From IMG/VR virus record IMGVR_UViG_3300022752_000035, positions 1-64,000 of that record: a stretch of DNA of 64,000 nt. One strand, given 5' to 3'. The DNA is from a virus. Below, one piece after another: positions 1 through 64,000 of the stretch (positions are counted from its first letter, which is position 1; each line of letters begins with the position of its first letter). The translations under genes and the position numbers were made by a program. The notes beneath the pieces were generated by a model. It worked only from the letters and a program-made list of their open reading frames with translations, ran no database searches and was not told the DNA's origin.

Positions 1-402
1 GCTAAGAAAAGCAGCAACTTTTGCTGCTGTTGCAGAACGAAAATAGTTATCGCCAAATTTAGCCATAATATAAGTGATGCTATTAGTAGTACCATTATCA
101 ATGTTATCCGTTGAATTAAAATAGTTAGTAAAAACATAACCATTTCCATCTCGTAAAACTATGCTGTTAGCTGTACCAGCCGTTGCTGTGGCAGTTGTTG
201 CGCTATTGCTTACTTTACCCGCTGTGGATATTGTAGCTAATTTTGTGTCCGAGATTGAAGCGCTTGAATTAATATCTGCATTTACGATGCTATTGGTTAA
301 ACTAAGCTTACTATAAACTATTCCTGCGCTAGCAGCAATAGCATTGTTGTCTAAAGTAGTCCAAGTAGGCGCTGCTGTGGGCCCTTGACTAACAAGCACT
401 TG
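1..402. repeat. Near-identical DNA blocks shared among the three fibre genes
   Basis: 1-120 equals 3099-3218; 113-402 equals 1663-1952 with 2 mismatches; 1-63 also equals 1560-1622. Confidence 0.9.
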
Positions 403-792
403 GTTGGCATTACCATAATTTGGACTAGACCCTATTCCTAAAGCTCCGTTACTATTTATAGTAAATTTCTTATTATTGAATCCAATATTAAAAGATAAAG
501 ATAAGTTCCTATTTTCTTTAATAAAAATATCATTTGTTTCAGCATGAATATTAAATGCGTCAACACTATCAACTTGCAAATTAAGTTCTGGATATCCAGA
601 AGCATTAATAGGTTTAATATTAAATGTTTTTGTTGAATTTCCTCCAGCCATAGTTGGAGAATCTGTTCCAAAATCAATCTTAGAATTTAATCCAAAATTA
701 TTAATATCAAATAAAAATGAATTAACATTGCCAGCAGATAAAATAAGATCTGAATTACTAAAAATCCCTTGAGCTTGAATAAGTTTACTCAT
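1..792 (-). CDS. Tail fibre-like protein, paralogue 3 (runs off the left edge; absent from the ORF track)
   Basis: ATG at 792 overlaps the stop of the neighbouring gene. Hand translation MSKLIQAQGIFSNSDL...GALGIGSSPNYGNANQVLVSQGPTAAPTWTTLDNN continues into blocks near-identical to the two adjacent paralogues. Confidence 0.8.
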   Translation of the reverse strand, partial: MSKLIQAQGIFSNSDLILSAGNVNSFLFDINNFGLNSKIDFGTDSPTMAGGNSTKTFNIKPINASGYPELNLQVDSVDAFNIHAETNDIFIKENRNLSLSFNIGFNNKKFTINSNGALGIGSSPNYGNANQVLVSQGPTAAPTWTTLDNNAIAASAGIVYSKLSLTNSIVNADINSSASISDTKLATISTAGKVSNSATTATATAGTANSIVLRDGNGYVFTNYFNSTDNIDNGTTNSITYIMAKFGDNYFRSATAAKVAAFLS

Positions 793-2339
793 TAAAAAAT
801 TCCTATTGATACATTAGCGCTTTGCTGCTCTCCCATCGCACCATGCCAATTTCCGCAAGCTACTGTGGTAAATTGAGCGCTAGTAGAACTTGTACTCATA
901 CAAAGAGCTAATGCATGAGCCCAATAAAATCCACCTGAATTACCTACCCAACAGTAATTACTAGTTCCTAAATTTTCTGCAAAATTCAACGTAAATCTTA
1001 CAGTATTAGTTGGTCCACATGTCACACTACTTATATTAAAACTTGTCGTTAATGTAACATTACCTCCTACAGCGATTCCATATGTTCCTCCAAACATCAC
1101 ATAGGCTTTAAATATTCTTCCTTTCATATTATTATCTAAAGTAGATACTGTGATTGAGCCATTATTTGGAGTACTAGTATCAGAGACATCAGCATATGCT
1201 ACTCTAGTAGATGGAGTAGTATGATTACTAGTTATGTACCAATAACTTCCATCCCAATTATTAGCAAGATAATAATCATCAGGGTGAGATGCTGAATAAA
1301 AATATCTTCGAAGATAAGCTGGATTATAAGTTCTCAAATATAAATCACTACTACTATTACTTCCCCAAACTCTTGATGGTGCGCTAGCATTATTTTCATC
1401 TCCATTGCTACTATTCATAACCCAAGCTTGTATATATCCATTAGCATCTGTTCTGACAATTTTATTTGCTTCATTTCCTCTTCCATTCGCGCCTACATTA
1501 GACCAAATACTTAATCCACTAACTGTTGTAGCATTTCCTGATATATCCATGCTTTGACCGCTAAGAAAAGCAGCAACTTTTGCTGCTGTTGCAGAACGAA
1601 AATAGTTATCGCCAAATTTAGCTATTAGATATGTTATTGTGCCTGAAGATACATCGTCAGCAGAATTAAAATAGTTAGTAGAAATATAACCATTTCCATC
1701 TCGTAAAACTATGCTGTTAGCTGTACCAGCCGTTGCTGTGGCAGTTGTTGCGCTATTGCTTACTTTACCCGCTGTGGATATTGTAGCTAATTTTGTGTCC
1801 GAGATTGAAGCGCTTGAATTAATATCTGCATTTACGATGCTATTGGTTAAACTAAGCTTACTATAAACTATTCCTGCGCTAGCAGCAATAGCATTGTTGT
1901 CTAAAGTAGTCCAAGTAGGCGCTGCTGTGGGCCCTTGACTAACAAGCACTTGATTAGCTGTGCCAAAACTAGCAGATGTAGATCCTGATATATCGGTCCA
2001 TGCTCCACCAATTCCTAATGCTCCTTCTGAATTAATAGAAAATCTTTTTAGAGCATTTGTGCCAAATCTAATATGTCCATTTTCAGTACTTATTATTGAA
2101 CCAGTATTATTTGAAGTAATTCTTGCGTTAGAAGTACTATTATTATATAAAGCAAAAATTGATCCAGTTTTTGATAAAGGTGAATTAATATTCAATATTG
2201 TGCTATTACTTATTAATTTAATACCATTTAATCCTAAATTTCCTGAATTATCTATAGTAGCAAAAATAGAATTATTTGCTCCTAAATATAAATTTTGAGC
2301 ATCTGTTCCTAAGCTTTGTGTTTCTAATAATAATGACAT
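792..2339 (-). CDS. Tail fibre-like protein, paralogue 2
   Basis: 515 aa, S/T/N/G-rich, with RFSINSEGALGIG and IVLRDGNG fibre-like repeats and a variable C-terminal domain. Confidence 0.7.
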   Translation of the reverse strand: MSLLLETQSLGTDAQNLYLGANNSIFATIDNSGNLGLNGIKLISNSTILNINSPLSKTGSIFALYNNSTSNARITSNNTGSIISTENGHIRFGTNALKRFSINSEGALGIGGAWTDISGSTSASFGTANQVLVSQGPTAAPTWTTLDNNAIAASAGIVYSKLSLTNSIVNADINSSASISDTKLATISTAGKVSNSATTATATAGTANSIVLRDGNGYISTNYFNSADDVSSGTITYLIAKFGDNYFRSATAAKVAAFLSGQSMDISGNATTVSGLSIWSNVGANGRGNEANKIVRTDANGYIQAWVMNSSNGDENNASAPSRVWGSNSSSDLYLRTYNPAYLRRYFYSASHPDDYYLANNWDGSYWYITSNHTTPSTRVAYADVSDTSTPNNGSITVSTLDNNMKGRIFKAYVMFGGTYGIAVGGNVTLTTSFNISSVTCGPTNTVRFTLNFAENLGTSNYCWVGNSGGFYWAHALALCMSTSSTSAQFTTVACGNWHGAMGEQQSANVSIGIF

Positions 2340-2342
2340 ATA

Positions 2343-3875
2343 TTAATATATAATAACTGACATGCCAGGATATGCACTACTTGCAAATCCTGGATTTGTA
2401 GAAGAAGTCGTACCCCATCCGCCACTTGCTAAAGTAGATTTAATTGTAACAGAAGTAGCTGTCATGTTATAGCAACTACAAGCTAACCAATAGCTTGCAT
2501 TTCTAGAATTGCAAGCTGCGACAAAATAACGAGTTGTTCCTCTATTTGGAAAATTAACATTAAATTGAGAGGTCCCGTTATCTGTAACAGAGCTTATATT
2601 ATAAGATGCTCCAATATTCAGAGCATTAGCGGTTGTAGGAGTAATTCTTACCCAAGCATATGCAAATTTATTATTTAATCTTTGAAAATTTCCACTTGAA
2701 CTAAAAGAACCGCTTGAAACAGAACCTGTTCCTATAACTCCTGTAGATCCTGCATTATCAGCTTTAGCAACTCTAACTGAAGTACCATCGCTGCAAGTTA
2801 TACTCCAGTAACTTCCGTCCCAATTATTAACAAGATATGCATTATTACTTGTATAAAATCTACCATTCACATAAGATGTTTTATATGTTCTTAGATAAGA
2901 ATCGCTTCCATTTGTACACCATAAATAGCTTGGGAAAGTTGTTAAATTTTCATTACCATCACTACTATTAATATATCCTAATTGAAGATATCCATTAGCA
3001 TCTGTTCTAACGATTCTATTCGTCTCATTGTTTCTTCCTGCATGAACAGCTAGTCCGCCAGCAGTTGTAGCATTTCCTGATATATCCATGCTTTGACCGC
3101 TAAGAAAAGCAGCAACTTTTGCTGCTGTTGCAGAACGAAAATAGTTATCGCCAAATTTAGCCATAATATAAGTGATGCTATTAGTAGTACCATTATCAAT
3201 GTTATCCGTTGAATTAAAGTATCTATTAAAAATATACCCACCTGAATTTCTTAAAACTATAGTGTTTGGAGAAAGTGTTATTCCATCTGTTACGGTTGCA
3301 GTTGTTGCGCTATTGCTTACTTTACCCGCTGTGGATATTGTAGCTAATTTTGTGTCCGAGATTGAAGCGCTTGAACTGATATCTGAGTCTAATATGCTAT
3401 TGTTTAGACTAAGTTTTGAATATGCTATAGCTGCAGTAGCTGAAATAGCAGAATTATTTAATGTACTCCAAGTAGGTGCCAAAGTTGATCCTTGACTTGT
3501 GAAGGCTTGATTAGTAGTTCCATAATTAGAAGATATTCCAACGCCCAAACTTCCAGCGCTTCCTATACTTAATCTTCTTACATTATTAGTAAAAAAATGT
3601 ATAGAGCTAGATAATGGAGCATAAAAATCAAAAAATGATTGATTTGAACCTACTCTTAAACGAAATGTATTTGTATTATTATATTGTTGAAAATTTAAAA
3701 TATTATTTTTATCTAAGCTGTCAAAACTAAATACTGTATAATTTGAAATGCTAGAAACTCGATTTATACCTATATCACCACCAGTGTTTATCTTGAAAAA
3801 TGAATTATAAGAATTAGAGAAGAGGTCTAAACTAGTTGAGCTTATTATACCATCAGCTTTAACAATATTAGGCAT
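2343..3875 (-). CDS. Tail fibre-like protein, paralogue 1
   Basis: 510 aa, shares its central core (ISDTKLATISTAGKVSNSATTAT; AKFGDNYFRSATAAKVAAFLSGQSMDISGNATT) with paralogue 2. GTGTAA motif 8 nt upstream. Confidence 0.7.
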   Translation of the reverse strand: MPNIVKADGIISSTSLDLFSNSYNSFFKINTGGDIGINRVSSISNYTVFSFDSLDKNNILNFQQYNNTNTFRLRVGSNQSFFDFYAPLSSSIHFFTNNVRRLSIGSAGSLGVGISSNYGTTNQAFTSQGSTLAPTWSTLNNSAISATAAIAYSKLSLNNSILDSDISSSASISDTKLATISTAGKVSNSATTATVTDGITLSPNTIVLRNSGGYIFNRYFNSTDNIDNGTTNSITYIMAKFGDNYFRSATAAKVAAFLSGQSMDISGNATTAGGLAVHAGRNNETNRIVRTDANGYLQLGYINSSDGNENLTTFPSYLWCTNGSDSYLRTYKTSYVNGRFYTSNNAYLVNNWDGSYWSITCSDGTSVRVAKADNAGSTGVIGTGSVSSGSFSSSGNFQRLNNKFAYAWVRITPTTANALNIGASYNISSVTDNGTSQFNVNFPNRGTTRYFVAACNSRNASYWLACSCYNMTATSVTIKSTLASGGWGTTSSTNPGFASSAYPGMSVIIY

Positions 3876-4010
3876 AAATAATATTACACATTATTAATTA
3901 AATAAATTAAAATACACTTTAAAACTAGAAATAAAAAAATATTCACAATAAAGAGATTTTTTGCTTTTATAATAATTAAGAATGATGTAATATAAAATTT
4001 AGTCTCAAGC

Positions 4011-6272
4011 ATGAATAAAAATATTTTAATTAAAAAGCGCTGTGGAAATTCTGAAAAATTTGATATAGAAAAAATTCATAAAGTAATAAACTGGGCGATA
4101 AAAGACATCTCTGGCGTAAGCTTAACTGATATAGAAATCAATGCTAAAATTAATTTGCATGAAGGTATATCATCAAAAGAAATACATAAACTACTAATAG
4201 AAAGTGCGGCTAATCTTATATCTATATCTAGTCCAAACTATCAATATGTAGCAAGTAGATTATTAAATTATCAATTAAGAAAAGAAGTATGGAAAGGCAA
4301 ACATGCTCCAAGATTAATAGAATTTATACAAAACTCTATAAAAAATAAAGTTTATGATCCAATTATTTTAGAAAAATATACTGAAGATGAGATTAATAAA
4401 ATTGGAGAATTTATAGATCATGATAGAGATTATAGCTTTACATATGCTGGAATAAAACAATTATGTGATAAATATTTAATTAAAAATAGAACTAATGGTA
4501 ATATATTTGAAACACCACAATTTGCTTATGTATTAATAGCTGCTTATGCATTTATTAACTATCCAGTTGAAACAAGGTTATCATATGTAAGAAAATTCTA
4601 TGATGCTATAAGTAAGCATAAAATTAATTTACCAACACCAGTAATGGCAGGAGTTAGAACTTCTAGCAGAAACTTTGCTAGTTGTTGCCTTATTGGAGTA
4701 GATGATACTCGTGAAAGTATTACTGCTAGTGCTACTGCTGTTAGTATGGCTACTGCTAATAGATGCGGTATTGGAATAGATGTTTCTAAAATTCGTGCAT
4801 TAGGTTCGCCTATTAAAAATGGTGAAGTAGTTCATACAGGGTTAATTCCATTCTTAAAGATTTATGAGAGTAGCGTTAAAGCATGGCAACAAAATGGATT
4901 AAGAGGCGGTAGTGCTACTTGTAATATTCAATGGTGGCACTATGAGATTGAAGATATTGTTGTATTAAAAAATAATGCTGGAACAGATGACAACCGAGTT
5001 CGCAAACTTGATTATACTGTTGGCATGAGTAAACTATTCTATGATAGAGTTTTAAAAGATGAAGATATCACTTTGTTTAATAACGCAGAAGTTCCAGAAT
5101 TATTTGAAGCATGGGGAACAAAAGATTTTGATAAAGTCTACAAAGAATGTGAAACTAAAAAATTAAAAATTAAAAAGAAAATATCTGCTAGGAAACTCTT
5201 TTCTCTTATAATTAAAGAGCGAGTTGAAACTGGTAGAATTTATATTCTTAATGTAGATCATGCTAATAATCATGGCGCATGGCTAGATAAAGTAACAATG
5301 AGTAATCTTTGCACAGAAGTCATTCATCCTACTATTCCATTAAATGATTATCACGATAAAGAAGGCGAAATTGGTATGTGTATTCTTTCGGCAGTAAATA
5401 TGTTAGAAATTAAAAACTGGCAAGATCTTGAAAAGACTTGCGATCTTATCGTAAGATTTCTTGATGAAATCATTGAACTTCAAGATTACTTTAATATTGC
5501 TGCTGAAAATTTTGCTAAAAAGCGCAGAAGTCTTGGAGTTGGAATAACTAACCTTGCTGCATTCTTTGCTAAAAATGAATTAAAATATAATTCAGACAAG
5601 TGCCTTCCAGTATTAGACGAATGGATGGAGCATTTTCAATATTATCTTTTAAAATCAAGTTTAGAATTAGCTAAAGAAAAAGGCAAGTGCGAAAAGTTTG
5701 ACAGAACAAAGTACTCAAAAGGAATTCTTCCTATTGATACCTATAAAGATAAAGTAGATGAGATTTGCAAAAGAAAATTATCACTTGATTGGGAAAAATT
5801 AAGAAAAGATATCAAAGAGCATGGATTAAGACATTCAACGCTGTCTTCTTGCATGCCTTGTGAAAGTAGTTCTGTAATTCAATCTTCTACTAATGGTGTT
5901 GAGCCAATTCGTAGTCTAATTACTTATAAAATGAGTAAAATGGGCAAACTACCAGTATTAGTTCCAGGAGTAGGAAAGTATGAAGGCAATTACGAATTAG
6001 CTTATGATTTTAAAGATAATTCTGGTTTACTAAAAGTTAATGCAGTTATTCAAAAATATATTGACATGGCCATATCAACTAATGTATACTATAACTATTC
6101 TCATTATGAAAATAATATATTACCAGATGCAAAAGTAATGAAAGAAATAATGCTTGCATATTCTTTAGGACTAATCAGTATGTATTATAATAACACAGAT
6201 GACGGAGACAAAGAGCAATTGATGAATCAAAAAGAAGACAAAGACTGCTCTTCTGGTGCGTGTAAATTGTAA
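4011..6272 (+). CDS. nrdA: Ribonucleotide reductase class I alpha subunit with N-terminal ATP cone
   Basis: ATP cone (IKKRCGNSEKFDIEKI), PTPVMAG, ASCCL, SNLCTE catalytic motif, C-terminal CSSGACKL. Confidence 0.97.
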   Translation: MNKNILIKKRCGNSEKFDIEKIHKVINWAIKDISGVSLTDIEINAKINLHEGISSKEIHKLLIESAANLISISSPNYQYVASRLLNYQLRKEVWKGKHAPRLIEFIQNSIKNKVYDPIILEKYTEDEINKIGEFIDHDRDYSFTYAGIKQLCDKYLIKNRTNGNIFETPQFAYVLIAAYAFINYPVETRLSYVRKFYDAISKHKINLPTPVMAGVRTSSRNFASCCLIGVDDTRESITASATAVSMATANRCGIGIDVSKIRALGSPIKNGEVVHTGLIPFLKIYESSVKAWQQNGLRGGSATCNIQWWHYEIEDIVVLKNNAGTDDNRVRKLDYTVGMSKLFYDRVLKDEDITLFNNAEVPELFEAWGTKDFDKVYKECETKKLKIKKKISARKLFSLIIKERVETGRIYILNVDHANNHGAWLDKVTMSNLCTEVIHPTIPLNDYHDKEGEIGMCILSAVNMLEIKNWQDLEKTCDLIVRFLDEIIELQDYFNIAAENFAKKRRSLGVGITNLAAFFAKNELKYNSDKCLPVLDEWMEHFQYYLLKSSLELAKEKGKCEKFDRTKYSKGILPIDTYKDKVDEICKRKLSLDWEKLRKDIKEHGLRHSTLSSCMPCESSSVIQSSTNGVEPIRSLITYKMSKMGKLPVLVPGVGKYEGNYELAYDFKDNSGLLKVNAVIQKYIDMAISTNVYYNYSHYENNILPDAKVMKEIMLAYSLGLISMYYNNTDDGDKEQLMNQKEDKDCSSGACKL

Positions 6273-6275
6273 TCT

Positions 6276-7340
6276 ATGAAAAGCGTTTTAAATTTAAAAA
6301 ATATAGATTATACTAAACAACCGCTTTTCTTTGGCGAAGATTTAAATCTTCAAAGATATGATAAGTTTAAATATCCTATCTTTTTTGAATTATTTAAAAA
6401 ACAAGAAGAATTTTTCTGGTGGCCACATGAAATAGCTTTAAATAAAGATAGAAGCGATTATAAAGATCTTGCTGGTCAAGAAAGATTTGTATTTGATACT
6501 AATCTTAAATTTCAAACTCTTGGAGATAGTATGCTTTCAAGAAGTATACATTCATTAAAAGATTATGTAAGTAATCCAGAGTTAGAGATATGCATGAATA
6601 CTTGGCAAAGATTTGAAGGTATTCATAGTTATTCTTACTCATATTTATTGAATAATGTTCATCCAGATGCAAGCAAGTTTTTTGATAGTATTATGGAGGA
6701 CAAAGAGATTACCTCAAGAGCAGAATTAATTCGCAATAATTTTGATAAAATTCTTGGAGATGATGATAAAAAAGATCTTAAACAAAAGATTTTTGATTGT
6801 ATCCTATCTGTCAATGTCATGGAAGGTCTTGTATTCTATGTAAGTTTTGCTTGTTCTTTTTATTTTGGATATAGAGGTAAAATGGAAGGTAATGCTAAGA
6901 TTATAAAATTTATTCAAAGAGATGAAGCATTACATTTTGCTACAACTCAAAATTTAATTAAGATATTAAAAGAAGAAGATAAAGAAGGATTTACTTCTAT
7001 CGTAAAAAAAAGTGAAGATAAAATATATGCATTTTATGAACAAGCTGCCAAGAATGAAATAGAGTGGGCAGAGTATATCTTTAAGAATGGATCATTACTT
7101 GGATTAAATGCTGAGGTATTAGGAGGATACTCTAAATGGTTGTGCGATGCAAGATTACGCAGTCTTGGGTATAAAAAAATATTTAATCAAAAAGATAATC
7201 CTATATCTGGCTGGCTTGATAGTTATCTTGATAGTAGTAAAGTACAAGTTGCTCCTCAAGAAACAGAGATTTCTACCTATAAAATAGGAGCAAGAAAAAC
7301 TGATATCTCTGATGATGATTTTGGTGATTTAAAGCTATAA
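6276..7340 (+). CDS. nrdB: Ribonucleotide reductase class I beta subunit
   Basis: FWWPHEI, EGIHSYSY, EGLVFYVSF, RDEALH, QVAPQETEISTY motifs; directly follows nrdA. Confidence 0.97.
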   Translation: MKSVLNLKNIDYTKQPLFFGEDLNLQRYDKFKYPIFFELFKKQEEFFWWPHEIALNKDRSDYKDLAGQERFVFDTNLKFQTLGDSMLSRSIHSLKDYVSNPELEICMNTWQRFEGIHSYSYSYLLNNVHPDASKFFDSIMEDKEITSRAELIRNNFDKILGDDDKKDLKQKIFDCILSVNVMEGLVFYVSFACSFYFGYRGKMEGNAKIIKFIQRDEALHFATTQNLIKILKEEDKEGFTSIVKKSEDKIYAFYEQAAKNEIEWAEYIFKNGSLLGLNAEVLGGYSKWLCDARLRSLGYKKIFNQKDNPISGWLDSYLDSSKVQVAPQETEISTYKIGARKTDISDDDFGDLKL

Positions 7341-7369
7341 TATTTATCTTAAAAAGTGTAAATATTTAT

Positions 7370-7702
7370 GTGAATTTAGACATAAATATCTTATTTAATA
7401 TAGTTTTGGGAGCCCTCTCTTTTTTGGGAGGATGGCTATTTACTAGAGTATTTTCATTATTCGATAAACAAGAAAAATTAATGAAAGAATTAAATGACAA
7501 AACATTTAGCGATTTTATTACTCTAAGAAAAGAATTAGAAGCAGAGAGCAGAAGAAACGAACAAAATATAGCAGACTTAGCTTTAAAAGTAAGTACAACT
7601 TATGCTACAAAAGACACAGTAGAGAATGCTATGGAAAAGATTGAAAATAAACTTGATAGAAATTTTGATTTGATTCAGCAGTATTTTTTCGATAAAGATT
7701 AA
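7370..7702 (+). CDS. Small protein with N-terminal TM helix and coiled coil (possibly holin-like)
   Basis: Hydrophobic ILFNIVLGALSFLGGWLF, then charged helical region; GTGTAA 8 nt upstream. Confidence 0.55.
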   Translation: MNLDINILFNIVLGALSFLGGWLFTRVFSLFDKQEKLMKELNDKTFSDFITLRKELEAESRRNEQNIADLALKVSTTYATKDTVENAMEKIENKLDRNFDLIQQYFFDKD

Positions 7703-7721
7703 TTTAGTTGTAATACAATAA

Positions 7722-8243
7722 GTGATAGTAACTGATAAAGATATATCTTATCTTTCTAAAAAACTTAATCTATCTGAAGAGAAGGTCTTTTGTTTAATCG
7801 AAGATCCAGAAGCAGTAGAAAAAATATTAATAAAAGTGGCTCAAGAAGATTTGCATGGAGATAAAGTAGTTGATATTAGTTTTCCGCTATATACATGTTT
7901 ATGTATTTTAAAATATAGCGAAGATTTAAAGTATGATTTTAATGAAAAAGAATACATAAGTGATACTATAAGTAAAAAATATCCTGTTATAAGTAAAGAT
8001 AAGCTTGAAGAAGAATTTGTTTTAAATATAAAAAAGAATGAAGATACTGCTCAATATTTTACTGTATTCTTGGGATTTTTTCATAAAAAATTGGATAGAC
8101 CAAGAAGGTGCTATCCAGATCAAAAGATTTATTATACTATAGCTAAAGAAGGATATCAGAATTCAAATCGAGAGAATATAGCTTATCATTTAAATAATTG
8201 GATTAAAGTCTTAAGAAGAATCAATACTGAAATTTGGTTCTAA
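7722..8243 (+). CDS. Hypothetical helical protein
   Basis: 173 aa ORF; TTGTAA variant motif 8 nt upstream. Confidence 0.65.
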   Translation: MIVTDKDISYLSKKLNLSEEKVFCLIEDPEAVEKILIKVAQEDLHGDKVVDISFPLYTCLCILKYSEDLKYDFNEKEYISDTISKKYPVISKDKLEEEFVLNIKKNEDTAQYFTVFLGFFHKKLDRPRRCYPDQKIYYTIAKEGYQNSNRENIAYHLNNWIKVLRRINTEIWF

Positions 8244-8280
8244 ATCTTATCTTAATTATTATACTTTTCTTTAATATCCC

Positions 8281-8582
8281 ATAGAAGACTTTCCCTCATA
8301 TATTTTTTATTGAGGTTATATCTAGTATATAGTCCCTACTTTTCTTTTAACTCCCATTTTCCTCTTGCGAGGAAACAGACTACGGCATTTATAGAGGCGA
8401 GGTGGCTTACCTCATTTACATTGCCGTCCCTTACAGCCACACATTAATTCCCGAGCCATCTTATGCACAAGGGAAGTTTTCATAGTCGCAAGTCTTCACA
8501 GCGTTGCTATCTCTTGGGACTATATACTAAACAGTTTTCTATAAAACTATCAAAATTGCCTATAATTAGAAGGCTATGTCAA
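8281..8582 (-). ncRNA. Candidate novel structured ncRNA of about 300 nt
   Basis: ORF-free, locally GC-richer. 14-bp perfect inverted repeat 8323-8336/8516-8529 encloses several hairpins, including UUUCCUC-GCAA-GAGGAAA on the minus strand. Minus-strand promoter at 8617-8589. Confidence 0.55.
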
Positions 8583-8588
8583 TAGAGT

Positions 8589-8617
8589 ATAATACTATTT
8601 TTTTTGAAATTTGTCAA
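8589..8617 (-). promoter_or_regulatory. sigma70-type promoter facing the non-coding region
   Basis: TTGACA (8617-8612), 17 nt, TATTAT (8594-8589). Confidence 0.75.
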
Positions 8618-8640
8618 ATTTTTATTTAAATAAAAAAATA

Positions 8641-8676
8641 TTGCTATTTTTTTAAAAATGAAATATACTTGTGTAA
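8641..8676 (+). promoter_or_regulatory. tmRNA promoters: sigma70-type plus GTGTAA motif
   Basis: TTGCTA-N17-TATACT (8641-8669), then GTGTAA (8671-8676). Confidence 0.65.
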
Positions 8677-8700
8677 GTGATTTTATAGTTCTTTCTCATT

Positions 8701-9117
8701 GGGCCCGTACTGGTATCGATTTTAAAAATTGGAATTAGAATGCAAGTAGAGTTAAAGTGGACTCTTTAAACAACTTTAAAATACTTAACTGCCAAATCAG
8801 CTAAGTTAAAAGGTAGTTTCTCTTTGAGAGTTTCTCACAAGAAGGACTCCCTAATCGCAGCCTAAAATCTGCGACCTGTTATCTACGACACATCTACTAG
8901 AATAATGGGTATTTAGATGTATATCTTTAAATCCTTTTTATTTAATTTTTAAAGATATTATTTAGGGTGAATGTTACTAAGGTAATATTTATAATTAAAT
9001 GAATAGTTATAGCTCGATTGCTTATTCGACACTATAGCGAAATAACGGAATAAGCTAAACTTGTAGTATTCTAGTTTAACTTTTTAAAAGACAGAGGTTC
9101 AACTCCTCTCGGGTCCA
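8701..9117 (+). ncRNA. ssrA: tmRNA (transfer-messenger RNA)
   Basis: 5' GGGCCCG pairs with 3' CGGGUCC-A, giving the G3-U alanine determinant. GGTATCGA D-loop region, T-arm AGAGG-TTCAACT-CCTCT, resume context TAACT-GCC. Tag ORF 8791-8865 AKSAKLKGSFSLRVSHKKDSLIAA*. CCA not encoded. Confidence 0.95.
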
Positions 9118-9189
9118 AGCTATATCTCATAAAGGATATATATTATAATAAATAAATTAAATTTTTAATTTTGTGTAATTAAATAACTA

Positions 9190-10578
9190 ATGGTTAATAA
9201 TGTTTTAATTCCAGATCCATCCGAGAAAAGAATATCTCTCGTTTATAATAGTGATAGCGGAGCATTTCAAGCTCTTGATTTTAGTAAAATAGACGATATT
9301 GAAAATATTCTTACAAATGGAATAAATGTTAATGTAGCAAATTTTGCAGCTCAATCAGCGTATGTTGATGCATTTGGCCGTCAAAGAATTTCTAGCCCAT
9401 TTACATTAGCAGATTATTCTCACGTTTATGGAGAAGAAACCGAACTATTAACTAAAACAAGCGGAAATGCTTCATCTGTTACTTTTAATATTAATAAAGC
9501 AAAAGCTGTATTAACAATTGGTACTGGAGTTAATGATTATGCTATTCATCAAAGCAGAATGTATCATCATTATATGCCAGGAAAAAGTCAATTAATTTTT
9601 GAAAGTTTTAATTTTGGCGCTGCAAGATCTGGCACAAATAAAAGAATTGGTCTTTTTGATGATTATAATGGAATATTTTTTCAACAAAGTGGAGATGAAA
9701 CATTATCTATAGTTTTAAGAACTGACATTTCTGGCTCAGTTCAAGAAGACATTATCCCACAAAGTTCTTGGAATATTGATAAATGCAATGGAAGCGGTTC
9801 TTCAACTTTTAATTTAGATCCTACAAAAACTCAACTATTTACTGCAGATTTTCAATGGCTAGGAGTTGGAAGAGTAAGAGCTGGATTTGTACATAATGGA
9901 AATGTAGTTATTGCACATGAATTTTATAATAGCAATAATAAAGATTCTGTATATTGGAGTAATCCAAATTTACCAATTAGATGTGAATTAAGAAATTATG
10001 CAAGTGGCGCAGGAATAACTGGATCAATGGATCAAATTTGTGCTACAGTAATTAGCGAAGGTGGATATAATGAAGCGGGAGTAGATTTTTCAGCAAGAAA
10101 TCTTACAGCAAGATCAGTACCTACAACTAGTCAACTTCCATTAGTTGCAATAGCACTTAAAACTGGATATTATGACAAACCAAATCGAAGCGTTGTTAGA
10201 CCAAATATGGCTAATATTTATACGGCTACTAATGAAATAACTTATGAACTTTGGAGAATTCCAAGTACTGGCCAAATAATTGGTGGCGCTTGGGTAAGTG
10301 CAAATAATGATAGTGTTGTTCAATATAATATTAGTGCAACAAGTGTTAATTTTACTAGTGGTATGCTAATAGATGCTGGATATTGTATTGCTGGAGGTCA
10401 AGGAGCAGGAAAATTTAGCGCTCAATCTCAAATACAAACTTTATCAAGCGCAAAAAGAGGTTATATTAGTCAAAATATTGATAGTACAGATAGTAATGTT
10501 TTTGTTATAGTTGGATCTGGAATTGGTGGTGGAGCCAGTAATACATTCGCATCAATTCAATGGCGAGAAACTAGATAA
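9190..10578 (+). CDS. Probable virion protein with lectin/jelly-roll-like beta domain
   Basis: DAFGRQRIS, YMPGKSQ and FQWLGVGRVRAG motifs typical of a widespread phage structural family; GTGTAA upstream. Confidence 0.6.
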   Translation: MVNNVLIPDPSEKRISLVYNSDSGAFQALDFSKIDDIENILTNGINVNVANFAAQSAYVDAFGRQRISSPFTLADYSHVYGEETELLTKTSGNASSVTFNINKAKAVLTIGTGVNDYAIHQSRMYHHYMPGKSQLIFESFNFGAARSGTNKRIGLFDDYNGIFFQQSGDETLSIVLRTDISGSVQEDIIPQSSWNIDKCNGSGSSTFNLDPTKTQLFTADFQWLGVGRVRAGFVHNGNVVIAHEFYNSNNKDSVYWSNPNLPIRCELRNYASGAGITGSMDQICATVISEGGYNEAGVDFSARNLTARSVPTTSQLPLVAIALKTGYYDKPNRSVVRPNMANIYTATNEITYELWRIPSTGQIIGGAWVSANNDSVVQYNISATSVNFTSGMLIDAGYCIAGGQGAGKFSAQSQIQTLSSAKRGYISQNIDSTDSNVFVIVGSGIGGGASNTFASIQWRETR

Positions 10579-10610
10579 TATTTAATATTTTTTAGTGTAA
10601 TATTAGTATT

Positions 10611-11012
10611 ATGGCAAATATCAATATTAATGACCCATCCGAAAAGAGAATATCTTTAGTTTACGATCCTAGCACAGACTCTTATAAAGCTCAAGAAGCT
10701 ATAACAGTAGATGATTTAACATCTAAAGGTTCCACAATGTCTAATTTTACAGTTAGTGGATCAAATGGCACGGTTTTGACCCCAAATTCAGATAGAGAAG
10801 AATTATATGTTCAAAATCTCGCTACAGGTACACTTTTTGTAAAATATGGAGTTGGCGCGCATAGCAGTAGTTTTAATTTTGTTTTAGCTGGTAATACAGC
10901 TGCGAATGCTGGAGATGGTGGAAGTATTAGTGATTTAAATTATACTGGCTTAGTAAGCGTAAGCGGAGCAAATGCTCTAACACCAAATTATATTGCTTGG
11001 GAACGTTCATAA
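10611..11012 (+). CDS. Small beta-rich probable virion protein
   Basis: Shares the N-terminal DPSEKRISLVY motif with 9190; REELYVQN...TLFVKYG; GTGTAA 10 nt upstream. Confidence 0.6.
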   Translation: MANININDPSEKRISLVYDPSTDSYKAQEAITVDDLTSKGSTMSNFTVSGSNGTVLTPNSDREELYVQNLATGTLFVKYGVGAHSSSFNFVLAGNTAANAGDGGSISDLNYTGLVSVSGANALTPNYIAWERS

Positions 11013-11013
11013 T

Positions 11014-11331
11014 ATGAGAAAAGAACTAGAAATAGATTTCTCTTCTAGTTTTTCTGCTGAAAAGAAAAAAGGTAAAGCACCACTTAATAAACCATTTCGT
11101 CTTCCTTCTGGAAGTAAAAAGAAATTTGGCGTATATGTCAAAAATGATAAAGGTAATGTTGTAATGGTAAAATTTGGTGATCCAAACCTTCGCATTAAAG
11201 ACAATATTCCAGGAAAAAGAAAAAATTTTAGGGCAAGACATAGATGCGATTCAGATCCAAAAGCAAAAGATAAAACTACCCCGAAATATTGGTCCTGTAG
11301 GCAATGGTCCAGTAAAAAATTTGATATTTAA
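11014..11331 (+). CDS. Basic conserved phage protein (start reassigned to ATG 11014)
   Basis: KKFGVYVKN...VKFGDP...RKNFRARHRCD...YWSC, a motif set common in large phage genomes. Confidence 0.7.
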   Translation: MRKELEIDFSSSFSAEKKKGKAPLNKPFRLPSGSKKKFGVYVKNDKGNVVMVKFGDPNLRIKDNIPGKRKNFRARHRCDSDPKAKDKTTPKYWSCRQWSSKKFDI

Positions 11332-12002
11332 TGAATGTTTTTTATAACTACATAGCTTATATTAATGATAAGCCAATATATGTAGGCAAGGGGAAAAATA
11401 AAAGATACATTCATTGTTATAAAAAATTTCCTAATTGTATTGTAAAATTATACAATCAAAATTCTTCTGAAAAAGAAGCCTTTAATTGGGAAATAAATAA
11501 AATAGAAGAAATTGGACTTGAAAATTTAGCTAATAAAGTCCCTGGAGGTTTTGGCGTTGATACAATCTCTAAAAATCCAAATAAACATGATATATGCAAA
11601 CGAATTTCTGAAACAGTTAAAAAGTTACATAAAAATGGCGTTTATCCGCCAAAATATTGGCTAAATGGAGTTAAAGGTATGTTGTCAAAGGAGTCCGTTA
11701 GAAAACGCACTGAGACACAAAAAGGAGTTAAAAAATACATAAAAAATAAAGAAGCATGGAGAAAGAAAATTTCTGAATCATTAAAAGGAGAAAAACATCC
11801 AATGTTTGGTAAAAAATCTTGGAATTCAGGCAAAAAAATGCATATTAAAAATTTAGAATTGGCCAATCAGCGAAAATCTCAAGCAGCCAAAAATAGAAAA
11901 AAATTTAAATGCCAACATTGTTCCTCTATTAAAGAATATGACGCGGGAAATTTATCTAAACATATAAAAGCTTATCATACAAATAATCCAGAAAAAGTGT
12001 AA
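11331..12002 (+). CDS. GIY-YIG-like homing endonuclease with NUMOD3 motif and C-terminal C2H2 finger
   Basis: YNY...IYVGKGKNKR, EKEAFNWE, LANKVPGG; KKISESLKGEKHPMFGKK; CQHC...HIKAYH. Confidence 0.7.
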   Translation: MNVFYNYIAYINDKPIYVGKGKNKRYIHCYKKFPNCIVKLYNQNSSEKEAFNWEINKIEEIGLENLANKVPGGFGVDTISKNPNKHDICKRISETVKKLHKNGVYPPKYWLNGVKGMLSKESVRKRTETQKGVKKYIKNKEAWRKKISESLKGEKHPMFGKKSWNSGKKMHIKNLELANQRKSQAAKNRKKFKCQHCSSIKEYDAGNLSKHIKAYHTNNPEKV

Positions 12003-12012
12003 TATATTACAT

Positions 12013-12819
12013 ATGCTTCCAGAAGAAATTAATTTCGAAGTAGAAGTTCAAGCTAAAAGCAAAGGTCTTTGGTACAATATTCAACAAAAGAAAAAAAGAA
12101 TGGGTAAAAACTATCGTCCAGCACCAGAAGGCTCTAAAGATCGTCCAACCCAAGAAGCTATTAAAAAAGCCCAAGCTAGTGATTATTTAAATGAAGAATA
12201 CGAATGGGATGGCGAAACAGAATTTGATCAATCTGAATTATTAAAAATGGATCAAACCCTCGCTCAAGTTGAAGAAGTAGAAGATGAATATGAAGACTAT
12301 AAAGATGATTTTTATGAAATGATTGTTGGATCTATTACTTCTATCGAAGTTCATGCTCAAAATATTTTAAATAAATTAAATGATCCAATGGTACAAGAAA
12401 ACCTTACAGAACCATTTCTGCAACAAATGGCAGCATTAGCAGAAGATTATATGATTACAATTCATAATTTTGTAATGTTTAATAAAGAAAATGAAAATAT
12501 GCAAGAGAGCGAAGCATCTGCTATATTTAAAGTTGGAGATAAAGTCCGTAATATAAATGCAAATTGTAAACATTATAGCAGTGAAGGTACAGTTAAAGAA
12601 ATTCGTGAACTTCCAGAAAATATGGGATATGCAGTTATATATGAATGTTCAAATAATGGTCCAACTTGGAAAGCTGGTGATATGCTAGGAAAAACAGAAA
12701 TACAACTTCAAAAAATTAGCGAAGCAAAATGGAGCAAAGAATACAAAGATAGTATCGACTGTAATAATCCAAAAGGCTTTTCTCAAAAAGCTCATTGTCA
12801 AAGTCTAAAAAAGAAATAA
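12013..12819 (+). CDS. Modular phage protein with basic ends, acidic middle and an SH3-like domain
   Basis: KGLWYNIQQKKKR; FKVGDKVRN; KWSKEYKDSIDCNNPKGFSQKAHC; GTGTAA upstream. Confidence 0.65.
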   Translation: MLPEEINFEVEVQAKSKGLWYNIQQKKKRMGKNYRPAPEGSKDRPTQEAIKKAQASDYLNEEYEWDGETEFDQSELLKMDQTLAQVEEVEDEYEDYKDDFYEMIVGSITSIEVHAQNILNKLNDPMVQENLTEPFLQQMAALAEDYMITIHNFVMFNKENENMQESEASAIFKVGDKVRNINANCKHYSSEGTVKEIRELPENMGYAVIYECSNNGPTWKAGDMLGKTEIQLQKISEAKWSKEYKDSIDCNNPKGFSQKAHCQSLKKK

Positions 12820-12823
12820 TCTT

Positions 12824-13204
12824 ATGGCAAATGAAGGCCTTATCTTTCCAAAACTAAACGAAAGACAAAAAGATCTTTATCTTAAAATTATTACTAATCT
12901 TCAAACTTATGGTTATTTTGATAGAGGAGTTGGTGCTAATGGAATCCATTATGCAGGGGCATCTCAAAATCCATTTAAAGAACAAGGTATAGATTGTGAG
13001 AATTGTGTATTTTATTATCTTGAAGGAGATGCTCCAAGATGTGAATTAGTGCAAGGAGCAATTGAACCAGAAGCAATTTGTAAATTTTGGATTATAAGTG
13101 AAGAAGATATCAGAAAAGAATCACAAGCAGCTTTTAAAGTTTTAAATAAAAAAGATAAAGTTTTTGAATTGAATTATAATATTGAAAATAAGAAAAAAAA
13201 TTAA
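12824..13204 (+). CDS. HiPIP-like 4-Cys (putative Fe-S) protein
   Basis: CENCVFY...CELVQGAIEPEAICKFW matches high-potential iron-sulfur protein Cys spacing. Confidence 0.55.
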   Translation: MANEGLIFPKLNERQKDLYLKIITNLQTYGYFDRGVGANGIHYAGASQNPFKEQGIDCENCVFYYLEGDAPRCELVQGAIEPEAICKFWIISEEDIRKESQAAFKVLNKKDKVFELNYNIENKKKN

Positions 13205-13715
13205 AAAATGTTTTGGTAAATTAAAACTAATTTTAGTTGGACTCGCAGTAATAATATCTTGGTGGTTTTTCTTTAAATGGGGATTTAATTTTAAACATTA
13301 TACATCAGTAACAAATATACCAAATTCTTGCTTTGTTGATTCTTTGATTTGGGCATCTAAATGTAATTTTTATCTCAAAACTCATACAGAGGTTTGGAAT
13401 ACAATATACTGTTTTACATATTCTTATAAAGATGATCCAGATCTAATTATAGGTCATGCTGTTACAATATTTGAATATGCAAATTCTTTATGGATGTATG
13501 ACCCAAATTGGGGAACTATGCCTATTGCTTCTGCTTTCAACAGAGAAGAATATCAAGAAAAAATAAAACTATACATTACTAAAACTTATGGTATAATAGT
13601 TAAAGAAGGATTTTTTGCAGATGATTGGATATATGTGCAAAGATTAAAAGAAAAAAAGATGAACGAAACTAAACCAGAGGTGTCTATTCATTTAGATGAA
13701 CTCAAAAAGGAGTAA
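13182..13715 (+). CDS. Membrane-anchored transglutaminase/papain-like protein
   Basis: N-terminal TM helix, then a C-H-D triad pattern NSCF...GHAV...MYDPNWG. Confidence 0.5.
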   Translation: MKIRKKIKKCFGKLKLILVGLAVIISWWFFFKWGFNFKHYTSVTNIPNSCFVDSLIWASKCNFYLKTHTEVWNTIYCFTYSYKDDPDLIIGHAVTIFEYANSLWMYDPNWGTMPIASAFNREEYQEKIKLYITKTYGIIVKEGFFADDWIYVQRLKEKKMNETKPEVSIHLDELKKE

Positions 13716-13721
13716 GGAAAT

Positions 13722-16415
13722 ATGAAAATAAACCTATTAAAAGGGTTACTAAAAAATACAGCCGCAAATTTAATTGCGGCTTTTTTAATGTCTGGATCTC
13801 TAGGAAATTCCGCTGTGTTTTTATGGAACAACACAGGATCAGCATGGACATCGGGCACAAGCTGGACAAATGGAGTTCAGCCTTCGTCTACAAGCTCTAG
13901 TACGACTACTGATGAAGTGCAGTTTGGTAATGTTGGAGTTAATTTTAATACTGTTGATTTGACCTCTAGTAGATCCGTTAAGAATCTTACATTTTTAACA
14001 AATGCAAATGCTTATACTATCACAACATCATCAGCGAAAGTATTGACCATAAGCGCAGGGCTCACCAATAACTCTACCGCTACTCAAACATTTAATCTCA
14101 CAGTAGAAAATGCTAATGCTAATAATACTTGGTATCAAACTGCTGGAGGTTCTATGGTGTTTAATAATTTAGTTACTTTAACAACATCTTCATCTAGCAC
14201 ATCTAGGACATTAACATTAGCAGGTGGGGGAACTTTTACATTTAATAATTCTTTAAGTCAAGGAGGTACTTCTACTGCTGGTAAAGTAATTATTAATAAT
14301 GCAGGGGGTACAGTTAATCTTAGTAGTCCGAATACGCTTGGAGGGGGAATCCAAATAATCGCTGGAACTGTTAATTTTAGTAATGCTGGATCATTAGGCA
14401 CAGGTACATTAGAATTAAGTTCTACAACAGGCGCCTCTTATGGTAATAGTATATTAAATAATACTAGCGGATCAGCTATAACATTAACAGGAATCACAGG
14501 AGTATTATGGTCAGGTGTTTCACCTGCTGGGATTCAAATTGGAACGTCGTCTAGCACTTCTGCAAATAATATAGACTTCGGGACAGGCTTAGTAACTACA
14601 ACAACATCCAGAGCAATGAATATTGCAGGAACTGGCGTTACAGTATCTATGGGTATTCTAACAACTACAGGTACTTCAAATGGTTATGTATATACATTTG
14701 ATGGTTTAGGTAATACTATAGACTTAGATGGATGGAAAATTAGCACAGCATCTGCACCGATACAAAATGTTGTTCATCAATTAAAAGGTACTGCTAATGT
14801 TACGATTGGTCTAATTGAAAATGGTACTGCGGGTTGGACTAATGGCGTTGAATTTAATAGCACAGGCACTACAAGAGTAACTGGTAATAACACATATACT
14901 GGTACTACTGGTTATCTTGCTGGAACTAATATTGTTTCTGGTAACAATAGTGCTGCTACTGGTGCTGTTACCATATCAGGCCCTTCAGGTACTACTAAAA
15001 CACCATATGTAAGGTTGGATACAACTAATGCTATTTCTGCTGCTAGTCAAATATCTGGTTCAAGCAGTACTGCAGTTGTAGGTACATTAGACTTTAATGG
15101 CGGTACAGACTATGTATTAAATAGCTTTGGTGGTGGTAATATGAATTTTACTAATTCATTTGCATCACCAGTAACTGTTACTTTCACAAATGCTAATAAC
15201 ATATTGACTTCATCTTCTGGTTCTAGTGGAGGTAGATTAATTTATAATTTAAGCACTAATCTTTTAGTAGTAATGAATGGTGGGCTAGATATTGGATCTT
15301 CTGCTACAGGTATTACTAATACAATTGGTGGTGCTGGCACATGGGATATTAAGGGCGATATTGTTAACAATTCTACAGGCTCTGTAAGAGCATTAAGAAA
15401 AAACGGGACAGGTCTTCTTACTTTAGAAGGAAACAACACATACAATGGTGATACTTCTATTGAAGGTGGCACTTTACAATTACTTGGCACACTAACAAAT
15501 AGTATTGCACAAATAAATGGTGGAACTTTTGATAATAGAGGTACAGCAAATGTAGTTAACCTAAATAGCGGAGTATTTGATTTGAGAGGTACAGCTGGAA
15601 CATTTACTTTAGCAACGGGCACAGCCACAGTAAGATCAGGAGCAACTTTAGGTGATAGCACTCTGAATGGTGGTTTATTAGATGTATATGGAACTGTAGG
15701 ATCTGTAGCGGTTAATTCAAATAGTGTTATTAACGTAAAGAATGGCGGAAGAGTTGGAAGTACGACTGTAGGTGGAGGCACACTTTTAGTAGATGGCACA
15801 GCTGGAGTGACGACAGTAAATTCTGGAACTAGTACCGTTAATAGTGGGGGTGTTATTGGTAATGCTGTCATCAATGGAAGTTTATTGTCTGTAAATGGTA
15901 CAGCTGGAAATATAACAGTAAATACTGGTGGAACTTTAGGAGGATCTGGTTCTGTAGGAGATGTATTATTGAATGGTGGCACATTATCTCCAGGCAATAG
16001 TCCAGGTTTACTAACGACCTCTAGTTTAGATGCATCTAATGGTAATTTTATTTTTCAATTAGGAGCGCCTATAACTAGAGGAGTAACTTATGATGCAATA
16101 GATGTAACTAATCTATTAAAATTAGGAACAAATACAACTTGGCAATTTCAAATTGATAATGGTTATGTTTTTCAAATGAACGATGCTTATGATTTATTTA
16201 ATTGGGGATCTATTGATACTACTGGATTTGATATAACTATATTTCAAACAGCATTACCAAATCTTGATTCAGCAAATACAAATTTGCAATGGGATACTAA
16301 TAATTTTACTACTGATGGTACAATTATGATTATACCTGAACCTTCTCCATTTGGACTTTTAGTACTTGGAGGAACTGCTTTATATGCTCTTAGGAGATTA
16401 AGAAGAAATGGATAA
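13722..16415 (+). CDS. PEP-CTERM surface protein with autotransporter-associated beta-strand repeats
   Basis: Signal-like N-terminus; KNGTGLLTLEGNNTYNGDTSIEGGTL and TGNNTYTGTT repeats; LSPGNSPGLLT; C-terminal IPEPS, TM helix and RRLRR. Strong SD (AAGGAG...AAGGA). Confidence 0.9.
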   Translation: MKINLLKGLLKNTAANLIAAFLMSGSLGNSAVFLWNNTGSAWTSGTSWTNGVQPSSTSSSTTTDEVQFGNVGVNFNTVDLTSSRSVKNLTFLTNANAYTITTSSAKVLTISAGLTNNSTATQTFNLTVENANANNTWYQTAGGSMVFNNLVTLTTSSSSTSRTLTLAGGGTFTFNNSLSQGGTSTAGKVIINNAGGTVNLSSPNTLGGGIQIIAGTVNFSNAGSLGTGTLELSSTTGASYGNSILNNTSGSAITLTGITGVLWSGVSPAGIQIGTSSSTSANNIDFGTGLVTTTTSRAMNIAGTGVTVSMGILTTTGTSNGYVYTFDGLGNTIDLDGWKISTASAPIQNVVHQLKGTANVTIGLIENGTAGWTNGVEFNSTGTTRVTGNNTYTGTTGYLAGTNIVSGNNSAATGAVTISGPSGTTKTPYVRLDTTNAISAASQISGSSSTAVVGTLDFNGGTDYVLNSFGGGNMNFTNSFASPVTVTFTNANNILTSSSGSSGGRLIYNLSTNLLVVMNGGLDIGSSATGITNTIGGAGTWDIKGDIVNNSTGSVRALRKNGTGLLTLEGNNTYNGDTSIEGGTLQLLGTLTNSIAQINGGTFDNRGTANVVNLNSGVFDLRGTAGTFTLATGTATVRSGATLGDSTLNGGLLDVYGTVGSVAVNSNSVINVKNGGRVGSTTVGGGTLLVDGTAGVTTVNSGTSTVNSGGVIGNAVINGSLLSVNGTAGNITVNTGGTLGGSGSVGDVLLNGGTLSPGNSPGLLTTSSLDASNGNFIFQLGAPITRGVTYDAIDVTNLLKLGTNTTWQFQIDNGYVFQMNDAYDLFNWGSIDTTGFDITIFQTALPNLDSANTNLQWDTNNFTTDGTIMIIPEPSPFGLLVLGGTALYALRRLRRNG

Positions 16416-16647
16416 TAGATTGAAAACTTTATTAAAAGAAACTTATTATATTCCTACTTCTGAACAAACAGAAAAGTTTATACATAACTTTCATCAATAT
16501 AGAGCAAAAAAGAAAGCAGAAGAAAAAACATATTATTCATTAGCATTAGTAATTTTATTGATTGTTACTTTATTAGGATCAATAGCTATAAAAGAAACAA
16601 AAAATAATTTAGATATTCAAACTGCATCAGGTCAAGTTCAAAAATGA
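16408..16647 (+). CDS. Small single-TM protein
   Basis: 79 aa with TM LALVILLIVTLLGSIAI; overlaps the PEP-CTERM stop. Confidence 0.6.
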   Translation: MDNRLKTLLKETYYIPTSEQTEKFIHNFHQYRAKKKAEEKTYYSLALVILLIVTLLGSIAIKETKNNLDIQTASGQVQK

Positions 16648-16958
16648 AATCTTTTATATTATCAGATTTATTATTTTATTTTATGTTATTTCCAATAGCT
16701 TATGTTTGCGCGTTTATTTATATGAAAGATATTAAACCAGAAAAACAATATGATCTAGGTCTTGATTTTGAATACGTACAAGTTGACGAAGGATCATCTT
16801 TTGTATCTCACGCAGAACCAATAGGGCAAAATAGTCAACCTTGGATGTTAAGTTTGGTGGGAAAACCAAAATCGACTATAGACACAAATCAGCATTATAT
16901 AATGGTTGGATATATGATGAAACAAATAAGATTAAGGACAAATTTATGCAAAAATTAA
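16644..16958 (+). CDS. Small single-TM protein
   Basis: N-terminal hydrophobic helix; ATGA overlap with the previous gene. Confidence 0.55.
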   Translation: MKSFILSDLLFYFMLFPIAYVCAFIYMKDIKPEKQYDLGLDFEYVQVDEGSSFVSHAEPIGQNSQPWMLSLVGKPKSTIDTNQHYIMVGYMMKQIRLRTNLCKN

Positions 16959-17263
16959 TTTATATAATACTAGCCGCTTTAGCATTAACTATCCATGCTT
17001 ATACAGAAAATCAAATTAGAGTTTCATTAAAAAGAAATAATAAGGGTGAAATTCTTTTGAGTATAGATGGACATACTTCTCCAGTAATAGTTGAGATGGA
17101 TGGTAAAACTACAATGTTTAATGTAGGAGATAAAGAATTAAATATAGATGAAGCATTAAGTGTCGAATTAGATACATCAAGCGGTAAAGAGCAATCTAAT
17201 ATAGATAATCAAATCCCTCCAGTTATGAGTAATTTTAATCCTCCATTAGCTACCCCATACTAG
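16946..17263 (+). CDS. Secreted protein (start reassigned to ATG 16946)
   Basis: AAGGA SD upstream; MQKLIYIILAALALTIHA resembles a signal peptide. Confidence 0.55.
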   Translation: MQKLIYIILAALALTIHAYTENQIRVSLKRNNKGEILLSIDGHTSPVIVEMDGKTTMFNVGDKELNIDEALSVELDTSSGKEQSNIDNQIPPVMSNFNPPLATPY

Positions 17264-17278
17264 TGTAAAGAGTATGTT

Positions 17279-17545
17279 ATGTTTAATAAAACATTAAATT
17301 GGTGGAATAATTTAAAATATTACGATAAAGTTTTCTTTATTACATTTATTCCAGCTATGCTATTCACTCTTTGGGGTGTGAGTGATCTTTATATTAATTA
17401 TTTTGATGAATTAACAAAAGAAGATCATATGCAGTTTTTTTTGAGAATATTTTTTCCTATTAGTTTAGCTACATTAGTAACAGTTTTAGAACGTAGAAAA
17501 AGAAATAAATTAATAAAAGATATTAAAGATTACCTTGATAAATAA
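17279..17545 (+). CDS. Two-TM membrane protein
   Basis: Two hydrophobic helices and a basic C-terminus; GTGTAA 10 nt upstream. Confidence 0.6.
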   Translation: MFNKTLNWWNNLKYYDKVFFITFIPAMLFTLWGVSDLYINYFDELTKEDHMQFFLRIFFPISLATLVTVLERRKRNKLIKDIKDYLDK

Positions 17546-17620
17546 CTATTTTAATCTTTCAATAAGATAAAATATATAAATAAAAACAGCAACACAAATT
17601 AATGTCGAAGAAAGAGTCAT
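17546..17620 (-). CDS. 24-aa hydrophobic micropeptide (absent from the ORF track)
   Basis: MTLSSTLICVAVFIYIFYLIERLK*; GTGTAA motif (17636-17631) 10 nt upstream of the ATG. Confidence 0.45.
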   Translation of the reverse strand: MTLSSTLICVAVFIYIFYLIERLK

Positions 17621-17689
17621 ATATAAATTTTTACACATAACATTTAATATTATATTAAATTAATCGATAGTGTAATTTATTTATATATA

Positions 17690-18376
17690 ATGAGTTTTAT
17701 TATTAAAAAATCTTTAGATATAGATAGCCTATATAATCCTGTTGCTTATTGGCTTCTAGAAGAATCTTCTGGAAATAGGCTAGATATAACTAATAATGGT
17801 TGGACTTTACAAGAAGGAAGTTCTGTCCCAAATACTACTGGGAAATTAGGATTTGCTGCAGAATTTAATAATAGTAATAATACTTCATATTTGGAGAATA
17901 CAAATTTATCTTTAGGTGATACATTTTCAATATCTTGTTGGATAAAACTTTATAATGTTGGTCCAACTCAATGCTTTTGGGGAACAGGAGGAAATGGTGG
18001 AGATCTAATCTCTTTCTATTCAGAACCAAATTTTACTTTATATAATGATCGATCTTCAGATATAGATACTGGATTTAGCCCCCAACCAAATATTTGGTAT
18101 CATGCAGTGAGTATAGTAACCCCAACAGAAATGAAACTATATATTAATGGTAATTTAGCAGGAAGTTTATCTCAAAACATATCGAATAGTTGGACAGGAT
18201 TTGCACTTTCAGATTTTAAAATACTTGGTGGACATAATTTTCAAATAGATGGAGCCATAGATGAAGTTGGAATTTGGAATTTTAATTTATCAGAGACTCA
18301 AATTAAAAATTTATATAATATATTAACAAATATATTAATAAATAGATTAATAGTCAAAAAAATAGTAAATTTATAG
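17690..18376 (+). CDS. LamG / concanavalin A-like lectin domain protein
   Basis: VAYWLLEESSG, FSISCWIK, WYHAV, LYINGNL, GAIDEVGIWN. Confidence 0.85.
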   Translation: MSFIIKKSLDIDSLYNPVAYWLLEESSGNRLDITNNGWTLQEGSSVPNTTGKLGFAAEFNNSNNTSYLENTNLSLGDTFSISCWIKLYNVGPTQCFWGTGGNGGDLISFYSEPNFTLYNDRSSDIDTGFSPQPNIWYHAVSIVTPTEMKLYINGNLAGSLSQNISNSWTGFALSDFKILGGHNFQIDGAIDEVGIWNFNLSETQIKNLYNILTNILINRLIVKKIVNL

Positions 18377-18434
18377 TAAAAAAATAATTAGATATTCTAA
18401 TTAAGTTGATCCAAAAAAATGTGTAATATTACAT

Positions 18435-19250
18435 ATGCCAATACCACAACCAAAAGATAACGAAAAACAAAATGATTATATGGGCCGTTGCATGCATAAA
18501 CTAGCTAATGATAAGATGCCAAATAAACAAAAAGTCGCAATTTGTTTAAATACTTATAGTAATCCTAAAAAGAAAAGCAAAGCAGCAGATAGAAATGGTA
18601 TTGAAATTGATTTTTCAGATAAAATTAAAGAAATTAAAGATAAAAAAGCACAAATAGAAGCAGAAAAACAAATGAAAACAGAACCAGTAATTGAACAAAA
18701 AATTGAAACTCCAGCTCCTGTAGCTGAAATTAAAGTAGAAGCTCCAGTTACTGAACCAACTAATACAGCAGTTACTGCACCAGCTGAAATTGTCAACGAA
18801 GTTAAAACTGAACAAGTCGTAGCAGAAGAAGCAAAAATTGAAGAAACTAAAGTTTCAGAAATTAAAGCAGAAGTAGATGGTAAAGGAGAATTAATCCAAA
18901 CTACATTTCTTCAAATGCAACACCAATATAAAATATTGCATTGGCAAACAACTTCATTTTCTCAACATAAATCATTTGATGAAATAGTAGGAAGTCTTGC
19001 TGAAAATATTGATGAATTTATTGAAACTTATATGGGTAAATATGGTCGAATAATTGCAGCTGGAACCTTTAATCTTTCTCTTGCTAATTATAAAGACGCA
19101 GACTTTATAGTTCTTACGGATAAGTATATTGGATTTTTGATTGGATTGAATGATATGTTAGACAAAGCTCAAGATTCAGATCTATTAAATATTAGAGATG
19201 AAATTCTTGGTTCATTAAATCAATTAAAATATCTTTTAACATTAGTTTAA
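18435..19250 (+). CDS. Ferritin/Dps-like four-helix protein (DUF5856-like) with N-terminal extension
   Basis: ILHWQTTSFSQHKSFD...IDEFIETYMGKYGR...LLNIRDEILGSLNQLKYLLTL; N-terminal MPIPQP...RC...AIC module and E/P/A linker. Confidence 0.75.
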   Translation: MPIPQPKDNEKQNDYMGRCMHKLANDKMPNKQKVAICLNTYSNPKKKSKAADRNGIEIDFSDKIKEIKDKKAQIEAEKQMKTEPVIEQKIETPAPVAEIKVEAPVTEPTNTAVTAPAEIVNEVKTEQVVAEEAKIEETKVSEIKAEVDGKGELIQTTFLQMQHQYKILHWQTTSFSQHKSFDEIVGSLAENIDEFIETYMGKYGRIIAAGTFNLSLANYKDADFIVLTDKYIGFLIGLNDMLDKAQDSDLLNIRDEILGSLNQLKYLLTLV

Positions 19251-19254
19251 TATA

Positions 19255-19548
19255 ATGAGAAAAACATATACATTTGAGATTGATTTAACTCAAACCGAAG
19301 CTTATCAAAAAACTTATAAAGGCTCAAAAAGGAGCGAATTAAAAGACAGCGATTTTCTTTTTCCAGAAGATCGTTCTTTTCCAATTGTTACCACACAAGA
19401 TGTTCGTGATGCTATAAATAATTTTGGCCGTATGAAAAAAAGCATGAATTATGAAGCTTTTATTCATAAACTTTGGCAAAAAGCAAAATCCAAAGGCTTA
19501 CAATCTGGTATTCCTGAGAGCACAAGAGAAAAATATAATCTTAAATAA
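19255..19548 (+). CDS. Small basic phage protein (DUF6582-like)
   Basis: RSELKDSDFLFPEDRSFPI...DVRDAINNFGR. Confidence 0.55.
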   Translation: MRKTYTFEIDLTQTEAYQKTYKGSKRSELKDSDFLFPEDRSFPIVTTQDVRDAINNFGRMKKSMNYEAFIHKLWQKAKSKGLQSGIPESTREKYNLK

Positions 19549-19589
19549 TTAATTTGATTTTTATTAAATCTATTATATAATTATATATA

Positions 19590-19886
19590 GTGAAAATTTC
19601 TTTATATGAGGTGCTAGAAGATGCTAATGGAGAATTTTTACATAAAATTACCATAGAGAAATTAGAAGATTCTATAGCCAAAAAATGGGTAATTTTTGAT
19701 CCTTTTGAAAAAATACATATATCTTCTCAAATAAAAGAAATGGTTATTTTAAAATATAAAGAATTACAAGAAAAACTAGAGAACACAGAAAATAAAAATG
19801 ACATCTTATTAGAAGCGATAGCATTAATAGAGCCAAAAGAAGCTGTTAAAGAATCTCAAGATCATTGTTTCTTTGAAAAATTATGA
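19590..19886 (+). CDS. Hypothetical protein
   Basis: 98 aa ORF after TTGATT-N16-TATAAT. Confidence 0.55.
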   Translation: MKISLYEVLEDANGEFLHKITIEKLEDSIAKKWVIFDPFEKIHISSQIKEMVILKYKELQEKLENTENKNDILLEAIALIEPKEAVKESQDHCFFEKL

Positions 19887-20452
19887 ATCCAGTTAGAACT
19901 AACGTGCTTCATTTAGAAAAATTAGATTTATTTATAACTTCGACGACTTTCCAAAAAGGCCAATCAATTGATTTTAAATTTTTATCTTTAATACCAAATG
20001 AAGATAATTATTTTTATAAAAATATTTTATTTCAAGGCTCATTTAAATGTTCATATCCAGGGAAAACAGAAGAATTTGATATATTAAATGCTGGAGATAT
20101 TGGACCATTGTCTTCAAAAGAAGGCCTAAAATTACCACAAGTTTTGAACGATTTAATTTCAAATGAAAAAGGCGTATTAGATATGAGAGTTGTTTCTCAA
20201 AATGATGATGCAATTTATTATTGCATTAAAGCTAGAGAAGATAAAAAAGTAGTGGATGATATTCATTATCTAAGTCTAAATGAATCTATAACGATACCAA
20301 ATTTAAGATTCTTTTTTGTTTTTGGAAAAAATTATTCAATAGATGAAAATCCAAAAAATAAAAATGGAGTTTTTTTATCGGAAACTAAAGATATTTTAGT
20401 AAAAGCGATAGAACCATGTAAAATTGTTTCTTTTTATTCAACGCCTAGATAA
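19883..20452 (+). CDS. Hypothetical beta-rich protein
   Basis: 189 aa ORF with ATGA overlap. Confidence 0.6.
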   Translation: MNPVRTNVLHLEKLDLFITSTTFQKGQSIDFKFLSLIPNEDNYFYKNILFQGSFKCSYPGKTEEFDILNAGDIGPLSSKEGLKLPQVLNDLISNEKGVLDMRVVSQNDDAIYYCIKAREDKKVVDDIHYLSLNESITIPNLRFFFVFGKNYSIDENPKNKNGVFLSETKDILVKAIEPCKIVSFYSTPR

Positions 20453-20463
20453 TCGCTTTACAA

Positions 20464-21387
20464 ATGAATATTGGGATTAGGCTTGAAGGTGGCTTAGGAG
20501 ATCATTTATTAGGAAATAGATTTCTTCATGCTATAAAAGATAAATATCCGAATAGTAATTTATATATATATTCTGATACAGAAAATAATAGCAACTCTTT
20601 AAATATATTAAGATCTCTTTATCCAAGTATTTATAAATATGATACTTCCGAAGTAATAAAATTTAGAAAAGATAAAAATTATAAAATACATACAAAATTT
20701 GGAGAAGAAACTTATCCAGCCGATATCAGTAACCTTCCAGATGAAATTACTGAAAAAATTAAAACATATGATAGATTTTATGATCTTCATATAGATGGAT
20801 TAAAATGGTTAAATTATGATTTTGATTGGTTTAGATACTACTATTTCTTTCCAAAACCAGAAATAAACATAAATAAAAAATACAATGAAAAGTATATAAT
20901 GGCACATTTTTATTCTAGGCCAGACTCACCATATAATTTAGATCAAACATATATAATTGATTTATTAACTGAATTAAGTAAATATATTAAAATAGTAGTT
21001 TTAACTCTAGAAGAGCACAAAGATTATTATAAAAACCTATTTAATAATCAAAATATTATTATAGATACAGCTTCAAATTTATTAGAAGTTTTTCAAATTG
21101 CTAGTGGATGTGAACTATTTATAGGTATTGATAGTGGAATTAGATATATACCATATCATTTTAGTAAACCAACATTTGTTTTTTCTAAATATTGCTCAAA
21201 GTACGGATCAGTAGCGCCATCGCATTTAATTAGATGGTTAATATTTGAAAAAAATGTATTTCCAATTAATTTTAATATTGAGATTGTAACCGCAATCATT
21301 AGTAATATCTTAAATAATCCAGCGAGCCAATTATTTCCAGAGTATGTTAACGGCATAGATTCTGCAATAGTTAATAGGTTTTTATAA
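20464..21387 (+). CDS. GT9-like (heptosyltransferase-type GT-B) glycosyltransferase
   Basis: EGGLGDHLL...IKDKYP and FIGIDSG motifs. Confidence 0.75.
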   Translation: MNIGIRLEGGLGDHLLGNRFLHAIKDKYPNSNLYIYSDTENNSNSLNILRSLYPSIYKYDTSEVIKFRKDKNYKIHTKFGEETYPADISNLPDEITEKIKTYDRFYDLHIDGLKWLNYDFDWFRYYYFFPKPEININKKYNEKYIMAHFYSRPDSPYNLDQTYIIDLLTELSKYIKIVVLTLEEHKDYYKNLFNNQNIIIDTASNLLEVFQIASGCELFIGIDSGIRYIPYHFSKPTFVFSKYCSKYGSVAPSHLIRWLIFEKNVFPINFNIEIVTAIISNILNNPASQLFPEYVNGIDSAIVNRFL

Positions 21388-21388
21388 A

Positions 21389-22138
21389 ATGATAGATATA
21401 AATAAAAAATATGGAATCAGAGATTATGATTCTGGAATTGGAGATGCAGTAATAAAAAGCTCATTCCCAGAAAATTTTTTCATGAATTATAATCAAAAGC
21501 TAATAGATATTGAAAGAAAATGGATTTTTGATTATAACCCATATGTAGAAAGAGATAAAGATCCCGATATCGTTTTACCTTTCTTAGAAAGGCAAAGAGA
21601 AATAATCAATAAAAATGAAAGAAAATCTCATCTTTCTCACGCAGAAGAATATTGTTTTAATTTTGACTTACCAAAATGTTTTTTAAGAAGACCAAGACTA
21701 TATAAATACGAAGATTTAGAAACAGACAAAAATCAAGTAGTTGTCCATACATTCGGTAAAACTGTTGGGCCAATGAAAGAATATATAAGAAAACAGATAA
21801 CAAAAAATTATCAAAATTATAAATTAATACAAATTGGAATGCCATATGATCCAATTATTGAAGGAGCAGAAGATGCTAGAGGTCTAAGCGTATGGGATTC
21901 AATTAAAATCATAGCATCCAGTTCTATTTTTATAGGGGTTAATAGTGGTTTTCATCATATATCTAAAGCGTATCCAAAAGTTAGATCTAAACTTATTTTA
22001 GAAGTACCACAAGATAGACTTTTGAATTTTAGACCTATGGATCTCAAAAATAACTTTGAGTGGTTTGAATTTGGAGTTGAATATTATAATGATACTGAAT
22101 ATGATATAGGTATAACAGATGCTTATTTAAAAATATGA
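21389..22138 (+). CDS. GT9-like glycosyltransferase
   Basis: GIGDAV, LIQIG, FIGVNSGFHHIS motifs. Confidence 0.7.
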   Translation: MIDINKKYGIRDYDSGIGDAVIKSSFPENFFMNYNQKLIDIERKWIFDYNPYVERDKDPDIVLPFLERQREIINKNERKSHLSHAEEYCFNFDLPKCFLRRPRLYKYEDLETDKNQVVVHTFGKTVGPMKEYIRKQITKNYQNYKLIQIGMPYDPIIEGAEDARGLSVWDSIKIIASSSIFIGVNSGFHHISKAYPKVRSKLILEVPQDRLLNFRPMDLKNNFEWFEFGVEYYNDTEYDIGITDAYLKI

Positions 22139-22728
22139 ATAAATTTATTAATTACGATAATCTATTTGATACCTTCCTAAAGTCAGGACAAGAAAGATTT
22201 TATACATTCAAAATTGCAATGAACTATTATTTAGAGAATAATGGTAAAATTATAGTAGAAACTGGTACTCAAAGACAAGTAGATGATTGGGGCGCGGGAT
22301 GTTCAACAAGTGCTTTAGGAAAATTCATGTCTGAATTTTCTCCAGAAAGTCATCTTTATTCTGTAGATATATCTAGTTTAAATCTAAAAATTTCTAAAGA
22401 GTTATGCTGTCAAAATTATCAGTCTTACATAAGCTGGCATGAACAAGACTCTATAACTTTTTTAAAAAACTTTAATAATAAAATAGATTTTCTATATTTA
22501 GATAGTTACGATTGGTTTGAACATGAGCCTCAATTAACAGAATGTCAAACTCATCAATTAAATGAAATGAAGGCCGCAATAGATAAAATGAATACAAAAT
22601 CTGTCATTTTACTTGATGATAATGATTTACCTGGAGGAGGCAAAACAAAATTAACCAAAGATTATTTAAGTAAAAATGATTGGATTTGTTTGCTTGATTT
22701 AAAACAGAGCGTTTGGATTAGAAAATAA
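22135..22728 (+). CDS. Class I SAM-dependent methyltransferase (Methyltransf_24-like)
   Basis: IVETGT, YSVDI, DSITFL, IDFLYLDS, ILLDD. Confidence 0.8.
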   Translation: MNKFINYDNLFDTFLKSGQERFYTFKIAMNYYLENNGKIIVETGTQRQVDDWGAGCSTSALGKFMSEFSPESHLYSVDISSLNLKISKELCCQNYQSYISWHEQDSITFLKNFNNKIDFLYLDSYDWFEHEPQLTECQTHQLNEMKAAIDKMNTKSVILLDDNDLPGGGKTKLTKDYLSKNDWICLLDLKQSVWIRK

Positions 22729-23529
22729 ATGCTATACAATTGTATACCATTTTATAATGAATTAGATTTATTAGATGTAAGATTGCACACAATGCACTCT
22801 TACGTTGATAAATTTATCATTGCAGAAATGGACACTACTCATTCTGGTAAAGAAAAACCATTTTATTTTGAACAGGCAAAGGAAAGATTTAAAGAGTTTG
22901 AATCTAAAATTATACATCTTAAAGTCCAAAGCCCAAGATCTGAGCATGCATGGACAAATGAAAACTATCAAAGAGACATAATCAAAAAATGGTTAGAAGA
23001 GAACGCGAATGATAATGATTTAGTTATAGTTCAAGATGCTGATGAGATTTTAAACGAAACTTTTATAGATAAAATAAAAGACATAGACTTATCTATACCA
23101 TATATTACTGAATTAGATTTTTATAGATATTATATCAATGCAGAAATTTTATCAGACAATAAAACATGGTCAAGTGGTCCTATAGTAAAATATAATTTTT
23201 TGAAAAATAATCCAAATATATCTCTAACAGGATTGAGAGATTTACATCCAGCTCTTAGACATCATAATAAAATCATCAAAAATTGTGGATGGCATTTTAC
23301 TTTTTTAGGAGGAGCAGAAGCAATAGCAGAAAAGATTAAAGCATATGCACATCAAGAAAGCAATAACGATTTTATAACAAATATAAATAGGTTAAAAGAT
23401 GCTTTAGATAATTGTCAAGATGCATGCAACCCAAATGGACCACCATTCAAGAAAATCGAATTAACAGAACAAAAATTCCCAAAATATATTGTAAACAATA
23501 AACAAAAATATATAAAATATATATTGTAA
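22729..23529 (+). CDS. GT17-like beta-1,4-N-acetylglucosaminyltransferase
   Basis: FYNELDLLDVR, THSGKEK, ENYQRD, DADEI, GWHFTFLG. Confidence 0.85.
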   Translation: MLYNCIPFYNELDLLDVRLHTMHSYVDKFIIAEMDTTHSGKEKPFYFEQAKERFKEFESKIIHLKVQSPRSEHAWTNENYQRDIIKKWLEENANDNDLVIVQDADEILNETFIDKIKDIDLSIPYITELDFYRYYINAEILSDNKTWSSGPIVKYNFLKNNPNISLTGLRDLHPALRHHNKIIKNCGWHFTFLGGAEAIAEKIKAYAHQESNNDFITNINRLKDALDNCQDACNPNGPPFKKIELTEQKFPKYIVNNKQKYIKYIL

Positions 23530-23530
23530 A

Positions 23531-24175
23531 ATGAATTTAACAAAAAAATATAATTTAAAAATTGAAATTGATCAAGGGAATGTTGTACATAATATTAATG
23601 ATTTTTTTCAAGATTATGGAGAAAATTTATTAATAGAAAATTTTGAAAAAATTTGTTTAAAAATTAAAAATGAAAAATCAAAGGCATCTATGATAGAGTT
23701 AGGCGCAAATTGGGCTTACTATTCTCTTTTATTTAAAGCTATAATTGGAAAAGATAGTACATTTAATATTATGTTGGAAGTGGATCCAAAAGCTTTTGTA
23801 AGAGGAGTTCATAATTTTAAAATAAATGAATTTGAAGGCGTTTTTTTGAATAAATTAATAGGAAATGAAGCTTATAGGATGCCGCATTTAAAAGATATTC
23901 CATGTGTTTCATTAGACCAGATCTTTAAAGAATACGATTTAAATGATTTAGATATATTGCATTCAGATATAGATGGATCAGAGCTCGATATGTTAATTCA
24001 AAATGAGAATATTTTTAAAAATAAAAAAATTAAATATATATTTATGCTTACTCATTCACAAGAACTTCATGAAAAATGCTTTAATTTTTTAAATAATTTA
24101 CAATATAATTGTATTTTAAATCATAATCATTTTAATGTTGGAGGACAGGATGCACTTCTTATCTTTGAATCCTAA
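23531..24175 (+). CDS. FkbM-like methyltransferase
   Basis: MIELGANWAYYS, SLDQI, LDILHSDIDGSE, LTHS. Confidence 0.75.
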   Translation: MNLTKKYNLKIEIDQGNVVHNINDFFQDYGENLLIENFEKICLKIKNEKSKASMIELGANWAYYSLLFKAIIGKDSTFNIMLEVDPKAFVRGVHNFKINEFEGVFLNKLIGNEAYRMPHLKDIPCVSLDQIFKEYDLNDLDILHSDIDGSELDMLIQNENIFKNKKIKYIFMLTHSQELHEKCFNFLNNLQYNCILNHNHFNVGGQDALLIFES

Positions 24176-24915
24176 TGAAAATAGCAATTTGCATATCTGG
24201 TTTGCCAAGATCATTTAAAAGAAGTTATCCTTTATTAGATAAAGTTTTTCTATCAAAATATAATTGCAATATATTTATTTCTACTTGGGATTGGCAAGTC
24301 AAAGAAATTCAAAAAAAACAAGAAACTAAAGATCAATTTGGTAAATCTATACCTATTACTGGAACTCATTGGTGGCCACAAGATGGAGACGCTAATGAAT
24401 TTATAAATATTTTTAAACCAAACAGATCAGAAATAGAAATTTTTAATGATTCTACATTAGAGTCTAAATTTAACTATTCTAATTATCAACAGCATGGAAT
24501 TAATAATAGTTTCCTGCCTATGTTCTATAAAGTTTGGAGAGCCAACGAATTAAGACTGTCTTATGAGAAAGAGCATAATATAAAATATGATCTAGTGTTA
24601 AGAACTAGAGGAGATATATCATATAATGGAATTTTATCTGATTATGAGATCAAAAACGCTTTATCGGGTTATGGATTTTGCAGGACGTCGTATCAAAACC
24701 CAGATACTCGACCTGGAGAACCAGAGCATATAAGCGACATTTATTTTTTATCAAATCCAGAAAAGGCTAATTTATATGCAAATTTTTGGTTATATCATAA
24801 ACAAGTATTAGAAAATACAAAATCATTTATTGCTGAAATAAATTTAGAAGCTTATCTTCACGCTGTAGGAGTTAAATGGGTAGCAACAGGACTTGATATA
24901 GATGTATTAAGATGA
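24175..24915 (+). CDS. Putative glycosyltransferase (GT-A-like)
   Basis: MKIAICISGLPR, FISTW, KYDLVLRTRGD motifs typical of polysaccharide-locus proteins. Confidence 0.65.
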   Translation: MKIAICISGLPRSFKRSYPLLDKVFLSKYNCNIFISTWDWQVKEIQKKQETKDQFGKSIPITGTHWWPQDGDANEFINIFKPNRSEIEIFNDSTLESKFNYSNYQQHGINNSFLPMFYKVWRANELRLSYEKEHNIKYDLVLRTRGDISYNGILSDYEIKNALSGYGFCRTSYQNPDTRPGEPEHISDIYFLSNPEKANLYANFWLYHKQVLENTKSFIAEINLEAYLHAVGVKWVATGLDIDVLR

Positions 24916-25634
24916 AAATAAATATAGTAATACCTATGGCTGGACTAGGAAAGAGATTTGAAAAAACTCATCCCAATACTCCTAAACCATTTATTGATAT
25001 AAAAAATGAATTAATGTTATCAAGAGTTATTGATAATTTAAAAAATGATATAGTACAATTTATTTTTATATCTCAAAATACTCTTTTTGAAGATGTAAGA
25101 TTTAAACAAATAGTCACCAATCATAAAATTAATTATAAAACAGTAATCGCACCAGAAAAAACAGATGGACCAGCATGTTCTTGTCTTTTAGCTAAAGATA
25201 TTATTAACAATGATGATTCGCTGATCATAATTAATTGTGATCAAATAATATTAGACTTTAATTTAAGTAACTTATTAAATTTTGTTAAATATAATAATGC
25301 CGATGGAGTTCTAGGAGCATTTCATTCTACATCATCTAAGAATAGTTACATAAAATTAGGAGATGATTTAAGAATACAAGATATCAAAGAAAAGATAGTT
25401 ATTAGCAACATCGCTACAAATGGTTTACATTTTTGGAAGTATGGTAAATTTTTTATACAATCTGCAGAAAAAATGATTAATTTAAATGATAAATATAGTA
25501 ATGAATTCTATGTTGCTCCAAGTTATAATTATCTAATAAAAGAGGGCAAAACTATATTACCTTACTATTATAATCTTCATTATCCAATAGGAATACCAGA
25601 AGATTTAGAATATTTTACTAAAAATATAATATGA
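24912..25634 (+). CDS. Sugar/polyol-phosphate nucleotidyltransferase (NTP_transferase family)
   Basis: IVIPMAGLGKRF...PKPFI, TDGPACS, INCDQ, IKEK, EFYVAPSYN, GIPEDL. Confidence 0.85.
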   Translation: MKINIVIPMAGLGKRFEKTHPNTPKPFIDIKNELMLSRVIDNLKNDIVQFIFISQNTLFEDVRFKQIVTNHKINYKTVIAPEKTDGPACSCLLAKDIINNDDSLIIINCDQIILDFNLSNLLNFVKYNNADGVLGAFHSTSSKNSYIKLGDDLRIQDIKEKIVISNIATNGLHFWKYGKFFIQSAEKMINLNDKYSNEFYVAPSYNYLIKEGKTILPYYYNLHYPIGIPEDLEYFTKNII

Positions 25635-26590
25635 ACATATTATTTATAGGTAACAATGCTGTTTTGCCAGATTATTTACATGATTCTGTTTTTCATGGAT
25701 TAAGAGAAGTTTATGGAGCGTCGGTAGTAGATGCAAATAAATTATGGTATTTATATGAAGATTGCAACTTGTTTGATGAAAAAAATTTTGAAACCATTAG
25801 AAAACCTTTACATGGATGGGGATATACATATGGCGGAAATTTAAAAGATTTAAATATTGATAGAGTAGATATATATTCTAAAATTAAAAATAAATACTTT
25901 GATTTAGTTATTTTTGGCATTTGTAGAAATGACCCTAAAGATTCTAGCAAAGCTATTTATGAAAGAGATGATTTATTAAATAAATGCCTGCAAATTTACC
26001 CATCAAACAAATTAATATTTTTAGATGGAAGTGACGGTCAAGATATCAAAAGAGAAGATCTATTAAATAAAGGTTTTTATTTTAAAAGAGAAAATATAGG
26101 AATAGGTTATCCTATTTGGTTTGCAATCCCTAAACAAAAATTTAATTTTAATTATGAAAAAATAAAACTATTTTCTAATAATATTCCAGCTCATAACAGA
26201 AAAAATTATACTCATTTTACAGAAAAATCTTACTATTCAGACTATGGTCAAAGTTTTTTTGCTATAACCTGTAAAAAAGGTGGATGGGATTGCATGAGGC
26301 ACTATGAAATAATGTCTCAAGGAACATTACCATATTTTGTAGATATTGATAAATCTCCTATACAAACAATGCCACTTATAAATCGTAAATTTTGCCAAGA
26401 AACAAAAACTTTAATTGATATAAAATATGATCTTTGGCAACAAATTGATTTACAAATACTAAGTGAGATTAAAGATATGAATAAGTATGAATATTTAAGA
26501 AATTTAATGATAAGTCAAGTTAAAGAACTATATAATACAGAAACATTGGCGAAATACATTATAGATACAGTAAATCATGAAAATAGATAA
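25631..26590 (+). CDS. Putative GT-B glycosyltransferase
   Basis: DYLHDSVFHGLR, IFLDGSD, FYFKRE, KKGGWDCMRHYEI. Confidence 0.65.
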   Translation: MNILFIGNNAVLPDYLHDSVFHGLREVYGASVVDANKLWYLYEDCNLFDEKNFETIRKPLHGWGYTYGGNLKDLNIDRVDIYSKIKNKYFDLVIFGICRNDPKDSSKAIYERDDLLNKCLQIYPSNKLIFLDGSDGQDIKREDLLNKGFYFKRENIGIGYPIWFAIPKQKFNFNYEKIKLFSNNIPAHNRKNYTHFTEKSYYSDYGQSFFAITCKKGGWDCMRHYEIMSQGTLPYFVDIDKSPIQTMPLINRKFCQETKTLIDIKYDLWQQIDLQILSEIKDMNKYEYLRNLMISQVKELYNTETLAKYIIDTVNHENR

Positions 26591-26903
26591 TATTAAAAAT
26601 TATAAAGGAGGTTGGTTTATAGGTGATTTTAAACCTACCACATTTAAAACTAAAGAATTTGAAATATGTTATAAAAAACATAAAAAAAATGAAATATGGC
26701 CAAAACATTATCATAAAGTGGCTACAGAATATAATTATTTAATATCTGGTAAAATGAAAATTCAAAATAAAATTTTAAAAAAAGGTAATATATTCATATT
26801 ATATCCTAATGAGGTTGCTGATCCAATTTTCCTGGAAGATTGTGAGCTTATAGTAATTAAAACTCCATCTATCAAAAAAGATAAATACAATGTTAAACTA
26901 TAA
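26577..26903 (+). CDS. Cupin (RmlC-like) protein
   Basis: GGWFIGDFKP, HYHKVATEYN metal motif, GNIFILYP, VIKTPS. Confidence 0.8.
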   Translation: MKIDNIKNYKGGWFIGDFKPTTFKTKEFEICYKKHKKNEIWPKHYHKVATEYNYLISGKMKIQNKILKKGNIFILYPNEVADPIFLEDCELIVIKTPSIKKDKYNVKL

Positions 26904-28107
26904 TATATTTAAAACAGACGACCAATTAGATAAAGATTTTTTTAATAGATATTATATTGTATCTTATGATTTAGAATCAAAAACTAATCTTCGAGATGCA
27001 GCTTGGAATCTTGCTATAGGTCAATCTATTGGAAATCCAAGTGCAAGATCAGAGTTTGAAACACAAGATATGATAGACAATCATTGTGCTATAGTATTAG
27101 CAGACGAAAAAGAGCTTCTTAATAAGAATAAAGGTAATGTAAAATTTGCTTTTCCACAAGCTAATATAAATTTTGAAACAGATGGAATTAGTCAGCTACT
27201 AGTTCAAATCATGGGCGGACAATGTGATATAGATATTATTTATCGTTGTTTTATAACAGATTTACAATTGACTAAAAGCATGGAATGTTTATTAAAAGGA
27301 CCAAAAATAGGATTAAAACAAATAAAGGAATATTGCAATATAAGTGATGATAAACCAATATTTGGAGGAATTGTAAAACCAAAAATAGGATTATCTCCTC
27401 AAAAAAATCTTGATTTAGTGAAACAAATGATTGATGGAGGATGCAATTTTATTAAAGAAGATGAAATTCTTTCTGACCCAGAGCATTGTCCAATTCATAA
27501 AAGAGTTCCATTGGTTATGGATTATTTAAGAAGCACTGGATCAAAAGTCTTTTATGCTGTATCTATACACGCAGACCATTCTCAAATTTTAAAAAGAGTC
27601 AAACAAGTTTATGAATTAGGTGGAAATGGTGTTCATATTAATTTTCATTGTGGATTAGGAGCATATAAAAGTGTCAGAGAATTAAATTTACCTATTTTAA
27701 TACATTTTCAAAAAAGTGGTGATAAAATTTTAAATTGTTTAGATCATAGATATGGAATTGATCAAAATGTTATATTTAAGCTTGTAGCTCAAAGTGGTTG
27801 TTCTACATTACATGCTGGTATGATTGGTGGTTACATGGATAATGAAACCGTAGAAGTTAAAAAAACAATAAAGATTTTAAATGATGTTAATGCTGTACCA
27901 GCTCTTAGTTGCGGTATGCATCCTGGACTAATTGATTATATTATGAATCAAGTTGGACATGGAAATTGGATGGCAAATGTTGGTGGAGCATTATCTTCGC
28001 ACCCTATGGGCACATTAGCTGGAACAAAAGCTATGCGCCAATCTATAGACAGGAATTATGAGATAGAATATAAAAAAGCTATAGAAAAATGGGGATATAA
28101 AAAATGA
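26890..28107 (+). CDS. RuBisCO-like protein (form IV / RLP)
   Basis: GGIVKPKIGLS, GGCNFIKEDE, LHAG, PALSCGMHPG, VGGALSSHPMG. The H294 and loop-6 K334 positions appear to be Q and Y. Confidence 0.92.
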   Translation: MLNYNIFKTDDQLDKDFFNRYYIVSYDLESKTNLRDAAWNLAIGQSIGNPSARSEFETQDMIDNHCAIVLADEKELLNKNKGNVKFAFPQANINFETDGISQLLVQIMGGQCDIDIIYRCFITDLQLTKSMECLLKGPKIGLKQIKEYCNISDDKPIFGGIVKPKIGLSPQKNLDLVKQMIDGGCNFIKEDEILSDPEHCPIHKRVPLVMDYLRSTGSKVFYAVSIHADHSQILKRVKQVYELGGNGVHINFHCGLGAYKSVRELNLPILIHFQKSGDKILNCLDHRYGIDQNVIFKLVAQSGCSTLHAGMIGGYMDNETVEVKKTIKILNDVNAVPALSCGMHPGLIDYIMNQVGHGNWMANVGGALSSHPMGTLAGTKAMRQSIDRNYEIEYKKAIEKWGYKK

Positions 28108-28544
28108 TGCTTATAGCCCATAGAGGCAATTTTAATGGACCAAATTTAAAAGAAGAAAATACAATAAAATATATTGAGAATGCATTGAAAAATGGATTTG
28201 AAGTAGAAATTGATGTAAAAATGCATAAAAACAATATTTATAGTGGACATGATAAACCTATAGAGGTTTTAACTGAAAAATGGTTAAATAAATACTATAA
28301 AAAACTATGGATACATTGTAAAGACGCTCAAAGCCTAAAATATTTTGCAAATCATAATAAATACAATTATTTTTGGCATGAAGATGATGCTTTTACTATA
28401 ACGTCCAAAGGATTCATATTATCTCATATTGATAATAATATAAATAAATTATCAGGGAAATTTATTAAAATTAATTTTAATAACAAGAAAATAAATGGTA
28501 ATTTCGTTGGAATATTATCTGATTATGTTATATTATATAAATAA
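28104..28544 (+). CDS. Glycerophosphodiester phosphodiesterase-like protein
   Basis: LIAHRGN, ENT, VEIDV, GHD, LWIHCK, FWHEDD. Confidence 0.85.
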   Translation: MMLIAHRGNFNGPNLKEENTIKYIENALKNGFEVEIDVKMHKNNIYSGHDKPIEVLTEKWLNKYYKKLWIHCKDAQSLKYFANHNKYNYFWHEDDAFTITSKGFILSHIDNNINKLSGKFIKINFNNKKINGNFVGILSDYVILYK

Positions 28545-28882
28545 TGATAGATCTTTTAGTAGATGAAGCTTATGCATTTGATTATTTAAGCATTTTGCAT
28601 GTAAAAAAAGAATTAAACGAAAAAGTAGCCCCTAATTGGCATAATTGTTATATTCATATAGAAAAACAAATATCTAGCGATTTAATGAATAAAATTGTTA
28701 ATTCTCAAGAATATCATAATATGATAAACGCTAATAAAATAACTTTTGACGCAGTTGAAAAAGCTAGATATGGCAACATAACTGCAAAAGAAGTAGATGA
28801 AGCAAATATGTTAAGATATAAAAGAAAATTAGAATTACAAAACAAATTCTTTAATAATATATTAACGGAGATAAAAACTTAA
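28544..28882 (+). CDS. Hypothetical helical protein (DUF6165-like)
   Basis: DYLSILHVK...NMLRYKRK...EIKT pattern recalled from glycan-locus-associated proteins. Confidence 0.5.
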   Translation: MIDLLVDEAYAFDYLSILHVKKELNEKVAPNWHNCYIHIEKQISSDLMNKIVNSQEYHNMINANKITFDAVEKARYGNITAKEVDEANMLRYKRKLELQNKFFNNILTEIKT

Positions 28883-30042
28883 TGAGTTTAAACTTTATGG
28901 AAACATATTACGGAAAAAAAATAGATACTGCGAATATTCTGAATATAGATGATGCAAGCAAATTATTAGATGGCAGAAAAGTAGTAGTTATTACAGGCGT
29001 TACTGGACAAGATGGAAGTCATATGGTGGATTATTTATTGAAGCACACAAATTATATTATATTTGGTGGAGTCAGGAGATTAAGCGTGTATAATCACGAA
29101 AATATCAGACATATAGATTCTGATCGTTTTCATCTTATTAATTTTGACCTTACAGATGCCCACGCCATAGCAAGAACTGTAGAAAAATTAAAGCCAGATT
29201 ATTTTATCAATTTTGCAGCTCAAAGTTTTGTTGCAAGTAGTTGGGATTTTGCAAGACAAACTTGGGCTACAAATTCTACATCTGTATTAGACATATTAGA
29301 AGCTATTAGACTTTATAAACCATCTTGTAGATTATATCAAGCTGGATCTAGCGAAGAATTTGGAAATGTTATTTACTCTCCTCAAGATGAAAATCATCCA
29401 TTAAGGCCCAGAAGTCCATATGGAGCTAGTAAAGCTGCTTCACGACAATTAATTAAAGTATACAGAGAATCATATAATCTTTACGCTATACAAGGATGGC
29501 TATTTAATCACGAAGGTCCAAGAAGAGGAGAAGAGTTTGTAACAAGAAAAATTACTAAAAAAGTTGCTCAAATATTTAATGCAATTAAAAATGAACAACC
29601 ATTTACACCATTACAATTAGGAAATGTTGATGCCAAGAGAGATTGGAGTGATTCAGAAGACTTTATTGATGGCGTTTGGAGGATGTTGAATCAAGATAAG
29701 TATAATCCTAAATATGACGGTATTCCTAAAGAATATGTATTTTCATCAAATGAAACTCACACTATTAGAGAGTTTGTTGAATTAGCTTTTGCTTATTGTT
29801 ACATGATAGGAAAATGGGAAAATAAAACTGGTAAACCAGAAGATGAAAAATATTATGTTTATTTACAAAATAAACCAGTTTTAGTAGTAGAAATTAACCC
29901 AAAATTTTATCGTCCAGCAGAAGTTGAATTATTATTAGGTAATTCAAATAAAGCAAGAAACGAATTAGAATGGAAACCAAATATAACTTTTCCTATGCTA
30001 GTAGATAAAATGATACGAAATGATTTAGAGCAGTATGAATAA
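28882..30042 (+). CDS. gmd: GDP-mannose 4,6-dehydratase
   Basis: ITGVTGQDGS, AAQSFV, YQAGSSEEFG, PRSPYGASK, LFNHEGPRRGEEFVTRKIT, FYRPAEVELLLG. Confidence 0.95.
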   Translation: MSLNFMETYYGKKIDTANILNIDDASKLLDGRKVVVITGVTGQDGSHMVDYLLKHTNYIIFGGVRRLSVYNHENIRHIDSDRFHLINFDLTDAHAIARTVEKLKPDYFINFAAQSFVASSWDFARQTWATNSTSVLDILEAIRLYKPSCRLYQAGSSEEFGNVIYSPQDENHPLRPRSPYGASKAASRQLIKVYRESYNLYAIQGWLFNHEGPRRGEEFVTRKITKKVAQIFNAIKNEQPFTPLQLGNVDAKRDWSDSEDFIDGVWRMLNQDKYNPKYDGIPKEYVFSSNETHTIREFVELAFAYCYMIGKWENKTGKPEDEKYYVYLQNKPVLVVEINPKFYRPAEVELLLGNSNKARNELEWKPNITFPMLVDKMIRNDLEQYE

Positions 30043-30083
30043 TTTTGCTTGAATATAAAACTAATCTCTGATATTATACTTTA

Positions 30084-30428
30084 ATGGCTTTAAAAAAACA
30101 TTTAACACAATTTCAACTTTGTCGTTATATAATCAAAAAATTTGTAAAGTCTAAAAATATTGCTTGGGGTTACGAAATAAATCAAGCTAAAAAACTTATT
30201 ATTTTCGAAAAAAATCCATTATTTTGGTTTAAAATTAAATCTAAAAATTTGAAGTCTTTAGATTGGTTGTTGTCTTTTGAAGGTAAACAATTTTTAATTA
30301 ACCAAAAAATAACATTAATAGGCGTAAAAAATCAAAAAAAAATTTATAATCTAGAACAAAATAAGATAGGCGAAGATAAAGCTATTGATAATAAAAAAAT
30401 ATCTTTAATAGATTTTATAAAAAATTAA
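30084..30428 (+). CDS. Basic hypothetical protein
   Basis: 114 aa; TTGAAT-N17-TATTAT ends 6 nt before the ATG. Confidence 0.6.
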   Translation: MALKKHLTQFQLCRYIIKKFVKSKNIAWGYEINQAKKLIIFEKNPLFWFKIKSKNLKSLDWLLSFEGKQFLINQKITLIGVKNQKKIYNLEQNKIGEDKAIDNKKISLIDFIKN

Positions 30429-30432
30429 GATA

Positions 30433-31428
30433 ATGAAAAATCCAGAAGATATAATAATTTCTTTTTACAAAGATAAAGAAATCAGAGGAACTATGTATGA
30501 TTTTTCTCGTGAAATTAAAGCAATATATACCTTGCCAAAGCTCGGAGAAAATATATTATTGTCAAGTATTCCAGAAAAATGCTCTAAAGAATATAAAAAC
30601 ATAAATTTTTTAAATACAAATATTTATTCAGAATTCGTATTTTCAAGAAATCCATATTATACCGATCAGAAAGATGCAAGTTTTTTCAATATACAAAAGG
30701 CAAAGAATCCAGTTAATTTAGATCAAATTATATCGAATTTTAATTGTGGAAATGGTAATTCTTTGCAACAATTTTGTAGGGCTTTAGGACTTAATGTTGA
30801 TATTAAACCAAAGGGTAATTTATATATTCCTCAAAAAAATAAAAAACATAACACAATAGGACTTCATTTAGATTGTATAAGTGGAAAGTCTATTTTAGAT
30901 AAGTATACAAGAAATTTATATAAAGAGAATTTGCAAATATTGCAGCAATTTATTAATAATAACTCTCATAAATACCAATTTATTCAATTTGGACAAAGTT
31001 TAGGAAAAGATGAAATTAATAATAAAATAGGACTTCTAAATAATGTAGAAGACTATCTTGACAAGACTTTAGCCGAGACTGCTGAGAAAATCGCAGAATG
31101 TGAATATTTTATTTGCGTAAATAGCGCGTTTTATCACTTATCTATATCTTTAGATATAAAAACGATTTGCATTATTAGCTTACCATCAATTTACGATTGT
31201 TATTTACCCATATTAGTAAATGAAATGTTATTATGTAAACCCCCATTTTTAAGATGGGAAAAAAATTGTTTATATCCTCAAGCTGTTCACCTTCACCAAG
31301 ATGGAGAAAATCATTTAGTAAAAAAATTTTCAATAATTAATCTTGAAAAAGCTATAAATGGAGAAGTTTATCCATTTTGGAACGATAAATATTTAAATTT
31401 AATAAATGATTTTAAATTGACAAATTAG
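30433..31428 (+). CDS. GT9-like glycosyltransferase
   Basis: FIQFG, LAETAEKIAECEYFICVNSAFYHLS. Confidence 0.65.
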   Translation: MKNPEDIIISFYKDKEIRGTMYDFSREIKAIYTLPKLGENILLSSIPEKCSKEYKNINFLNTNIYSEFVFSRNPYYTDQKDASFFNIQKAKNPVNLDQIISNFNCGNGNSLQQFCRALGLNVDIKPKGNLYIPQKNKKHNTIGLHLDCISGKSILDKYTRNLYKENLQILQQFINNNSHKYQFIQFGQSLGKDEINNKIGLLNNVEDYLDKTLAETAEKIAECEYFICVNSAFYHLSISLDIKTICIISLPSIYDCYLPILVNEMLLCKPPFLRWEKNCLYPQAVHLHQDGENHLVKKFSIINLEKAINGEVYPFWNDKYLNLINDFKLTN

Positions 31429-31445
31429 TAAATTAATTTTATAAT
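31417..31445 (+). promoter_or_regulatory. Consensus sigma70 promoter for a leaderless recA mRNA
   Basis: TTGACA (31417), N17, TATAAT (31440-31445); ATG 6 nt later. Confidence 0.85.
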
Positions 31446-31451
31446 ATAATT

Positions 31452-32600
31452 ATGGCAAAAATTAAAGACAAAGATCAAGCGACAAATAGCGGAAATGCAT
31501 TATCAAATAATGAATATTTAAAATCTTTTTTAAAAGATAATAAAGAGGACCATTATAATTTCGAAGATGAAACTTATTATAAAGTATCATCTGGAAGTCT
31601 TAATTTAGATTTCGTTATGGGTGGAGGATTTTGCCCTGGATTGCATAGGTTTTTGGGCATGAATGAAGGCGGAAAGACAAGTGAAGCCTTGGAAGTCTTA
31701 AAGAATTTTTTGAATACAGTTCCAAACTCTAGAGGAGTCTTAATTAAAGCAGAAGGAAGACTATCTAAAGAAATTCAAGAAAGGTCTGGAGTCGTATTTG
31801 TAACAAACGCAGACGAATGGAAGGACGGAAATTGCTTTATCTTTGAATCAAATATATTTGAAACAGTCTCTGAATTAATGCTTGAATTAGTAAAAAATAA
31901 TCCAGAAAATAAAAAATATTTATTCATTTTAGATTCTGTTGATGGTTTAATGCCAAAAAATGACGCAGTTAAAACTCTTTCTGATGCAACAAAAGTAGCA
32001 GGAGGAGCAGTAATTTCATCAGTTTTAATGAAAAAAATGTCTATTGCTTTGTCTAAAAGAGGTCATATGGCAATATTTATAAGTCAAGTTCGTTCAGACA
32101 TTAAATTAGATCCATATGCAGCGAATAAAGATATTCGTCAAACTACAGCGACAGGTGGAAACGCTCTTTTGCATTTTGCAAATTGGATTTTAGAATTTGA
32201 ACCAAGGTTTAACAAAGATCTTATTCTTGAGAAACCAAATGAAAAATATGATCCAATTAAAAATAAAATTGTTGGTCATACAGCTAAACTTACAATTAAG
32301 AAATCTACAAATGAGACAACAAATCATAAAGTAGAATATCCTATTAAGCATGGACGAAAAAATGGTTCATCTATTTGGAGAGAGTATGAAATTATTGATC
32401 AATTAATCGCTTGGCAATTCGTAACAGCTAAAGGAGCCTGGATTACTATTGGAGATGAATTAATAAAAGAATTAAAAAATGCTGGGTTAGATTTAATTAA
32501 ACAACATCAAGGTATGGATAATTTCAGAAAATATTTAGAAGAAAATCCTAAAATAACAGAATATCTTTTTGATAAATATAAAAAACTTATACCTGCATGA
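31452..32600 (+). CDS. recA: RecA/UvsX-like recombinase
   Basis: SSGSLNLD, Walker A GMNEGGKTS, Walker B FILDSVD, IFISQVR, TGGNALLH. Confidence 0.9.
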   Translation: MAKIKDKDQATNSGNALSNNEYLKSFLKDNKEDHYNFEDETYYKVSSGSLNLDFVMGGGFCPGLHRFLGMNEGGKTSEALEVLKNFLNTVPNSRGVLIKAEGRLSKEIQERSGVVFVTNADEWKDGNCFIFESNIFETVSELMLELVKNNPENKKYLFILDSVDGLMPKNDAVKTLSDATKVAGGAVISSVLMKKMSIALSKRGHMAIFISQVRSDIKLDPYAANKDIRQTTATGGNALLHFANWILEFEPRFNKDLILEKPNEKYDPIKNKIVGHTAKLTIKKSTNETTNHKVEYPIKHGRKNGSSIWREYEIIDQLIAWQFVTAKGAWITIGDELIKELKNAGLDLIKQHQGMDNFRKYLEENPKITEYLFDKYKKLIPA

Positions 32601-33016
32601 GGTTATACAGTTTAAATGGTAGACTAGTTAATAAAAATGTCTCAAAGTATTTAATTGATTGGGATAAACCAAGCCGCAGTAAAATACAATTTAATGTAAA
32701 AAAATTTTTCGAACAATATTGGAAAAATCATATTGTTTATGAAGAGTTTCCTGTTTATGGATCTTTAATGAAAGTTGATTTATTAAATGCAACAAAACGA
32801 ATAGCCGTAGAAGTTAATGGCAATCAACATGAAAGCTTTAATGAATTTTTTCATTCAAATTCTAGAATGAACTATCTTCAAAGTATAAAAAGAGATTGCA
32901 AAAAAGCTCAGTGGTTGGAAAAAAATAATTTTAAATTTATTGAAATTTATGAAAAAGATTTAAAAAATTTATCACTCAATTTCTTTTCTCAAAATTTCGA
33001 TATTAACATATTTTAG
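32597..33016 (+). CDS. DUF559/Vsr-like endonuclease
   Basis: VYEEFP, KVDLL, IAVEVNGNQH, KRDCKK. Confidence 0.75.
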   Translation: MRLYSLNGRLVNKNVSKYLIDWDKPSRSKIQFNVKKFFEQYWKNHIVYEEFPVYGSLMKVDLLNATKRIAVEVNGNQHESFNEFFHSNSRMNYLQSIKRDCKKAQWLEKNNFKFIEIYEKDLKNLSLNFFSQNFDINIF

Positions 33017-33029
33017 TGTAAAATTTTAT

Positions 33030-33278
33030 GTGCAGAAAGATTTTCCGAAGTCATTGCTTGAAGCATTAAATGAAAACTCGTTTGGCGGATTTATTTTATT
33101 TAATTTTAATGCAGAAGGCGATCCACAAGTATTAACCAAATTTGATAATCAATTAAATGCTATGGCTCTACAACAATATGTTAATTATTGGGCAGAAGCA
33201 ATTAATTCGTTGAATATTGAATGCACAATGCAAAATATTGCAGATATTGGTAAAAAGAAGCGTAAGAAAAAAGAATAG
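33030..33278 (+). CDS. Small hypothetical protein
   Basis: 82 aa; GTGTAA 8 nt before the GTG. Confidence 0.6.
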   Translation: MQKDFPKSLLEALNENSFGGFILFNFNAEGDPQVLTKFDNQLNAMALQQYVNYWAEAINSLNIECTMQNIADIGKKKRKKKE

Positions 33279-33315
33279 TTGACTAAAAATTAAATACATA
33301 CTAAAATTATATAGT

Positions 33316-34806
33316 ATGCCCATATATTCAGTTCAAGTAGAGCGTCATGTTTTAGGTGGTCTCATTAGAAATCCAGAAGTATTTTTTGATGTATCAAGAT
33401 TTATATCTGAAAAAGATTTTTATAATGATGTGCACAGTACAATATTTTCTTGTATTAAAGATGAATTAAATAAAAATAATAAAATAGATAAAGTATTATT
33501 AGCGCAAAAGATTAAAAATCTTGGTATATCTTTCAAGGATGAGATTGATATATTCTCTTATATTGATGCTTTAGCTTTAACTCAAATTAATACTCAAGGT
33601 ACTTTAAATGCTTGCAAAGAATTAAGTAAAATTAAAGTAAGACGAGAACTATTTGAAACAGCAGAAAATGTTAAGAAATATGTAAAAGAGAATGCAGAAG
33701 ATGGAATTGATTCTATTGTTTCAAAAGTTGATGAAATTTATAATAATAAAGTAACTCAATATTATCTTGAAGGGGAACCAGTGAATCTTTTTGAAGAGAT
33801 GGAAAATATTATTGAAGAGATTGGTAATAATCCAAGAGAAGAAACTGGTTTAAGAACTCCATATAACAATTTTAATAATCTATATGGAGGTCTAAAACAA
33901 GGGAATATTTACGCTATAGTAAGTAGACCTGGACAAGGCAAAAGCACATGGCTTAATGATATATGTTACAAAACAGCCAACATGCATAATAAAAATACAA
34001 AAGCCCTTATTCTTGATACAGAAATGAGCACATTAGATACGCAAATGAGACTTGTTGCAAGTATATCTGGTGTTCCACTTTGGTTTATTGAAACTGGAAA
34101 TTGGAGAAAGAATCCAGAAATGATTCAAAAAGTTAGAGATGCATGGCCAAAGGTAAAAGGTATGACTCATTATCATTATCATGTAGCTAATAAAAATGTT
34201 GATGAAGTTGCTTCAATTATTCGTAGATGGTATTATACAAAAGTCGGTAGAGGCAATCAAGCTCTTATTGCTTATGATTATATTAAGCTAACTGGAGAAA
34301 AAGTCAGCCAAAATTGGGCAGAGCATCAAGCTATTGGTGAGAAAATTGATAAACTAAAAAGAATCTCAGAAGAAATAAAATGCCCTGTAGTTACGGCTAT
34401 GCAATTAAATAGAACAGGAGAAAACTTTAATAGAAATGCTCAACAAGTTACAGATGATAGCTCTGCTATTGCATTATCAGATCGTATGCAATGGTTTGCT
34501 TCATTTGTCGGAATATTTAGAAGAAAAACACAAGATGAAATTCAAGTTGATGGAGAACAATTTGGAACACATAAATTAATTGCAATTAAAACTCGATTTC
34601 AAGGAAGAGAAGGCACAGGTCATCACGATTTAGTTCGCAGAAGAGTAGGAGAAAATGAATTTAAATATTTTAATAATTATATAAACTTTGATGTTGGGAA
34701 TTTTAATGTAGAAGAAAGAGGAACTTTAAGAGAAATTGTTGACGCAGAGAATGAAAGACTTGATTTTGATCAAGACGGATCAAATGAAGATGGAGAATTA
34801 ATATGA
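33316..34806 (+). CDS. dnaB: Replicative DNA helicase DnaB
   Basis: ERHVLGGL, Walker A SRPGQGKST, LDTEM, YDYIKL, AMQLNR, IKTRF. Confidence 0.93.
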   Translation: MPIYSVQVERHVLGGLIRNPEVFFDVSRFISEKDFYNDVHSTIFSCIKDELNKNNKIDKVLLAQKIKNLGISFKDEIDIFSYIDALALTQINTQGTLNACKELSKIKVRRELFETAENVKKYVKENAEDGIDSIVSKVDEIYNNKVTQYYLEGEPVNLFEEMENIIEEIGNNPREETGLRTPYNNFNNLYGGLKQGNIYAIVSRPGQGKSTWLNDICYKTANMHNKNTKALILDTEMSTLDTQMRLVASISGVPLWFIETGNWRKNPEMIQKVRDAWPKVKGMTHYHYHVANKNVDEVASIIRRWYYTKVGRGNQALIAYDYIKLTGEKVSQNWAEHQAIGEKIDKLKRISEEIKCPVVTAMQLNRTGENFNRNAQQVTDDSSAIALSDRMQWFASFVGIFRRKTQDEIQVDGEQFGTHKLIAIKTRFQGREGTGHHDLVRRRVGENEFKYFNNYINFDVGNFNVEERGTLREIVDAENERLDFDQDGSNEDGELI

Positions 34807-35459
34807 ACGTAAAATTGATATCAGTAACTCAACCATATATTGATGGCGTAAAAAATGCAGAAGATTTAGTAGCTTATTGCGCTAGAGTAAGTAATCCATC
34901 TAATCAGATGAATACTGAAACAGCGCCAAAACTATTAGGATTTTTAATTAAACATAAACATTGGTCTCCATTTGAAATGGTTGATATGGTTTTAGAAATA
35001 AAAACAAGCAGAGCAGTTGCCGCTCAAATTCTTAGACACAGATCATTTTCATTCCAAGAATTTAGTCAAAGATATAGTCTTGCTACAGAATTTGAAGATA
35101 TTGAGTTAAGACTTCAAGGAGATAAAAATCGTCAAGTTGGAGAGAATCTTATGCCAGTAACAAGTCCAGCATATAAAAATGTAACAAATTTAATTGCAGA
35201 ATCTATTTCATTATCTCAACATTGTTATGAGACTATGATAGAAAATGGAGTAGCTAAAGAGGTGGCTAGGATGATTCTCCCATTGACCACAGAAACCACA
35301 ATGTATATGAAAGGCTCATTAAGAAGTTGGATTCATTATATTGATTTAAGAACCGAACAAAATACTCAAAAAGAACATAGGATAATTGCTGATAGATGTA
35401 AAAAAATCTTCATGAAAGAATTTCCAATCATAAGCGAAGCATTACAATGGAAAATATAA
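34803..35459 (+). CDS. thyX: FAD-dependent thymidylate synthase
   Basis: HWSPFE, RHRSFSFQEFSQRY, EVARMILP, TQKEH. Confidence 0.97.
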   Translation: MNVKLISVTQPYIDGVKNAEDLVAYCARVSNPSNQMNTETAPKLLGFLIKHKHWSPFEMVDMVLEIKTSRAVAAQILRHRSFSFQEFSQRYSLATEFEDIELRLQGDKNRQVGENLMPVTSPAYKNVTNLIAESISLSQHCYETMIENGVAKEVARMILPLTTETTMYMKGSLRSWIHYIDLRTEQNTQKEHRIIADRCKKIFMKEFPIISEALQWKI

Positions 35460-36379
35460 AAGAAATTTTATCTAATCTTGGCTACAATCTAAAAGAGTAT
35501 TCAAAAGAGTACCGCACAAAGCCTCTATATAGAGATTCAGATAATGAAAATGTTTTAGTTATATATAAAGACTCTGGTAAATGGGTAGATTTTAAGGAAA
35601 ATATAACAGGTAATCTTCAAGATCTAGTTAGAATGACTTTAAATCTTCAAGATAATGTTGAAGCAAAAGAATGGATAACTCAAAAATTACCAAATACAGA
35701 AACATATACAGTTTATAAAAAGCCACAAATTAAACAGGTAAAATGCTATTCATCTGATGTTCTAACTAAACTAGTTAAAGATCATTCATTTTGGCATAAA
35801 AGAAATATTAGTGATGAAACAATGAATATTTTTGAAGGTGGGATCTTAAAAGAAGGAAGAATGAAAGGCAGGTATGTTTTCCCTATTTTCGATAAAGAGC
35901 GTAAACTTATTGGGGTTGCAGGAAGAGATATTCTTAATAGAAATGAAAAGATGTGCCCAAAATGGAAATTAGTAGGAGATAAAGTGAATTGGAAATATCC
36001 ACTTCAAGTAAATGCAAATATTCTATCAGAGTCTAAAGAAGTTTTTCTAATTGAAAGTGTTGGAGATATGCTTAGTCTTTGGGAAGCAGGAATTAAAAAT
36101 ACAATTGTTACGTTTGGTATTAATTTAAATACTAGCGTTTTAAATACATTATTGATTTTAAATCCTAATAAAATTTATATTTCATTTAACAATGATGCAA
36201 ATAAAAATAATGCTGGTAATATAGCTGCAGAAAAGACTAAAGAGAAATTACTAAAGCATTTTGATAAACACCAAATTAAAATAGTTTTACCATCTAAGAA
36301 AGATTTTGGTGAAATGACTAAGGAAGAAATTTTACAATGGAAAGATATTAATTTTATGGAGCAAAAAGAGCGAAAGTAG
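35447..36379 (+). CDS. dnaG: DnaG-type primase (Toprim)
   Basis: GRYVFPIFD...LIGVAGR, PKW, VFLIESVGD, FNND, KDFGE. Confidence 0.82.
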   Translation: MENIKEILSNLGYNLKEYSKEYRTKPLYRDSDNENVLVIYKDSGKWVDFKENITGNLQDLVRMTLNLQDNVEAKEWITQKLPNTETYTVYKKPQIKQVKCYSSDVLTKLVKDHSFWHKRNISDETMNIFEGGILKEGRMKGRYVFPIFDKERKLIGVAGRDILNRNEKMCPKWKLVGDKVNWKYPLQVNANILSESKEVFLIESVGDMLSLWEAGIKNTIVTFGINLNTSVLNTLLILNPNKIYISFNNDANKNNAGNIAAEKTKEKLLKHFDKHQIKIVLPSKKDFGEMTKEEILQWKDINFMEQKERK

Positions 36380-36391
36380 TGTAAACATTAT

Positions 36392-37147
36392 ATGGGATAT
36401 ATCTATAAAATTACTAATTTAATCAATAATAAAAAATATATTGGTAAAACTACGGCCAAAAATGCAATTAGAAGATGGGTAGAGCATAAAAGTAAAGCGA
36501 AAAGAGATCCTAGGACACCTATAGAATTTGCTATTAAAAAATATGGATATAAAAATTTTAAATTTGGAATAATAGTAAAATCACGTAATAAAAACTTACC
36601 AAAATTAGAAACAAAATATATTATAAAATATAATAGTCTTGCACCAAATGGTTATAATTTAGAAATTTATCAACCTAATAGAATTTTAACTAAAGCATCT
36701 TTAGAAAAGATGAGTAGATCAAATCAAGGTAAAAGTAAAGCAAAAAATAAAACTTCTAAATATATTGGCGTTTATAGAGATAAAAATTCTATTCACGTAG
36801 AATTAAGACACAAAAATATCAAATATAAAAAAGCATTTTCTTCTGAAGCTAAAGCATCAATTGCTTACGATAAAATGGCATTATATTTATACGGTAAATC
36901 TGCTATTTTAAATCATAAGAATAAAAGAAATAAATGGATAAAACAAAATTTAAAAAAATTTTATAAATATTTTATTAAAAAAACTCCAATAGAAGAAACT
37001 AATTTATATTATGATCCTAAAAGAAAAAAATGGCAATCAAGATTAAGATTTAATAAAAAAATTTTTCATTTAGGAAGATTTCGTTCAAAAAAAGAAGCAG
37101 TCCAAGCAAAAATAAAAAAGATGAAAGAATTAAAAATTTATGTCTGA
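36392..37147 (+). CDS. GIY-YIG homing endonuclease with AP2-like DNA-binding domains
   Basis: GYIYKITNLINNKKYIGKT, PNGYN; SKYIGV...ASIAYD; KKWQSRL...HLGRFRSKKEA. Confidence 0.88.
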   Translation: MGYIYKITNLINNKKYIGKTTAKNAIRRWVEHKSKAKRDPRTPIEFAIKKYGYKNFKFGIIVKSRNKNLPKLETKYIIKYNSLAPNGYNLEIYQPNRILTKASLEKMSRSNQGKSKAKNKTSKYIGVYRDKNSIHVELRHKNIKYKKAFSSEAKASIAYDKMALYLYGKSAILNHKNKRNKWIKQNLKKFYKYFIKKTPIEETNLYYDPKRKKWQSRLRFNKKIFHLGRFRSKKEAVQAKIKKMKELKIYV

Positions 37148-38129
37148 TCAAAATAAAGTTTTATCGGCATCGAGAATAAAGACTTTAGAAATATGTTCTT
37201 GGACATATTGGAATCATTATCATAAAAAAATTCCTCAAAAACAAAATGATGGAAGTCTTAGGGGTACAATTTGCCATACAATTTTTGAACTTCTCTTGAA
37301 TAAGAAGCATAAAAAACATTTTAATTCTATAATTAAAAAGAATTCTATAAAAGGCAGTAAAGCTATAGAACGATTGGTTATTAAATTAATGAATCAGTCT
37401 CCATTAGATATGTCTAATTTTGAAGTTTTAGATGAAATGATATTAGTTGGCTTAAAGCATGATTTTTACGGAGAAGATGGTAAAATCGTATCTCCAGAGT
37501 ATGCATTTGAAATAAAGAGTGATAATCCAAAGTATCATGTTAAGGGCTTTATTGATAAGCCTATTAAAATGAAAAATAAAATGGTAATAGTTGATTATAA
37601 AAGCTCCAAGGCTAAATTTAGGGGTGATGACCTTGAAGCAAATATTCAAGCTATGATGTATAGTCTTGCGAGTAAAAAATTATGGCCTAAATTGAAGCCT
37701 ATTGTAAAGTTCTTATTTTTAAGATTCCCTAAACAACCCATACAAGAGCTTGAGTTTGATGATAATCAAATAAAAGGTTTTGAGTATTATCTAGAATATG
37801 TAAATGCTCACATTAATAACTTTGATATTAAAAGCGCAGAGTCTAATTTTGCTTCTGATAATCCTAAAAACAAATGGATGTGTGGAGTTGGTAATTGGAA
37901 ATGTCCATACAAAGATTCTTTCGAATATTATGTCAAATTAAATGATAAAAATGAAATTATAGAATCAAATTTTGATGGTAATTTTAAAGATGTCAAAGGA
38001 TTTAAAATAGAAAAAAGAAAATATAATGGTTGTCCAAGATTTAATAATATTTCAATTAACCAATCTTCTAATGATATTCTAGAAGAAATGTCTGGAAAAC
38101 CTAAAGATGATTTTGAAGATTTGGCTTGA
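37140..38129 (+). CDS. PD-(D/E)XK (RecB/Cas4-like) nuclease
   Basis: LSASRI...C, RGTICH, GFIDK, IVDYKSS, QAMMY, C-terminal Cys cluster. Confidence 0.85.
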   Translation: MSDQNKVLSASRIKTLEICSWTYWNHYHKKIPQKQNDGSLRGTICHTIFELLLNKKHKKHFNSIIKKNSIKGSKAIERLVIKLMNQSPLDMSNFEVLDEMILVGLKHDFYGEDGKIVSPEYAFEIKSDNPKYHVKGFIDKPIKMKNKMVIVDYKSSKAKFRGDDLEANIQAMMYSLASKKLWPKLKPIVKFLFLRFPKQPIQELEFDDNQIKGFEYYLEYVNAHINNFDIKSAESNFASDNPKNKWMCGVGNWKCPYKDSFEYYVKLNDKNEIIESNFDGNFKDVKGFKIEKRKYNGCPRFNNISINQSSNDILEEMSGKPKDDFEDLA

Positions 38130-38160
38130 CGTAAAATATTAAATATAGTATAAACGAATC

Positions 38161-38922
38161 ATGTACAATGTAATTCCATTATTTAAAAGTCATTTTTCAA
38201 TAGGTAAAAGTATTTTGACTTTAGAAGAAGGAAATTCAGAAGAAAACGAGCCAGATTCAATAGTCCAAATAGCAAAAGATAATAAATTAAAAAAAGTATT
38301 TTTAGTGGAAGATTGTTTTAGTGGTTTTCTTCAAGCTTTTAAAAATCTAAAAGCCAATAATATAGATCTTATATTTGGCATAAAATTTGTTTTCTGTGAA
38401 AATATAACCAATAAAAATGAAGAAGAACTAAAAAAACATCATAAATTAATAATATTTGCTAATGGCACAGAAGGTTATAAAACTTTAGTAAAGCTTTGGA
38501 CTAAAGCAAGTGTTGAAGGTTTTTATTATACTCCAAGGTTAGATATGAATATTTTAAAAGAACATTTCAATAACACTATAAAAATAGCAATTCCATTCTA
38601 TGATAATTTTATATTTAATAATAGTTTAAAAGGATATCAATGTGTTCCATTTATAGAAAATTACAAACCAACAGTATTTATTGAGGATAATTCTTTAGTG
38701 TTTGATTCAATTCTAAAACATAAAATGAACCAATTTGCAAATTTAAATAACTTAGATACGCTTCAAACTAAAAGCATTTATTATAAAAATAAAAAAGATT
38801 TTAAAAGCTTTCTTACGTTTAGATGTATCAATAATAGAACGACACTAAATAAACCAGAAATTGAGCATATGTCTAGCGATGAATTTTGCGTAGAAAGTTG
38901 GCAAGAACAAAACAAAAAATGA
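38161..38922 (+). CDS. Stand-alone PHP domain of DNA polymerase III alpha (DnaE N-terminal part)
   Basis: FKSHFSIGKS, LIFGIK, LIIFANGTEGYKTLVKLWTKASVEGFYYTPRLD match the DnaE PHP domain. Confidence 0.85.
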   Translation: MYNVIPLFKSHFSIGKSILTLEEGNSEENEPDSIVQIAKDNKLKKVFLVEDCFSGFLQAFKNLKANNIDLIFGIKFVFCENITNKNEEELKKHHKLIIFANGTEGYKTLVKLWTKASVEGFYYTPRLDMNILKEHFNNTIKIAIPFYDNFIFNNSLKGYQCVPFIENYKPTVFIEDNSLVFDSILKHKMNQFANLNNLDTLQTKSIYYKNKKDFKSFLTFRCINNRTTLNKPEIEHMSSDEFCVESWQEQNKK

Positions 38923-39437
38923 AAACAATACAAAAAATAGTTAATGAATATGGAAATAAAGTTCGTCAAAGGACCGATAATGAAGATAGAGGTCTTGGAT
39001 ATAGAAATATGCTTTATAAAGAAGATGGACTTTATGCAATTGATCTAGATTTAATCTGTTTAAGCTTTAAAAATGATATGCCAGAAGCAAAAGCAGTTTT
39101 AGAATTAACTAGAATAGATAATTATATTTTTGAACCATCACCAAATTATTTTGCAGCTATTCTTTCCAGATATTCAGAAAGAGATAGGCAAAAATATATT
39201 AGTGTTTGGGCTGGAAATAAATTAGGTGCAGATGTCTATATAGTAGCTTTTGCAGATAATTTAAAGTTCTTTCATATGTATAATCTTACAAAAGATAATA
39301 AAGTTTGGATAAAGCAAACTTTTATAGAACATTTAGAGTGGCATTATAATATAAGAGAAATGAAAATTCCTTATCATATATATGAAAAAAATAAAGATCA
39401 AGAAACTATACATGATCCTTTTGAGGATATAGGATAA
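38919..39437 (+). CDS. Hypothetical protein, possibly restriction-endonuclease-like fold (start likely 38919)
   Basis: AIDLDL...AVLELTR resembles D...ExK-type nuclease motifs. Confidence 0.45.
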   Translation: MKTIQKIVNEYGNKVRQRTDNEDRGLGYRNMLYKEDGLYAIDLDLICLSFKNDMPEAKAVLELTRIDNYIFEPSPNYFAAILSRYSERDRQKYISVWAGNKLGADVYIVAFADNLKFFHMYNLTKDNKVWIKQTFIEHLEWHYNIREMKIPYHIYEKNKDQETIHDPFEDIG

Positions 39438-39439
39438 TT

Positions 39440-40081
39440 ATGGACGAACATCTTTTAAGATTTGATAAAAGTAAGACTCTATTATTTATAGATTGTGAGA
39501 CTTTTAATCTATGTTTAAATTATTGTCATAATAGACCTTGGCAAGTAGCGATGATTAAATGCCAAGGCGATAAAATTATTGATTCTAAAGATGTTTATTT
39601 GAAATGGAATACTCATCTTAAAGTAAGCAAAGATGCAGCAAAAATCACAAGATATGATCCAAAAAATATAGAAAAGCATGGAATTTCACCAGAAACTTTT
39701 TTTCCTACTATGAAAGATTGGATAGAAAAAGCAGACTATATAGTAGGCCATAATATTCTAGGATTTGATCTTTATATATTGTCTGAATATTATAAATTTA
39801 TGGGATTAAAACCTTTTGATTTTATATCTAAATCTATAGATACAAATTTATTATATAAAGGAATTAAAACTTCAAATGCCTTTGATTCAAAAAAAGACAG
39901 TCTTCCAGAATATATGTATAAACTTTATCATACTAAAGTGAAAAATGTTAGGACTAATCTTACAGCTGCAGGAAAAGATTTGGATATACAACATGATTAT
40001 GATTCTTTACATAATGCTCTTTCAGATCTTGAATTAAATTTTAAAGTATGGAATAAAATTAAATATATGGTTAATATTTGA
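39440..40081 (+). CDS. DEDDh 3'-5' exonuclease (DnaQ-like)
   Basis: FIDCET, VGHNILGFD, SIDT, LHNALSD. Confidence 0.9.
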   Translation: MDEHLLRFDKSKTLLFIDCETFNLCLNYCHNRPWQVAMIKCQGDKIIDSKDVYLKWNTHLKVSKDAAKITRYDPKNIEKHGISPETFFPTMKDWIEKADYIVGHNILGFDLYILSEYYKFMGLKPFDFISKSIDTNLLYKGIKTSNAFDSKKDSLPEYMYKLYHTKVKNVRTNLTAAGKDLDIQHDYDSLHNALSDLELNFKVWNKIKYMVNI

Positions 40082-40116
40082 TTGCATTTTTATTAAACAA
40101 CACATATAATACTTTT

Positions 40117-40368
40117 ATGGCATCAATGGATTTTATATACGATATTTTGCAAAAATTTGAAAAAGAAAAGATTGATTATCTTTTGATTACTTTGCAGCAT
40201 GGAAAAACCACTAGTAAAGCTGATGTTTTTTATTCATTAGAAAATGAAGAGAAATCTTTTGCAGCCTTAAAAGAAGGTCTTTCTGAATTTCAACAGAACT
40301 TAGATAAGTCAGTAAATAAATATAAAAAGAGACGCAAGAAGAAAAATAGTGATGACGAAGACTTTTGA
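40117..40368 (+). CDS. Small hypothetical protein (start reassigned to ATG 40117)
   Basis: TTGCAT-N17-TATAAT (40082-40110) ends 6 nt before ATG 40117 (MASMDFIYD...). Confidence 0.6.
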   Translation: MASMDFIYDILQKFEKEKIDYLLITLQHGKTTSKADVFYSLENEEKSFAALKEGLSEFQQNLDKSVNKYKKRRKKKNSDDEDF

Positions 40369-42889
40369 TTTTGTTAATTCATTTAGTAAAATTGATTTAC
40401 CTTTATATGGAGTAAGACTGCCAGAATTTAAAGTCAAGACAGAACATAAAAGTAATCTAGGCTTATCAGAAGACGCATCAAATACAGAGTTTTTAAAAAA
40501 ATTAGCTTATTCTAACTTACCAACTGGTAAAGAATATAAGAAGAGATTAGACCATGAATTTGAAATCATAGAAGATTTGGGGTTTATTGATTATATAATT
40601 CTTGTTTGGCTAGTTATTAATTATTGTAAAGAAAATAAAATACCAACAGGATTAGGAAGAGGAAGTGCCGCTGGCAGTTTAATTTTATATCTTATTGGGG
40701 TTACAAAGATTGATCCTATTAAACATAATCTTTATTTTGAAAGATTTATATCTAAGATTAGAGCTAAAAAGCAAGTTGTTGATGGGGTAACATACTTAGA
40801 TGGTAGTTTAATGTGTGACGTAGATTTGGATATCTGCTATTATAATAGACATAAAGTTATAGATTTCTTGAATCAAATATTTCCTAATAGAATTAGTAAA
40901 ATTTTAACATTTAACACTTTGAGTGGAAAACTATTAATTAAAGAGTGCGGAAAAATAGTTGATGAAAAAAGTGAAACAGAAATGACAGGAGTCAGTTCTC
41001 TTATCCCAAAAATATTCGGACAAGTTAAAGATATTTCAGAAGCATATGAAGAAGTGGAAAAATTTAAAGAATGGTGCGATGAAAATTCAGAAATATATAG
41101 CATAGCCTTAAAACTTCGTAATCTTATTAAAAATAAAGGAGTACATCCTTCTGGTGTTCAAATTTCCCATAGTCCATTATCAGAAACTTGCCCATTAGAA
41201 TTATCTTCTGATAAAGAATCAGTTAGTGCATTTGATATGAATGATATAAGTCAATTTAATGTCAAATTAGATTTGCTAGGATTAAGAAGCGTTTCAGTAG
41301 TTTATGATGTATGTAGTATGATTAATAAAAATATTGAAGATATAGATATTGAAGATAATTTTATATATCAGCAATTACAAGACCTTAGAAGTCCTCATGG
41401 TTTATTCCAGATCGAAGCAGATACTAATTTTAAAGTATGCAGAAAAGTTAGACCTAGAAATTCAGAAGAATTAAGTGCTGTATTAGCACTTGCTAGACCT
41501 GGAGCTTTGCAGTTTGTAGATCAATATGCTAAATATGTTGAAACAGGAGAGTTTCAATCTATTCATCCATTTTTTGATGATATTTTGAAAAGAACTGGTG
41601 GAGTAGCACTTTATCAAGAGCAATTGATGCAAATGGCTCATAAGATTGGATTCACACTAGATGAAGCAGAAATTCTTAGAAGAATTGTAGGAAAGAAAAA
41701 GGTTGAAGAAATTAAAGCGTGGAAAGAAAAGATTGAAAAGAAATGCGCAAAGAATAATTTACCAAAAGAAGTAGGAGAGGTTTTGTGGAAAATTTTAGAA
41801 GATTCTGCCAACTATTCATTTAACGCAAGCCATAGTCAAAGTTATGCAGCTTTGGCAGCAATTACAATCTATCTTAAATTTAAATATCCTAAAGAGTTCT
41901 TCTTGTCTTTATTAAAGATGACAAGATTTGAACCAGATCCAATTAATGAAATTTCTAAAATACATAAAGAAATGGATTTATTTAATATCAAGTTATTGCC
42001 ACCTCATATCGTAAAATCTGAAATGGATTTCAGCGTAGAAGAGAAAGATATTAGATTTGGATTATTATCAATTAAAGGTATTTCTGATAAATCAATAGAA
42101 AGACTAAATAATTTTAGGAATAAATATGCTACAAAATTTGATGTATTTAAATCTGCTCAACAAGCTAAATTATCTATTAGAGTTTTATCACCTTTGATTC
42201 AAGCTGGAGCATTGGAAAATTTTAAACAATCAAGAAGCAAAGTCGTGTTGGAAGCCCAATTATGGAATATACTTAATCAAAATGAACAAAAATATGCTAT
42301 GACATATGGCGAAAAGTTTGATTATGATTTATTCAAAATAATTAAATTTTTAAATACTACAAAAGATGAAAAAGGTAAATTTATTATTAAAGAAAGTAGA
42401 TTAGACACAATAAGAAAAGCTTATGCTCCATATAAAAAGATTTATGAACAAAATAGTAAAAATGAAAGATTTGCGAATTGGTATTATGAGAATAAATTGC
42501 TGGGTTATACATATAATACAACATTAAAAGATATTTTCTCAGATCAAAAACCAGATCTCCTTAATATAAGAGAAGTAAATGAGGCTCCAGAAGGTTTACC
42601 TGTATTATTTATTGGTGTTATAAAAGATCAATATCTTGGAATAGCTAATAATAGTAAAAAGACTAGATATTTAAGACTTAATGTGCAAGATGAAACATCC
42701 ACAATTAATGCTCTTATATTTAATGATAAGATAGAAGAATGCAAAGAGATGAATAATCATTTACCTGATGAAAATAATATAGTTATAATAAGAGGTAGAA
42801 AAAAGAGCGAAGATTCTGTCTTTGCAGATTTAATAGCTGTTCAAGACCATAAGATATTTATGAAACTTGGAGAAATTAAAGAAAAATAA
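40349..42889 (+). CDS. dnaE: DNA polymerase III alpha catalytic subunit lacking the PHP domain
   Basis: RLDHEF...GFIDY, GLGRGSAAGSL, LYFERF, CDVDLD, HPSG, KLDLLGL, YQEQLM, YSFNASHS, RFGLLSIKGI, OB-fold C-terminus. Confidence 0.95.
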   Translation: MMTKTFDFVNSFSKIDLPLYGVRLPEFKVKTEHKSNLGLSEDASNTEFLKKLAYSNLPTGKEYKKRLDHEFEIIEDLGFIDYIILVWLVINYCKENKIPTGLGRGSAAGSLILYLIGVTKIDPIKHNLYFERFISKIRAKKQVVDGVTYLDGSLMCDVDLDICYYNRHKVIDFLNQIFPNRISKILTFNTLSGKLLIKECGKIVDEKSETEMTGVSSLIPKIFGQVKDISEAYEEVEKFKEWCDENSEIYSIALKLRNLIKNKGVHPSGVQISHSPLSETCPLELSSDKESVSAFDMNDISQFNVKLDLLGLRSVSVVYDVCSMINKNIEDIDIEDNFIYQQLQDLRSPHGLFQIEADTNFKVCRKVRPRNSEELSAVLALARPGALQFVDQYAKYVETGEFQSIHPFFDDILKRTGGVALYQEQLMQMAHKIGFTLDEAEILRRIVGKKKVEEIKAWKEKIEKKCAKNNLPKEVGEVLWKILEDSANYSFNASHSQSYAALAAITIYLKFKYPKEFFLSLLKMTRFEPDPINEISKIHKEMDLFNIKLLPPHIVKSEMDFSVEEKDIRFGLLSIKGISDKSIERLNNFRNKYATKFDVFKSAQQAKLSIRVLSPLIQAGALENFKQSRSKVVLEAQLWNILNQNEQKYAMTYGEKFDYDLFKIIKFLNTTKDEKGKFIIKESRLDTIRKAYAPYKKIYEQNSKNERFANWYYENKLLGYTYNTTLKDIFSDQKPDLLNIREVNEAPEGLPVLFIGVIKDQYLGIANNSKKTRYLRLNVQDETSTINALIFNDKIEECKEMNNHLPDENNIVIIRGRKKSEDSVFADLIAVQDHKIFMKLGEIKEK

Positions 42890-42926
42890 CTTGATTTATT
42901 AATTAAGTAATGATAATATATAATAT

Positions 42927-43511
42927 ATGATACAAATTTATAAACCCACACCTCGCAATACTGGCACAGCTTGTAGCTTTTCTTTTAATAATCTTGATGG
43001 TAATTTTTATTTAAATTTAATTAAACAAGCCTCTTGGAATGATCAAAAAAAGATAGGTAGTTTTTCGGAAAACGCTCAAAATCCAGAGAAAAAAGTGGTC
43101 GTTAAATTATCTAAAATAGAGGTTTGTGGTATTTTGGATGCACTAGATCATAATAGAAACGCAGATTTTTTTCATAATTCAGAAAACCAAAAGCTAGGAA
43201 TTAAGTTCTCTCCATATATTAGAGAAGAAAAGCAAATTGGTTTTAGTTTGAATGTAATCAAAAACTCAAAAATGCAAACTGCACAACCAGCGGTTAGTTT
43301 TCTTATTGGTTTTACTTTTGCAGAAGCTAGGCTAATTGCAGAATATATCAAGTTCGGATTAGGTCATATTTTCTCAACAGAGAGAAGCGAAGAGATTAAA
43401 AAATTAAAAAACGCTAAAAGCAAAGCTATAGAAAATAAAAAACAAAAAGACGAAGTTGAAGATACAATAGAAGAAGGTAATTTATCTGAACAAGAAGACG
43501 ATCTTTGGTAA
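42927..43511 (+). CDS. Putative ssDNA-binding protein with Whirly-like pattern and acidic tail
   Basis: IQIYK, KVVVKLSKIE, DFFH, GFSLNV, IGFTFAE; ends EDTIEEGNLSEQEDDLW; follows dnaE. Confidence 0.6.
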   Translation: MIQIYKPTPRNTGTACSFSFNNLDGNFYLNLIKQASWNDQKKIGSFSENAQNPEKKVVVKLSKIEVCGILDALDHNRNADFFHNSENQKLGIKFSPYIREEKQIGFSLNVIKNSKMQTAQPAVSFLIGFTFAEARLIAEYIKFGLGHIFSTERSEEIKKLKNAKSKAIENKKQKDEVEDTIEEGNLSEQEDDLW

Positions 43512-43516
43512 AAATA

Positions 43517-45436
43517 ATGCGTAAGAAGATCGTTTTTCAATCTGACTTCGCTTTGGCTAAGACAGGCTTTGGTAGAAATTCTAAAGCTATACTTAAATAT
43601 TTATATAAAACTGGTAAATATGATATTGTACATTATTGTTGTGGTATGCAGAAAGGCAATAATCAATTAGATAGAACTCCTTGGAAAAGTTGCGGTTCAT
43701 TACCAAATACTCAAAAAGAAGTAGAAAAATTAAATAAAGATCCTCATTTGGCTAGAATGGCAAGTTATGGGGCTTATCTTTTAGACGAAGTTATTAAAGA
43801 AGAAAAGCCAGACGTTTATATTGCTGTCCAAGATATTTGGGGAGTAGATTTTGCGATAGATAAGCCTTGGTTTAATAAAATTAATTCTGTTATTTGGACA
43901 ACTCTTGATTCTTTGCCAATTTTAGATTCAGCAGTTAAATGCGCTCCAAAAGTTAAAAATTATTGGATATGGAGCGATTTTGCAACACAAGCTCTTCACA
44001 AATTAGGTCACAAACATGTACAAACTGTTCACGGAGCATTAGATACGCAAAATTTCTATAGATTATCAGATGAAGAAAAGGATAATTTACGAACAAAGTT
44101 TAATATAGAAAAAGATAAATTCTTAGTTGGTTTCGTATTTAGAAATCAATTACGCAAAAGCGTTCCAAATTTGCTCGAAGGATATTCAATCTGGAAAAAA
44201 GAAAATAACATAAAAAATGCTGGCTTACTTTTACATACTCATTTTAGCGAAGGTTGGAATATCATGAAGCTCGCTGAAGAATATGGAATAGACAAAAAAG
44301 AAATATATACAACATATATATGCAAATCTTGTGGAAATTATGAAGTCAAAAATTTTACAGGTCAAGATATAGATTGTAATTTTTGTAATAATAAAAAATC
44401 ACAAACTACCACTAACGTATCAATAGGAGTAACAGAAGAACAGCTGAATGAGGTATATAACTTAATGGATGTATATTGTCATCCATTTACGAGCGGAGGT
44501 CAAGAGATCCCAATTCAAGAAGCTAAACTTACAGAATTAATTACTTTAGTTACTAATTATAGTTGCGGAGAAGAAATGTGCAAAGATGAAGCTGCAAGTT
44601 TTGCGTTAGAATGGGCAGAGTATAGAGAACATGGAACAGAGTTTATAAAAGCTTCTACATATCCAAAATCTATAGCAGAAAATTTAAATAAAGTATATAA
44701 AATGTCAAAAGAAGATAGAGTAAAGTATGGCAAAAAAGCTAGACGATGGACAATAGATAATTATTCTGTAGAGATAATAGGTAAAAAAATAGAAGAATTT
44801 ATAGATTCTTGCTCTTTCATTGATAAAGCTTTCTCTTTCAAGATAGAAGAAAAAGATCCATACCATTCTGTCCCTGAGATTAAAGATGATGGAGCGTGGG
44901 TAAAATATTTATACGAAAATATTTTAAAAACTAAAAATATTCCATCAGAAGATGAAGGTTATAAATATTGGATGGCAGAATTACAAAAGGGAACAAAAAG
45001 AATTGATATAGAAAATTATTTTCGTCAAGTAGCATTACAAGATAATAATAAAAATAAACAAATTTCTTTTGAAGATCTTCTAGATAAAGATGATGCTGGC
45101 AAAAGAATATTATATGTTATGCCAGAAAGTATTGGAGATGTATTTTTATCTACAAGTTTATTTAGATCTATTAAAGATCAATATCCAAACCATAATCTTT
45201 ATGTCGCTACAAAATCAGATTATTTCGATGTTTTAGAAGCCAATCCATATATACATAAAGTTATAGAATATATATCTCAAATGGATAGTCTTCCTTGGCT
45301 GGAGGGAATCAGTACTCATAAAGGTTACTTTGATATTGCATTTTTACCTTATGCTCAAACTCAAAGATTCTTAACATATTTACATAATGGTAAAACAAAT
45401 ATAGCTTATAAGGATTATAAATATGCATCTAGTTGA
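43517..45436 (+). CDS. GT4-like glycosyltransferase with Zn-ribbon insert, fused to a GT9-type N-terminal domain
   Basis: TGFGRN, RNQLRKS, YNLMDVYCHPFTSGGQEIPIQEA; CKSC...CNFC; MPESIGDVFLSTSLFRSIKDQYP. Confidence 0.8.
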   Translation: MRKKIVFQSDFALAKTGFGRNSKAILKYLYKTGKYDIVHYCCGMQKGNNQLDRTPWKSCGSLPNTQKEVEKLNKDPHLARMASYGAYLLDEVIKEEKPDVYIAVQDIWGVDFAIDKPWFNKINSVIWTTLDSLPILDSAVKCAPKVKNYWIWSDFATQALHKLGHKHVQTVHGALDTQNFYRLSDEEKDNLRTKFNIEKDKFLVGFVFRNQLRKSVPNLLEGYSIWKKENNIKNAGLLLHTHFSEGWNIMKLAEEYGIDKKEIYTTYICKSCGNYEVKNFTGQDIDCNFCNNKKSQTTTNVSIGVTEEQLNEVYNLMDVYCHPFTSGGQEIPIQEAKLTELITLVTNYSCGEEMCKDEAASFALEWAEYREHGTEFIKASTYPKSIAENLNKVYKMSKEDRVKYGKKARRWTIDNYSVEIIGKKIEEFIDSCSFIDKAFSFKIEEKDPYHSVPEIKDDGAWVKYLYENILKTKNIPSEDEGYKYWMAELQKGTKRIDIENYFRQVALQDNNKNKQISFEDLLDKDDAGKRILYVMPESIGDVFLSTSLFRSIKDQYPNHNLYVATKSDYFDVLEANPYIHKVIEYISQMDSLPWLEGISTHKGYFDIAFLPYAQTQRFLTYLHNGKTNIAYKDYKYASS

Positions 45437-46601
45437 AACATATGCTCTTAATTGCGGCTTAAAAATTGATAAGCCATTTATATATGAAAAATATTGTCCA
45501 ATTCCATTTGATAAATATATATCATTCCAACCATGCAGTAAATATACATCAAAAAGTTATGATTATTGGCAAGAAGTTATTAATCAAATTTTACCACAAC
45601 TTAATGAAAAAAATATTCACATTATTCAAATAGGTGGTAAAGATGAAAAACCAATAGAAAATTGTTATCATCTTCAAGGAAAAACAAATATTAATCAAGC
45701 GGCTTATATTATAAAAAGAGGATTGTTGCATTTTGGTGCCGATAGTTTTGGAGTCCATGTAGCAAGTTATTATGATAAACCAATTGTTGCATTATATTCT
45801 AATAGTAGACCAGAAAATGCTGGTCCATATTTTAGCTCTAAAGATAACATTAAAATTTTGGAGATAGACAAAAAAAATAGAAAGCCAAGTTATTCAGCCG
45901 AAGAATCTCCAAAAACTATTAATGAAATCGATCCAATAGATATAGCAAATGCAGTTTTAAGATTTTTAGATTTAAATAAAATTAATATAAAAACAGTTCA
46001 TTTGGGTGATGATTACAATAGAAAACTAATTGAATCTGTACCTAATGCAATTATAGCAGATATATCGAAATTAGGAGTTAATTCTTTGATCATGAGAATG
46101 GATTATGAATTTAATGAAGAAGTTCTAGAAGAGCAATTAAAAAGAAATAATTGCTCAATTGTAACATCTAAACTAATTAAATATGATATATTAAATAAAT
46201 ATAAAGATAATATTTCTCAAATTATTTATAATATAGATGAAAATCATGATGTTGATTTTGTAAAAAACCTCAAGAAATTAGGCAAACCATTTGTAACTTC
46301 TAGCTTCTTATCTGAAGATTTTATAGAATCAATCAAATTAGAATATATGGATTTCTGTCAAATTTTAAAGTTAAATAAAACTACAAAAAAAGACGTTAAG
46401 AATTTAAAAGAAAATATTAATAATTTATATTATAAATGTAATAAAATTACAATTAGTCAAGGTAAAATATATAATTCTAAAGCAGCTTATTTAAATAATA
46501 TTGAATTTCAACATAAACCTATAAAAATTATAGATATACCAGAATTTTGGGAAGAAGCTAAATACTTCTATCTTTTCGAGTTGACAAAAGATCAAATTTA
46601 A
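45423..46601 (+). CDS. GT9-type C-terminal-domain protein
   Basis: HLVETYA, KSYDYWQEVI, IIQIGG, GADSFGVHVA, PIVALY. Confidence 0.75.
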   Translation: MHLVETYALNCGLKIDKPFIYEKYCPIPFDKYISFQPCSKYTSKSYDYWQEVINQILPQLNEKNIHIIQIGGKDEKPIENCYHLQGKTNINQAAYIIKRGLLHFGADSFGVHVASYYDKPIVALYSNSRPENAGPYFSSKDNIKILEIDKKNRKPSYSAEESPKTINEIDPIDIANAVLRFLDLNKINIKTVHLGDDYNRKLIESVPNAIIADISKLGVNSLIMRMDYEFNEEVLEEQLKRNNCSIVTSKLIKYDILNKYKDNISQIIYNIDENHDVDFVKNLKKLGKPFVTSSFLSEDFIESIKLEYMDFCQILKLNKTTKKDVKNLKENINNLYYKCNKITISQGKIYNSKAAYLNNIEFQHKPIKIIDIPEFWEEAKYFYLFELTKDQI

Positions 46602-46615
46602 AGTATGATTCACTA

Positions 46616-47404
46616 ATGGAAGAATCAATTTCAATTAATAGTTCAGAACTTAATAAAATTACTTCAATCACAGATAATAGCCTTATGAATGAATCAAAAG
46701 TCGTACCACCAAAGCTCTTTATAAGAAATAATTATGGTTTATTAGAAAATGATAATATTAATTATGTATTTAATGATGATGGATCTATTAATTGGAGAGC
46801 TATGGTTAAAAGTCAATATCTTGTACCTAATCGTCAAAGGACACAAGAAACAGATGTATCTAAATTAGAAGATAAAGATTTGCTTATTCTTCTTGGCGGT
46901 ATTAAAGAGCTCGCTCAAATCAGAGGTTTTACAAGCGTTGAATATAATGTAGTTACAGCAACAGATAATTATTTTGCTACATCTTGTAGAATTACTTGGA
47001 TTCCAAATTACGAAACAGAAAATCGCCCAGTTGTATTTGAAGCGCTTGCAGATGCTTCTCTAGTCAATACTAAAGATTTTGCTCGTTATTTTTTAGCAGC
47101 GATTGCAGAGAATAGAGCTTTTGTTCGTTGTGTACGTAATTTCCTAAAAATTAACATTGTATCACAAGAAGAGCTAGGTGATGCAAAGTTGGGTCTTGTA
47201 GCCAAAGAAGATGCTGAAAAAGAAAATCCAATGAATCCCACTGTTTTATTGGAGAGAATTATGCAAGAAAAAAATATTTCTTTTGAAATTCTAAAGAAAA
47301 AACTTATTAAAGAAAAATTTGATGGTGCAGATAGTTTCAATTCAATAAAAGATGTTCCAAAAAGTAAAGTTTTTGAATTGATAGAGAGACTTAAAAAAAT
47401 CTAA
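46616..47404 (+). CDS. Putative single-strand annealing protein (Rad52/RecT-like fold)
   Basis: ILLGGIKELA, AIAENRAFVRCVRNFLKINIVSQEELG; promoter TTGACA-N17-TATGAT ends 6 nt before the ATG. Confidence 0.55.
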   Translation: MEESISINSSELNKITSITDNSLMNESKVVPPKLFIRNNYGLLENDNINYVFNDDGSINWRAMVKSQYLVPNRQRTQETDVSKLEDKDLLILLGGIKELAQIRGFTSVEYNVVTATDNYFATSCRITWIPNYETENRPVVFEALADASLVNTKDFARYFLAAIAENRAFVRCVRNFLKINIVSQEELGDAKLGLVAKEDAEKENPMNPTVLLERIMQEKNISFEILKKKLIKEKFDGADSFNSIKDVPKSKVFELIERLKKI

Positions 47405-50400
47405 GTTTTAACACATAAAACTCCGCCACTTAACCAAACTCCTCCTTTCGGAATAAATGAATTCGTTGTTGGAAGTTTTGTCAAATCAAAAACTATTGGT
47501 GAATGATTTGGATCTTGACCAGTTATATAAATTCCATTAGCAAAATTCAAAAACAATGTATTTTCTTGAGATATGTTTTTTACTCCAGTTGAAGCATCAC
47601 TTAATACAATTGACCCAGAATTTTTAATGGTTATATTTTTTCCTAGAGCATTACTATAAGAACCACTGATTAAATTATTTGTTCCACCTAAAACGTTAGA
47701 GTATGTACCAGATACTATATTTAAACTGCCACCAAGAATAGAAGAAAAAGAATCGCTATAAATGTTATTATTATTGACGATTAAATTACCTGATCCTCCT
47801 ACGATATTAGTATATTGTAAATTTCCAGTTACTAGATTATTACTTCCCCCTAATACTGTACAAAATGCACTTTTTGGATATTGGTCATTAGGATTAAAAA
47901 TATCTATAATTTTATTTGATCGTCCACCAGGAATTAAATTAAAATCTCCTATGATAGTATTATTAACTCCTCCAGCTATACTAGATACAAGACCTTTGAT
48001 ATAGTTTCCAGTTCCACCACCTATAGTGGAACTTCCAATATCACTGAATCCAAAAGCGCCTAATCTTGCATAATTGAATGTACTTAATACAGATTTAGCA
48101 ATGTTTAAATCTTTTTCCAAATCAGAAGCTATATATTCATATATTAAACCAGTCATTTGGTTCACAGATAATGGAGCAGATAAACTAAAAGAAAATCCAT
48201 CGTTTCCTGTATTGCTAATATTATGCAAATATATTTCGTCTAAAGATGAATAAGCTCTTCCAAAAATTTTTGGAGAAAGATTAAATTTATCAATAAATTT
48301 AATATTTATATCTCCAGTAAATGATGCACTATTATCAATTAATATATTTTGTTGGACATCAAAAAGACCAGATCCAGTATTAGAAAATATTATATAGTTA
48401 ATTTTTATTCTATCTCCTGTAGCAATATTGTCTGATAATTGTATATTTAATCCAGTTTGATAAATATTTTTCAACCTTTGCAAATAAATATTATCATTAT
48501 TTATATTTTCTATAGACAAAAAGACTTTTGGTGAATCATAATTTAAATAATTATTAAAATTTATATTTAATTCATTATTTAAAAACCCCGTGTATGTCAA
48601 AGAATTAACATTTATCTTGGTGTTATCTATATTAAATTCTCCAGTTCTATATATAGAGACATTAACTTGCGCATCTTGATCAATAGGTCTAGAAGTATGG
48701 AAATAAAAACCTGTTGAACTTTTTCCTGAAATAAAATGAGAGTAAATATTTTTAGAAGAATTTCCACTTTGAATAATATTACATAATGGCGCATATCCAG
48801 TATCCAAAATGCCAGATAATAAATTTATATAAAGAAGATTTTCTCCAGATTTTAATCCTGTTTGATAAACTTGTATATTTTCTCCAGAGTATTTCCCAGT
48901 AAATCCTAAAGAATTGATATTTATATAATGATTGTTGTCTTTTAACTCTGCGCTTAAAGTCAACCTTAAATCTGAAGTATTACCAGATATAGCTCCCAGA
49001 GGAAACCAATTTATATTATTATCGTATATATTAAAAAAGTTAATTCCTTTTCTTTCCAAAGGAATATCATATCTATACCCTGTTCCAGTAATTAATTTTT
49101 GGAAAGGATATACTTTATTAATTTCTAAATGTACTCCATCATTCAATTCTGCACCAGTAAAAAATCCTTTAATTCCAACGAAATAATCAAGCAAAACATT
49201 TTCTTCTAAAACATTTGGAAAATCTATATAAAACCCAGTTCTATTTAATCCACTTATGTTTATAGATTTATAAACTCCATTATTTCCAATTAGATTAGGC
49301 ATGATTATTAATTCGTTTGAATTAACAAAAGGTTGAGTAAAATTAATTTTATAAGTTTTTGATCCTAAATTTAATCCAGTTCTTTCCGTTTTAAATTCGC
49401 AGACACTATTTCCCGTTCCTATAAATGATCCAGAATAAAGATTGGGAGATAGAAGACTGATCCAATTATATATCTTTATTTTATTATCGTTATTAATATT
49501 TGGATATACATCTAAAACATAATCAATTGTAGTGATATCAGAAATTTTATCTACTTTATAAATATTATTATTACTTTCTATATTAGTAAGAATCGCTAGT
49601 TCATCTGTAAATAATTGAGATGGATATTCTATTAAATATATATCAGCTTCATTATTAATATTTTTAATAAACATTTGATTCGCTATAGATGAAAGACCAG
49701 TTGAAGTTGCATCAATTGTATTTCCAAATCCCCCAACTATATTACAAAAAGACCCTAATAATGTATTGTTTTCTCCACCGCCAATCGTTGAATTATCACT
49801 AAAAAAAGATTTTACTGTAGAAATTACATTATTTTTTCCAGCGATAATACTAGATCTTCTTGATCCACTGATCAAATTATTTGTTCCAAATATAAATACA
49901 TTGTCAGTTTTTTTATCTATTTTATTATTTATTCCTAAAGCTACAGAAGAATCAGCCTCAACAATATTATTTGCATTTTTTATATTTTTAGAAGTAGTTA
50001 CTACTCCAGATAAAGGCCCCAAAATATCTAAACCTTGACCATCAAACTTAATATATCCGTCTTCATTGCCAACTCTAAATTTTGGTTTATTAAAATTATA
50101 TCTATTATCATAACCTAAATAAAATCCACTGCCTTCATCAACATTTTTGTCATTTACAGTTTTAATATAGCCACTTAATATACCTTCTTGGCCTATATTT
50201 AAAGCGTTGGTTATATTTGATTCTTCAGCTAATAATATCTGAGTTGCGGTTGCAGCAAATTCATTAGTGAATGGTATCCAATTTGGATTTCCAGCTTGAG
50301 GCTCAGAGTCTATATTAGTATAAGCTGCATACCAATGATTGACTCCTTCTCTTGAATATTTTACAACATCTCTTCTTAAATTACTTCCCACATATCCTAT

Positions 50401-52875
50401 TCCATATTTCCAAGGCCCTCTATAAGTAATTCCTGGCCCGCTTAACGATCTTCCAGAATATCCTACAGCAAGATTAAGTATCATTCCTTCGTTAGGTCTT
50501 TCACCATCTAAAGCTCTTATCTTTAAATAATAGATTCCTCCAACTAATGGTTGACCAAATATTTGATTTGCACTATTTAAATATGTTTCTAAACCCGTTG
50601 GCCAGTCACCTTCGCCCACACCAGAAATAGTTGTTGGAGAAAATTCAAATCTTGTAGCTCTAGAATTAGTTTGTATTTGATAAAAAAATGCATTTTCTAA
50701 AGGAGTACTAACATATCCAGGACTTGTAAATATATCTGAATTTGGAGGTCTAAATCCACTTATTGCAGAAACTTTAACATTTTTATTTTTTGTGATAAGC
50801 TCATTTTCGTATCCAATTCCAGTATCATAATAATTATTAAATAAAAATAATTCTCCTTTGCCAGTAATATCTCCTCCAAGTTTAGCTTCAAAAACAGTAT
50901 ATCCACCTGTATTATTTCCACCAATTCCATTGGTTCCTGTGATTTGCGTTAAATTTTTATTAACTATTTCTAATGGAAAATTTTTTATCTCTTTATATCC
51001 TAAAAGATTTTGAGTACCAGAATAACCGCTGAAATATATTAAATTTGCATTAGAAGCATTGATTCCAGATATTCTAATATAACCTAAATTATTATATAAT
51101 GTATTAGAGGATGAGCAATCATAAATAGTAGGCAAAATATCAATAGACTTATTAGAAGGTAATATATAACTTTCATCAAAACGATTTCTTTTAATTTTAA
51201 TTCTAGCTTGAGGATTTCTCACTTCTCTTGGGACTTTAAATCTTATACCAGTTGCAGAATTACTTATTTTAATTCCACTTATTAAATAATCATTTGGTGC
51301 ATCAACATTTCCAGTTATACCTAAGAAAAATACTTCAGAATCAGTTAAATTACCATAATCTCCAGAAGTTCCACTAGAACTATAAATTTCCATTTCATCT
51401 AAATATTTAGCGGCTTGTATTCCAGATAAATATCTTATATTAATGTTATTTTCTGATAGTCTTACTGTAGATACTAAAAGATTGTTTGTAGAAGGAGATT
51501 TAATTAAAATACCAGAATTTGGAAAATCAACAGAAAATATTTGAAGTGAAGTTGTTGTATAAGCATTTGGTAATACAAATGATGCTCTATCTGCAGCAGA
51601 ATTTATTGTGATATCTTTTTTCAAAACATTTGGTTGACCAAGATTAATATAATTTATACGCTGTAAATATTTTCCACTTATCGTTATTAATGCTCCAGTA
51701 CCCGCAAGAACATCATTTGGAGAAAAACCACTAGCAATTAAAGGAGGATAAAAAACATTTAAAATATTTTTAGTTTTATCTGAGCCATATTTACCAGAAA
51801 CAGTGATATAATCTGATGAACTATAATTAGGTATATCAAAATATAATCCTGTATTTTCTATTAGAGAATAATTAGAAATGCTTTGATCTCCAATTTTTAA
51901 ATCAGTAAAAAATGATAAATTATCTCCAGTTAAAACGATTTGAGTTGATTCTATTAATCCTGTCGTTGGATAAAAACCATAAATATTGGGGTAACCAGAG
52001 ATATAAAAATTATCAAATTTTGTTCCACTATTAATCCCCCTAAATTTTAAATTTTCTATAATTCCACTTTGATTTCTTCTTATATTATAAGGAACTTGGA
52101 ACTCTATAAATTGTAAAGATCCAGTATTTTCATATTTTTCATAAAGGAAATTTATTAGACCATTTTTTCCATTTCCTATATTTGGGATAAATTCTACCCC
52201 AGTCGTTTGATTAGGCACTGTAAAAATTCCAGAATTAGTTATATCAAAACTGCCTAAAGATCCATTAATTCCAGTTGTAGATACTGTTAGTATGGCGTAT
52301 GAATTAGTATCATATTTTTTAAATCCTTGTAAATAAAATGTATCGCCTATATTATAACCAGATCCATAATTTTGAATATTTCCTCCAGTAACTCTATATA
52401 ATCCTGTTTCTATAAAAGATGGATTTACTTTATTTCCACTATTATCTATAAAAGATAGATTTGCTCCTGGATTTAAATTATATCCAGAAATTTTAACGTA
52501 CTCTCCTGGTAGAACATTTTTATTATCAAAACCACTTATGATTGGCTGATCTAAAATATTTAGATTAATGTAATTTGATGAAACACTTGCGTCATTATAA
52601 ACGTAAACTTTATATTTAGATGGAGTAATTCCAGATATGGTGAAACCAACTAAATTATCTCCTAAAGTATTATTAATCCCAGAAATATTTTTATTATTTA
52701 ATCCATCAATAGAAAAATCATATGAAGAATTGTAAATATTTTGTCCAGAGATTTTTATTATGTTTTTCTTAAATTGTTCTCCAGATATAAAAATAGTTTC
52801 TCCATTAATCGCTATAAATCCAGTAGGAGGAGAAATTACTGGTTGAGCAGATTGTATTGTAAATAACACGCTCAT
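47401..52875 (-). CDS. Large tail/fibre protein with IPT/TIG-like domains, carbohydrate-binding-like modules and GGxxN repeats
   Basis: 1824 aa; repeated P-x-I-x-GF-x-P...I-x-ISG-x-x-L units; IGGGENN and IAGGVNN trimeric-fibre repeats. Confidence 0.7.
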   Translation of the reverse strand: MSVLFTIQSAQPVISPPTGFIAINGETIFISGEQFKKNIIKISGQNIYNSSYDFSIDGLNNKNISGINNTLGDNLVGFTISGITPSKYKVYVYNDASVSSNYINLNILDQPIISGFDNKNVLPGEYVKISGYNLNPGANLSFIDNSGNKVNPSFIETGLYRVTGGNIQNYGSGYNIGDTFYLQGFKKYDTNSYAILTVSTTGINGSLGSFDITNSGIFTVPNQTTGVEFIPNIGNGKNGLINFLYEKYENTGSLQFIEFQVPYNIRRNQSGIIENLKFRGINSGTKFDNFYISGYPNIYGFYPTTGLIESTQIVLTGDNLSFFTDLKIGDQSISNYSLIENTGLYFDIPNYSSSDYITVSGKYGSDKTKNILNVFYPPLIASGFSPNDVLAGTGALITISGKYLQRINYINLGQPNVLKKDITINSAADRASFVLPNAYTTTSLQIFSVDFPNSGILIKSPSTNNLLVSTVRLSENNINIRYLSGIQAAKYLDEMEIYSSSGTSGDYGNLTDSEVFFLGITGNVDAPNDYLISGIKISNSATGIRFKVPREVRNPQARIKIKRNRFDESYILPSNKSIDILPTIYDCSSSNTLYNNLGYIRISGINASNANLIYFSGYSGTQNLLGYKEIKNFPLEIVNKNLTQITGTNGIGGNNTGGYTVFEAKLGGDITGKGELFLFNNYYDTGIGYENELITKNKNVKVSAISGFRPPNSDIFTSPGYVSTPLENAFFYQIQTNSRATRFEFSPTTISGVGEGDWPTGLETYLNSANQIFGQPLVGGIYYLKIRALDGERPNEGMILNLAVGYSGRSLSGPGITYRGPWKYGIGYVGSNLRRDVVKYSREGVNHWYAAYTNIDSEPQAGNPNWIPFTNEFAATATQILLAEESNITNALNIGQEGILSGYIKTVNDKNVDEGSGFYLGYDNRYNFNKPKFRVGNEDGYIKFDGQGLDILGPLSGVVTTSKNIKNANNIVEADSSVALGINNKIDKKTDNVFIFGTNNLISGSRRSSIIAGKNNVISTVKSFFSDNSTIGGGENNTLLGSFCNIVGGFGNTIDATSTGLSSIANQMFIKNINNEADIYLIEYPSQLFTDELAILTNIESNNNIYKVDKISDITTIDYVLDVYPNINNDNKIKIYNWISLLSPNLYSGSFIGTGNSVCEFKTERTGLNLGSKTYKINFTQPFVNSNELIIMPNLIGNNGVYKSINISGLNRTGFYIDFPNVLEENVLLDYFVGIKGFFTGAELNDGVHLEINKVYPFQKLITGTGYRYDIPLERKGINFFNIYDNNINWFPLGAISGNTSDLRLTLSAELKDNNHYININSLGFTGKYSGENIQVYQTGLKSGENLLYINLLSGILDTGYAPLCNIIQSGNSSKNIYSHFISGKSSTGFYFHTSRPIDQDAQVNVSIYRTGEFNIDNTKINVNSLTYTGFLNNELNINFNNYLNYDSPKVFLSIENINNDNIYLQRLKNIYQTGLNIQLSDNIATGDRIKINYIIFSNTGSGLFDVQQNILIDNSASFTGDINIKFIDKFNLSPKIFGRAYSSLDEIYLHNISNTGNDGFSFSLSAPLSVNQMTGLIYEYIASDLEKDLNIAKSVLSTFNYARLGAFGFSDIGSSTIGGGTGNYIKGLVSSIAGGVNNTIIGDFNLIPGGRSNKIIDIFNPNDQYPKSAFCTVLGGSNNLVTGNLQYTNIVGGSGNLIVNNNNIYSDSFSSILGGSLNIVSGTYSNVLGGTNNLISGSYSNALGKNITIKNSGSIVLSDASTGVKNISQENTLFLNFANGIYITGQDPNHSPIVFDLTKLPTTNSFIPKGGVWLSGGVLCVKT

Positions 52876-54581
52876 TCAAATAATCCTCCATCTTCAGTCA
52901 TCATCTGTATAGTGTATCTTCCAGTAGGTATGTTACTCAATGGAATATACCCGCTTAATAAATTTTTATTGATAATTCTAAATGAAGTTTGAAAGGTGCT
53001 TTTATTTTCTTGATAAATATTGTCAGAATATCTAAATTTAACAAAACAACTATCATATTGATAAGGACTATCAATTAATATTGGTTTTTTAAAGCTTTTA
53101 CCTTGAATCATTATATTACTGCCTCGATATCCACTATTAGGTAATACTGCCAAAGGCATTGGAGTTTCAGAAAACGCGCTAATAGAAGTTTTCGATATCC
53201 CTGTTTGATTTATTAATATTACATTACCATTAATATAATATTCAGAATTTGGTATTTTAAATGACATACTATTTTTATCTTTAATTATTACGTCTTCTAA
53301 CGGAAGCCTTTCTTGAAATGTGTTTGCATTGCCTGTTAACAAATAAATTTTTTTGTAATAGGAATTTTTTCCATTATAAATGAATGTAGATAAATCTGTG
53401 CCAGTGTTATCTATCGTGAAGTAATTTAAACGGAAGGATTTATTATTAGCAGCATTTGGAATCGCTATATCGAAAGAATTTTTTTGCAGATTATATATAT
53501 TCGTTGCGGAAAAAGTTGTGCCTATATCTACATTATTAATTTTTTCAATGCTAGTAAATAGAAATGGTGGATATAGATTATTATCTACGCGATTTATAGG
53601 ATCAAAATAAATTGTTTGACTCGAATAATTTGGATCTATATCAACATAACTTCTTTTAAAAAATCCAGAGTCAAAAATAAATCCACTAGAATTGATTAGT
53701 AATACGTTTAAATTTGTAGCATATCCAAAAGCATTTTCAATAGTCAAATCAAATGATCCCGTAGTTTTATTACTTATATAGCTATCATCATGATCTGCTC
53801 CGCTTTGCACAATATTATAAAAAATAGCATAATCTGTATTATTTAATTTTCTAGGAAGGTCTATAGTATAATTTAAATAACCTGATTGTAACGGAGTTGT
53901 AAAAGCTTGAAATTCATCATTAAGTACGCCTGATGACATAGAGAGTAAATGATTTTCATAATATTTTTGTAGTAAATTACCAGGAATATCATATTTTATT
54001 TGGATAGATTTTCCACTGCTATAATTAAAATCATTTATATTTAAAAGTTTATAATCTTCGATCTCTGCTCTTAAATTAATATTTTGCACTAAATTTATAT
54101 CTCCCACGCCAGTCTTTGTTGACATTGGAATATTAAAAGTATTTTTTTCTCCGCTAAAATAATAATTAATATCATCTAATATAGGTGTCGCTAAAATATA
54201 TCCACTAACTATAGAAGTTAATACTTTTCCACTTAAATTAATGATAGATCCCTCTGATCCATTTTTCGGGTCAAAATCTTGAATTGTAAAAATTGGTAAA
54301 AATGGTAAATTATTTTGGCCAGTAATTTCAAAGCTATCTGACGATATGACTAATTTACCAGTATTTGGATCTGATGGCACAATAAATTCCATTTTTTGAG
54401 TTCCATTCACGAGCGCAAAATTTATTTTTTCTCCAGCGAAAAAAAGATTATCAACATAATCCAAATCTTCACCATAAATTGAAACGACCTGCCCTAACAT
54501 TCCAACTGGACTAGACGTAGAAGTAATCTTAGGATTAGGAGGAATATACTTGAAAAGTCCTGTTGATGTAATAAGTCCCAT
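52872..54581 (-). CDS. Tail-associated protein with IPT/TIG domains
   Basis: PKITS...GQVVSIYGEDL; IQDFDPKNGSEGSIINLSG; PNSGYRGSNIMIQGKSF. Confidence 0.65.
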   Translation of the reverse strand: MGLITSTGLFKYIPPNPKITSTSSPVGMLGQVVSIYGEDLDYVDNLFFAGEKINFALVNGTQKMEFIVPSDPNTGKLVISSDSFEITGQNNLPFLPIFTIQDFDPKNGSEGSIINLSGKVLTSIVSGYILATPILDDINYYFSGEKNTFNIPMSTKTGVGDINLVQNINLRAEIEDYKLLNINDFNYSSGKSIQIKYDIPGNLLQKYYENHLLSMSSGVLNDEFQAFTTPLQSGYLNYTIDLPRKLNNTDYAIFYNIVQSGADHDDSYISNKTTGSFDLTIENAFGYATNLNVLLINSSGFIFDSGFFKRSYVDIDPNYSSQTIYFDPINRVDNNLYPPFLFTSIEKINNVDIGTTFSATNIYNLQKNSFDIAIPNAANNKSFRLNYFTIDNTGTDLSTFIYNGKNSYYKKIYLLTGNANTFQERLPLEDVIIKDKNSMSFKIPNSEYYINGNVILINQTGISKTSISAFSETPMPLAVLPNSGYRGSNIMIQGKSFKKPILIDSPYQYDSCFVKFRYSDNIYQENKSTFQTSFRIINKNLLSGYIPLSNIPTGRYTIQMMTEDGGLFE

Positions 54582-54586
54582 ATGCT

Positions 54587-55558
54587 TTATGCTAAAGTTA
54601 GCATCCTTATTTGTTGATTTGTTATATTCTTAACTCTAGGAACAACAGCAGTGATTGTATTTCTATTATTTATTACAAAACTATCAGCTTCATATTCTCC
54701 AAAAAATACTTGAGCCACATAATTAAAGTTAGTACCATTTATTTTAATTTTATCTTTATAGCGACCAGATGTAGGAGTAAAATCAGTTATAGTAGCTTCT
54801 TCAATAACATTAAACTGTCTAATAGTCAACTCGTTAGTCAAGAATTCTTCAGATTTTGCTTGAAAAGTTTTTTTAGTTAAAAATCCAGTCACGCCATATC
54901 CTTGAGTTATAAGAGATGTTCCAAAAGGCGCAGTACCTAACACAACTCCAACTCGTGATCCAGAGATTTCTAATAATGGATTTAAATTATCACAAGTTAT
55001 ATTTAAAGTAGTCTCCTTTAATCCAAAAACTCCTCTTCTTTCATAAGTATCACCAATATACATTTCTGGTCTTATATCAGTAGAATAACTGTAATTAGCG
55101 TTTAAATAGGAGCCAGTTAAATTTTGATTATTAAAATTACTAATGCTAATTTCATTAACATGTACAATAGATTCTGAGTAATCTGCATTATCATATACTG
55201 GAGAAAAAGATCCAGTAGGAGATCTAAAAAATAAAATCTCTGTTGTACAGACTATCGGATTATGCGGTGCAAATCTAGCGTTAAAACTTTTTATATAACC
55301 AGTTTGTTGAATTCCACCAAAATCAAATTTTACGCCATCATCTAAATACAATAAATTTTTAATTGGATCTTGTCCAGTATAATAATAACTAAAACTGAGT
55401 GATCCTTGAATGGTATTATCTGGTCTAACATCTTCAGCATGTCTTTGTCCAAGTTCTATGTATGGACTAATTTGAGCCTCATATGACATTTGAGCCTCAG
55501 TAGCAATAATCAATTGATTATTTATTTTTAAACTTACATTTTTTCCATTATAAAACAT
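54587..55558 (-). CDS. Tail-tube-like protein with C-terminal IPT/TIG domain
   Basis: Two internal repeats (YEAQISPYIELG / YSTDIRPEMYIG); ITDFTPTSGRYKDKIKINGTNF. Confidence 0.5.
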   Translation of the reverse strand: MFYNGKNVSLKINNQLIIATEAQMSYEAQISPYIELGQRHAEDVRPDNTIQGSLSFSYYYTGQDPIKNLLYLDDGVKFDFGGIQQTGYIKSFNARFAPHNPIVCTTEILFFRSPTGSFSPVYDNADYSESIVHVNEISISNFNNQNLTGSYLNANYSYSTDIRPEMYIGDTYERRGVFGLKETTLNITCDNLNPLLEISGSRVGVVLGTAPFGTSLITQGYGVTGFLTKKTFQAKSEEFLTNELTIRQFNVIEEATITDFTPTSGRYKDKIKINGTNFNYVAQVFFGEYEADSFVINNRNTITAVVPRVKNITNQQIRMLTLA

Positions 55559-55559
55559 A

Positions 55560-56390
55560 TTAATAATACTGTACTATTGTTTTTGTTGATCGAACAATAT
55601 CGTCTAAATTAGATTCAATAGTAGAGTTATTAATAAATGCATCTGGCATTTCTATAGTAAAGCTATTTGAATCTAAGAGTCCAGATATTTGAATTTTTAG
55701 AGGTATATTTTCTCCAGTATAAACTAATTTTGTAAATAAATTTTCCGTCATATTTATAGTTTCTTGAGCTCTAATTGGTTTTACTTCGATTGGAGTTTGT
55801 TGACCTAAAGCATAAATTGGTGTTAAATTACATGTGAATGTATAAGTTAAATTATACAAATCTCCAGTTAATTCACTTGCTGTACCTTTAGCAAATATAT
55901 TTCTACCAGAGACTAAATTAGTTTTAGAACTATGAGCAATACTATCTGCAGATGCATTGTTTGGATTAACTAAATCTCTAGGAGTTTGAAATAAAGTATT
56001 TGTTATAACTGGTTCATAAGTCACATAACTTACTTGAGCAGTAACAACGTTATTTGGTTCAATTTTAAAATTATAATTATTTAAATAGCATTTTTGACCA
56101 GTTACTCCTGCAAATCCTATTGTAACTCCATTATAATTACTTGGAGCAGAAATAAAATTTTTAATTTCTTTAACAGTAGTAAAAGCTGGGTCTCCAGTAG
56201 GATTAATTAAATATGAAATTTGAAAAGTACTAGAACTTGGACCCGTAGTAATCTGTTTTTTAAATGGCTTTCTTTTGCCTAAAGTATAAACTGGACCCAT
56301 AGTTATATCAGAATTAAAATTAGCAGAAATAGCCAAAACTCCAGTATTATTAATCTTTATCTCGCATTGATCGTAATATATTCTAGCCAT
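55560..56390 (-). CDS. Tail-tube-like protein (duplicated domain)
   Basis: FNSDITMGPVYTLGKRKP / FTCNLTPIYALGQQTP repeats; SD AGGAG and GTGTAA upstream. Confidence 0.5.
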   Translation of the reverse strand: MARIYYDQCEIKINNTGVLAISANFNSDITMGPVYTLGKRKPFKKQITTGPSSSTFQISYLINPTGDPAFTTVKEIKNFISAPSNYNGVTIGFAGVTGQKCYLNNYNFKIEPNNVVTAQVSYVTYEPVITNTLFQTPRDLVNPNNASADSIAHSSKTNLVSGRNIFAKGTASELTGDLYNLTYTFTCNLTPIYALGQQTPIEVKPIRAQETINMTENLFTKLVYTGENIPLKIQISGLLDSNSFTIEMPDAFINNSTIESNLDDIVRSTKTIVQYY

Positions 56391-56422
56391 ATTCCTTTCT
56401 CCTTTTACCTCTTTAAATTACA

Positions 56423-57229
56423 CTATCTTGATACAGTACTTTCATAAGTTAACTGCATTAGAGCGCTACCATCTACATCAGTATTGTAATCTTCTCGGGT
56501 TAATAAAGCGTCTGCGATATTAAAAGAATTAACAATATGAGATGAATTATTTTTCTTTAAATTAATATCAAAATTGTAAATATTTTGTTTTTGAGGATAA
56601 TCAAATAAACTTTTATTTTGGTAATCATGTAAAGATATAGAAAAACTTGTCGTTATAACAATTGGATACTGTAATTTAACATCTACAGGCTTAACAGATG
56701 TAGCATCAAAAATTGGCAATCTATTGCATTTTATATTAATATTTAAATTATTAATTTTTTCAGCTTCTAATTCATTAAAATTCAGCTCTATATCTCCAGG
56801 ATTTACAATATTTAACTTACTTTCTTCCATAATAAATGGTAGTTTTGGAGAAGATATATTACCAAAATCACTATAAAAATTCCATTTTGTAGTTAAAGTA
56901 GGTATAGTACCTACTCCACAAGAAAATTGATATTCGGCCATATATCCACTATTCATACCAAAAGTGTTATTATCGTACTGAATTTTAAAATTTACCCCAT
57001 TTTCGCCAGTATATTGAATAAACTGATCAGAATTTATAAATAAAGTCTCTAAATTTAATGCTCCTATAAATGCTCCTATAGGCGCTATATTTAAATGATT
57101 ATTATTTGAACCCAAATATTTAATATTTTCTATAGGCAAATCATAACTGGCTGAAATAGATTGAGCGCCTGTTATGGGCGTATCATTAATATAAATCCTA
57201 TTAAATTCTCTTGTAAATCTTGATAACAT
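56423..57229 (-). CDS. Tail-tube-like protein (duplicated domain)
   Basis: GAQSISASYDLPIENIKYLG / IKCNRLPIFDATSVKP repeats. Confidence 0.5.
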   Translation of the reverse strand: MLSRFTREFNRIYINDTPITGAQSISASYDLPIENIKYLGSNNNHLNIAPIGAFIGALNLETLFINSDQFIQYTGENGVNFKIQYDNNTFGMNSGYMAEYQFSCGVGTIPTLTTKWNFYSDFGNISSPKLPFIMEESKLNIVNPGDIELNFNELEAEKINNLNINIKCNRLPIFDATSVKPVDVKLQYPIVITTSFSISLHDYQNKSLFDYPQKQNIYNFDINLKKNNSSHIVNSFNIADALLTREDYNTDVDGSALMQLTYESTVSR

Positions 57230-57242
57230 ACCTTATGCCTTG

Positions 57243-57274
57243 TAATAATTACACCCCTTTAAGTGTAATTATTA
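57243..57274. promoter_or_regulatory. Back-to-back GTGTAATTATTA motifs at the divergence point of the tail operons
   Basis: TAATAATTACAC-ccctttaa-GTGTAATTATTA, a 12-bp inverted repeat. Confidence 0.7.
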
Positions 57275-57294
57275 ATATAAAAGGAGCAAGGTTT

Positions 57295-57771
57295 ATGCAA
57301 GGAGTATATGAAGAATTATATACATTTTTAGTGTCAAAGAATGTAGAGGAAACAAAATTGTATTGTTTTAAAGATTGGCTTACGTGGTATATTGATAATA
57401 ATCTTTATCACGTTCAAAGAAATGAAAATGGGCAGATAGAAAAAGTATTTTTTATTCGAAGGTTAAACTCTAATGATATCAGTGAATTTCCAGATTATAT
57501 TCATCCAGATCTTCCAAATATAGATAAAATTACAAAATATTACCTGCATAGGCCTGAAGGAAACGTCTTTTATGGAGAATTATTAATTGATGATAAAAAC
57601 AATGATGATTTAAAAGTAGAAAATTTAAATTTTGCTTTTACTTGGGCTATTAACAAGTTCAATCCACCCATCATTGATCCATCATATATACTTTTATATT
57701 ATAAAAAAGGCCACAAAGTTAAGATGAATATGAAAGATATAGAAGATATTATTTCAAGATACAGAGGATAA
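57295..57771 (+). CDS. Hypothetical protein (start reassigned to ATG 57295), weak acyltransferase-like pattern
   Basis: SD AAGGAG upstream of MQGVYEE; YHVQRNENGQI...EGNVFYGELLID. Confidence 0.55.
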   Translation: MQGVYEELYTFLVSKNVEETKLYCFKDWLTWYIDNNLYHVQRNENGQIEKVFFIRRLNSNDISEFPDYIHPDLPNIDKITKYYLHRPEGNVFYGELLIDDKNNDDLKVENLNFAFTWAINKFNPPIIDPSYILLYYKKGHKVKMNMKDIEDIISRYRG

Positions 57772-57776
57772 AACAT

Positions 57777-58373
57777 ATGGGAATGGGCACTCCAAATATT
57801 TCAAGGTCTTTTGGCTCCGAAGATACTGGATCTATAAATGACGGAATGATTACATGGGCAAATAAATCTTTAGGATATAATTTTTTAAAAAATGATATAA
57901 TTAAATATAAAGGAGATTTTTGGTATTGCATTAAAGACCATTTTAAAAATGTAGAAAGTGAACCAGGTACAAACTCAGGTAATACATATTGGGGAGGAGT
58001 AATAGTCCTTTCAAATAATATGTTAATTACAAAATTTATCTGGACACCTTCTTATACATCTGCTATTCAACATAAACCAAGCGTTACAACAATTAGATTT
58101 GGTAATGGATATGAGCAAAGAATTTCTAAAACCATTAATCCTGATTTAAAAACGTTACAATTAAATTTTGATCAAAGAAATTCAAGAGAAGCTAGAGCAA
58201 TTATACATTTTTTAAAACAAAGAGCTGGCGTTCAAGCTTTCGCTTATAATCCAGGAGATATTTATTCTGAACAGAGTTATAGAACAAAATATGTTTGTAG
58301 AGAATGGGAAACTAATTTTACATTTAAAGAAAATTATTCTGTCCGTGCAAAATTTGAAGAAGTTTCTGCTTGA
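57777..58373 (+). CDS. Lambda gpM-like minor (distal) tail protein with N-terminal carbohydrate-binding-like module
   Basis: IRFGNGYEQR, LQLNF...IIHFLKQRAGVQAFAYNP, RAKFEEV. Confidence 0.85.
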   Translation: MGMGTPNISRSFGSEDTGSINDGMITWANKSLGYNFLKNDIIKYKGDFWYCIKDHFKNVESEPGTNSGNTYWGGVIVLSNNMLITKFIWTPSYTSAIQHKPSVTTIRFGNGYEQRISKTINPDLKTLQLNFDQRNSREARAIIHFLKQRAGVQAFAYNPGDIYSEQSYRTKYVCREWETNFTFKENYSVRAKFEEVSA

Positions 58374-58394
58374 TGAAAGAAATGGAGAAATAAT

Positions 58395-60701
58395 ATGGGA
58401 ATGGGAGAAGTGCCTAATCAAGCTATGCAAGCAAGTGAATATTTTTTGCAAGCGCTTGAGGCTCAAAGATCAATCAATTCGCATATTCATGAGATAGAAC
58501 CAACAACGCCAGTATTTTTATATGAAATTGATTTAAATGAGATTAAACCTGCAACTATTTCTTATCCAAACAGAAATGGGCCCGTTAAAGATGGGGTGAT
58601 AAGAATACATAATGATTTTAATCTTTTTAATATTAATCGAGGAATTATAAAATGGAAAGGTAATCTTTATTTTCCATTTCCTGTTTATGGTGAACAATTT
58701 GATATAACTTCGAATGGCACAATTCCAACTCCTAAAGTTAAATTTTCTAGTCAATTTTTAGATGATGAATTTAATTCATTCTATAAATATATAAGAATGC
58801 AAATTCAAGAACTAAAAGATATTGTAGGTTCTAAAGTCACAAGAAGAAAAACATTTGTTAGATATTTAAGCCCAGATAATTTTCCCGCAGGAGTAAATCC
58901 TTTTAATACTTTTACAGATACTCCATGGGCATCAAGAGATGGAGAAGCGCTTACTGTAAGATCGTTAGAAAGAGTACCAATTGATTTTGCAAAATGGTTA
59001 GTTTATACTATCAAATCTATACAAAGTTCAAATAAAATTTTCACATGTCTTCGTACAGACGATAGATTAAAAACTTTAAATATTAATTTACAAAAACAAA
59101 TCTATAACTTAAATTCTTTAGATTTTTTTAACTTATTTATTAATGATGATATTAATTTAAGTCCAGACGTATTAGACGCATTTTCTTCTGATATTTTTAT
59201 TATTCAATCTAATAATACTTATACAAATATTATTCCTGTCGCTCAAAATGAATTTAAAAAAATAAATACAAATACACCAATTAAGGTTTTATGTTATTAT
59301 AGCTTAAGGAATTTCAGTAATACAAGTAGTGCTTTAATAAATTATCCTGTTACTTTTTCTGAATCTAGCTCTGAATTAATGACGCTTCTTTCTTTTAGAT
59401 CAATAAATGAAACTATTGCAGAAAAATTTAATTATTCTATATCTACCCAAACCTCAACAAGTTTTACTACTCTATTTTCAAAATCTTTAAATGGTAATTT
59501 TGATATTAATTATCTAACAATTCCAACGGGTGTTTATACTGGAGTGAATCCATATTCAAATGAAGATGCAAAATTTATTGGATTAAAACTAAATCCAAAT
59601 TTTGGTTCTGCTACGTCTGGAGAGTATGATATCGTTTTTCCAGTAACATTTTCGAATGTACCAAAAATATTATTTAATAGTTGGGGAAGTGCAGGGTTCT
59701 TATATGATCAATATTTAAAAAATATTACTTCTACAGGATGTACATTTGTAGCAACTCATACAGGAAACAATGCTCAATTACAGACTCAAAATATTAATTT
59801 AATTGCAACAGATTACATAACAGACCAACTTACGCCACCAAATAATACTCAAATATATACAGCGTATCAAAATATGGCAAAGAATAATTTAAACGAAATA
59901 AATCAAAAAAGAATTGATATTTATGAAGTGGAATTAACTCCAGATATATACTATATTGATAGAAAAGTGCAAGAAGATTCTCAAAATGTTATTTATGAAT
60001 TAGCTTCATTACTTGATGTCGAAGGAGTAAAATTACCAGGAAGAATTTTATTATCTAAAAATTGTCCATTTACTTATCGTGGCGAAGGATGTTTGTATGA
60101 ACGATATGATAGATTAACTGTAGTTCATTCTGGGGTGTATGGAGGGATTGGCTCGGTAATTAATGCAAATTCTACAGCAAATTCAAATGGTATATCAAAA
60201 TCTAACTTATCTTTTTCTCAGCAATGTCATGGTCTTCAATCTGCCCCGCCTGTTGCAAACGCTTCGGATAATTCATTTTCTCAATATAGGCAAGGAGATT
60301 GGAGAGATCGAGGAACATGGCAACAAGGTATAACTTATTATTATGGAAATTATATATATATAGAAAAAAATTATATAAAATATTATTTTGTGTGCAAACA
60401 ACAGCACACAGCCGATTTAATTAATTGTCCACCAAATTCTCAATTCTGGGAGTCTGATACGTGTTCAAAAACTTTAGTTGGTTGTAGAGCTAGATGGAGA
60501 AATAATCCAAATTTTACTAAAAATTTATTATCTGTTAATCATGTTTTTGGTAATAATCAAATTGTTGATCCTTTATTGAAAATAGAAGTAAGTGCTCCCA
60601 AAGATGTTAATGGTACTCAATTAATGGGTGTTTTACCTTTTGGTGGATTCCCATCTGTAGAAGGAAAATTCCAATCTCAACAAAGTATGCCAGGAGTTTA
60701 A
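58395..60701 (+). CDS. Lambda gpL-like tail tip protein with large insertions
   Basis: LYEIDL, IKWKGNLYFPFPV, GSKVTRRKTFVRYL, YYIDRK, YELASLLD, CPFTYRGEGCLY, DTCSKTLVGCRAR, LPFGGFP. Confidence 0.9.
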   Translation: MGMGEVPNQAMQASEYFLQALEAQRSINSHIHEIEPTTPVFLYEIDLNEIKPATISYPNRNGPVKDGVIRIHNDFNLFNINRGIIKWKGNLYFPFPVYGEQFDITSNGTIPTPKVKFSSQFLDDEFNSFYKYIRMQIQELKDIVGSKVTRRKTFVRYLSPDNFPAGVNPFNTFTDTPWASRDGEALTVRSLERVPIDFAKWLVYTIKSIQSSNKIFTCLRTDDRLKTLNINLQKQIYNLNSLDFFNLFINDDINLSPDVLDAFSSDIFIIQSNNTYTNIIPVAQNEFKKINTNTPIKVLCYYSLRNFSNTSSALINYPVTFSESSSELMTLLSFRSINETIAEKFNYSISTQTSTSFTTLFSKSLNGNFDINYLTIPTGVYTGVNPYSNEDAKFIGLKLNPNFGSATSGEYDIVFPVTFSNVPKILFNSWGSAGFLYDQYLKNITSTGCTFVATHTGNNAQLQTQNINLIATDYITDQLTPPNNTQIYTAYQNMAKNNLNEINQKRIDIYEVELTPDIYYIDRKVQEDSQNVIYELASLLDVEGVKLPGRILLSKNCPFTYRGEGCLYERYDRLTVVHSGVYGGIGSVINANSTANSNGISKSNLSFSQQCHGLQSAPPVANASDNSFSQYRQGDWRDRGTWQQGITYYYGNYIYIEKNYIKYYFVCKQQHTADLINCPPNSQFWESDTCSKTLVGCRARWRNNPNFTKNLLSVNHVFGNNQIVDPLLKIEVSAPKDVNGTQLMGVLPFGGFPSVEGKFQSQQSMPGV

Positions 60702-60702
60702 T

Positions 60703-61449
60703 ATGGAATTTAATTCTCAAATTAAAAATTATATTAAAAATCTAGCTGTCAAAAAATTAGAAGAAGAAGTTTGTGGGTTTATATATTTCGATGAAAAAAA
60801 TTATAAATTTGAAATTTATCCATGTAAAAATAGAGCAGAAAATAAAAAAGATAATTTTACAATATCTCCACAAGACTATTTAAATTGCTCAAATTTAGGT
60901 AAAATTATAGCTTGTTATCATTCTCATATAAATGAAAATATTGAATTTAGTGAGATAGATAAAAATAATAGTAATATTTATAATATACATTATATACTAT
61001 ATAATATTAAATATGATATTTTTAATATTTATACTCCAAATAAAGAAAATAATCCATATGTTGGAAGACCTTTTATACTTGGCAAATCTGATTGTTTTAC
61101 ATTAATGCAAGAATATGCATGGAAAGAAAAGAAAGTCAAAATTGAATTTCCAAAAGAATTAATTTACCCAAGATATTTAGAAGATATCAAGGATTTATAT
61201 GAAAATAACTTTAAAAATCAAGGTTTTTTGAAATTAGATAAAAACGTTAAACTTCAAAAATTTGATGGTCTTATGATGCTTTTCCCAGCTATTTCAGATA
61301 AATTTCCAACACATGCCGCAGTTTATATAGGAGATGGCCTTATTTTGCATCAACCATTTAATTCTTTTTCTTGTGTAAATATATATGATAACTTTTTAAA
61401 AAAACATACTAGCTATGTTTTAAGGTATAAGGAGCTTATTAATGGTTAA
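60703..61449 (+). CDS. Lambda gpK-like tail assembly protein (JAB/MPN plus NlpC/P60)
   Basis: EEVCG...YHSH...SEID (JAB); YVGRPFILGKSDCF...HAAVYIGDGLILHQ (NlpC/P60). Confidence 0.92.
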   Translation: MEFNSQIKNYIKNLAVKKLEEEVCGFIYFDEKNYKFEIYPCKNRAENKKDNFTISPQDYLNCSNLGKIIACYHSHINENIEFSEIDKNNSNIYNIHYILYNIKYDIFNIYTPNKENNPYVGRPFILGKSDCFTLMQEYAWKEKKVKIEFPKELIYPRYLEDIKDLYENNFKNQGFLKLDKNVKLQKFDGLMMLFPAISDKFPTHAAVYIGDGLILHQPFNSFSCVNIYDNFLKKHTSYVLRYKELING

Positions 61450-62752
61450 AGTAAAATTACATGGATTTTTAGGCCAAGAAATTGGAGAAGAATGGAATCT
61501 AAATGTCTCTAGCGTTGCAGAAGCATTTAGAGCTATAGAAGCAAATACAAAAAAATTAACTAAATTTTTTATTAATCAATCTGAGAAAAATGCAAAATAT
61601 GAAATATTAATTAATCATCGTCCTTTATGGGTACCAAAAGCAGAAGAAATGCCAACAGATTACAAAGATGTAAATAAAAAACATTTTGCAAAATTATATG
61701 AATCCGAAATGTTTATGAATTTTGGTTCAGAGTTAAAAACTATAGATATTATACCAATATTAGAAGGAGCTGGTGGTGGAGGGGGTGCGGCTGGAGGATG
61801 TTTTCCAGCTGGAACAAAAATATCTACTCCACAAGGAATTAAAAATATTGAAGATCTTAAAGAAGGCGATGAAATTTTATCTTTTGATAAAGAGAAAAAT
61901 ATACAAATAGATATGATAGAAAAAGTCTTTGAACATGAAAATAATAAAATTTTAAAAATTACGTTATGGGATGGTTCAATAATAAGAGCTACAGGAAATC
62001 ACTGGTTTTTTAATGAATATAATAGATTTACTCCTTTAGAAAATTTTAAAATTGGAGATGTCTTAATACATAAAAGTGGCGACGTTATGCCAATTGAAAA
62101 AATAGAAGAAGATGGAAATGAAAAAGTCTATAATTTTCATGTTTTAAAAAATCATACATATATAGCTGATAATATTTTAGTGCATAATGGAGGAGGAGGA
62201 AAAGGAGGAGGTGGAGGAAAAGGTGGTGGTGGAGGAGGATTTAAAAGTATTTTTGCTGTATTTTTAGCTATTATTTTAGCTCCAGTTACAGGAGGCGGCT
62301 CTCTTGGTATATTAGGGATGTTAGCTCCTGCAATTTTAGGATTAGTAGCTCTTGGAGTATCAATGTTATTAATGAAGCCGCCACCAATGGTAAGTCCTCA
62401 ACAAATAGCGAATCCTTCAGCGGATTTTGAAGCTTCTCCAGATTCTGGAGGAGGAGAACCATCTTATACATTTAATGGTCCAGTCAATACAGTAGGTGAA
62501 GGTGGACCAGTACCAATTGGTTATGGAAGATTAATTATAGGAAGTCAACAGATTTTTAGTTCATACGATCAATTATATCGTATACAATCAAGAAGTAATA
62601 CATATGAAAGCGATGGTAAAGCGCCAATAGGCGCAGGAGCAGGGGAAAAAAACTATCCAACAAAAAGTTTTTATTTTACTCATGTTGGTTATCCAATAAA
62701 CATTCAAGATGTCCAAGGAAATTCAATGTCAGATAGCTCATTATCAATTTAA
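61442..62752 (+). CDS. Lambda gpI-like tail assembly protein with inserted Hint domain
   Basis: VKLHGFLG...SVAEAFRAI...IDIIPILEGAG (ubiquitin-like domain), hydrophobic helices, SYTFNGPVNTVGEGGPVPIGYGRLIIGS. Confidence 0.9.
   Translation: MVKVKLHGFLGQEIGEEWNLNVSSVAEAFRAIEANTKKLTKFFINQSEKNAKYEILINHRPLWVPKAEEMPTDYKDVNKKHFAKLYESEMFMNFGSELKTIDIIPILEGAGGGGGAAGGCFPAGTKISTPQGIKNIEDLKEGDEILSFDKEKNIQIDMIEKVFEHENNKILKITLWDGSIIRATGNHWFFNEYNRFTPLENFKIGDVLIHKSGDVMPIEKIEEDGNEKVYNFHVLKNHTYIADNILVHNGGGGKGGGGGKGGGGGGFKSIFAVFLAIILAPVTGGGSLGILGMLAPAILGLVALGVSMLLMKPPPMVSPQQIANPSADFEASPDSGGGEPSYTFNGPVNTVGEGGPVPIGYGRLIIGSQQIFSSYDQLYRIQSRSNTYESDGKAPIGAGAGEKNYPTKSFYFTHVGYPINIQDVQGNSMSDSSLSI
61799..62188 (+). other. 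Hint (mini-intein / bacterial intein-like) domain, 130 aa, no endonuclease
   Basis: Block A CFPAGTKISTP...IEDLKEGD, block B ATGNH, block F KVYNFHV, block G LVHN followed by Gly. Confidence 0.9.
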
Positions 62753-62755
62753 TTT

Positions 62756-64000
62756 ATGCCAAAAAAATGTAAAGATTGTGATCCAAATAAATATATCGAA
62801 GGGATAGCCTGGAGAGGAAAAAATGGCATTTCTTATGATGGTTATACTATATATAATGATGTTGGGAAACCGCTTGCATCAGATTCAACATTGGCAGATG
62901 TAAACGATTTAGTAGATGCTTATAATCCAATTTTTTCTCAAAGCACAACCTATCCAAATCCATTACCAGAGTCTCCCACGAATGGTGTAGAAATAACTGG
63001 TATAGATCGAGGCCAAGGGTTTTGGTTTGTATGGAGTTTTATAAATGGTTTAGTCATGTATGGTACGCCTGGAGTTGGAGTAAATGCTGCAAGTATAATT
63101 AGCTCAGGAACAGCTTCGGCAAGACTAGGTCAAGGCTTTTCTTTTAATGTACTTTTAGATCAAGTAGCCTCATATTTAACTTATACCGATTTTGGTGTCC
63201 TTGCAGACACAAATACAGATGATAGACTAAGATTTAGCAATACAAATAGTAATACAATACCATTTATCAAGACTAAAATTAATTATGTAGGATATTATAC
63301 TGGAATTATTCAGTCCGTCTTAAATGGAAATAGATATGTCAAAATAAATAATGTGACTCAATTAGAAACTTTTAAGGCTTATAAAAGTTTAACAATAAAA
63401 TGTACAGATGCAGAAGGCAATGACCCAATATATGTTACTAGTGCACCAACTATACATGTTTTTAAAAACCAAAGTTTTTCTTATTCTTTGACTACAAATT
63501 TAGCATCAAATAAATTTAATGCTTATTTAGATCAAAGTTCTTTAAATATTTTAGCAAATTTAGGACTAGCATGGAATCCTAGTTCTAAAACCATAACAGG
63601 AGTAGGTTCAACAAATTTAAGTTCAGAGATAAAAAATACAAATTTAAATTTTACTATTTATGGGCCAAATGCAGACGCAGGAAATAGAATAAGTTTTAGT
63701 TTAAATTTATTATATGGAGCACAAAATACTCAAACAGTATTACCAACGGTTAGCGCTACAACATTTAATCGAGTTGTAGGTACAAAATTTGAGCAAGGAT
63801 TAGCAGGCTTAAATAATAAGCATACAATTATAGGAATTTCTTCTTTACCAGAAGGATTAGTTTTTAATTCTACTAGTAAATCTATTACTGGAACACCAAA
63901 ACATGCGGGTACTTTTTATGCATATGCAAGCTGTTCTAATGCTAGAGGATCTAGCTCGAAAGTGACATTAACTTTTAATTTTAGTCCATATTCACTCAAT
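62756..64000 (+). CDS. Large tail protein with putative Ig (He_PIG-like) domains, truncated at the window edge; occupies the gpJ position
   Basis: Open frame from MPKKCKDCDP to the edge; SLPEGLVFNSTSKSITGTP...SNARGS Ig-like motif. Confidence 0.65.
   Translation, partial: MPKKCKDCDPNKYIEGIAWRGKNGISYDGYTIYNDVGKPLASDSTLADVNDLVDAYNPIFSQSTTYPNPLPESPTNGVEITGIDRGQGFWFVWSFINGLVMYGTPGVGVNAASIISSGTASARLGQGFSFNVLLDQVASYLTYTDFGVLADTNTDDRLRFSNTNSNTIPFIKTKINYVGYYTGIIQSVLNGNRYVKINNVTQLETFKAYKSLTIKCTDAEGNDPIYVTSAPTIHVFKNQSFSYSLTTNLASNKFNAYLDQSSLNILANLGLAWNPSSKTITGVGSTNLSSEIKNTNLNFTIYGPNADAGNRISFSLNLLYGAQNTQTVLPTVSATTFNRVVGTKFEQGLAGLNNKHTIIGISSLPEGLVFNSTSKSITGTPKHAGTFYAYASCSNARGSSSKVTLTFNFSPYSLN

What the first reader, a model, noticed from the sequence alone, without database searches (positions are those of the whole stretch)
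8281..8617. Unannotated structured RNA with its own promoter, back-to-back with tmRNA
Seen: about 450 nt without an ORF in an otherwise gene-dense genome. A 14-bp perfect inverted repeat (TAGTATATAGTCCC 8323-8336 / GGGACTATATACTA 8516-8529) sits inside a 9/10 outer stem (8281-8290 / 8533-8542). Nested stems: 8358-8375 (GCAA GNRA loop on the minus strand), 8382-8387/8422-8427, 8399-8413, 8448-8452/8471-8475, 8378-8381/8484-8487. A TTGACA-N17-TATTAT promoter points into it. It does not match the tRNA, RNase P or SRP signatures I can recognise. Inference: a multibranched phage ncRNA, possibly a divergent 6S-like RNA-polymerase decoy, a translation-related RNA or an origin primer. The wobble pattern of the outer stem slightly favours the plus strand, so strand is not certain.
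Basis: partly seen in the sequence, partly recalled or inferred. Interest (0 to 1): 0.75.

Follow-up and report, generated by a model that had tools for sequence, protein, structure and literature searches.

The report
New knotted RNA gene, lake phages
The gene-free gap next to this lake phage's tmRNA is a separate gene, read from the opposite strand, for a tightly knotted RNA of about 318 bases that makes no protein, matches no catalogued RNA family, and shows two identical exposed purine-rich stretches; its job is unknown.

Summary
The flagged stretch is real. It is a stand-alone gene for a structured non-coding RNA on the MINUS strand, about window 8579 to 8262 (~318 nt). A consensus sigma-70 promoter (TTGACA-17-TATTAT, 8617-8589) drives it, 121 nt from and divergent to the phage tmRNA.

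- **Distribution:** I found over 100 distinct homologues in three diverged clades of uncultured freshwater phages.
- **Fold:** twelve helices, including two pseudoknots. 98-99% of cells form standard pairs and 44 of 66 pair positions show compensatory double changes.
- **Strand:** 173 G-U cells would be A-C mismatches on the plus strand.
- **Database matches:** Rfam 15 gives nothing, even at E <= 10. Two pattern scans found nothing in one genome per prokaryote species.
four are confirmed. The 'outer stem' and two small stems are not conserved.
- **Rejected identities:** not 6S, RNase P, SRP, a retron RNA or a TnpB guide RNA.
- **Best functional clue:** two single-stranded tracts (N-GGA...Y-AAAGAAAAGU). 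Their two variable letters switch together at least 6 times on the tree and never disagree.

My best guess (about 40%) is that the knotted core is a scaffold presenting two identical handles to one external partner. This scan reported the same family on at least seven other windows. The function remains unknown.

The parts
8612..8617 (-). -35 hexamer TTGACA of the RNA's promoter
   Evidence: The hexamer is invariant in the 45 aligned homologues and kept in clade C.
8589..8594 (-). -10 hexamer TATTAT, 17-nt spacer
   Evidence: A -10-like TAnnAT hexamer is kept at the same distance in all clades.
8262..8579 (-). The RNA gene (~318 nt). The 5' end is inferred from the promoter and the start of conservation (ACAUAG). 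The 3' end is inferred from the end of conservation (…AAAGAAAAGU). Neither end is mapped.
   Evidence: No intrinsic terminator was found.
8558..8574 (-). Hairpin Ha (8571-8574 pairs with 8558-8561)
   Evidence: All cells paired; 3 of 4 pairs show double changes.
8533..8548 (-). Hairpin Hb (8543-8548 pairs with 8533-8538)
   Evidence: The sequence differs in each clade but the pairing is kept.
8516..8529 (-). P1 5' strand (closing helix of the core; 14 bp here, 9 bp in clade B, 13 in clade C)
8323..8336 (-). P1 3' strand
8482..8510 (-). P2 (8507-8510/8482-8485) and P2a (8500-8503/8487-8490). The P2a loop 8491-8497 is the 5' strand of pseudoknot PK1.
8284..8290 (-). PK1 3' strand (AGUCUUC), pairing with 8491-8497 (GAAGACU)
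   Evidence: (I21). 99.4% of cells paired; 4 of 7 pairs show double changes across clades.
8448..8475 (-). P3 hairpin (8471-8475/8448-8452). Its loop UGUNCAUnnnAUGGCU is conserved in clades A and B.
8435..8440 (-). P4 (pseudoknot PK2) 5' strand GUGGCU
8402..8407 (-). P4 (PK2) 3' strand AGCCAC, lying in the loop of P6
   Evidence: 97.9% of cells paired; 2 pairs show double changes.
8382..8427 (-). P5 (8422-8427/8382-8387) enclosing P6 (8409-8413/8394-8398)
8358..8375 (-). P7 hairpin. It has a GCAA loop here and longer stems with other loops in clades B and C.
   Evidence: Thirteen stem variants in clade B pair almost without exception.
8338..8355 (-). Purine-rich tract 1: GGGAGUUAAAAGAAAAGU, unpaired
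   Evidence: (D2).
8294..8315 (-). P8 hairpin (8311-8315/8294-8298)
8263..8280 (-). Purine-rich tract 2: GGGAUAUUAAAGAAAAGU, unpaired, at the 3' end
   Evidence: (D2).
8701..9118 (+). Phage tmRNA. It is a neighbour transcribed divergently, not part of the RNA.

Best explanation
**Shown**
- Window 8579-8262 (minus strand) is a stand-alone gene for a ~318-nt non-coding RNA of an uncatalogued family. The family is carried by one group of uncultured freshwater phages.
- A consensus sigma-70 promoter drives it, so host RNA polymerase would probably make it early in infection.
- It folds into a compact core: closing helix P1, helices P2-P7 and an internal pseudoknot (P4). Two 5' hairpins and a 3' extension (P8) flank the core.
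- The end of the 3' extension reaches back into the P2a loop to form a second pseudoknot (PK1).
- The fold leaves two near-identical purine-rich tracts single-stranded. One is internal and one is at the 3' end.

**Inferred (about 40%)**
- The RNA acts in trans.
- The knotted core is a rigid, nuclease-resistant scaffold.
- Its job is to present the two identical tracts to two copies, or two sites, of one external partner.
- The partner would be a pyrimidine-rich RNA or a sequence-specific RNA-binding protein, from the host or the phage.
- The RNA would therefore work as a decoy, sponge or adaptor during infection.

That it is a real structured RNA gene on the minus strand I hold at about 95%.
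For: - **Homologues:** more than 100 distinct sequences in three clades.
- **Pairing, hand-anchored table:** 3520 of 3579 helix cells are canonical, and 44 of 66 pair positions show compensatory double changes.
- **Pairing, tool count on 36 pairs:** 98.9% of cells are paired against 88.2% in shuffles (0 of 500 reach it) and 30-57% when the partner is slid. Eighteen pairs show double changes.
- **Strand:** 173 G-U cells would be mismatches on the other strand.
- **Promoter:** it is conserved in all clades.
- **Composition:** G+C is 0.47 in a 0.25 background.
- **Expression hint:** metatranscriptome contigs from two studies lie inside the RNA (181-nt contig = 8337-8517, 97% identical; contig 8371-8559). 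The flanking coding DNA is nearly uncovered.
- **Tracts:** the core AAAGAAAAGU is invariant in 108 unique sequences. The letter before GGA and the Y before AAAG are always the same in both tracts.
- **Concerted change:** on a tree built with the tracts masked, Y switches at least 4 times and N at least 2 times in each tract, with no discordant tip.
- **No internal partner:** no Watson-Crick partner for Y was found inside the RNA.
- **Independent unit:** the gene moved as a unit. It is convergent at the end of nrdA-nrdB-p110 beside the tmRNA in clades A and B, and just upstream of nrdA on the same strand in clade C.
Against: - No partner has been identified.
- The exact 10-nt complement of the tract core occurs nowhere else in the 64-kb window.
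- No tmRNA column tracks Y.
- Concerted change of the tracts could also come from like-with-like contacts, from competition of two near-duplicate modules for one internal site, or from gene conversion.
- Both RNA ends are inferred, and no terminator was found.
- The RNA-seq evidence is contigs only, at low depth (4-8). It is unstranded and DNA carry-over is not excluded.
- The pair positions compared across clades were anchored by hand.
Confidence: 0.4

Rival explanations
1. The RNA forms an RNA-only homo-oligomer, as ROOL, GOLLD and OLE do. PK1 or other loops would pair between chains. The two purine tracts would make like-with-like contacts (A-A type), which would force them to keep identical letters.
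For: - The tracts stay identical through at least 6 concerted switches, and no complementary partner was found inside the RNA.
- OLE dimers use a conserved symmetric stack of four A-A pairs.
- ROOL and GOLLD are phage RNAs near tRNA genes that assemble into cages without protein (PMC12286853).
- This RNA likewise sits beside tmRNA and tRNA genes.
Against: - At ~318 nt it is much smaller than ROOL or GOLLD.
- The tracts differ constantly in their middle (GU versus UAU, and A4 versus A3), which does not fit a continuous like-with-like helix.
- The PK1 geometry (4-bp stem, 1-nt linker, 7-8 bp) is ordinary for a pseudoknot within one chain.
- Nothing here tests oligomeric state.
Confidence: 0.15
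2. The RNA is a two-state switch. The 3'-terminal module (PK1 strand plus tract 2) and the internal module (segment after P5 plus tract 1) are near-duplicates that compete for the same docking sites. A signal or partner would shift the balance.
For: - The segment after P5 (8377-8381) resembles the PK1 3' strand in every clade.
- It can pair with the same P2a loop: 235 of 240 cells are canonical, with 2 positions of double change.
- Each competing strand is followed by the same tract.
Against: - The internal pairing shrinks to 4 bp in clade C and does not follow the loop's variable 5' part, whereas the terminal strand does.
- The same segment can instead pair with GGCU of the P3 loop in clades A and B.
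- Only one or two independent events support the internal pairing.
Confidence: 0.12
3. The RNA is a cis-acting leader or riboswitch of the ribonucleotide-reductase operon.
For: In clade C the RNA lies 115-145 nt upstream of nrdA on the same strand. In most loci of all clades it flanks nrdA-nrdB-p110.
Against: - In clades A and B (the window included) it is on the opposite strand, at the 3' end of the operon.
- In some genomes (L183, L221) no nrd gene lies within 4 kb.
- It keeps its own promoter everywhere.
- No riboswitch model matches.
Confidence: 0.05
4. The RNA is a divergent member of a known housekeeping or regulatory RNA family: a 6S-like RNA-polymerase decoy, RNase P RNA or SRP RNA.
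For: - It has a strong promoter, stable-RNA-like G+C, and a position beside the tmRNA.
- A superficial GAGG-AAAG-pseudoknot motif after a hairpin recalls the P3/J3-4/P4 region of RNase P (my reading).
Against: - No Rfam model matches at E <= 10 in four versions of the RNA.
- The fold is branched and knotted, not a 6S rod.
- The partner strand of the GAGG-AAAG motif lies in a hairpin loop, unlike RNase P P4.
- SRP domain IV motifs are absent.
Confidence: 0.03
5. It is a DNA-level element or an RNA primer of a replication origin.
For: It is a long inverted repeat in an AT-rich gap between divergent promoters.
Against: - Pairing is kept through G-U pairs that are mismatches in DNA and on the other strand.
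- Pseudoknots covary.
- There is one copy per genome.
- Complete related phages lack it.
Confidence: 0.03

Closest known systems
ROOL (RF03087) and GOLLD (RF01998), large ornate RNAs of phages and prophages (Kretsch et al. 2025, PMC12286853)
   Same: All are stand-alone, heavily pseudoknotted phage RNAs with no known protein partner and no known function. All are typically encoded beside tRNA or tmRNA genes and show conserved unpaired A-rich elements.
   Different: There is no sequence or model match. This RNA is roughly half the size of ROOL and much shorter than GOLLD (>800 nt). The helix layout is different, and its oligomeric state is unknown.
Phage T4 species 1 and 2 RNAs (rnaC, rnaD), from my own knowledge
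   Same: They are stable small RNAs of unknown function encoded among the tRNA genes of a T4-like phage.
   Different: The T4 RNAs are about 120-140 nt and are processed from the tRNA precursor. This RNA has its own promoter, is more than twice as long and is knotted. No comparison was run here.
6S RNA
   Same: Both are abundant-type stable RNAs from a strong sigma-70 promoter that act in trans as a decoy. For this RNA the decoy role is hypothetical.
   Different: 6S is a rod with a central bubble that mimics open promoter DNA. This RNA is a branched double pseudoknot, and no 6S model matches.
Protein- or RNA-sponge RNAs with repeated single-stranded motifs (CsrB/RsmZ for CsrA; Hfq-titrating RNAs), from my own knowledge
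   Same: Both have repeated exposed motifs, here containing GGA and A-R-N-like triplets, displayed on a structured body.
   Different: This RNA has only two motifs, of 17-18 nt and conserved letter for letter. It has an elaborate knotted core instead of simple hairpins. No csrA gene is in the phage, and the host is unknown.
Anonymous candidate structured RNAs predicted from IMG/VR (Fremin et al. 2023, PMC10690425)
   Same: The source data are the same. This RNA may be among their 10,006 unnamed candidates.
   Different: I could not check this because no supplementary files are held. The text describes no such RNA beside a tmRNA or nrd genes.

Membership tests
Any Rfam 15 family (4227 models) | Match to a covariance model | tested here: not met
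   No hit overlaps the RNA at gathering score, nor at E <= 10 for the window version or for L098, L183 and L228.
6S RNA | Rod of about 180 nt with closing stem, large central bubble and terminal stem | tested here: not met
   Covariation supports a multi-branch core with two pseudoknots.
RNase P RNA | Conserved regions CR-I to CR-V, and a P4 helix formed between two junction strands | tested here: not met
   No RNase P model matches. The PK1 partner strand lies in a hairpin loop, and the rest of the layout does not map.
Retron msr-msd RNA | Flanking inverted repeats plus an adjacent reverse transcriptase | tested here: not met
   The inverted repeat is present. No RVT_1 gene is in G000, in the complete G001 or in G002.
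TnpB/IscB guide RNAs (omega RNA, HEARO) | Adjacent TnpB or IscB nuclease gene | tested here: not met
   PF07282 has no match in the three genomes. The neighbours are nrd genes, small ORFs and the tmRNA.
Type III toxin-antitoxin RNA (ToxI-like) | Tandem repeats of about 34-45 nt next to a ToxN-type nuclease | tested here: inconclusive
   There are only two 17-18-nt tracts, 75 nt apart. No ToxN match was found, but the control search matched nowhere either.
Y RNA / YrlA with Ro (Rsr) | Ro60 (TROVE) gene in the genome | tested here: not met
   No TROVE match.
ROOL / GOLLD | Match to RF03087 or RF01998; homo-oligomeric cage | tested here: not met
   No model match. Oligomeric state cannot be tested with these tools.
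tmRNA partner (functional link to trans-translation) | Obligate co-occurrence or covariation with the phage tmRNA | tested here: not met
   It is adjacent in most clade A and B loci but 6-10 kb away or not seen in clade C. G003 (complete) and G005 have a tmRNA but no such RNA. No tmRNA column tracks the tract's Y.

The most novel reading that the evidence does not exclude
The RNA is built from two near-duplicate 3' modules, each a loop-binding strand followed by an identical purine tract, around one knotted core. It would work as a bivalent or switching device. Either it assembles with itself through like-with-like purine contacts, as OLE, ROOL and GOLLD assemble. Or it hands one partner from the internal tract to the terminal tract by strand exchange. 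Either way it would be a new type of phage RNA machine that works without a dedicated protein.
Probability: 0.2. Interest if true: 0.85.

Novelty: categorically new. Interest (0 to 1): 0.6.

Why it matters
Large structured RNAs with strong covariation and no assigned function are rare. In the past they have led to new biochemistry such as ribozymes, riboswitches and RNA cages.

This one has several practical advantages:
- It is compact (~318 nt) and has more than 100 natural variants.
- It has two well-supported pseudoknots and a clear experimental handle: two exposed tracts that evolution keeps identical.
- It is carried by abundant lake phages that also bring their own tmRNA, so it may reveal how such phages manipulate host RNA metabolism or translation.

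It is ready to be written up as a new RNA family and is well suited to probing, pull-down and cryo-EM.

Caveats: this scan has already reported the same family from at least seven other windows, and the RNA may be among the unnamed IMG/VR candidates of PMC10690425.

Tried and rejected
- **Wasted scan:** an exact scan of viral contigs for the 14-nt repeat arm gave mostly chance hits.
- **Cultured phages:** blastn of the region against 50,697 phage records found no match.
- **Prokaryote genomes:** one genome per species was scanned. A specific two-tract pattern gave 0 hits. A looser P2 pattern gave 120 hits, and none survived nhmmer screening.
- **Known partner genes:** searches for RT, SmpB, TROVE, TnpB, ToxN and CsrA in three phage genomes were all negative. 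The ToxN search had no positive control.
- **tmRNA as pairing target:** RNAduplex sites were not conserved. The best site in clade A lies inside a tmRNA helix and changes in L094 without any change in the tract. No tmRNA column tracks Y.
- **Target in the window:** there is no other copy or exact 10-nt complement of the tract core in 64 kb.
- **Divergent copy beside other tmRNAs:** none was found next to the tmRNA of G003, G005 or G002.
- **Single-column covariation scan for further tertiary pairs:** swamped by clade structure and uninformative.
- **Small ORF reading:** the AUGGCU in the P3 loop is not conserved in clade C, and the frames differ between clades.
- **Reading frame from tract 1 to tract 2:** open in clade B but closed after 9 codons in the window.
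- **RNA-seq depth:** contig depths cannot rank this RNA against the tmRNA, and parts without cover mean nothing.
- **Literature:** motif and topic searches found no description. The supplement of PMC10690425 is not held.

Full report
**1. What is in the window**

- The window comes from an IMG/VR virus record of 95,984 bp, estimated 63% complete.
- Positions 8244-8700 hold no ORF longer than 45 aa. They lie between a 173-aa ORF (7722-8243, +) and a complete one-piece tmRNA (8701-9118, +).
- Upstream are class I ribonucleotide reductase genes nrdA (4011-6272) and nrdB (6276-7340) and a 110-aa ORF. Downstream is a virion protein gene.
- G+C rises to 0.47 inside the gap, against about 0.25 around it.
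- Both strands fold better than any of 200 shuffles.
- The best promoter-like site of the region (11 of 12 matches) points leftwards: TTGACA 8617-8612, 17 nt, TATTAT 8594-8589.
- Rfam finds only the tmRNA at gathering score and nothing relevant at E <= 10.

**2. Homologues**

- A blastn search of cultured phage records found nothing.
- Synteny worked. Loci fetched with the neighbouring virion protein included several with a tmRNA, and each of these had a G+C-rich island at the same place.
- Aligning these islands showed a conserved element with many paired changes.
- Two motif scans of viral contigs, screened with nhmmer, gave 70 loci.
- A metagenome scan with a pattern that does not include the purine tracts added 66 loci.
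- Together these give 108 unique sequences in three clades:
  - A: the window's clade, 80-93% identical to the window.
  - B: the majority, about 60-65% identical.
  - C: about 60% identical, with nhmmer scores about 100 bits lower.
- Public DNA runs that hold the stretch are lake and freshwater metagenomes.
- Two pattern scans of one genome per prokaryote species found no homologue.

**3. Strand, ends and promoter**

- The -35 TTGACA is invariant and a -10-like hexamer sits 17 nt away in all clades.
- Conservation begins with ACAUAG about 7-10 nt after the -10 (window 8579). It stops right after AAAGAAAAGU (window 8263). The flanks diverge freely.
- Of 3228 helix cells compared across clades, 3178 are standard pairs on the minus-strand RNA. 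Of these, 173 are G-U pairs that would be A-C on the plus strand, where only 3021 cells would pair.
- The GNRA loop (GCAA) also reads correctly only on the minus strand.
- No intrinsic terminator follows the gene, so the 3' end is inferred from conservation only.

**4. Structure**

I aligned each clade separately. I defined helices by coordinates on one reference per clade and anchored them across clades. RNA position p corresponds to window coordinate 8582 - p.

| Helix | Window coordinates |
|---|---|
| Ha | 8571-8574 / 8558-8561 |
| Hb | 8543-8548 / 8533-8538 |
| P1 | 8516-8529 / 8323-8336 |
| P2 | 8507-8510 / 8482-8485 |
| P2a | 8500-8503 / 8487-8490 |
| PK1 (P2a loop with the strand after P8) | 8491-8497 / 8284-8290 |
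| P3 | 8471-8475 / 8448-8452 |
| P4 (pseudoknot into the P6 loop) | 8435-8440 / 8402-8407 |
| P5 | 8422-8427 / 8382-8387 |
| P6 | 8409-8413 / 8394-8398 |
| P7 | 8369-8375 / 8358-8364 |
| P8 | 8311-8315 / 8294-8298 |

- Over 49 unique sequences, 3520 of 3579 cells are canonical.
- Of 66 pair positions comparable across clades, 44 show compensatory double changes, 2 change on one side only and 20 are invariant.
- PK1 reads GAAGACU/AGUCUUC in clade A and AAGGGCU/AGCCCUU in clade B. In clade C the seven-position strands are UCAGGCU/AGCCUGU, CAAGGCU/AGCCUUC and AUAGGCU/AGCCUAU, with the outermost position unpaired in four of five members.
- As an independent count, I ran the pair-counting tool on a plain MAFFT alignment of 48 sequences. 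I used only the 36 pairs that MAFFT places in the same columns in all clades (Ha, P2, P2a, PK1, P4, P5, P6).
  - 98.9% of cells are paired, against 88.2% in shuffles (0 of 500 reach it) and 30-57% when the partner is slid by 1-3 columns.
  - 18 pairs have double changes.
  - The covariation score is 0.354 against 0.155.
- The tool warns that related sequences can beat the shuffles without structure. The slid controls and the many distinct pair types within clade B (for example 13 variants of P7) argue against that here.
- The segment after P5 (8377-8381) can pair either with the P2a loop or with GGCU in the P3 loop. The data do not decide between them.

**5.

- Confirmed: P1, P7, P5 and P3.
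- The 'outer stem' (8281-8290/8533-8542) exists only in clade A and competes with Hb and PK1.
- The hairpin 8399-8413 is a clade A alternative to P6 plus P4.
- The pairing 8378-8381/8484-8487 is not conserved.

**6. The two tracts**

- Tract 1 (8355-8338) and tract 2 (8280-8263) are unpaired in the model.
- They read N-GGA-GU-Y-AAAAGAAAAGU and N-GGA-UAU-Y-AAAGAAAAGU.
- In 108 unique sequences the core AAAGAAAAGU never varies. N is U, G or A, Y is C (84) or U (24), and both tracts always carry the same N and the same Y.
- On a maximum-likelihood tree built with the tract columns masked, parsimony needs at least 4 switches of Y and 2 of N in each tract, with no discordant tip.
- No column inside the RNA pairs with Y in a Watson-Crick manner.
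- This lead came from earlier notes of this scan. I tested it on my own data set.
- The constant difference in the middle of the tracts argues against simple gene conversion.
- The readings that remain are: one co-evolving external partner, like-with-like contacts, or competition of the two modules for one site.

**7. Context**

- In clades A and B the gene is divergent from the tmRNA, with a gap of 108-308 nt.
- 43 loci carry a 69-72-aa ORF in that gap. The window lacks it and has a gap of 121 nt.
- In clades A and B the gene is also convergent with nrdA-nrdB-p110(-p173).
- In clade C the gene lies 115-145 nt upstream of nrdA on the same strand, with its own promoter. The tmRNA is 6-10 kb away or not seen.
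- In some genomes (L183 in the complete G001; L221) no nrd gene is within 4 kb.
- Five related phage records lack the RNA by BLAST, including the complete G003. Of these five, G003 and G005 carry a tmRNA over the family cut-off; G002, which has the RNA, carries one as well.
- So the RNA is an optional, mobile gene of this phage group and is not required by the tmRNA.
- The phage genomes encode no reverse transcriptase, SmpB, Ro, TnpB or CsrA.

**8. Expression**

- Six metatranscriptome runs hold small parts of the stretch.
- I laid four of them on the window. One has a 181-nt contig that lies wholly inside the core (8337-8517, 5 differences).
- Another has contigs at 8183-8386 and 8371-8559.
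- Coding DNA on both sides is almost uncovered, while tmRNA-like contigs are deep.
- These are unstranded contigs at depth 4-8 and DNA carry-over is possible. This is a weak hint only.

**9. What it is not, and what it is closest to**

- No Rfam model matches four versions of the RNA.
- The fold rules out a 6S rod.
- A GAGG-AAAG-pseudoknot motif recalls RNase P, but its partner strand lies in a hairpin loop and nothing else maps.
- A retron or other RT-dependent RNA is excluded because there is no RT.
- The closest in kind are ROOL and GOLLD. These are phage RNAs near tRNA genes with unknown function that form RNA-only cages (PMC12286853). The T4 stable RNAs rnaC and rnaD (my own knowledge) are also close in kind. 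Membership in either is not supported.
- Papers on related marine phages discuss the phage tmRNA but no such RNA (PMC9004378).
- The large IMG/VR screen for structured RNAs may contain it anonymously (PMC10690425).

**10. Verdict**

This is a real, separately transcribed, double-pseudoknotted ncRNA gene of a new family. The function is unknown. My preferred reading, a scaffold that shows two identical handles to one partner, is an inference at about 40%. This scan has already reported the same family on other DNA.

Noticed in passing
window 8701-9118 (+): The phage tmRNA encodes a 24-residue, lysine-rich tag ending in LIAA. Its own promoter-like site lies at 8641-8669. The phage genomes searched have no smpB, so the tmRNA must rely on host SmpB.
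   Followed up: partly
L098:1963-2181 (+) and 42 other loci; absent from the window: A conserved 69-72-aa ORF sits between the RNA's promoter and the tmRNA in most relatives. The window, L195 and L196 lack it. It has no Pfam match.
   Followed up: partly
window 7370-7702 (+): The 110-aa ORF after nrdB has an N-terminal membrane helix and a coiled-coil-like remainder. It is present in 3 of 3 genomes with the RNA and in 0 of 5 related records without it. This may only reflect relatedness.
   Followed up: partly
L268:7500-8080 and other clade C loci: In clade C the RNA gene lies just upstream of nrdA on the same strand, although the nrd proteins are 88-96% identical to the window's. The RNA gene has therefore moved or been swapped between close relatives.
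   Followed up: yes
L433:1650-2050 (G003:C1:77150-77550): A G+C-rich stretch lies about 600 nt upstream of the tmRNA of a complete related phage that lacks this RNA. It could be another structured RNA in the same neighbourhood.
   Followed up: no
L157:2270-2625 (G007): A more distant relative carries a permuted (two-piece type) tmRNA instead of the one-piece form. This points to different host lineages within the phage group.
   Followed up: no
window 8589-8659: A 22-nt direct repeat (8589-8610 and 8638-8659, 82% identical) overlaps the two divergent promoters of the RNA and the tmRNA. It may be a shared control element.
   Followed up: no

What the first reader, a model, noticed from the sequence alone, without database searches (positions are those of the whole stretch)
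24912..28544. Phage-encoded RuBisCO-like protein inside a nucleotidyltransferase-cupin-RLP-phosphodiesterase glycan module
Seen: a full-length RuBisCO-superfamily protein in an overlapping-gene run with an NTP transferase, a GT, a cupin and a GDPD, upstream of gmd. By-eye alignment to RbcL: K175/K177 (KPK), K201-x-D203-E204 (KEDE) and H327 are kept, while E60 appears as G, N123 is absent, H294 is Q and loop-6 K334 is Y. Known: form IV RLPs do not fix CO2 and act as enolases, isomerases or transcarboxylases on sugar phosphates in methionine salvage and branched-sugar catabolism. Inference: here the RLP is biosynthetic, making an unusual (perhaps branched or polyol) sugar phosphate that is nucleotide-activated and transferred by the neighbouring GTs. 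I do not know of a characterised pathway of this kind.
Basis: partly seen in the sequence, partly recalled or inferred. Interest (0 to 1): 0.82.

Follow-up and report, generated by a model that had tools for sequence, protein, structure and literature searches.

The report
Phage RuBisCO-like sugar-activation gene cassette
A large freshwater phage carries an intact relative of RuBisCO that cannot fix CO2; in phages, SAR11, Legionella and tiny archaea this gene travels with, or is fused to, a nucleotide-attaching enzyme, so it probably prepares an unusual sugar phosphate for a surface glycan, a role never tested for this enzyme family.

Summary
ORF 26890-28107 is a full-length RuBisCO-superfamily protein. 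Its Mg/carbamate centre is intact (K175, K177, K201, D203, E204). The carboxylation residues are replaced (E60G, N123G, H294Q, K334Y).

It sits in a run of overlapping genes: GT-A-fold protein, nucleotidyltransferase, a variable 319-aa ORF, cupin, RLP, a 146-aa mini-GDPD and GMD.

The family forms one well-separated clade whose active-site signature is invariant in 61 of 61 members. It matches 383 IMG/VR contigs and 47 species genomes.

The nucleotidyltransferase lies within four genes of the RLP in 44 of 50 dereplicated loci. In a 128-member protein cluster it is fused to the RLP.

Sister cassettes lack the RLP. There the same nucleotidyltransferase is fused to RpiB (0 of 32 loci carry an RLP) or to RibB. 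Both enzymes act on ribulose-5-phosphate.

My best reading is that the RLP is an enolising isomerase. It would hand a pentulose-type phosphate to the nucleotidyltransferase for glycan decoration. This is inferred, not assayed.

Phage RLPs were already reported by Jaffe et al. (2019, PMC6389311), with function unknown. I found no paper describing the cassette. This scan has found the same cassette before, on other DNA, in at least 67 genomes.

The parts
24175..24915 (+). DUF7796-like protein with a GT-A glycosyltransferase fold; candidate transferase of the cassette
   Evidence: PF25072 matches weakly and phrog_13607 at 2.8e-13. The AF2 model has pLDDT 87.2. Foldseek finds GT6 GT-A transferases at E about 1e-6, prob 1.0, TM 0.43-0.48. 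The family recurs beside the RLP in 65 loci and is fused to the mini-GDPD in L066.
24912..25634 (+). Nucleotidyltransferase of the 4evw-like NDP-sugar pyrophosphorylase family; the universal partner of the RLP
   Evidence: PF00483 matches at 3.5e-10, phrog_3980 at 3e-49 and PDB 4evw at 6.7e-8. It lies within 4 genes of the RLP in 23/25 viral and 21/25 cellular dereplicated loci. It is fused to the RLP in P0122.
25631..26590 (+). 319-aa ORF, a variable insert; possibly a GT-B-like glycosyltransferase (lead only)
   Evidence: No Pfam, NCBIfam or PHROG hit. The Atlas structural search gives TM 0.74 to a Glyco_trans_1_2 cluster. Homologues occur in only 7-9 loci.
26577..26903 (+). Small metal cupin (108 aa), with an HxH..E motif and an invariant Cys89; probably an isomerase or epimerase
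   Evidence: Alignments A1 and A6. phrog_24762 matches at 3.5e-37. By profile it matches cupins in PDB, including 7zvm 'mannose-6-phosphate isomerase'. It lies within 2 genes of the RLP in 23/25 viral loci. It is fused to the C-terminus of the NTP transferase in 6 loci.
26890..28107 (+). RuBisCO-like protein (405 aa, P0001) of the 'form IV-like' clade; non-carboxylating, with the Mg/carbamate site intact
   Evidence: PF00016 matches at 1.3e-34. All NCBIfam equivalog cut-offs are missed. The best PDB match is 8dht at 4.8e-32. The family is one clade with SH-aLRT 100.
28104..28544 (+). Mini-GDPD (146 aa), a truncated glycerophosphodiester-phosphodiesterase-like barrel
   Evidence: The motifs H6 R7 G8, E18 N19, E35 x D37 and G48 H49 D50 are invariant in 29 sequences. 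It matches PDB 7e0v GDPD at 5e-4. The AF2 model has pLDDT 88.8. The top Foldseek hits are GDPDs. Full-length relatives (L026) and an NTP-fused relative (L025) pass the PF03009 cut-off.
28544..28882 (+). 112-aa ORF of unknown function, not a conserved cassette member
   Evidence: No family hits. Homologues occur in 5 loci.
28882..30042 (+). GDP-mannose 4,6-dehydratase-like SDR
   Evidence: PF16363 matches at 4.2e-98. TIGR01472 scores 311 bits, below its cut-off of 415. SDR genes lie near the RLP in 50 of 126 loci.
20464..24175 (+). Upstream part of the glycan island: two unknown ORFs, a Methyltransf_24 gene, a GT17-like gene and an FkbM methyltransferase
   Evidence: Pfam scan. The genes are tightly packed on one strand.
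31417..31445 (+). Perfect sigma-70 consensus promoter marking the start of the replication module and so the downstream limit of the island
   Evidence: 12 of 12 matches, TTGACA-17-TATAAT. It is followed by a RecA-like gene at 31452.

Best explanation
The 405-aa protein is a catalytically competent but non-carboxylating member of the RuBisCO superfamily, in the 'form IV-like' clade.

Proposed mechanism (inferred). Like all characterised family members, it uses a Mg2+ ion held by a carbamylated lysine, D203 and E204 to enolise a keto-sugar phosphate. Here the substrate is probably a monophosphate of the pentulose type, derived from ribulose-5-phosphate. The enzyme isomerises it into a rare keto-sugar phosphate.

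Downstream steps (inferred). The adjacent 4evw-type nucleotidyltransferase then joins that phosphate ester to a nucleotide, giving NDP-X, probably of the CDP-alditol or CDP-ketose kind. The small cupin tailors the sugar by isomerisation or epimerisation. The GT-A-fold DUF7796 protein and/or the mini-GDPD put the unit onto a glycan. In Legionella a LicD phosphotransferase is the likely counterpart of that last step.

Role in the phage (inferred). The cassette is part of an island of about 11 kb that remodels a surface glycan during infection.

Shown versus inferred. Shown: the fold and family, the residue signature, the conserved linkage, the fusions and the replacement by RpiB or RibB. Inferred: the reaction, the substrate, the order of steps and the acceptor.
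For: (1) The Mg/carbamate site and the P1 phosphate site are invariant in 61/61 members: K175, K177, K201, D203, E204, S379, G381 and G403 (G404 in 60/61). E60, N123, H294 and K334 are replaced in 61/61. The distal-phosphate residues are changed, R295K in 58/61 and H298D in 55/61. This pattern fits an active enoliser of a monophosphate.

(2) The NTP transferase lies within 4 genes of the RLP in 23/25 viral and 21/25 cellular dereplicated loci, in varying order and orientation. It is within 5 kb in 118 of 126 loci.

(3) Fusions link the partners:
- RLP-NTP: P0122, 667 aa, PF00016 plus PF00483. Its NTP part is 37% identical to the window's (E 2e-44). Its cluster has 128 members from several projects.
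- NTP-cupin in 6 loci.
- NTP-GDPD in L025, HAD-NTP, and GHMP kinase-NTP.
- GDPD-DUF7796 in L066.

(4) Non-orthologous replacement, RpiB. In 32/32 viral loci where the same NTP family is fused to an RpiB sugar-phosphate isomerase, the cupin and DUF7796 are present. The mini-GDPD is present in 30/32, in the same gene order, and no RLP is present. None of the 126 RLP loci has an RpiB.

(5) Non-orthologous replacement, RibB. In phage S-SKS1 and its relatives the NTP is fused to RibB, preceded by three DUF7796 genes. RibB uses ribulose-5-phosphate (established knowledge), as does RpiB.

(6) The neighbours are glycan genes:
- LicD in four Legionellaceae.
- Wzy_C, a GT and an SDR in SAR11.
- Methyltransferases, WavE, UDP-GlcNAc 2-epimerase and DegT.
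Against: No biochemical data exist for any member. The substrate is not identified.

The NTP transferase resembles sugar-1-phosphate enzymes (RmlA/GlmU-like hits, all below cut-off). It may therefore need an anomeric phosphate rather than a primary ester.

The cupin is absent from 16 of 25 cellular loci, and the mini-GDPD from about half of them. The cassette is therefore not one fixed pathway.

The RpiB and RibB cassettes are each known only from narrow phage clades. They could make different products.

My tree lacks the MtnW, DeepYkr, Photo and NonPhoto reference sequences.

Some 'cellular' MAG contigs may be misbinned phages.
Confidence: 0.62

Rival explanations
1. The order of steps is reversed. 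The nucleotidyltransferase first activates an ordinary sugar phosphate. The RLP, with the cupin, then enolises the NDP-linked keto-sugar, with the diphosphate sitting in the conserved P1 site.
For: In L060 the cupin is fused to a C-methyltransferase of the NDP-hexose type, with Methyltransf_14 and Methyltransf_23 hits. GMD and other SDRs that make NDP-4-keto sugars lie near the RLP in 50 of 126 loci. Fusions show coupling but not order.
Against: All characterised RuBisCO-family substrates are free sugar phosphates (established knowledge). In sister cassettes the RLP is replaced by RpiB and RibB, which act on free ribulose-5-phosphate. GMD-type genes are absent from more than half of the loci.
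Confidence: 0.15
2. The RLP, with the cupin, turns a ketose phosphate into a ketose-1-phosphate and then into an aldose-1-phosphate. This would be the reverse of the MtnA or R15P-isomerase logic. It would give the nucleotidyltransferase an anomeric phosphate without a mutase or an anomeric kinase, and the product would be a normal NDP-sugar used by the GT-A protein.
For: The NTP transferase resembles sugar-1-phosphate nucleotidyltransferases. NTP-cupin fusions parallel the type II PMI-GMP enzymes (established knowledge). IF-2B-type isomerases are fused to bona fide-like RuBisCOs (P0156, P0202). DUF7796 has a GT-A fold.
Against: The RibB product has no anomeric carbon, yet RibB is fused to the same NTP family. 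LicD in Legionella and the GDPD link point to phosphodiester transfer. The cupin is missing in many cellular loci.
Confidence: 0.12
3. The RLP is a salvage or catabolic auxiliary gene, acting in methionine salvage, 5-deoxyribose or acid-sugar breakdown. Its place in the glycan island would be incidental.
For: All characterised RLPs are salvage or catabolic enzymes (established knowledge; PMC6389311 introduction). There are weak HMM hits to MtnW (125 bits) and OiaX (112 bits).
Against: The scores are far below the cut-offs of 409 and 700. The family is a separate clade from the OiaX-type RLPs. No mtn genes or acid-sugar kinase genes lie nearby. Linkage and fusion to the NTP transferase hold across domains.
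Confidence: 0.04
4. The cassette makes a sugar donor for hypermodifying phage DNA rather than a surface glycan.
For: In the window the island lies directly before the replication module: RecA-like, DnaB, ThyX and primase genes.
Against: The same cassette lies in cellular glycan loci of SAR11, Legionella, Verrucomicrobia and DPANN, with Wzy, LicD and GTs. No DNA glycosyltransferase or base-modifying enzyme was found next to it.
Confidence: 0.04

Closest known systems
'Form IV-like' RuBisCO-related proteins of phages and Beckwithbacteria (Jaffe, Castelle, Dupont & Banfield 2019, Mol Biol Evol; PMC6389311)
   Same: They are phage-borne, highly divergent RLPs on large myovirus-type genomes, grouped with Beckwithbacteria sequences and lacking the carboxylase residues. 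A Beckwithbacteria MAG sequence (L022, 46% identity) falls inside my family clade.
   Different: That paper left the function 'unclear'. Its main text does not mention nucleotidyltransferase, glycosyl or polysaccharide context. I show a much wider cellular range (SAR11, Legionella, Verrucomicrobia, DPANN), the conserved cassette, the fusions and the RpiB/RibB replacements. I could not compare directly with their sequences.
Rhodospirillum rubrum RLP (5-methylthioribulose-1-phosphate 1,3-isomerase) with its cupin partner (MTXu-5P methylsulfurylase) in the MTA-isoprenoid shunt (recalled from Erb et al. 2012 and Warlick et al. 2012; not retrieved here)
   Same: An RLP works as an enolising isomerase of a pentulose monophosphate and is paired with a small cupin. 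This is the best mechanistic precedent.
   Different: That pathway is a salvage route with no nucleotidyltransferase. My cupin profile does not hit that cupin's structure at E <= 1. I had no R. rubrum sequence for the tree.
MtnW/YkrW 2,3-diketo-5-methylthiopentyl-1-phosphate enolase and OiaX 3-oxo-isoapionate-4-phosphate decarboxylase (NCBIfam NF007095, TIGR03332, NF042437)
   Same: They share the fold and the retained K175, K201, D203 and E204 centre.
   Different: The scores are 125, 98 and 112 bits against cut-offs of 409, 514 and 700. OiaX-type sequences form a separate clade and keep H294, R295 and K334. The gene neighbours differ.
CDP-alditol and phosphocholine decoration pathways (TarI/TarJ CDP-ribitol; LicC/LicD) (established knowledge)
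   Same: A phosphate ester derived from ribulose-5-phosphate or the like is joined to CMP by an NTP_transferase-fold enzyme, then transferred as X-phosphate by LicD-type enzymes. LicD sits beside RLP-NTP in Legionellaceae.
   Different: Those pathways contain no RuBisCO-family enzyme, cupin or mini-GDPD. The nucleotide used here is unknown.
RLP-less sister cassettes of cyanophages: Bellamy gp096 and SynMITS9220M01_192 (NTP-RpiB), S-SKS1 SWZG_00042 (NTP-RibB)
   Same: They have the same NTP family, the same cupin (50% identity), the same DUF7796 and the same mini-GDPD, in the same order.
   Different: They have an RpiB or RibB domain instead of the RLP. GenBank annotates these proteins as 'phosphatase' or only as DHBP synthase. 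They too are uncharacterised.

Membership tests
RuBisCO large-subunit superfamily (PF00016) | Match to the catalytic TIM-barrel domain above Pfam's gathering score, with an N-terminal domain in front of it | tested here: met
   120.3 bits against a cut-off of 30.1, covering residues 154-324 and beyond. About 150 N-terminal residues align to RLP N-domains in PDB hits such as 2oej residues 6-382.
RuBisCO large-subunit superfamily (PF00016) | Carbamylatable Lys201 with the Mg ligands Asp203 and Glu204, plus Lys175 | tested here: met
   K189, D191, E192 and K163 are invariant in 61/61 family members.
Bona fide RuBisCO (forms I-III) | Carboxylation residues E60, N123, H294 and K334, and the distal phosphate site R295 and H298 | tested here: not met
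   The residues are G, G, Q and Y in 61/61 members. R295 is K in 58/61 and H298 is D in 55/61. TIGR03326 scores 151 bits against a cut-off of 497, and NF003252 scores 140 against 438.
MtnW (DK-MTP-1-P enolase) | NCBIfam equivalog score | tested here: not met
   NF007095 scores 125 against 409, and TIGR03332 scores 98 against 514.
MtnW (DK-MTP-1-P enolase) | Methionine-salvage gene neighbours | tested here: not met
   The neighbours are NTP transferase, cupin, GDPD, GTs and methyltransferases.
OiaX-type acid-sugar RLPs | Equivalog score, an adjacent four-carbon acid-sugar kinase, and same-clade placement | tested here: not met
   NF042437 scores 112 against 700. The family is a separate clade with SH-aLRT 100. 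Kinases lie next to the reference genes but not here.
'Form IV-like' phage/Beckwithbacteria clade (Jaffe et al. 2019) | Phylogenetic grouping of phage RLPs with Beckwithbacteria sequences, apart from the other forms | tested here: inconclusive
   A Beckwithbacteria MAG sequence groups inside my family. The description in PMC6389311 fits.
GDPD (PF03009), for ORF 28104-28544 | Pfam score above the cut-off over a full barrel of about 240 aa | tested here: not met
   The window's 146-aa protein has no PF03009 hit. Only residues 2-57 match a PDB GDPD.
GDPD (PF03009), for ORF 28104-28544 | Catalytic motifs (HR, EN, ExD, HD) and the fold | tested here: met
   The motifs are invariant in 29 sequences. 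The top Foldseek hits are GDPDs, 2pz0 with TMq 0.64, but E is only 0.015. Longer relatives pass the PF03009 cut-off.
Cupin superfamily, for ORF 26577-26903 | Metal motif G(x)5HxH(x)3-4E(x)6G and a beta-barrel | tested here: met
   H44, H46, E51 and G58 are invariant in 41 sequences. The profile hits cupins in PDB down to 8.6e-7. The second-motif His is absent.
GT-A glycosyltransferases, for ORF 24175-24915 | GT-A Rossmann-like fold with an acidic (DxD-like) motif | tested here: inconclusive
   Foldseek prob is 1.0 and E about 1e-6 to GT6 enzymes, but TM is only 0.43-0.48. Y138, R145 and D147 are invariant and D139 is nearly invariant. Activity is untested.

The most novel reading that the evidence does not exclude
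This clade would be the first anabolic branch of the RuBisCO superfamily. Its enzyme would convert a ribulose-5-phosphate-type pentulose phosphate into a rare keto-sugar phosphate. That phosphate would be nucleotide-activated as a primary phosphate ester and installed on cell-surface glycans, probably through a phosphodiester. The cassette would be mobile and shared by phages, SAR11, Legionella, CPR bacteria and DPANN archaea. The RLP, RpiB and RibB would be interchangeable front ends of it.
Probability: 0.4. Interest if true: 0.85.

Novelty: new variant of a known kind. Interest (0 to 1): 0.74.

Why it matters
The functions of most RuBisCO-like proteins are unknown, and every characterised one works in salvage or catabolism. 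A biosynthetic role coupled to glycan synthesis would widen the chemistry known for this fold.

It would also explain why hundreds of aquatic phages carry a 'RuBisCO' gene. It would point to an undescribed activated sugar, or sugar phosphate, on the surfaces of very abundant bacteria such as SAR11 and of Legionella species. Such a structure could matter for phage adsorption and serotype diversity.

The fusions and the RpiB/RibB replacements narrow the candidate substrates enough to make the question directly testable with purified enzymes.

Tried and rejected
**Tool that was closed**
I took gene contexts from the search for related loci instead.

**Searches that found nothing**
- No RLP match in 50,697 GenBank phage records.
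- No hit in genome contigs with patterns from the single sequence. The search with the alignment did work.
- No RNA holder was listed for the stretch.
- The promoter and terminator scan showed no enrichment over shuffles, apart from one perfect promoter at 31417.
- No RpiB or RibB in the window's own record, which is 63% complete.

**Ideas rejected**
- The weak PF00101 RuBisCO_small hit of the 146-aa ORF (E 0.0085, no passing stretch) is chance. The protein is GDPD-like.
- I tested whether the cupin is the R. rubrum methylsulfurylase type. The profile does not hit that structure.
- DUF7796 is not LicD: there is no similarity and the fold is GT-A.

**Leads left untested**
- Literature searches for RLP together with LicD, cupin, nucleotidyltransferase or nucleotide sugar found nothing relevant.
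- The 'BcbE/KfoE-like, fructose side chain' lead came from earlier notes. The P. multocida paper (PMC13552107) shows that bcbE and bcbG are needed for the fructose branch, but it gives no fold. I could not obtain the sequence. No close homologue of the window's NTP transferase is named BcbE.

**Other limits**
- My label 'form II' for L148 was wrong. It groups with the OiaX-type RLPs.

Full report
**What is in the window**

The window is part of a large, low-GC (about 27%) phage genome. It carries class I ribonucleotide reductase, a DnaE-type polymerase, virion and tail proteins and a tmRNA. It lies in an IMG/VR virus record of 95,984 bp that CheckV rates 63% complete. The stretch is held by lake and freshwater metagenomes.

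Between about 20464 and 31428 there is a run of tightly packed + strand genes with 1-14 nt overlaps. A perfect sigma-70 promoter at 31417-31445 starts the replication module, and the run ends just before it.

The finding's coordinates hold five genes:
- an NTP transferase (24912-25634; PF00483 at 3.5e-10)
- a 319-aa ORF without any family hit
- a 108-aa cupin
- the 405-aa RuBisCO-family protein (26890-28107; PF00016 at 1.3e-34)
- a 146-aa ORF

GMD follows, and a 246-aa DUF7796-like gene lies just upstream.

**Checking the residue claims**

I aligned the protein with form I sequences (Cupriavidus pHG1, Azospirillum), with form III sequences that pass the TIGR03326 cut-off, and with OiaX-type RLPs.
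- K175, K177, K201, D203, E204 and H327 are kept.
- S379, G381, G403 and G404 are kept.
- E60 is G, N123 is G, H294 is Q and K334 is Y.
- R295 is K, H298 is D, T65 is N and W66 is P.

The protein misses all six NCBIfam RuBisCO/RLP cut-offs by a wide margin. Its best PDB relatives are only 4.8e-32 and weaker. It therefore has an intact metal/carbamate centre but cannot be a carboxylase. It is neither an MtnW nor an OiaX equivalog.

**The family**

The protein has 2466 relatives at E <= 1e-10 in the 5.8-billion-protein collection, the best 120 at 52-90% identity. About 25 full-length clusters at 50% identity score above 200 bits. The family's patterns matched 383 IMG/VR contigs and 47 loci in species-representative genomes. 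Those include:
- a complete Candidatus Pelagibacter chromosome and many SAR11 single-cell genomes
- a closed Verrucomicrobiae chromosome
- three cultured Legionella species and a Tatlockia MAG
- Francisellaceae, Bacteroidota and Turneriella
- Beckwithbacteria and other Patescibacteria
- Woese-, Nano-, Pace- and Micrarchaeota

In Pelagibacter, Legionella drozanskii and the Verrucomicrobiae chromosome it is the only RuBisCO-family gene.

In a maximum-likelihood tree the 61 family rows form one clade. It has SH-aLRT support of 100 and a stem length of 0.68. It stands apart from form I, form III, form II and the OiaX-type RLPs. Phage sequences are nested among cellular ones. The active-site signature is practically invariant across the whole clade, which argues for one conserved reaction.

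The tree has limits. It was a quick search with LG+G4. It lacks YkrW, DeepYkr, Photo and NonPhoto references, which I could not fetch.

**The cassette**

I called ORFs in 126 loci and searched them with HMMs built from the window's genes.
- The NTP transferase lies within 5 kb of the RLP in 118 loci.
- The mini-GDPD does so in about 92 loci.
- The cupin does so in 77 loci as a free gene and in 6 more as a C-terminal domain of the NTP transferase.

After dereplication to 50 loci:

| Partner | Distance from the RLP | Viral loci | Cellular loci |
|---|---|---|---|
| NTP transferase | within 4 genes | 23/25 | 21/25 |
| Cupin | within 2 genes | 23/25 | 9/25 |
| Mini-GDPD | within 4 genes | 20/25 | 11/25 |

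The NTP transferase is mostly upstream in phages and downstream in half of the cellular loci.

Fusions tie the parts together:
- An RLP-NTP transferase protein of 667 aa (P0122) is in-family at 50% identity. Its NTP domain is 37% identical to the window's (E 2e-44). Its 90% cluster has 128 members from Tara, JGI, MGnify and ENA.
- NTP-cupin fusions occur in six loci.
- NTP-GDPD (L025), HAD_2-NTP and GHMP kinase-NTP fusions occur, and a cupin is fused to a C-methyltransferase.
- GDPD is fused to DUF7796 in L066.

The remaining neighbours are typical glycan genes:
- LicD lies divergently next to RLP-NTP in four Legionellaceae.
- Wzy_C, a GT and an SDR occur in SAR11.
- Methyltransferases of the FkbM, TylF and Methyltransf_24 kinds, WavE, UDP-GlcNAc 2-epimerase and a DegT aminotransferase occur in phages.

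**The smaller parts**

The 146-aa ORF keeps the GDPD catalytic motifs in all 29 aligned homologues. Its first 57 residues match a Pyrococcus GDPD by profile. It folds with pLDDT 88.8 into a shortened barrel whose best Foldseek matches are GDPDs, though with weak E-values. Full-length and NTP-fused relatives pass Pfam's GDPD cut-off.

The DUF7796-like protein folds with pLDDT 87.2 into a GT-A-like structure. Foldseek finds GT6 enzymes at E about 1e-6 with TM 0.43-0.48.

It is a variable insert.

**Sister cassettes without the RLP**

Cultured cyanophages have the same cupin (50% identity), mini-GDPD and DUF7796 genes but no RLP.

In Bellamy and SynMITS9220M01 the gene annotated 'phosphatase' is the cassette's NTP transferase. 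It hits the family HMM at 3e-72 and is 41% identical to an RLP-linked NTP domain. It is fused to an RpiB-type sugar-phosphate isomerase domain, which matches PDB 1o1x at 1.8e-28.

This fusion recurs in at least 42 IMG/VR contigs. Among the 32 such loci of 9 kb or more:
- all have the cupin and DUF7796
- 30 have the mini-GDPD
- none has an RLP
- the order DUF7796, NTP-RpiB, cupin, mini-GDPD mirrors the window's order

Conversely, none of the 126 RLP loci has an RpiB.

In phage S-SKS1 and at least eight uncultured relatives the same NTP family is fused to RibB (DHBP synthase; PDB 3h07 at 1.2e-47). The fusion gene is preceded by three DUF7796 genes.

RpiB makes or uses ribulose-5-phosphate, and RibB consumes it. 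The RuBisCO fold is built for ribulose phosphates. The three enzymes therefore look like interchangeable front ends of one activation-and-transfer cassette.

The RibB product has no anomeric carbon. That suggests this NTP transferase activates a primary phosphate ester, as in CDP-ribitol or CDP-choline chemistry. This fits LicD in Legionella and the phosphodiesterase-like partner.

**Mechanism**

These steps are inferred, not shown.
1. The RLP enolises a pentulose-type monophosphate and isomerises it.
2. The NTP transferase attaches a nucleotide.
3. The cupin tailors the sugar.
4. The GT-A protein and/or the mini-GDPD (LicD in Legionella) transfer the unit to a glycan.

The retained P1 phosphate site and the altered distal site fit a monophosphate substrate.

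Four alternatives remain. The RLP may act on the NDP-linked sugar. The RLP and cupin may make an aldose-1-phosphate. The RLP may have a salvage role. The cassette may serve DNA modification. They are weighed in the rival explanations. The last two are unlikely, given the cross-domain linkage to glycan genes.

**Comparison with what is known**

Phage RLPs are not new as sequences. Jaffe et al. (2019, PMC6389311) reported about 80 'Form IV-like' sequences on phage contigs, grouped with Beckwithbacteria, and left the function open. Their main text does not mention the nucleotidyltransferase or glycan context.

My full-text searches found no paper that links RLPs to nucleotidyltransferases, LicD, cupins or nucleotide sugars.

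Earlier agents of this scan reached the same reading on other genomes: 106 notes in at least 67 genomes. I reached mine from my own calls before reading theirs.

One of their leads, a BcbE/KfoE-like NTP transferase tied to fructose side chains, stays untested.

**Verdict**

I rate it a new variant of a known kind, with interest 0.74.

Noticed in passing
L009:5835-6989 (MT408532.1 SynMITS9220M01_192) and L010:6835-7992 (Bellamy gp096): The genes annotated 'phosphatase' in GenBank are fusions of a 4evw-like nucleotidyltransferase with an RpiB-type sugar-phosphate isomerase domain (PDB 1o1x at 1.8e-28). They recur in at least 42 IMG/VR contigs.
   Followed up: yes
L157:5998-7425 (NC_020851.1 S-SKS1 SWZG_00042): This gene is annotated only as DHBP synthase. 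It is in fact a nucleotidyltransferase-RibB fusion of 475 aa, preceded by three DUF7796 GT-A-like genes. That implies a nucleotide-activated four-carbon ketose phosphate, which I have not seen described.
   Followed up: partly
P0165 (583 aa): A TIR_2 domain is fused to a complete RuBisCO-like protein (N-terminal and catalytic domains), 29% identical to the window's RLP. The pairing is odd and reminiscent of defence-system architectures.
   Followed up: no
P0156 (726 aa) and P0202 (742 aa): IF-2B family isomerase domains (MtnA or ribose-1,5-bisphosphate isomerase type) are fused to RuBisCO large subunits. This puts the two consecutive steps of the AMP pathway or methionine salvage in one protein.
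   Followed up: no
window 8701-9117 (+): The phage encodes a tmRNA with tag peptide AKSAKLKGSFSLRVSHKKDSLIAA. It lies in a stretch without ORFs between the RNR genes and the first virion gene.
   Followed up: no
window 31417-31445 (+): A perfect TTGACA-17-TATAAT promoter ends 6 nt before the ATG of the RecA-like gene at 31452, with no room for a Shine-Dalgarno site.
   Followed up: partly
L148 (Azospirillum oleiclasticum, G004:C66): This RuBisCO-family gene, which I first labelled form II, groups with the OiaX-type and Haloterrigena acid-sugar RLPs. The same genome also holds a form I gene and a member of the cassette family (L047) that has no nucleotidyltransferase beside it.
   Followed up: partly
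L011 (Saccharibacteria MAG contig, 37 kb) and L012 ('uncultured bacterium' contig, 372 kb): These are the window RLP's nearest 'cellular' relatives (65-66% identity) and sit inside a phage subclade of the tree. The contigs may be phages binned into MAGs, and the 372-kb one may be a jumbo phage.
   Followed up: no
L017:8885-9205 (Ca. Pelagibacter Uisw_094): The mini-GDPD of the complete Pelagibacter genome is only 106 aa in my ORF call, shorter than the usual 140-155 aa. It may be truncated or may start at an unusual codon.
   Followed up: no

Follow-up and report, generated by a model that had tools for sequence, protein, structure and literature searches.

An intact type-A bacterial intein-like domain in the glycine linker of the tail-tip protein gpI of an uncultured lake phage

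The tail tip of phage lambda contains the assembly protein gpI, whose ubiquitin-like (Ubl) domain is cut off its structural domain by gpK only once gpI is in the tip complex (conference report PMC12908700), a cleavage that had been predicted earlier (PMC1779556). In the lambda virion gpI is visible only from residue 101 onward, and its helices H1 and H2 have been described (PMC11101478). Among Hint domains, the type-A bacterial intein-like (BIL) domains are able to cleave but unable to ligate, according to a review (PMC7765530). Ubl and BIL modules occur together in the BUBL proteins of ciliates, where conjugation has been demonstrated for BIL2 only, a domain that needs no ATP to conjugate ubl4 to ubl5 and to Ras (PMC8616854).

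The window analyzed here is a stretch of 64,000 nucleotides (positions 1 to 64,000 of IMG/VR virus record IMGVR_UViG_3300022752_000035), which is contained in metagenome runs of lake water and fresh water that belong to two studies; the source sample may be represented by two of these runs, and there is no RNA run among the runs listed. The phage encodes an intact type-A BIL domain within the glycine linker of its gpI, between the ubiquitin-like head and the structural part of the protein, and a paralogue of this domain in gpJ (Table 1). The host protein belongs to the lambda TAPI (gpI) family: it has a beta-grasp domain with a conserved Gly, a Gly-rich linker and a TAPI-C part, and it lies in the gene order M-L-K(JAB+NlpC/P60)-I-J that is expected for this family. 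Two stretches of it, the better one being aa 1-115, match the PHROG family phrog_32 ("tail assembly protein"; E 3.8e-24 for the whole protein), and aa 296-371 match phrog_4554 ("tail protein"). PDB matches of the TAPI-C part are 9L9P_A (E 1.1e-7), 25VF_9 (E 1.5e-5) and lambda gpI itself (8IYK_I, E 0.075). The Pfam family PF06805 gives no match to this gpI and is recorded only for the distant homologues P0101 and P0104.

Table 1. Features of the gpK-gpI-gpJ region. Positions are those of the window, except for the last row.
Feature	Position	Strand	Size or basis
gpK-like tail assembly protein, 248 aa: JAB/JAMM metalloprotease aa 1-118, NlpC/P60 aa 119-248	60703..61449	+	Pfam, phrog_30
gpI-like tail assembly protein (lambda gpI-like) ORF	61442..62752	+	436 aa
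gpI Ubl domain, MoaD/ThiS-type beta-grasp, aa 1-109, last residue invariant G109	61442..61768	+	phrog_32, AF2, Foldseek
Gly/Ala linker, aa 110-119, AGGGGGAAGG, Ubl to Cys1, N-extein side of the Hint	61769..61798	+	read from sequence
Hint / type-A BIL, aa 120-249: Cys1, block B TGNH, block F VYNF..NHTY, terminal His-Asn	61799..62188	+	PF07591, 2LWY, AF2
Gly/Lys linker, aa 250-268, start of the C-extein: +1 Gly, K254 (+5), K260, K268	62189..62245	+	homologue clusters
Two hydrophobic helices, aa 269-311, counterpart of lambda gpI H1/H2	62246..62374	+	AF2 helices 276-282, 287-310
TAPI-C structural (plug) part of gpI, aa 312-436, and stop codon	62375..62752	+	phrog_4554, PDB matches
gpJ-like ORF, start within the window	62756..64000	+	1824 aa; end at genome position 68230; PF13550 Phage-tail_3, He_PIG Ig domain
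Second Hint, in gpJ	genome 64883-65278, beyond the window	+	50% identity to gpI Hint, E 2.9e-34

The Hint domain of gpI extends from C120 to N249, in the context AAGG/CFPAGT...ILVHN/GGGGKG (slashes mark the two junctions). Its block B reads T-G-N-H, and H248-N249 occupies the C-terminal end. It is complete at 130 aa, as an earlier, sequence-only reading of this DNA had it, with Cys1, the TxxH motif and the terminal HN in place, and it contains no extra domain and no endonuclease. The same reading drew attention to the lack of a +1 nucleophile and proposed an alignment of homologues, which bears it out: the +1 residue is Gly in this protein and in all 28 Hint-bearing gpI clusters, none of which has Cys, Ser or Thr at this position, and Cys1, T..H, HN and the -1 Gly are likewise each invariant (28/28). 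In this gpI, there is no Cys, Ser or Thr in the first 19 residues of the C-terminal flank.

The AF2 model of the domain (aa 120-250) has a pLDDT above 90. The Pfam PT-HINT model (PF07591) matches aa 127-249 (E 4.6e-11; 43.6 bits, cutoff 27.7), and the Pfam Intein_splicing model gives 31.5 bits, under its cutoff of 35.8. In the PDB, the C. thermocellum BIL 2LWY, an example of the type-A BIL domains (Amitai 2003; Dassa 2004), gives the best match by sequence (E 1.2e-12). It is also the best match by structure, aligned by Foldseek with a TM of 0.87 and an rmsd of 1.7, and the second-best structural neighbour is the BIL2 domain of the Tetrahymena BUBL protein (TM 0.78). The gpI Hint is thus a type-A BIL by its fold, its PF07591 match above cutoff, Cys1 with the block-B T..H, the His-Asn end and a +1 residue other than Cys, Ser or Thr.

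The N-terminal domain of gpI is predicted to be a beta-grasp (AF2 pLDDT 90.6). Since Foldseek with the whole gpI model matched the Hint only, the Ubl was modelled separately; the matches listed for it are almost all chains of the MoaD/ThiS/Urm1/SAMP/CysO/ubiquitin families, at weak values (E 0.012-0.5, TM up to 0.71), the few exceptions being Ub/SUMO-bound complexes or uncharacterised proteins. The structure prediction, which the sequence-only reading had named as a possible refutation, thus agrees with a beta-grasp, through modifiers matched at weak E. That reading placed the Hint directly after the Ubl. The Hint is indeed downstream of it, but C120 lies 10 Gly/Ala residues past G109, the terminal Gly of the Ubl, which is invariant among the gpI homologues (in relatives the spacing is 11-19 residues). 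The Hint is therefore a linker insertion that is not contiguous with the C-terminal Gly of the Ubl.

The adjacent gene codes, as had been noted, for the JAB protease gpK, with matches to Prok-JAB (E 5.2e-6), NlpC_P60 (E 2.3e-4) and phrog_30 (E 1.8e-53). Its catalytic residues are retained: 35 homologues, among them the gpK of all Hint-bearing loci, show no variation at the JAMM residues E22, H73, H75, S83 and D86 or at C131, H204 and H216. A model of the gpK JAB in complex with the Ubl scores 0.84, compared to 0.25 for the best of three controls, and thereby passes a mark that 58 of 80 solved complexes reach, as do 2 of 110 mismatched pairs, a pass that may reflect likeness to JAB-ubiquitin complexes already solved. 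At least 91% of the contacts agree between runs, with a partner pLDDT of at least 84, and the modelled contacts place Ubl tail residues 104-113 at gpK E22, H73, H75 and S83-D86. Given the full conservation of the JAB and the modelled position of the Ubl tail in its active site, this phage would still be able to remove the Ubl by the normal JAB route.

Presence of the Hint varies among gpI proteins. Relatives that lack it have flanks 63-70% identical to those of this gpI and carry the same Gly/Lys linker, so that the linker lysines are not Hint-specific. On the extein tree of gpI, for which the Hints were typed by HMM boundaries, at least three changes are needed to account for its presence and absence. 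With close relatives lacking it and at least three changes, the Hint is dispensable. The description of the domain as "a domesticated processing module, not a selfish intein" survives in its second half, the domain being of the BIL type and not a canonical homing intein, while "domesticated" is doubtful. The purifying selection acting on the Hint is the same as that on its flanks: the dN/dS values are 0.16 (Hint), 0.19 (Ubl) and 0.17 (C-terminal part), with a dS of about 1 for all three. Purifying selection over a long time, together with the co-divergence of Hint and host gene, is as compatible with a useful module as it is with a tolerated parasite.

Other relatives carry a second type of Hint, 144 aa long, at the same site of gpI. 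A Lys is found at position +5 in all 24 clusters of the short (130-aa) type and at +6 in the four clusters of the long type. In the best Hint tree the 144-aa type falls outside a group (support 93/95) in which the 130-aa gpI Hints and the gpJ Hints come together, which suggests separate origins for the two gpI types. Two independent lineages at the gpI site were not retained as a result, since the AU test does not reject a single gpI clade (p 0.12).

No report of a Hint in gpI or gpJ was found in the literature searched, and a scan of 50,697 records of deposited phage genomes gave no example: none covers at least 80% of the gpI-Hint protein, and the matches are to the Hint alone or to TAPI-C alone. 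One candidate, Ruminococcus phage NatCom_3870, matches aa 83-249 but has an unrelated Hint with a +1 Ser followed by an HNH-like tail, and its protein is not a gpI. Literature searches for "bacterial intein-like" domains in phage tails returned toxin and intein reviews only, and those for a Hint domain with tail fiber returned only the TerL and RNR inteins of phiCbK.

The gpJ protein consists of an Ig-rich N-terminal extension of 709 aa, the second Hint and the gpJ core, with the junctions YRST/CFPAGT...FVHN/RGGGGRRK and hence a +1 Arg. Each of the 13 distinct gpJ Hints has Cys1 as its first residue and HN as its last two, followed by R, G, M or K at +1, never by C/S/T; within this clade the position of Lys is not fixed, and one locus (L036) has no Lys nearby. 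The gpJ junction occurs in relatives in three states, namely as two genes, as a direct fusion or linked by a Hint. A leader-Hint-gpJ layout is seen in L055, L037 and no fewer than 23 representative clusters. Hints of the short gpI type group with gpJ Hints, some of which have an N-extein consisting of a 10-19 aa leader only, and the Hint is therefore not specific to the Ubl. The wider subfamily was surveyed in 291 Hint copies from the top 149 representatives, where a Cys start (290 copies) and an HN end (277 copies) are nearly universal. The +1 residue, scored in about 284 copies, is K in 178, G in 37, A in 23 and R in 9, and C/S/T in only 16. The HN/GGGGK junction also recurs downstream of gpJ Hints, and the top 150 relatives of the gpI Hint include P0235, a poly-Ubl protein resembling BUBL.

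We consider that the 130-aa insert, a type-A BIL Hint, probably removes itself from the gpI precursor. Auto-processing, which the sequence-only reading had also offered, is the likely activity, and self-removal during tail maturation is the most likely course. Beyond the observed anatomy, conservation, family membership, distribution and selection, we infer every chemical step and its timing. Following the chemistry of the family, Cys120 would undergo an N-S acyl shift at G119-C120, assisted by the block-B Thr and His. Asn249, together with His248, would cyclise and cut the N249-G250 bond, leaving the structural part of gpI with an N-terminal Gly. The thioester could then be hydrolysed, which would release the Ubl with its linker, or be attacked by the freed amine of G250, which would re-join the Ubl to the C-terminal part of gpI. 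Such amine-attack splicing (aminolysis) has reportedly been proposed for the closest solved BIL homologue, which has a non-nucleophilic +1 residue, and one A-type BIL reportedly did splice (Dassa 2004), contrary to what the review states (PMC7765530). During tail-tip assembly the gpK JAB would still bind the Ubl and cut near G109, as in lambda.

Early cleavage of both junctions would presumably lose the Ubl before assembly and make JAB catalysis needless. The Ubl and the JAMM site are both conserved, which favours re-ligation, or a delayed or conditional cleavage, over simple early cleavage. A Hint may be tolerated in gpI because the flanks of this junction are destined for separation anyway; the gpJ junction being variable, both sites would be permissive for a self-excising element.

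The Lys at +5 or +6 and the frequent +1 Lys of the subfamily hint at chemistry with an amine nucleophile, for which plain self-removal would have no need. Conceivably, but in our estimate improbably, the Hint makes a thioester of the Ubl (with its linker) that is passed to a Lys, either in cis, on the Gly/Lys linker of the C-terminal part, or in trans, on a tail or host protein; this would be a virus-encoded E1- and ATP-free step, reversed by the gpK JAB at a tail-tip checkpoint. The cis form, to which we give little credence, would have a linker Lys (K254 at +5, or K260) attack the G119 thioester, after which Asn cyclisation leaves the Ubl isopeptide-bound to the C-terminal part, and the JAB, an isopeptidase by ancestry, removes it at the assembly checkpoint. 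The fixed Lys positions, the recurrence of HN/GGGGK after gpJ Hints and the dominant +1 Lys all speak for such a course, which would also account for the joint conservation of Cys1, Ubl and JAB catalysis; BIL2, a close structural neighbour, makes Lys isopeptides (PMC8616854). However, Hint-less relatives have the same linker, and the gpJ Hints of this clade show no fixed Lys.

For the trans form, in which the Hint thioester passes the Ubl on, in the manner of a BUBL-like "ubiquitin dispenser", to an amine of some other protein of the tail, the phage or the host, the chances seem slim. The layout of Ubl, Gly linker and BIL does mirror that of the ciliate proteins, P0235 is among the top 150 Hint relatives, and BIL2 is both the second-best structural match and active in conjugation. 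On the other hand, the same Hint lineage occurs in gpJ without a Ubl, behind short leaders or Ig-rich extensions; close relatives dispense with the Hint; Cys1 is 10 residues past the conserved terminal Gly; the lambda gpI Ubl has a known, non-conjugating role (PMC12908700); and no acceptor candidate was found. The E1-free Ubl conjugation put forward in the sequence-only reading is thus possible but unsupported; nothing was found that points to a foreign target, and the JAB route would still be available.

It is very improbable that the Hint is a catalytically idle spacer which no longer processes itself, with the gpK peptidases doing all the cutting. The adjoining gpK does have both peptidase domains intact and its JAB modelled on the Ubl tail, but the catalytic residues of the Hint are invariant in the gpI clusters, as are Cys1 and HN in the gpJ Hints, its dN/dS is low, and a retained 130-aa globular domain would need room in the tip lumen, where lambda gpI is located. 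A canonical selfish mini-intein with standard four-step splicing is scarcely credible, despite the similarity to gp41-1 (sequence E 4e-10, TM 0.90) and the patchy presence across alleles, because the +1 Cys/Ser/Thr of a canonical (class 1) intein, required for standard transesterification, is replaced by an invariant Gly with no such residue nearby, the Pfam intein model stays under cutoff, and the site is a flexible poly-Gly linker instead of a conserved active site, in a 130-aa domain with neither an endonuclease nor its remnant.

The proposed self-removal of the BIL from gpI bears on a step of lambda assembly, the removal of the Ubl by the JAB at a checkpoint, that was only recently shown (PMC12908700). 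A Hint at exactly this junction of gpI provides a natural test of whether the covalent link between Ubl and gpI, and its timed removal, matter. The range of BIL domains is also widened, since uncultured phages commonly have BIL-type Hints lacking a +1 nucleophile in their tail-tip proteins, including the widespread leader-Hint-gpJ proteins. Being small, fast-folding, endonuclease-free and flanked by Gly linkers, these Hints are candidate tools for protein engineering. If the lysine-transfer reading were true, the system would be the first counterpart in a prokaryotic virus of the ciliate BUBL system, and the dominant +1 Lys would mark a class of lysine-directed "isopeptide-splicing" Hints.

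Compared with the known systems, the gpI Hint resembles the phage mini-inteins (gp41-1, PDB 6QAZ) in size, fold and its Cys1...HN ends, but true inteins have a +1 Cys/Ser/Thr and are inserted at conserved sites in enzymes for replication or packaging. The parallel with the ciliate BUBL proteins drawn in the sequence-only reading is real: in both, a Ubl stands upstream of a BIL without canonical +1 chemistry (Tetrahymena BIL2, PDB 6Y75/6TMM), and BIL2 forms its Ubl-Lys isopeptides without ATP (PMC8616854). In BUBL, however, Cys1 directly follows the C-terminal residues of the Ubl, whereas in gpI the linker intervenes between G109 and Cys1; the BUBL acceptor is a downstream Ubl, whereas the downstream part of gpI is TAPI-C with the linker lysines K254, K260 and K268, and a dedicated JAB is present. 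With lambda gpI/gpK (TAPI/TAPK) the locus shares the M-L-K-I-J order, the Ubl, Gly linker, hydrophobic helices and plug of gpI, the JAB and NlpC/P60 domains of gpK and, in the model, the JAB-Ubl interface. Lambda gpI, in contrast, has 223 aa and no Hint, and Iyer 2006 and the lambda tail structure literature searched make no mention of a Hint in TAPI. Like the type-A BIL / PT-HINT domains (2LWY), the gpI domain combines the Hint fold, Cys1, TxxH, a VYNF-type block F, the His-Asn end and a non-nucleophilic +1 residue in about 130-140 aa without an endonuclease. The classic hosts of such domains, however, are polymorphic toxins or variable proteins secreted by bacteria, whereas this host is a conserved phage tail-tip protein; the domain lies in a Gly linker where protease processing is known to occur, with the JAB that acts on the N-extein encoded next door.

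The gpI-like protein of the tail-tip block is a bona fide TAPI/gpI with a complete Hint domain between its N-terminal ubiquitin-like domain (Ubl) and its structural C-terminal part (TAPI-C). As the sequence-only reading had proposed, structure prediction gives the N-terminal domain a beta-grasp fold; the fold matches listed for it are weak (E 0.012-0.5, TM <=0.71) and nearly all to chains of the MoaD/ThiS/Urm1/SAMP/CysO/ubiquitin family. Its terminal Gly, G109, is invariant. The completeness claimed for the Hint was borne out by a PF07591 score above the cutoff and by all of its motifs (Cys1, block B TGNH, block F VYNF..NHTY and the terminal His-Asn), and the adjacent gene does encode a JAB protease, gpK. 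All that the sequence-only reading reported as seen holds, with one refinement: the Hint, although downstream of the Ubl, is not flush with it but sits inside a linker, 10 residues past G109.

Genes of the tail-tip block and segments of the gpI-like protein
Feature	Position	Strand	Description
M-like protein	57777..58373	+	
L-like protein	58395..60701	+	768 aa
K-like protein (gpK)	60703..61449	+	Prok-JAB and NlpC/P60
gpI-like ORF	61442..62752	+	436 aa
gpI, beta-grasp Ubl	aa 1-109		phrog_32 match; folded alone, pLDDT 90.6
gpI, Gly/Ala linker	aa 110-119		
gpI, complete Hint	aa 120-249		PF07591, 43.6 bits (cutoff 27.7); model pLDDT >90
gpI, Gly/Lys linker	aa 250-268		Gly at +1; Lys at +5, +11, +19
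gpI, two hydrophobic helices	aa 269-311		
gpI, TAPI-C part	aa 312-436		solved tail assembly proteins 9L9P_A, 25VF_9; weakly lambda gpI 8IYK_I
J-like ORF	62756-68230	+	1824 aa in full record, runs past window end; PF13550
gpJ Hint	64883-65278 (genome)		

The full IMG/VR record comprises 95,984 bp (CheckV completeness ~63%), the window being its first 64 kb, and the stretch is present in lake-water and freshwater metagenome runs. GC content is ~28%. The window encodes RNR, DnaB, RecA, DNA polymerase III alpha and many glycosyltransferases. The Pfam matches listed for the polymerase III alpha-like protein (40349-42889, +; 846 aa) start at the NTPase domain and include no PHP-domain match, and a 405-aa ORF at 26890-28107 (+) has a match to PF00016, the catalytic domain of the RuBisCO large chain (E 1.3e-34). 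The lambda-like tail-tip block begins at 57777 on the + strand; the M-L-K-I-J region (57220-64000, +) is divergent from large minus-strand ORFs at 47401-57229 (1824, 569, 323, 276 and 268 aa), for which the only Pfam matches are to a TIG domain. In the gpL-like protein (58395-60701, +), the Phage_tail_L match falls in two stretches, separated by an insert that is several hundred residues long and has no family match.

By sequence, the best solved match of the Hint is the C. thermocellum bacterial intein-like (BIL) domain 2LWY (E 1.2e-12), followed by the gp41-1 mini-intein; structural comparison ranks 2LWY first (TM 0.87), ahead of Tetrahymena BUBL1 BIL2 (TM 0.78) and then gp41-1. A search of 1.84 billion representative proteins returned 9,587 relatives at E <=1e-3, and the best 149 of these contain 291 full Hint copies, of which 290 begin with Cys and 277 end with His-Asn. 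Position +1 of these copies is occupied by Lys (178), Gly (37), Ala (23) or Arg (9), and by Cys, Ser or Thr in only 16; the subfamily as a whole therefore lacks the canonical +1 nucleophile, which is the hallmark of type-A BILs (PMC7765530). By every sequence and structure test for that class, the Hint is a type-A BIL.

In many metagenomic proteins (P0114-P0118, P0126, P0130, P0136 and others), between 2 and 13 Hint copies follow one another head to tail, joined by linkers of the form ..VHN/K-G(1-5)/CF.. with Lys at +1; these arrays may represent a lysine-directed or self-dismantling BIL class. An unrelated Hint (..TTTMK/CFVAGT...ILVHN/SNC..), with Ser at +1 and followed by an HNH/DNase-like tail, occurs in Ruminococcus phage NatCom_3870 (PV036417.1; locus L001:4990-5873), in whose record the region is divided into several "hypothetical protein" CDSs.

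The Hint occupies the same site in 28 gpI homologue clusters (51-90% identity), as the 130-aa type in 24 and a 144-aa type in four. The -1 Gly, Cys1, HN and +1 Gly are present in all 28; both the insertion site and the +1 Gly, which the sequence-only reading had named for comparison among homologues, are thus constant. In five clusters whose flanks are 63-70% identical, the Gly/Lys linker stands alone, and more distant gpI proteins also lack the Hint. The extein (flank) tree requires at least three changes for presence or absence of the Hint and six for the three states, and places one 144-aa-type protein as sister to Hint-less proteins (support 100/99). The Hint tree unites the 130-aa gpI Hints with those of gpJ (93/95) and leaves the 144-aa type outside; a single gpI Hint clade is not rejected (AU test, p 0.12). 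Within the 130-aa clade, Hint and host gene have diverged together, and purifying selection on them is equally strong: the dN/dS ratios of Hint, Ubl and C part are 0.16, 0.19 and 0.17, respectively (dS ~1 in each). On distribution and dN/dS, the Hint is dispensable at the family level and, where present, stably kept and probably functional.

The gpJ-like ORF contains a second Hint, 50% identical to the first, which separates the gpJ core from a 709-aa Ig-rich N-extension and is flanked by Thr at -1 and Arg at +1; none of the gpJ Hints of related loci has C, S or T at +1. Among 80 related IMG/VR loci, this boundary is polymorphic between close relatives, appearing as two separate genes (L014, L020), as a direct fusion without Hint (e.g. 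L006, L013, L016, L033) or as a Hint-linked fusion (the present phage, L007, L012, L021, L023-L031, L036). In L014, the N-extension ORF ends in ..GDVYSCRYT-stop and gpJ starts 16 nt downstream. More distant phages (L055:10298-17113, L037:3149-5620) have an ordinary gpI and a gpJ composed of a 10-19 aa Gly-ended leader, Hint and gpJ core, a layout found in at least 23 representative clusters, some with two tandem Hints. This arrangement, with a Gly-ended leader of 10-30 aa, Hint and gpJ, recurs in further proteins (P0159, P0172, P0211, P0251, P0261 and others) and is spread widely among uncultured phages. The Hint of L055 has the motif I(I/V)GSKGG on either side. Proteins P0121, P0128 and P0201 have two tandem Hints near the N-terminus, after which a gpJ motif was detected in P0121 and P0201 but not in P0128. 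Hints occur in gpI alone, in gpJ alone, in both and in neither, and such Hints are therefore independent of the Ubl. They occupy flexible, Gly-rich stretches at boundaries where the two flanks can also exist as separate polypeptides.

Across 35 gpK sequences, all Hint-bearing loci included, neither the JAMM residues (E22, H73, H75, S83, D86) nor the NlpC/P60 triad (C131, H204, H216) varies. Modelled with Zn against the gpI Ubl, the gpK JAB domain scored 0.84 (best of three controls, 0.25), passing a mark that 58 of 80 solved complexes attained, against 2 of 110 mismatched pairs, although the pass of this predicted interface may reflect likeness to known structures, because JAB-ubiquitin complexes have already been solved. 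At least 91% of contacts are shared between runs, the partner pLDDT is at least 84, and the Ubl tail (residues 104-113) is predicted to pass along the gpK catalytic residues. Cleavage of the gpI Ubl by gpK was predicted in 2006 (PMC1779556); according to a conference report (PMC12908700), lambda gpK does cut it off the structural domain, but not before gpI is part of the tip complex. Lambda gpI from residue 101 onward forms a trimer inside the gpJ cone (helices H1/H2 and plug), its N-terminal domain not being seen in the structure (PMC11101478).

What the sequences show is a type-A BIL that is complete, conserved and under selection, placed at permissive junctions and accompanied by an intact JAB partner. 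The Hint probably removes itself from gpI, with or without re-joining of its flanks. Cys120 would form a thioester at G119, cyclisation of Asn249 would release gpI-C bearing a Gly N-terminus, and the thioester would be hydrolysed or attacked by the freed G250 amine; Dassa (2004) reportedly proposed such an amine-attack splicing mechanism for a C. thermocellum BIL with +1 Ala. Because Cys1, the Ubl and the JAB catalytic residues are jointly conserved, we lean towards re-ligation or assembly-delayed processing over early three-way cleavage. Besides self-removal, transfer of the Ubl thioester in cis to a linker lysine, giving an isopeptide, is unlikely; conjugation of the Ubl in trans is distinctly less likely again, and we give slightly less credence still to a Hint serving as an idle spacer. 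A canonical intein is scarcely credible, as the Hint, with Gly at +1, fails the tests for one; the earlier observation that it has no +1 nucleophile holds.

We found no description of a Hint in gpI or gpJ in the literature, and no example among 50,697 records of deposited phage genomes. The gpI Hint differs from canonical inteins, its closest solved relative in sequence and structure alike being a type-A BIL. The domain layout of the protein is similar to that of the ciliate BUBLs, but it fails their defining adjacency test, since Cys1 is not immediately preceded by the Ubl's terminal Gly. The 150 best relatives of the phage Hint include a BUBL-like poly-ubiquitin protein (P0235; E 2.7e-19, 34% identity) in which ..LRLRGA/C...HN/SMQIFVKTLT.. 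occurs three times. The type-A BIL itself is known; its location, in gpI of a phage tail tip, is what is biologically interesting.
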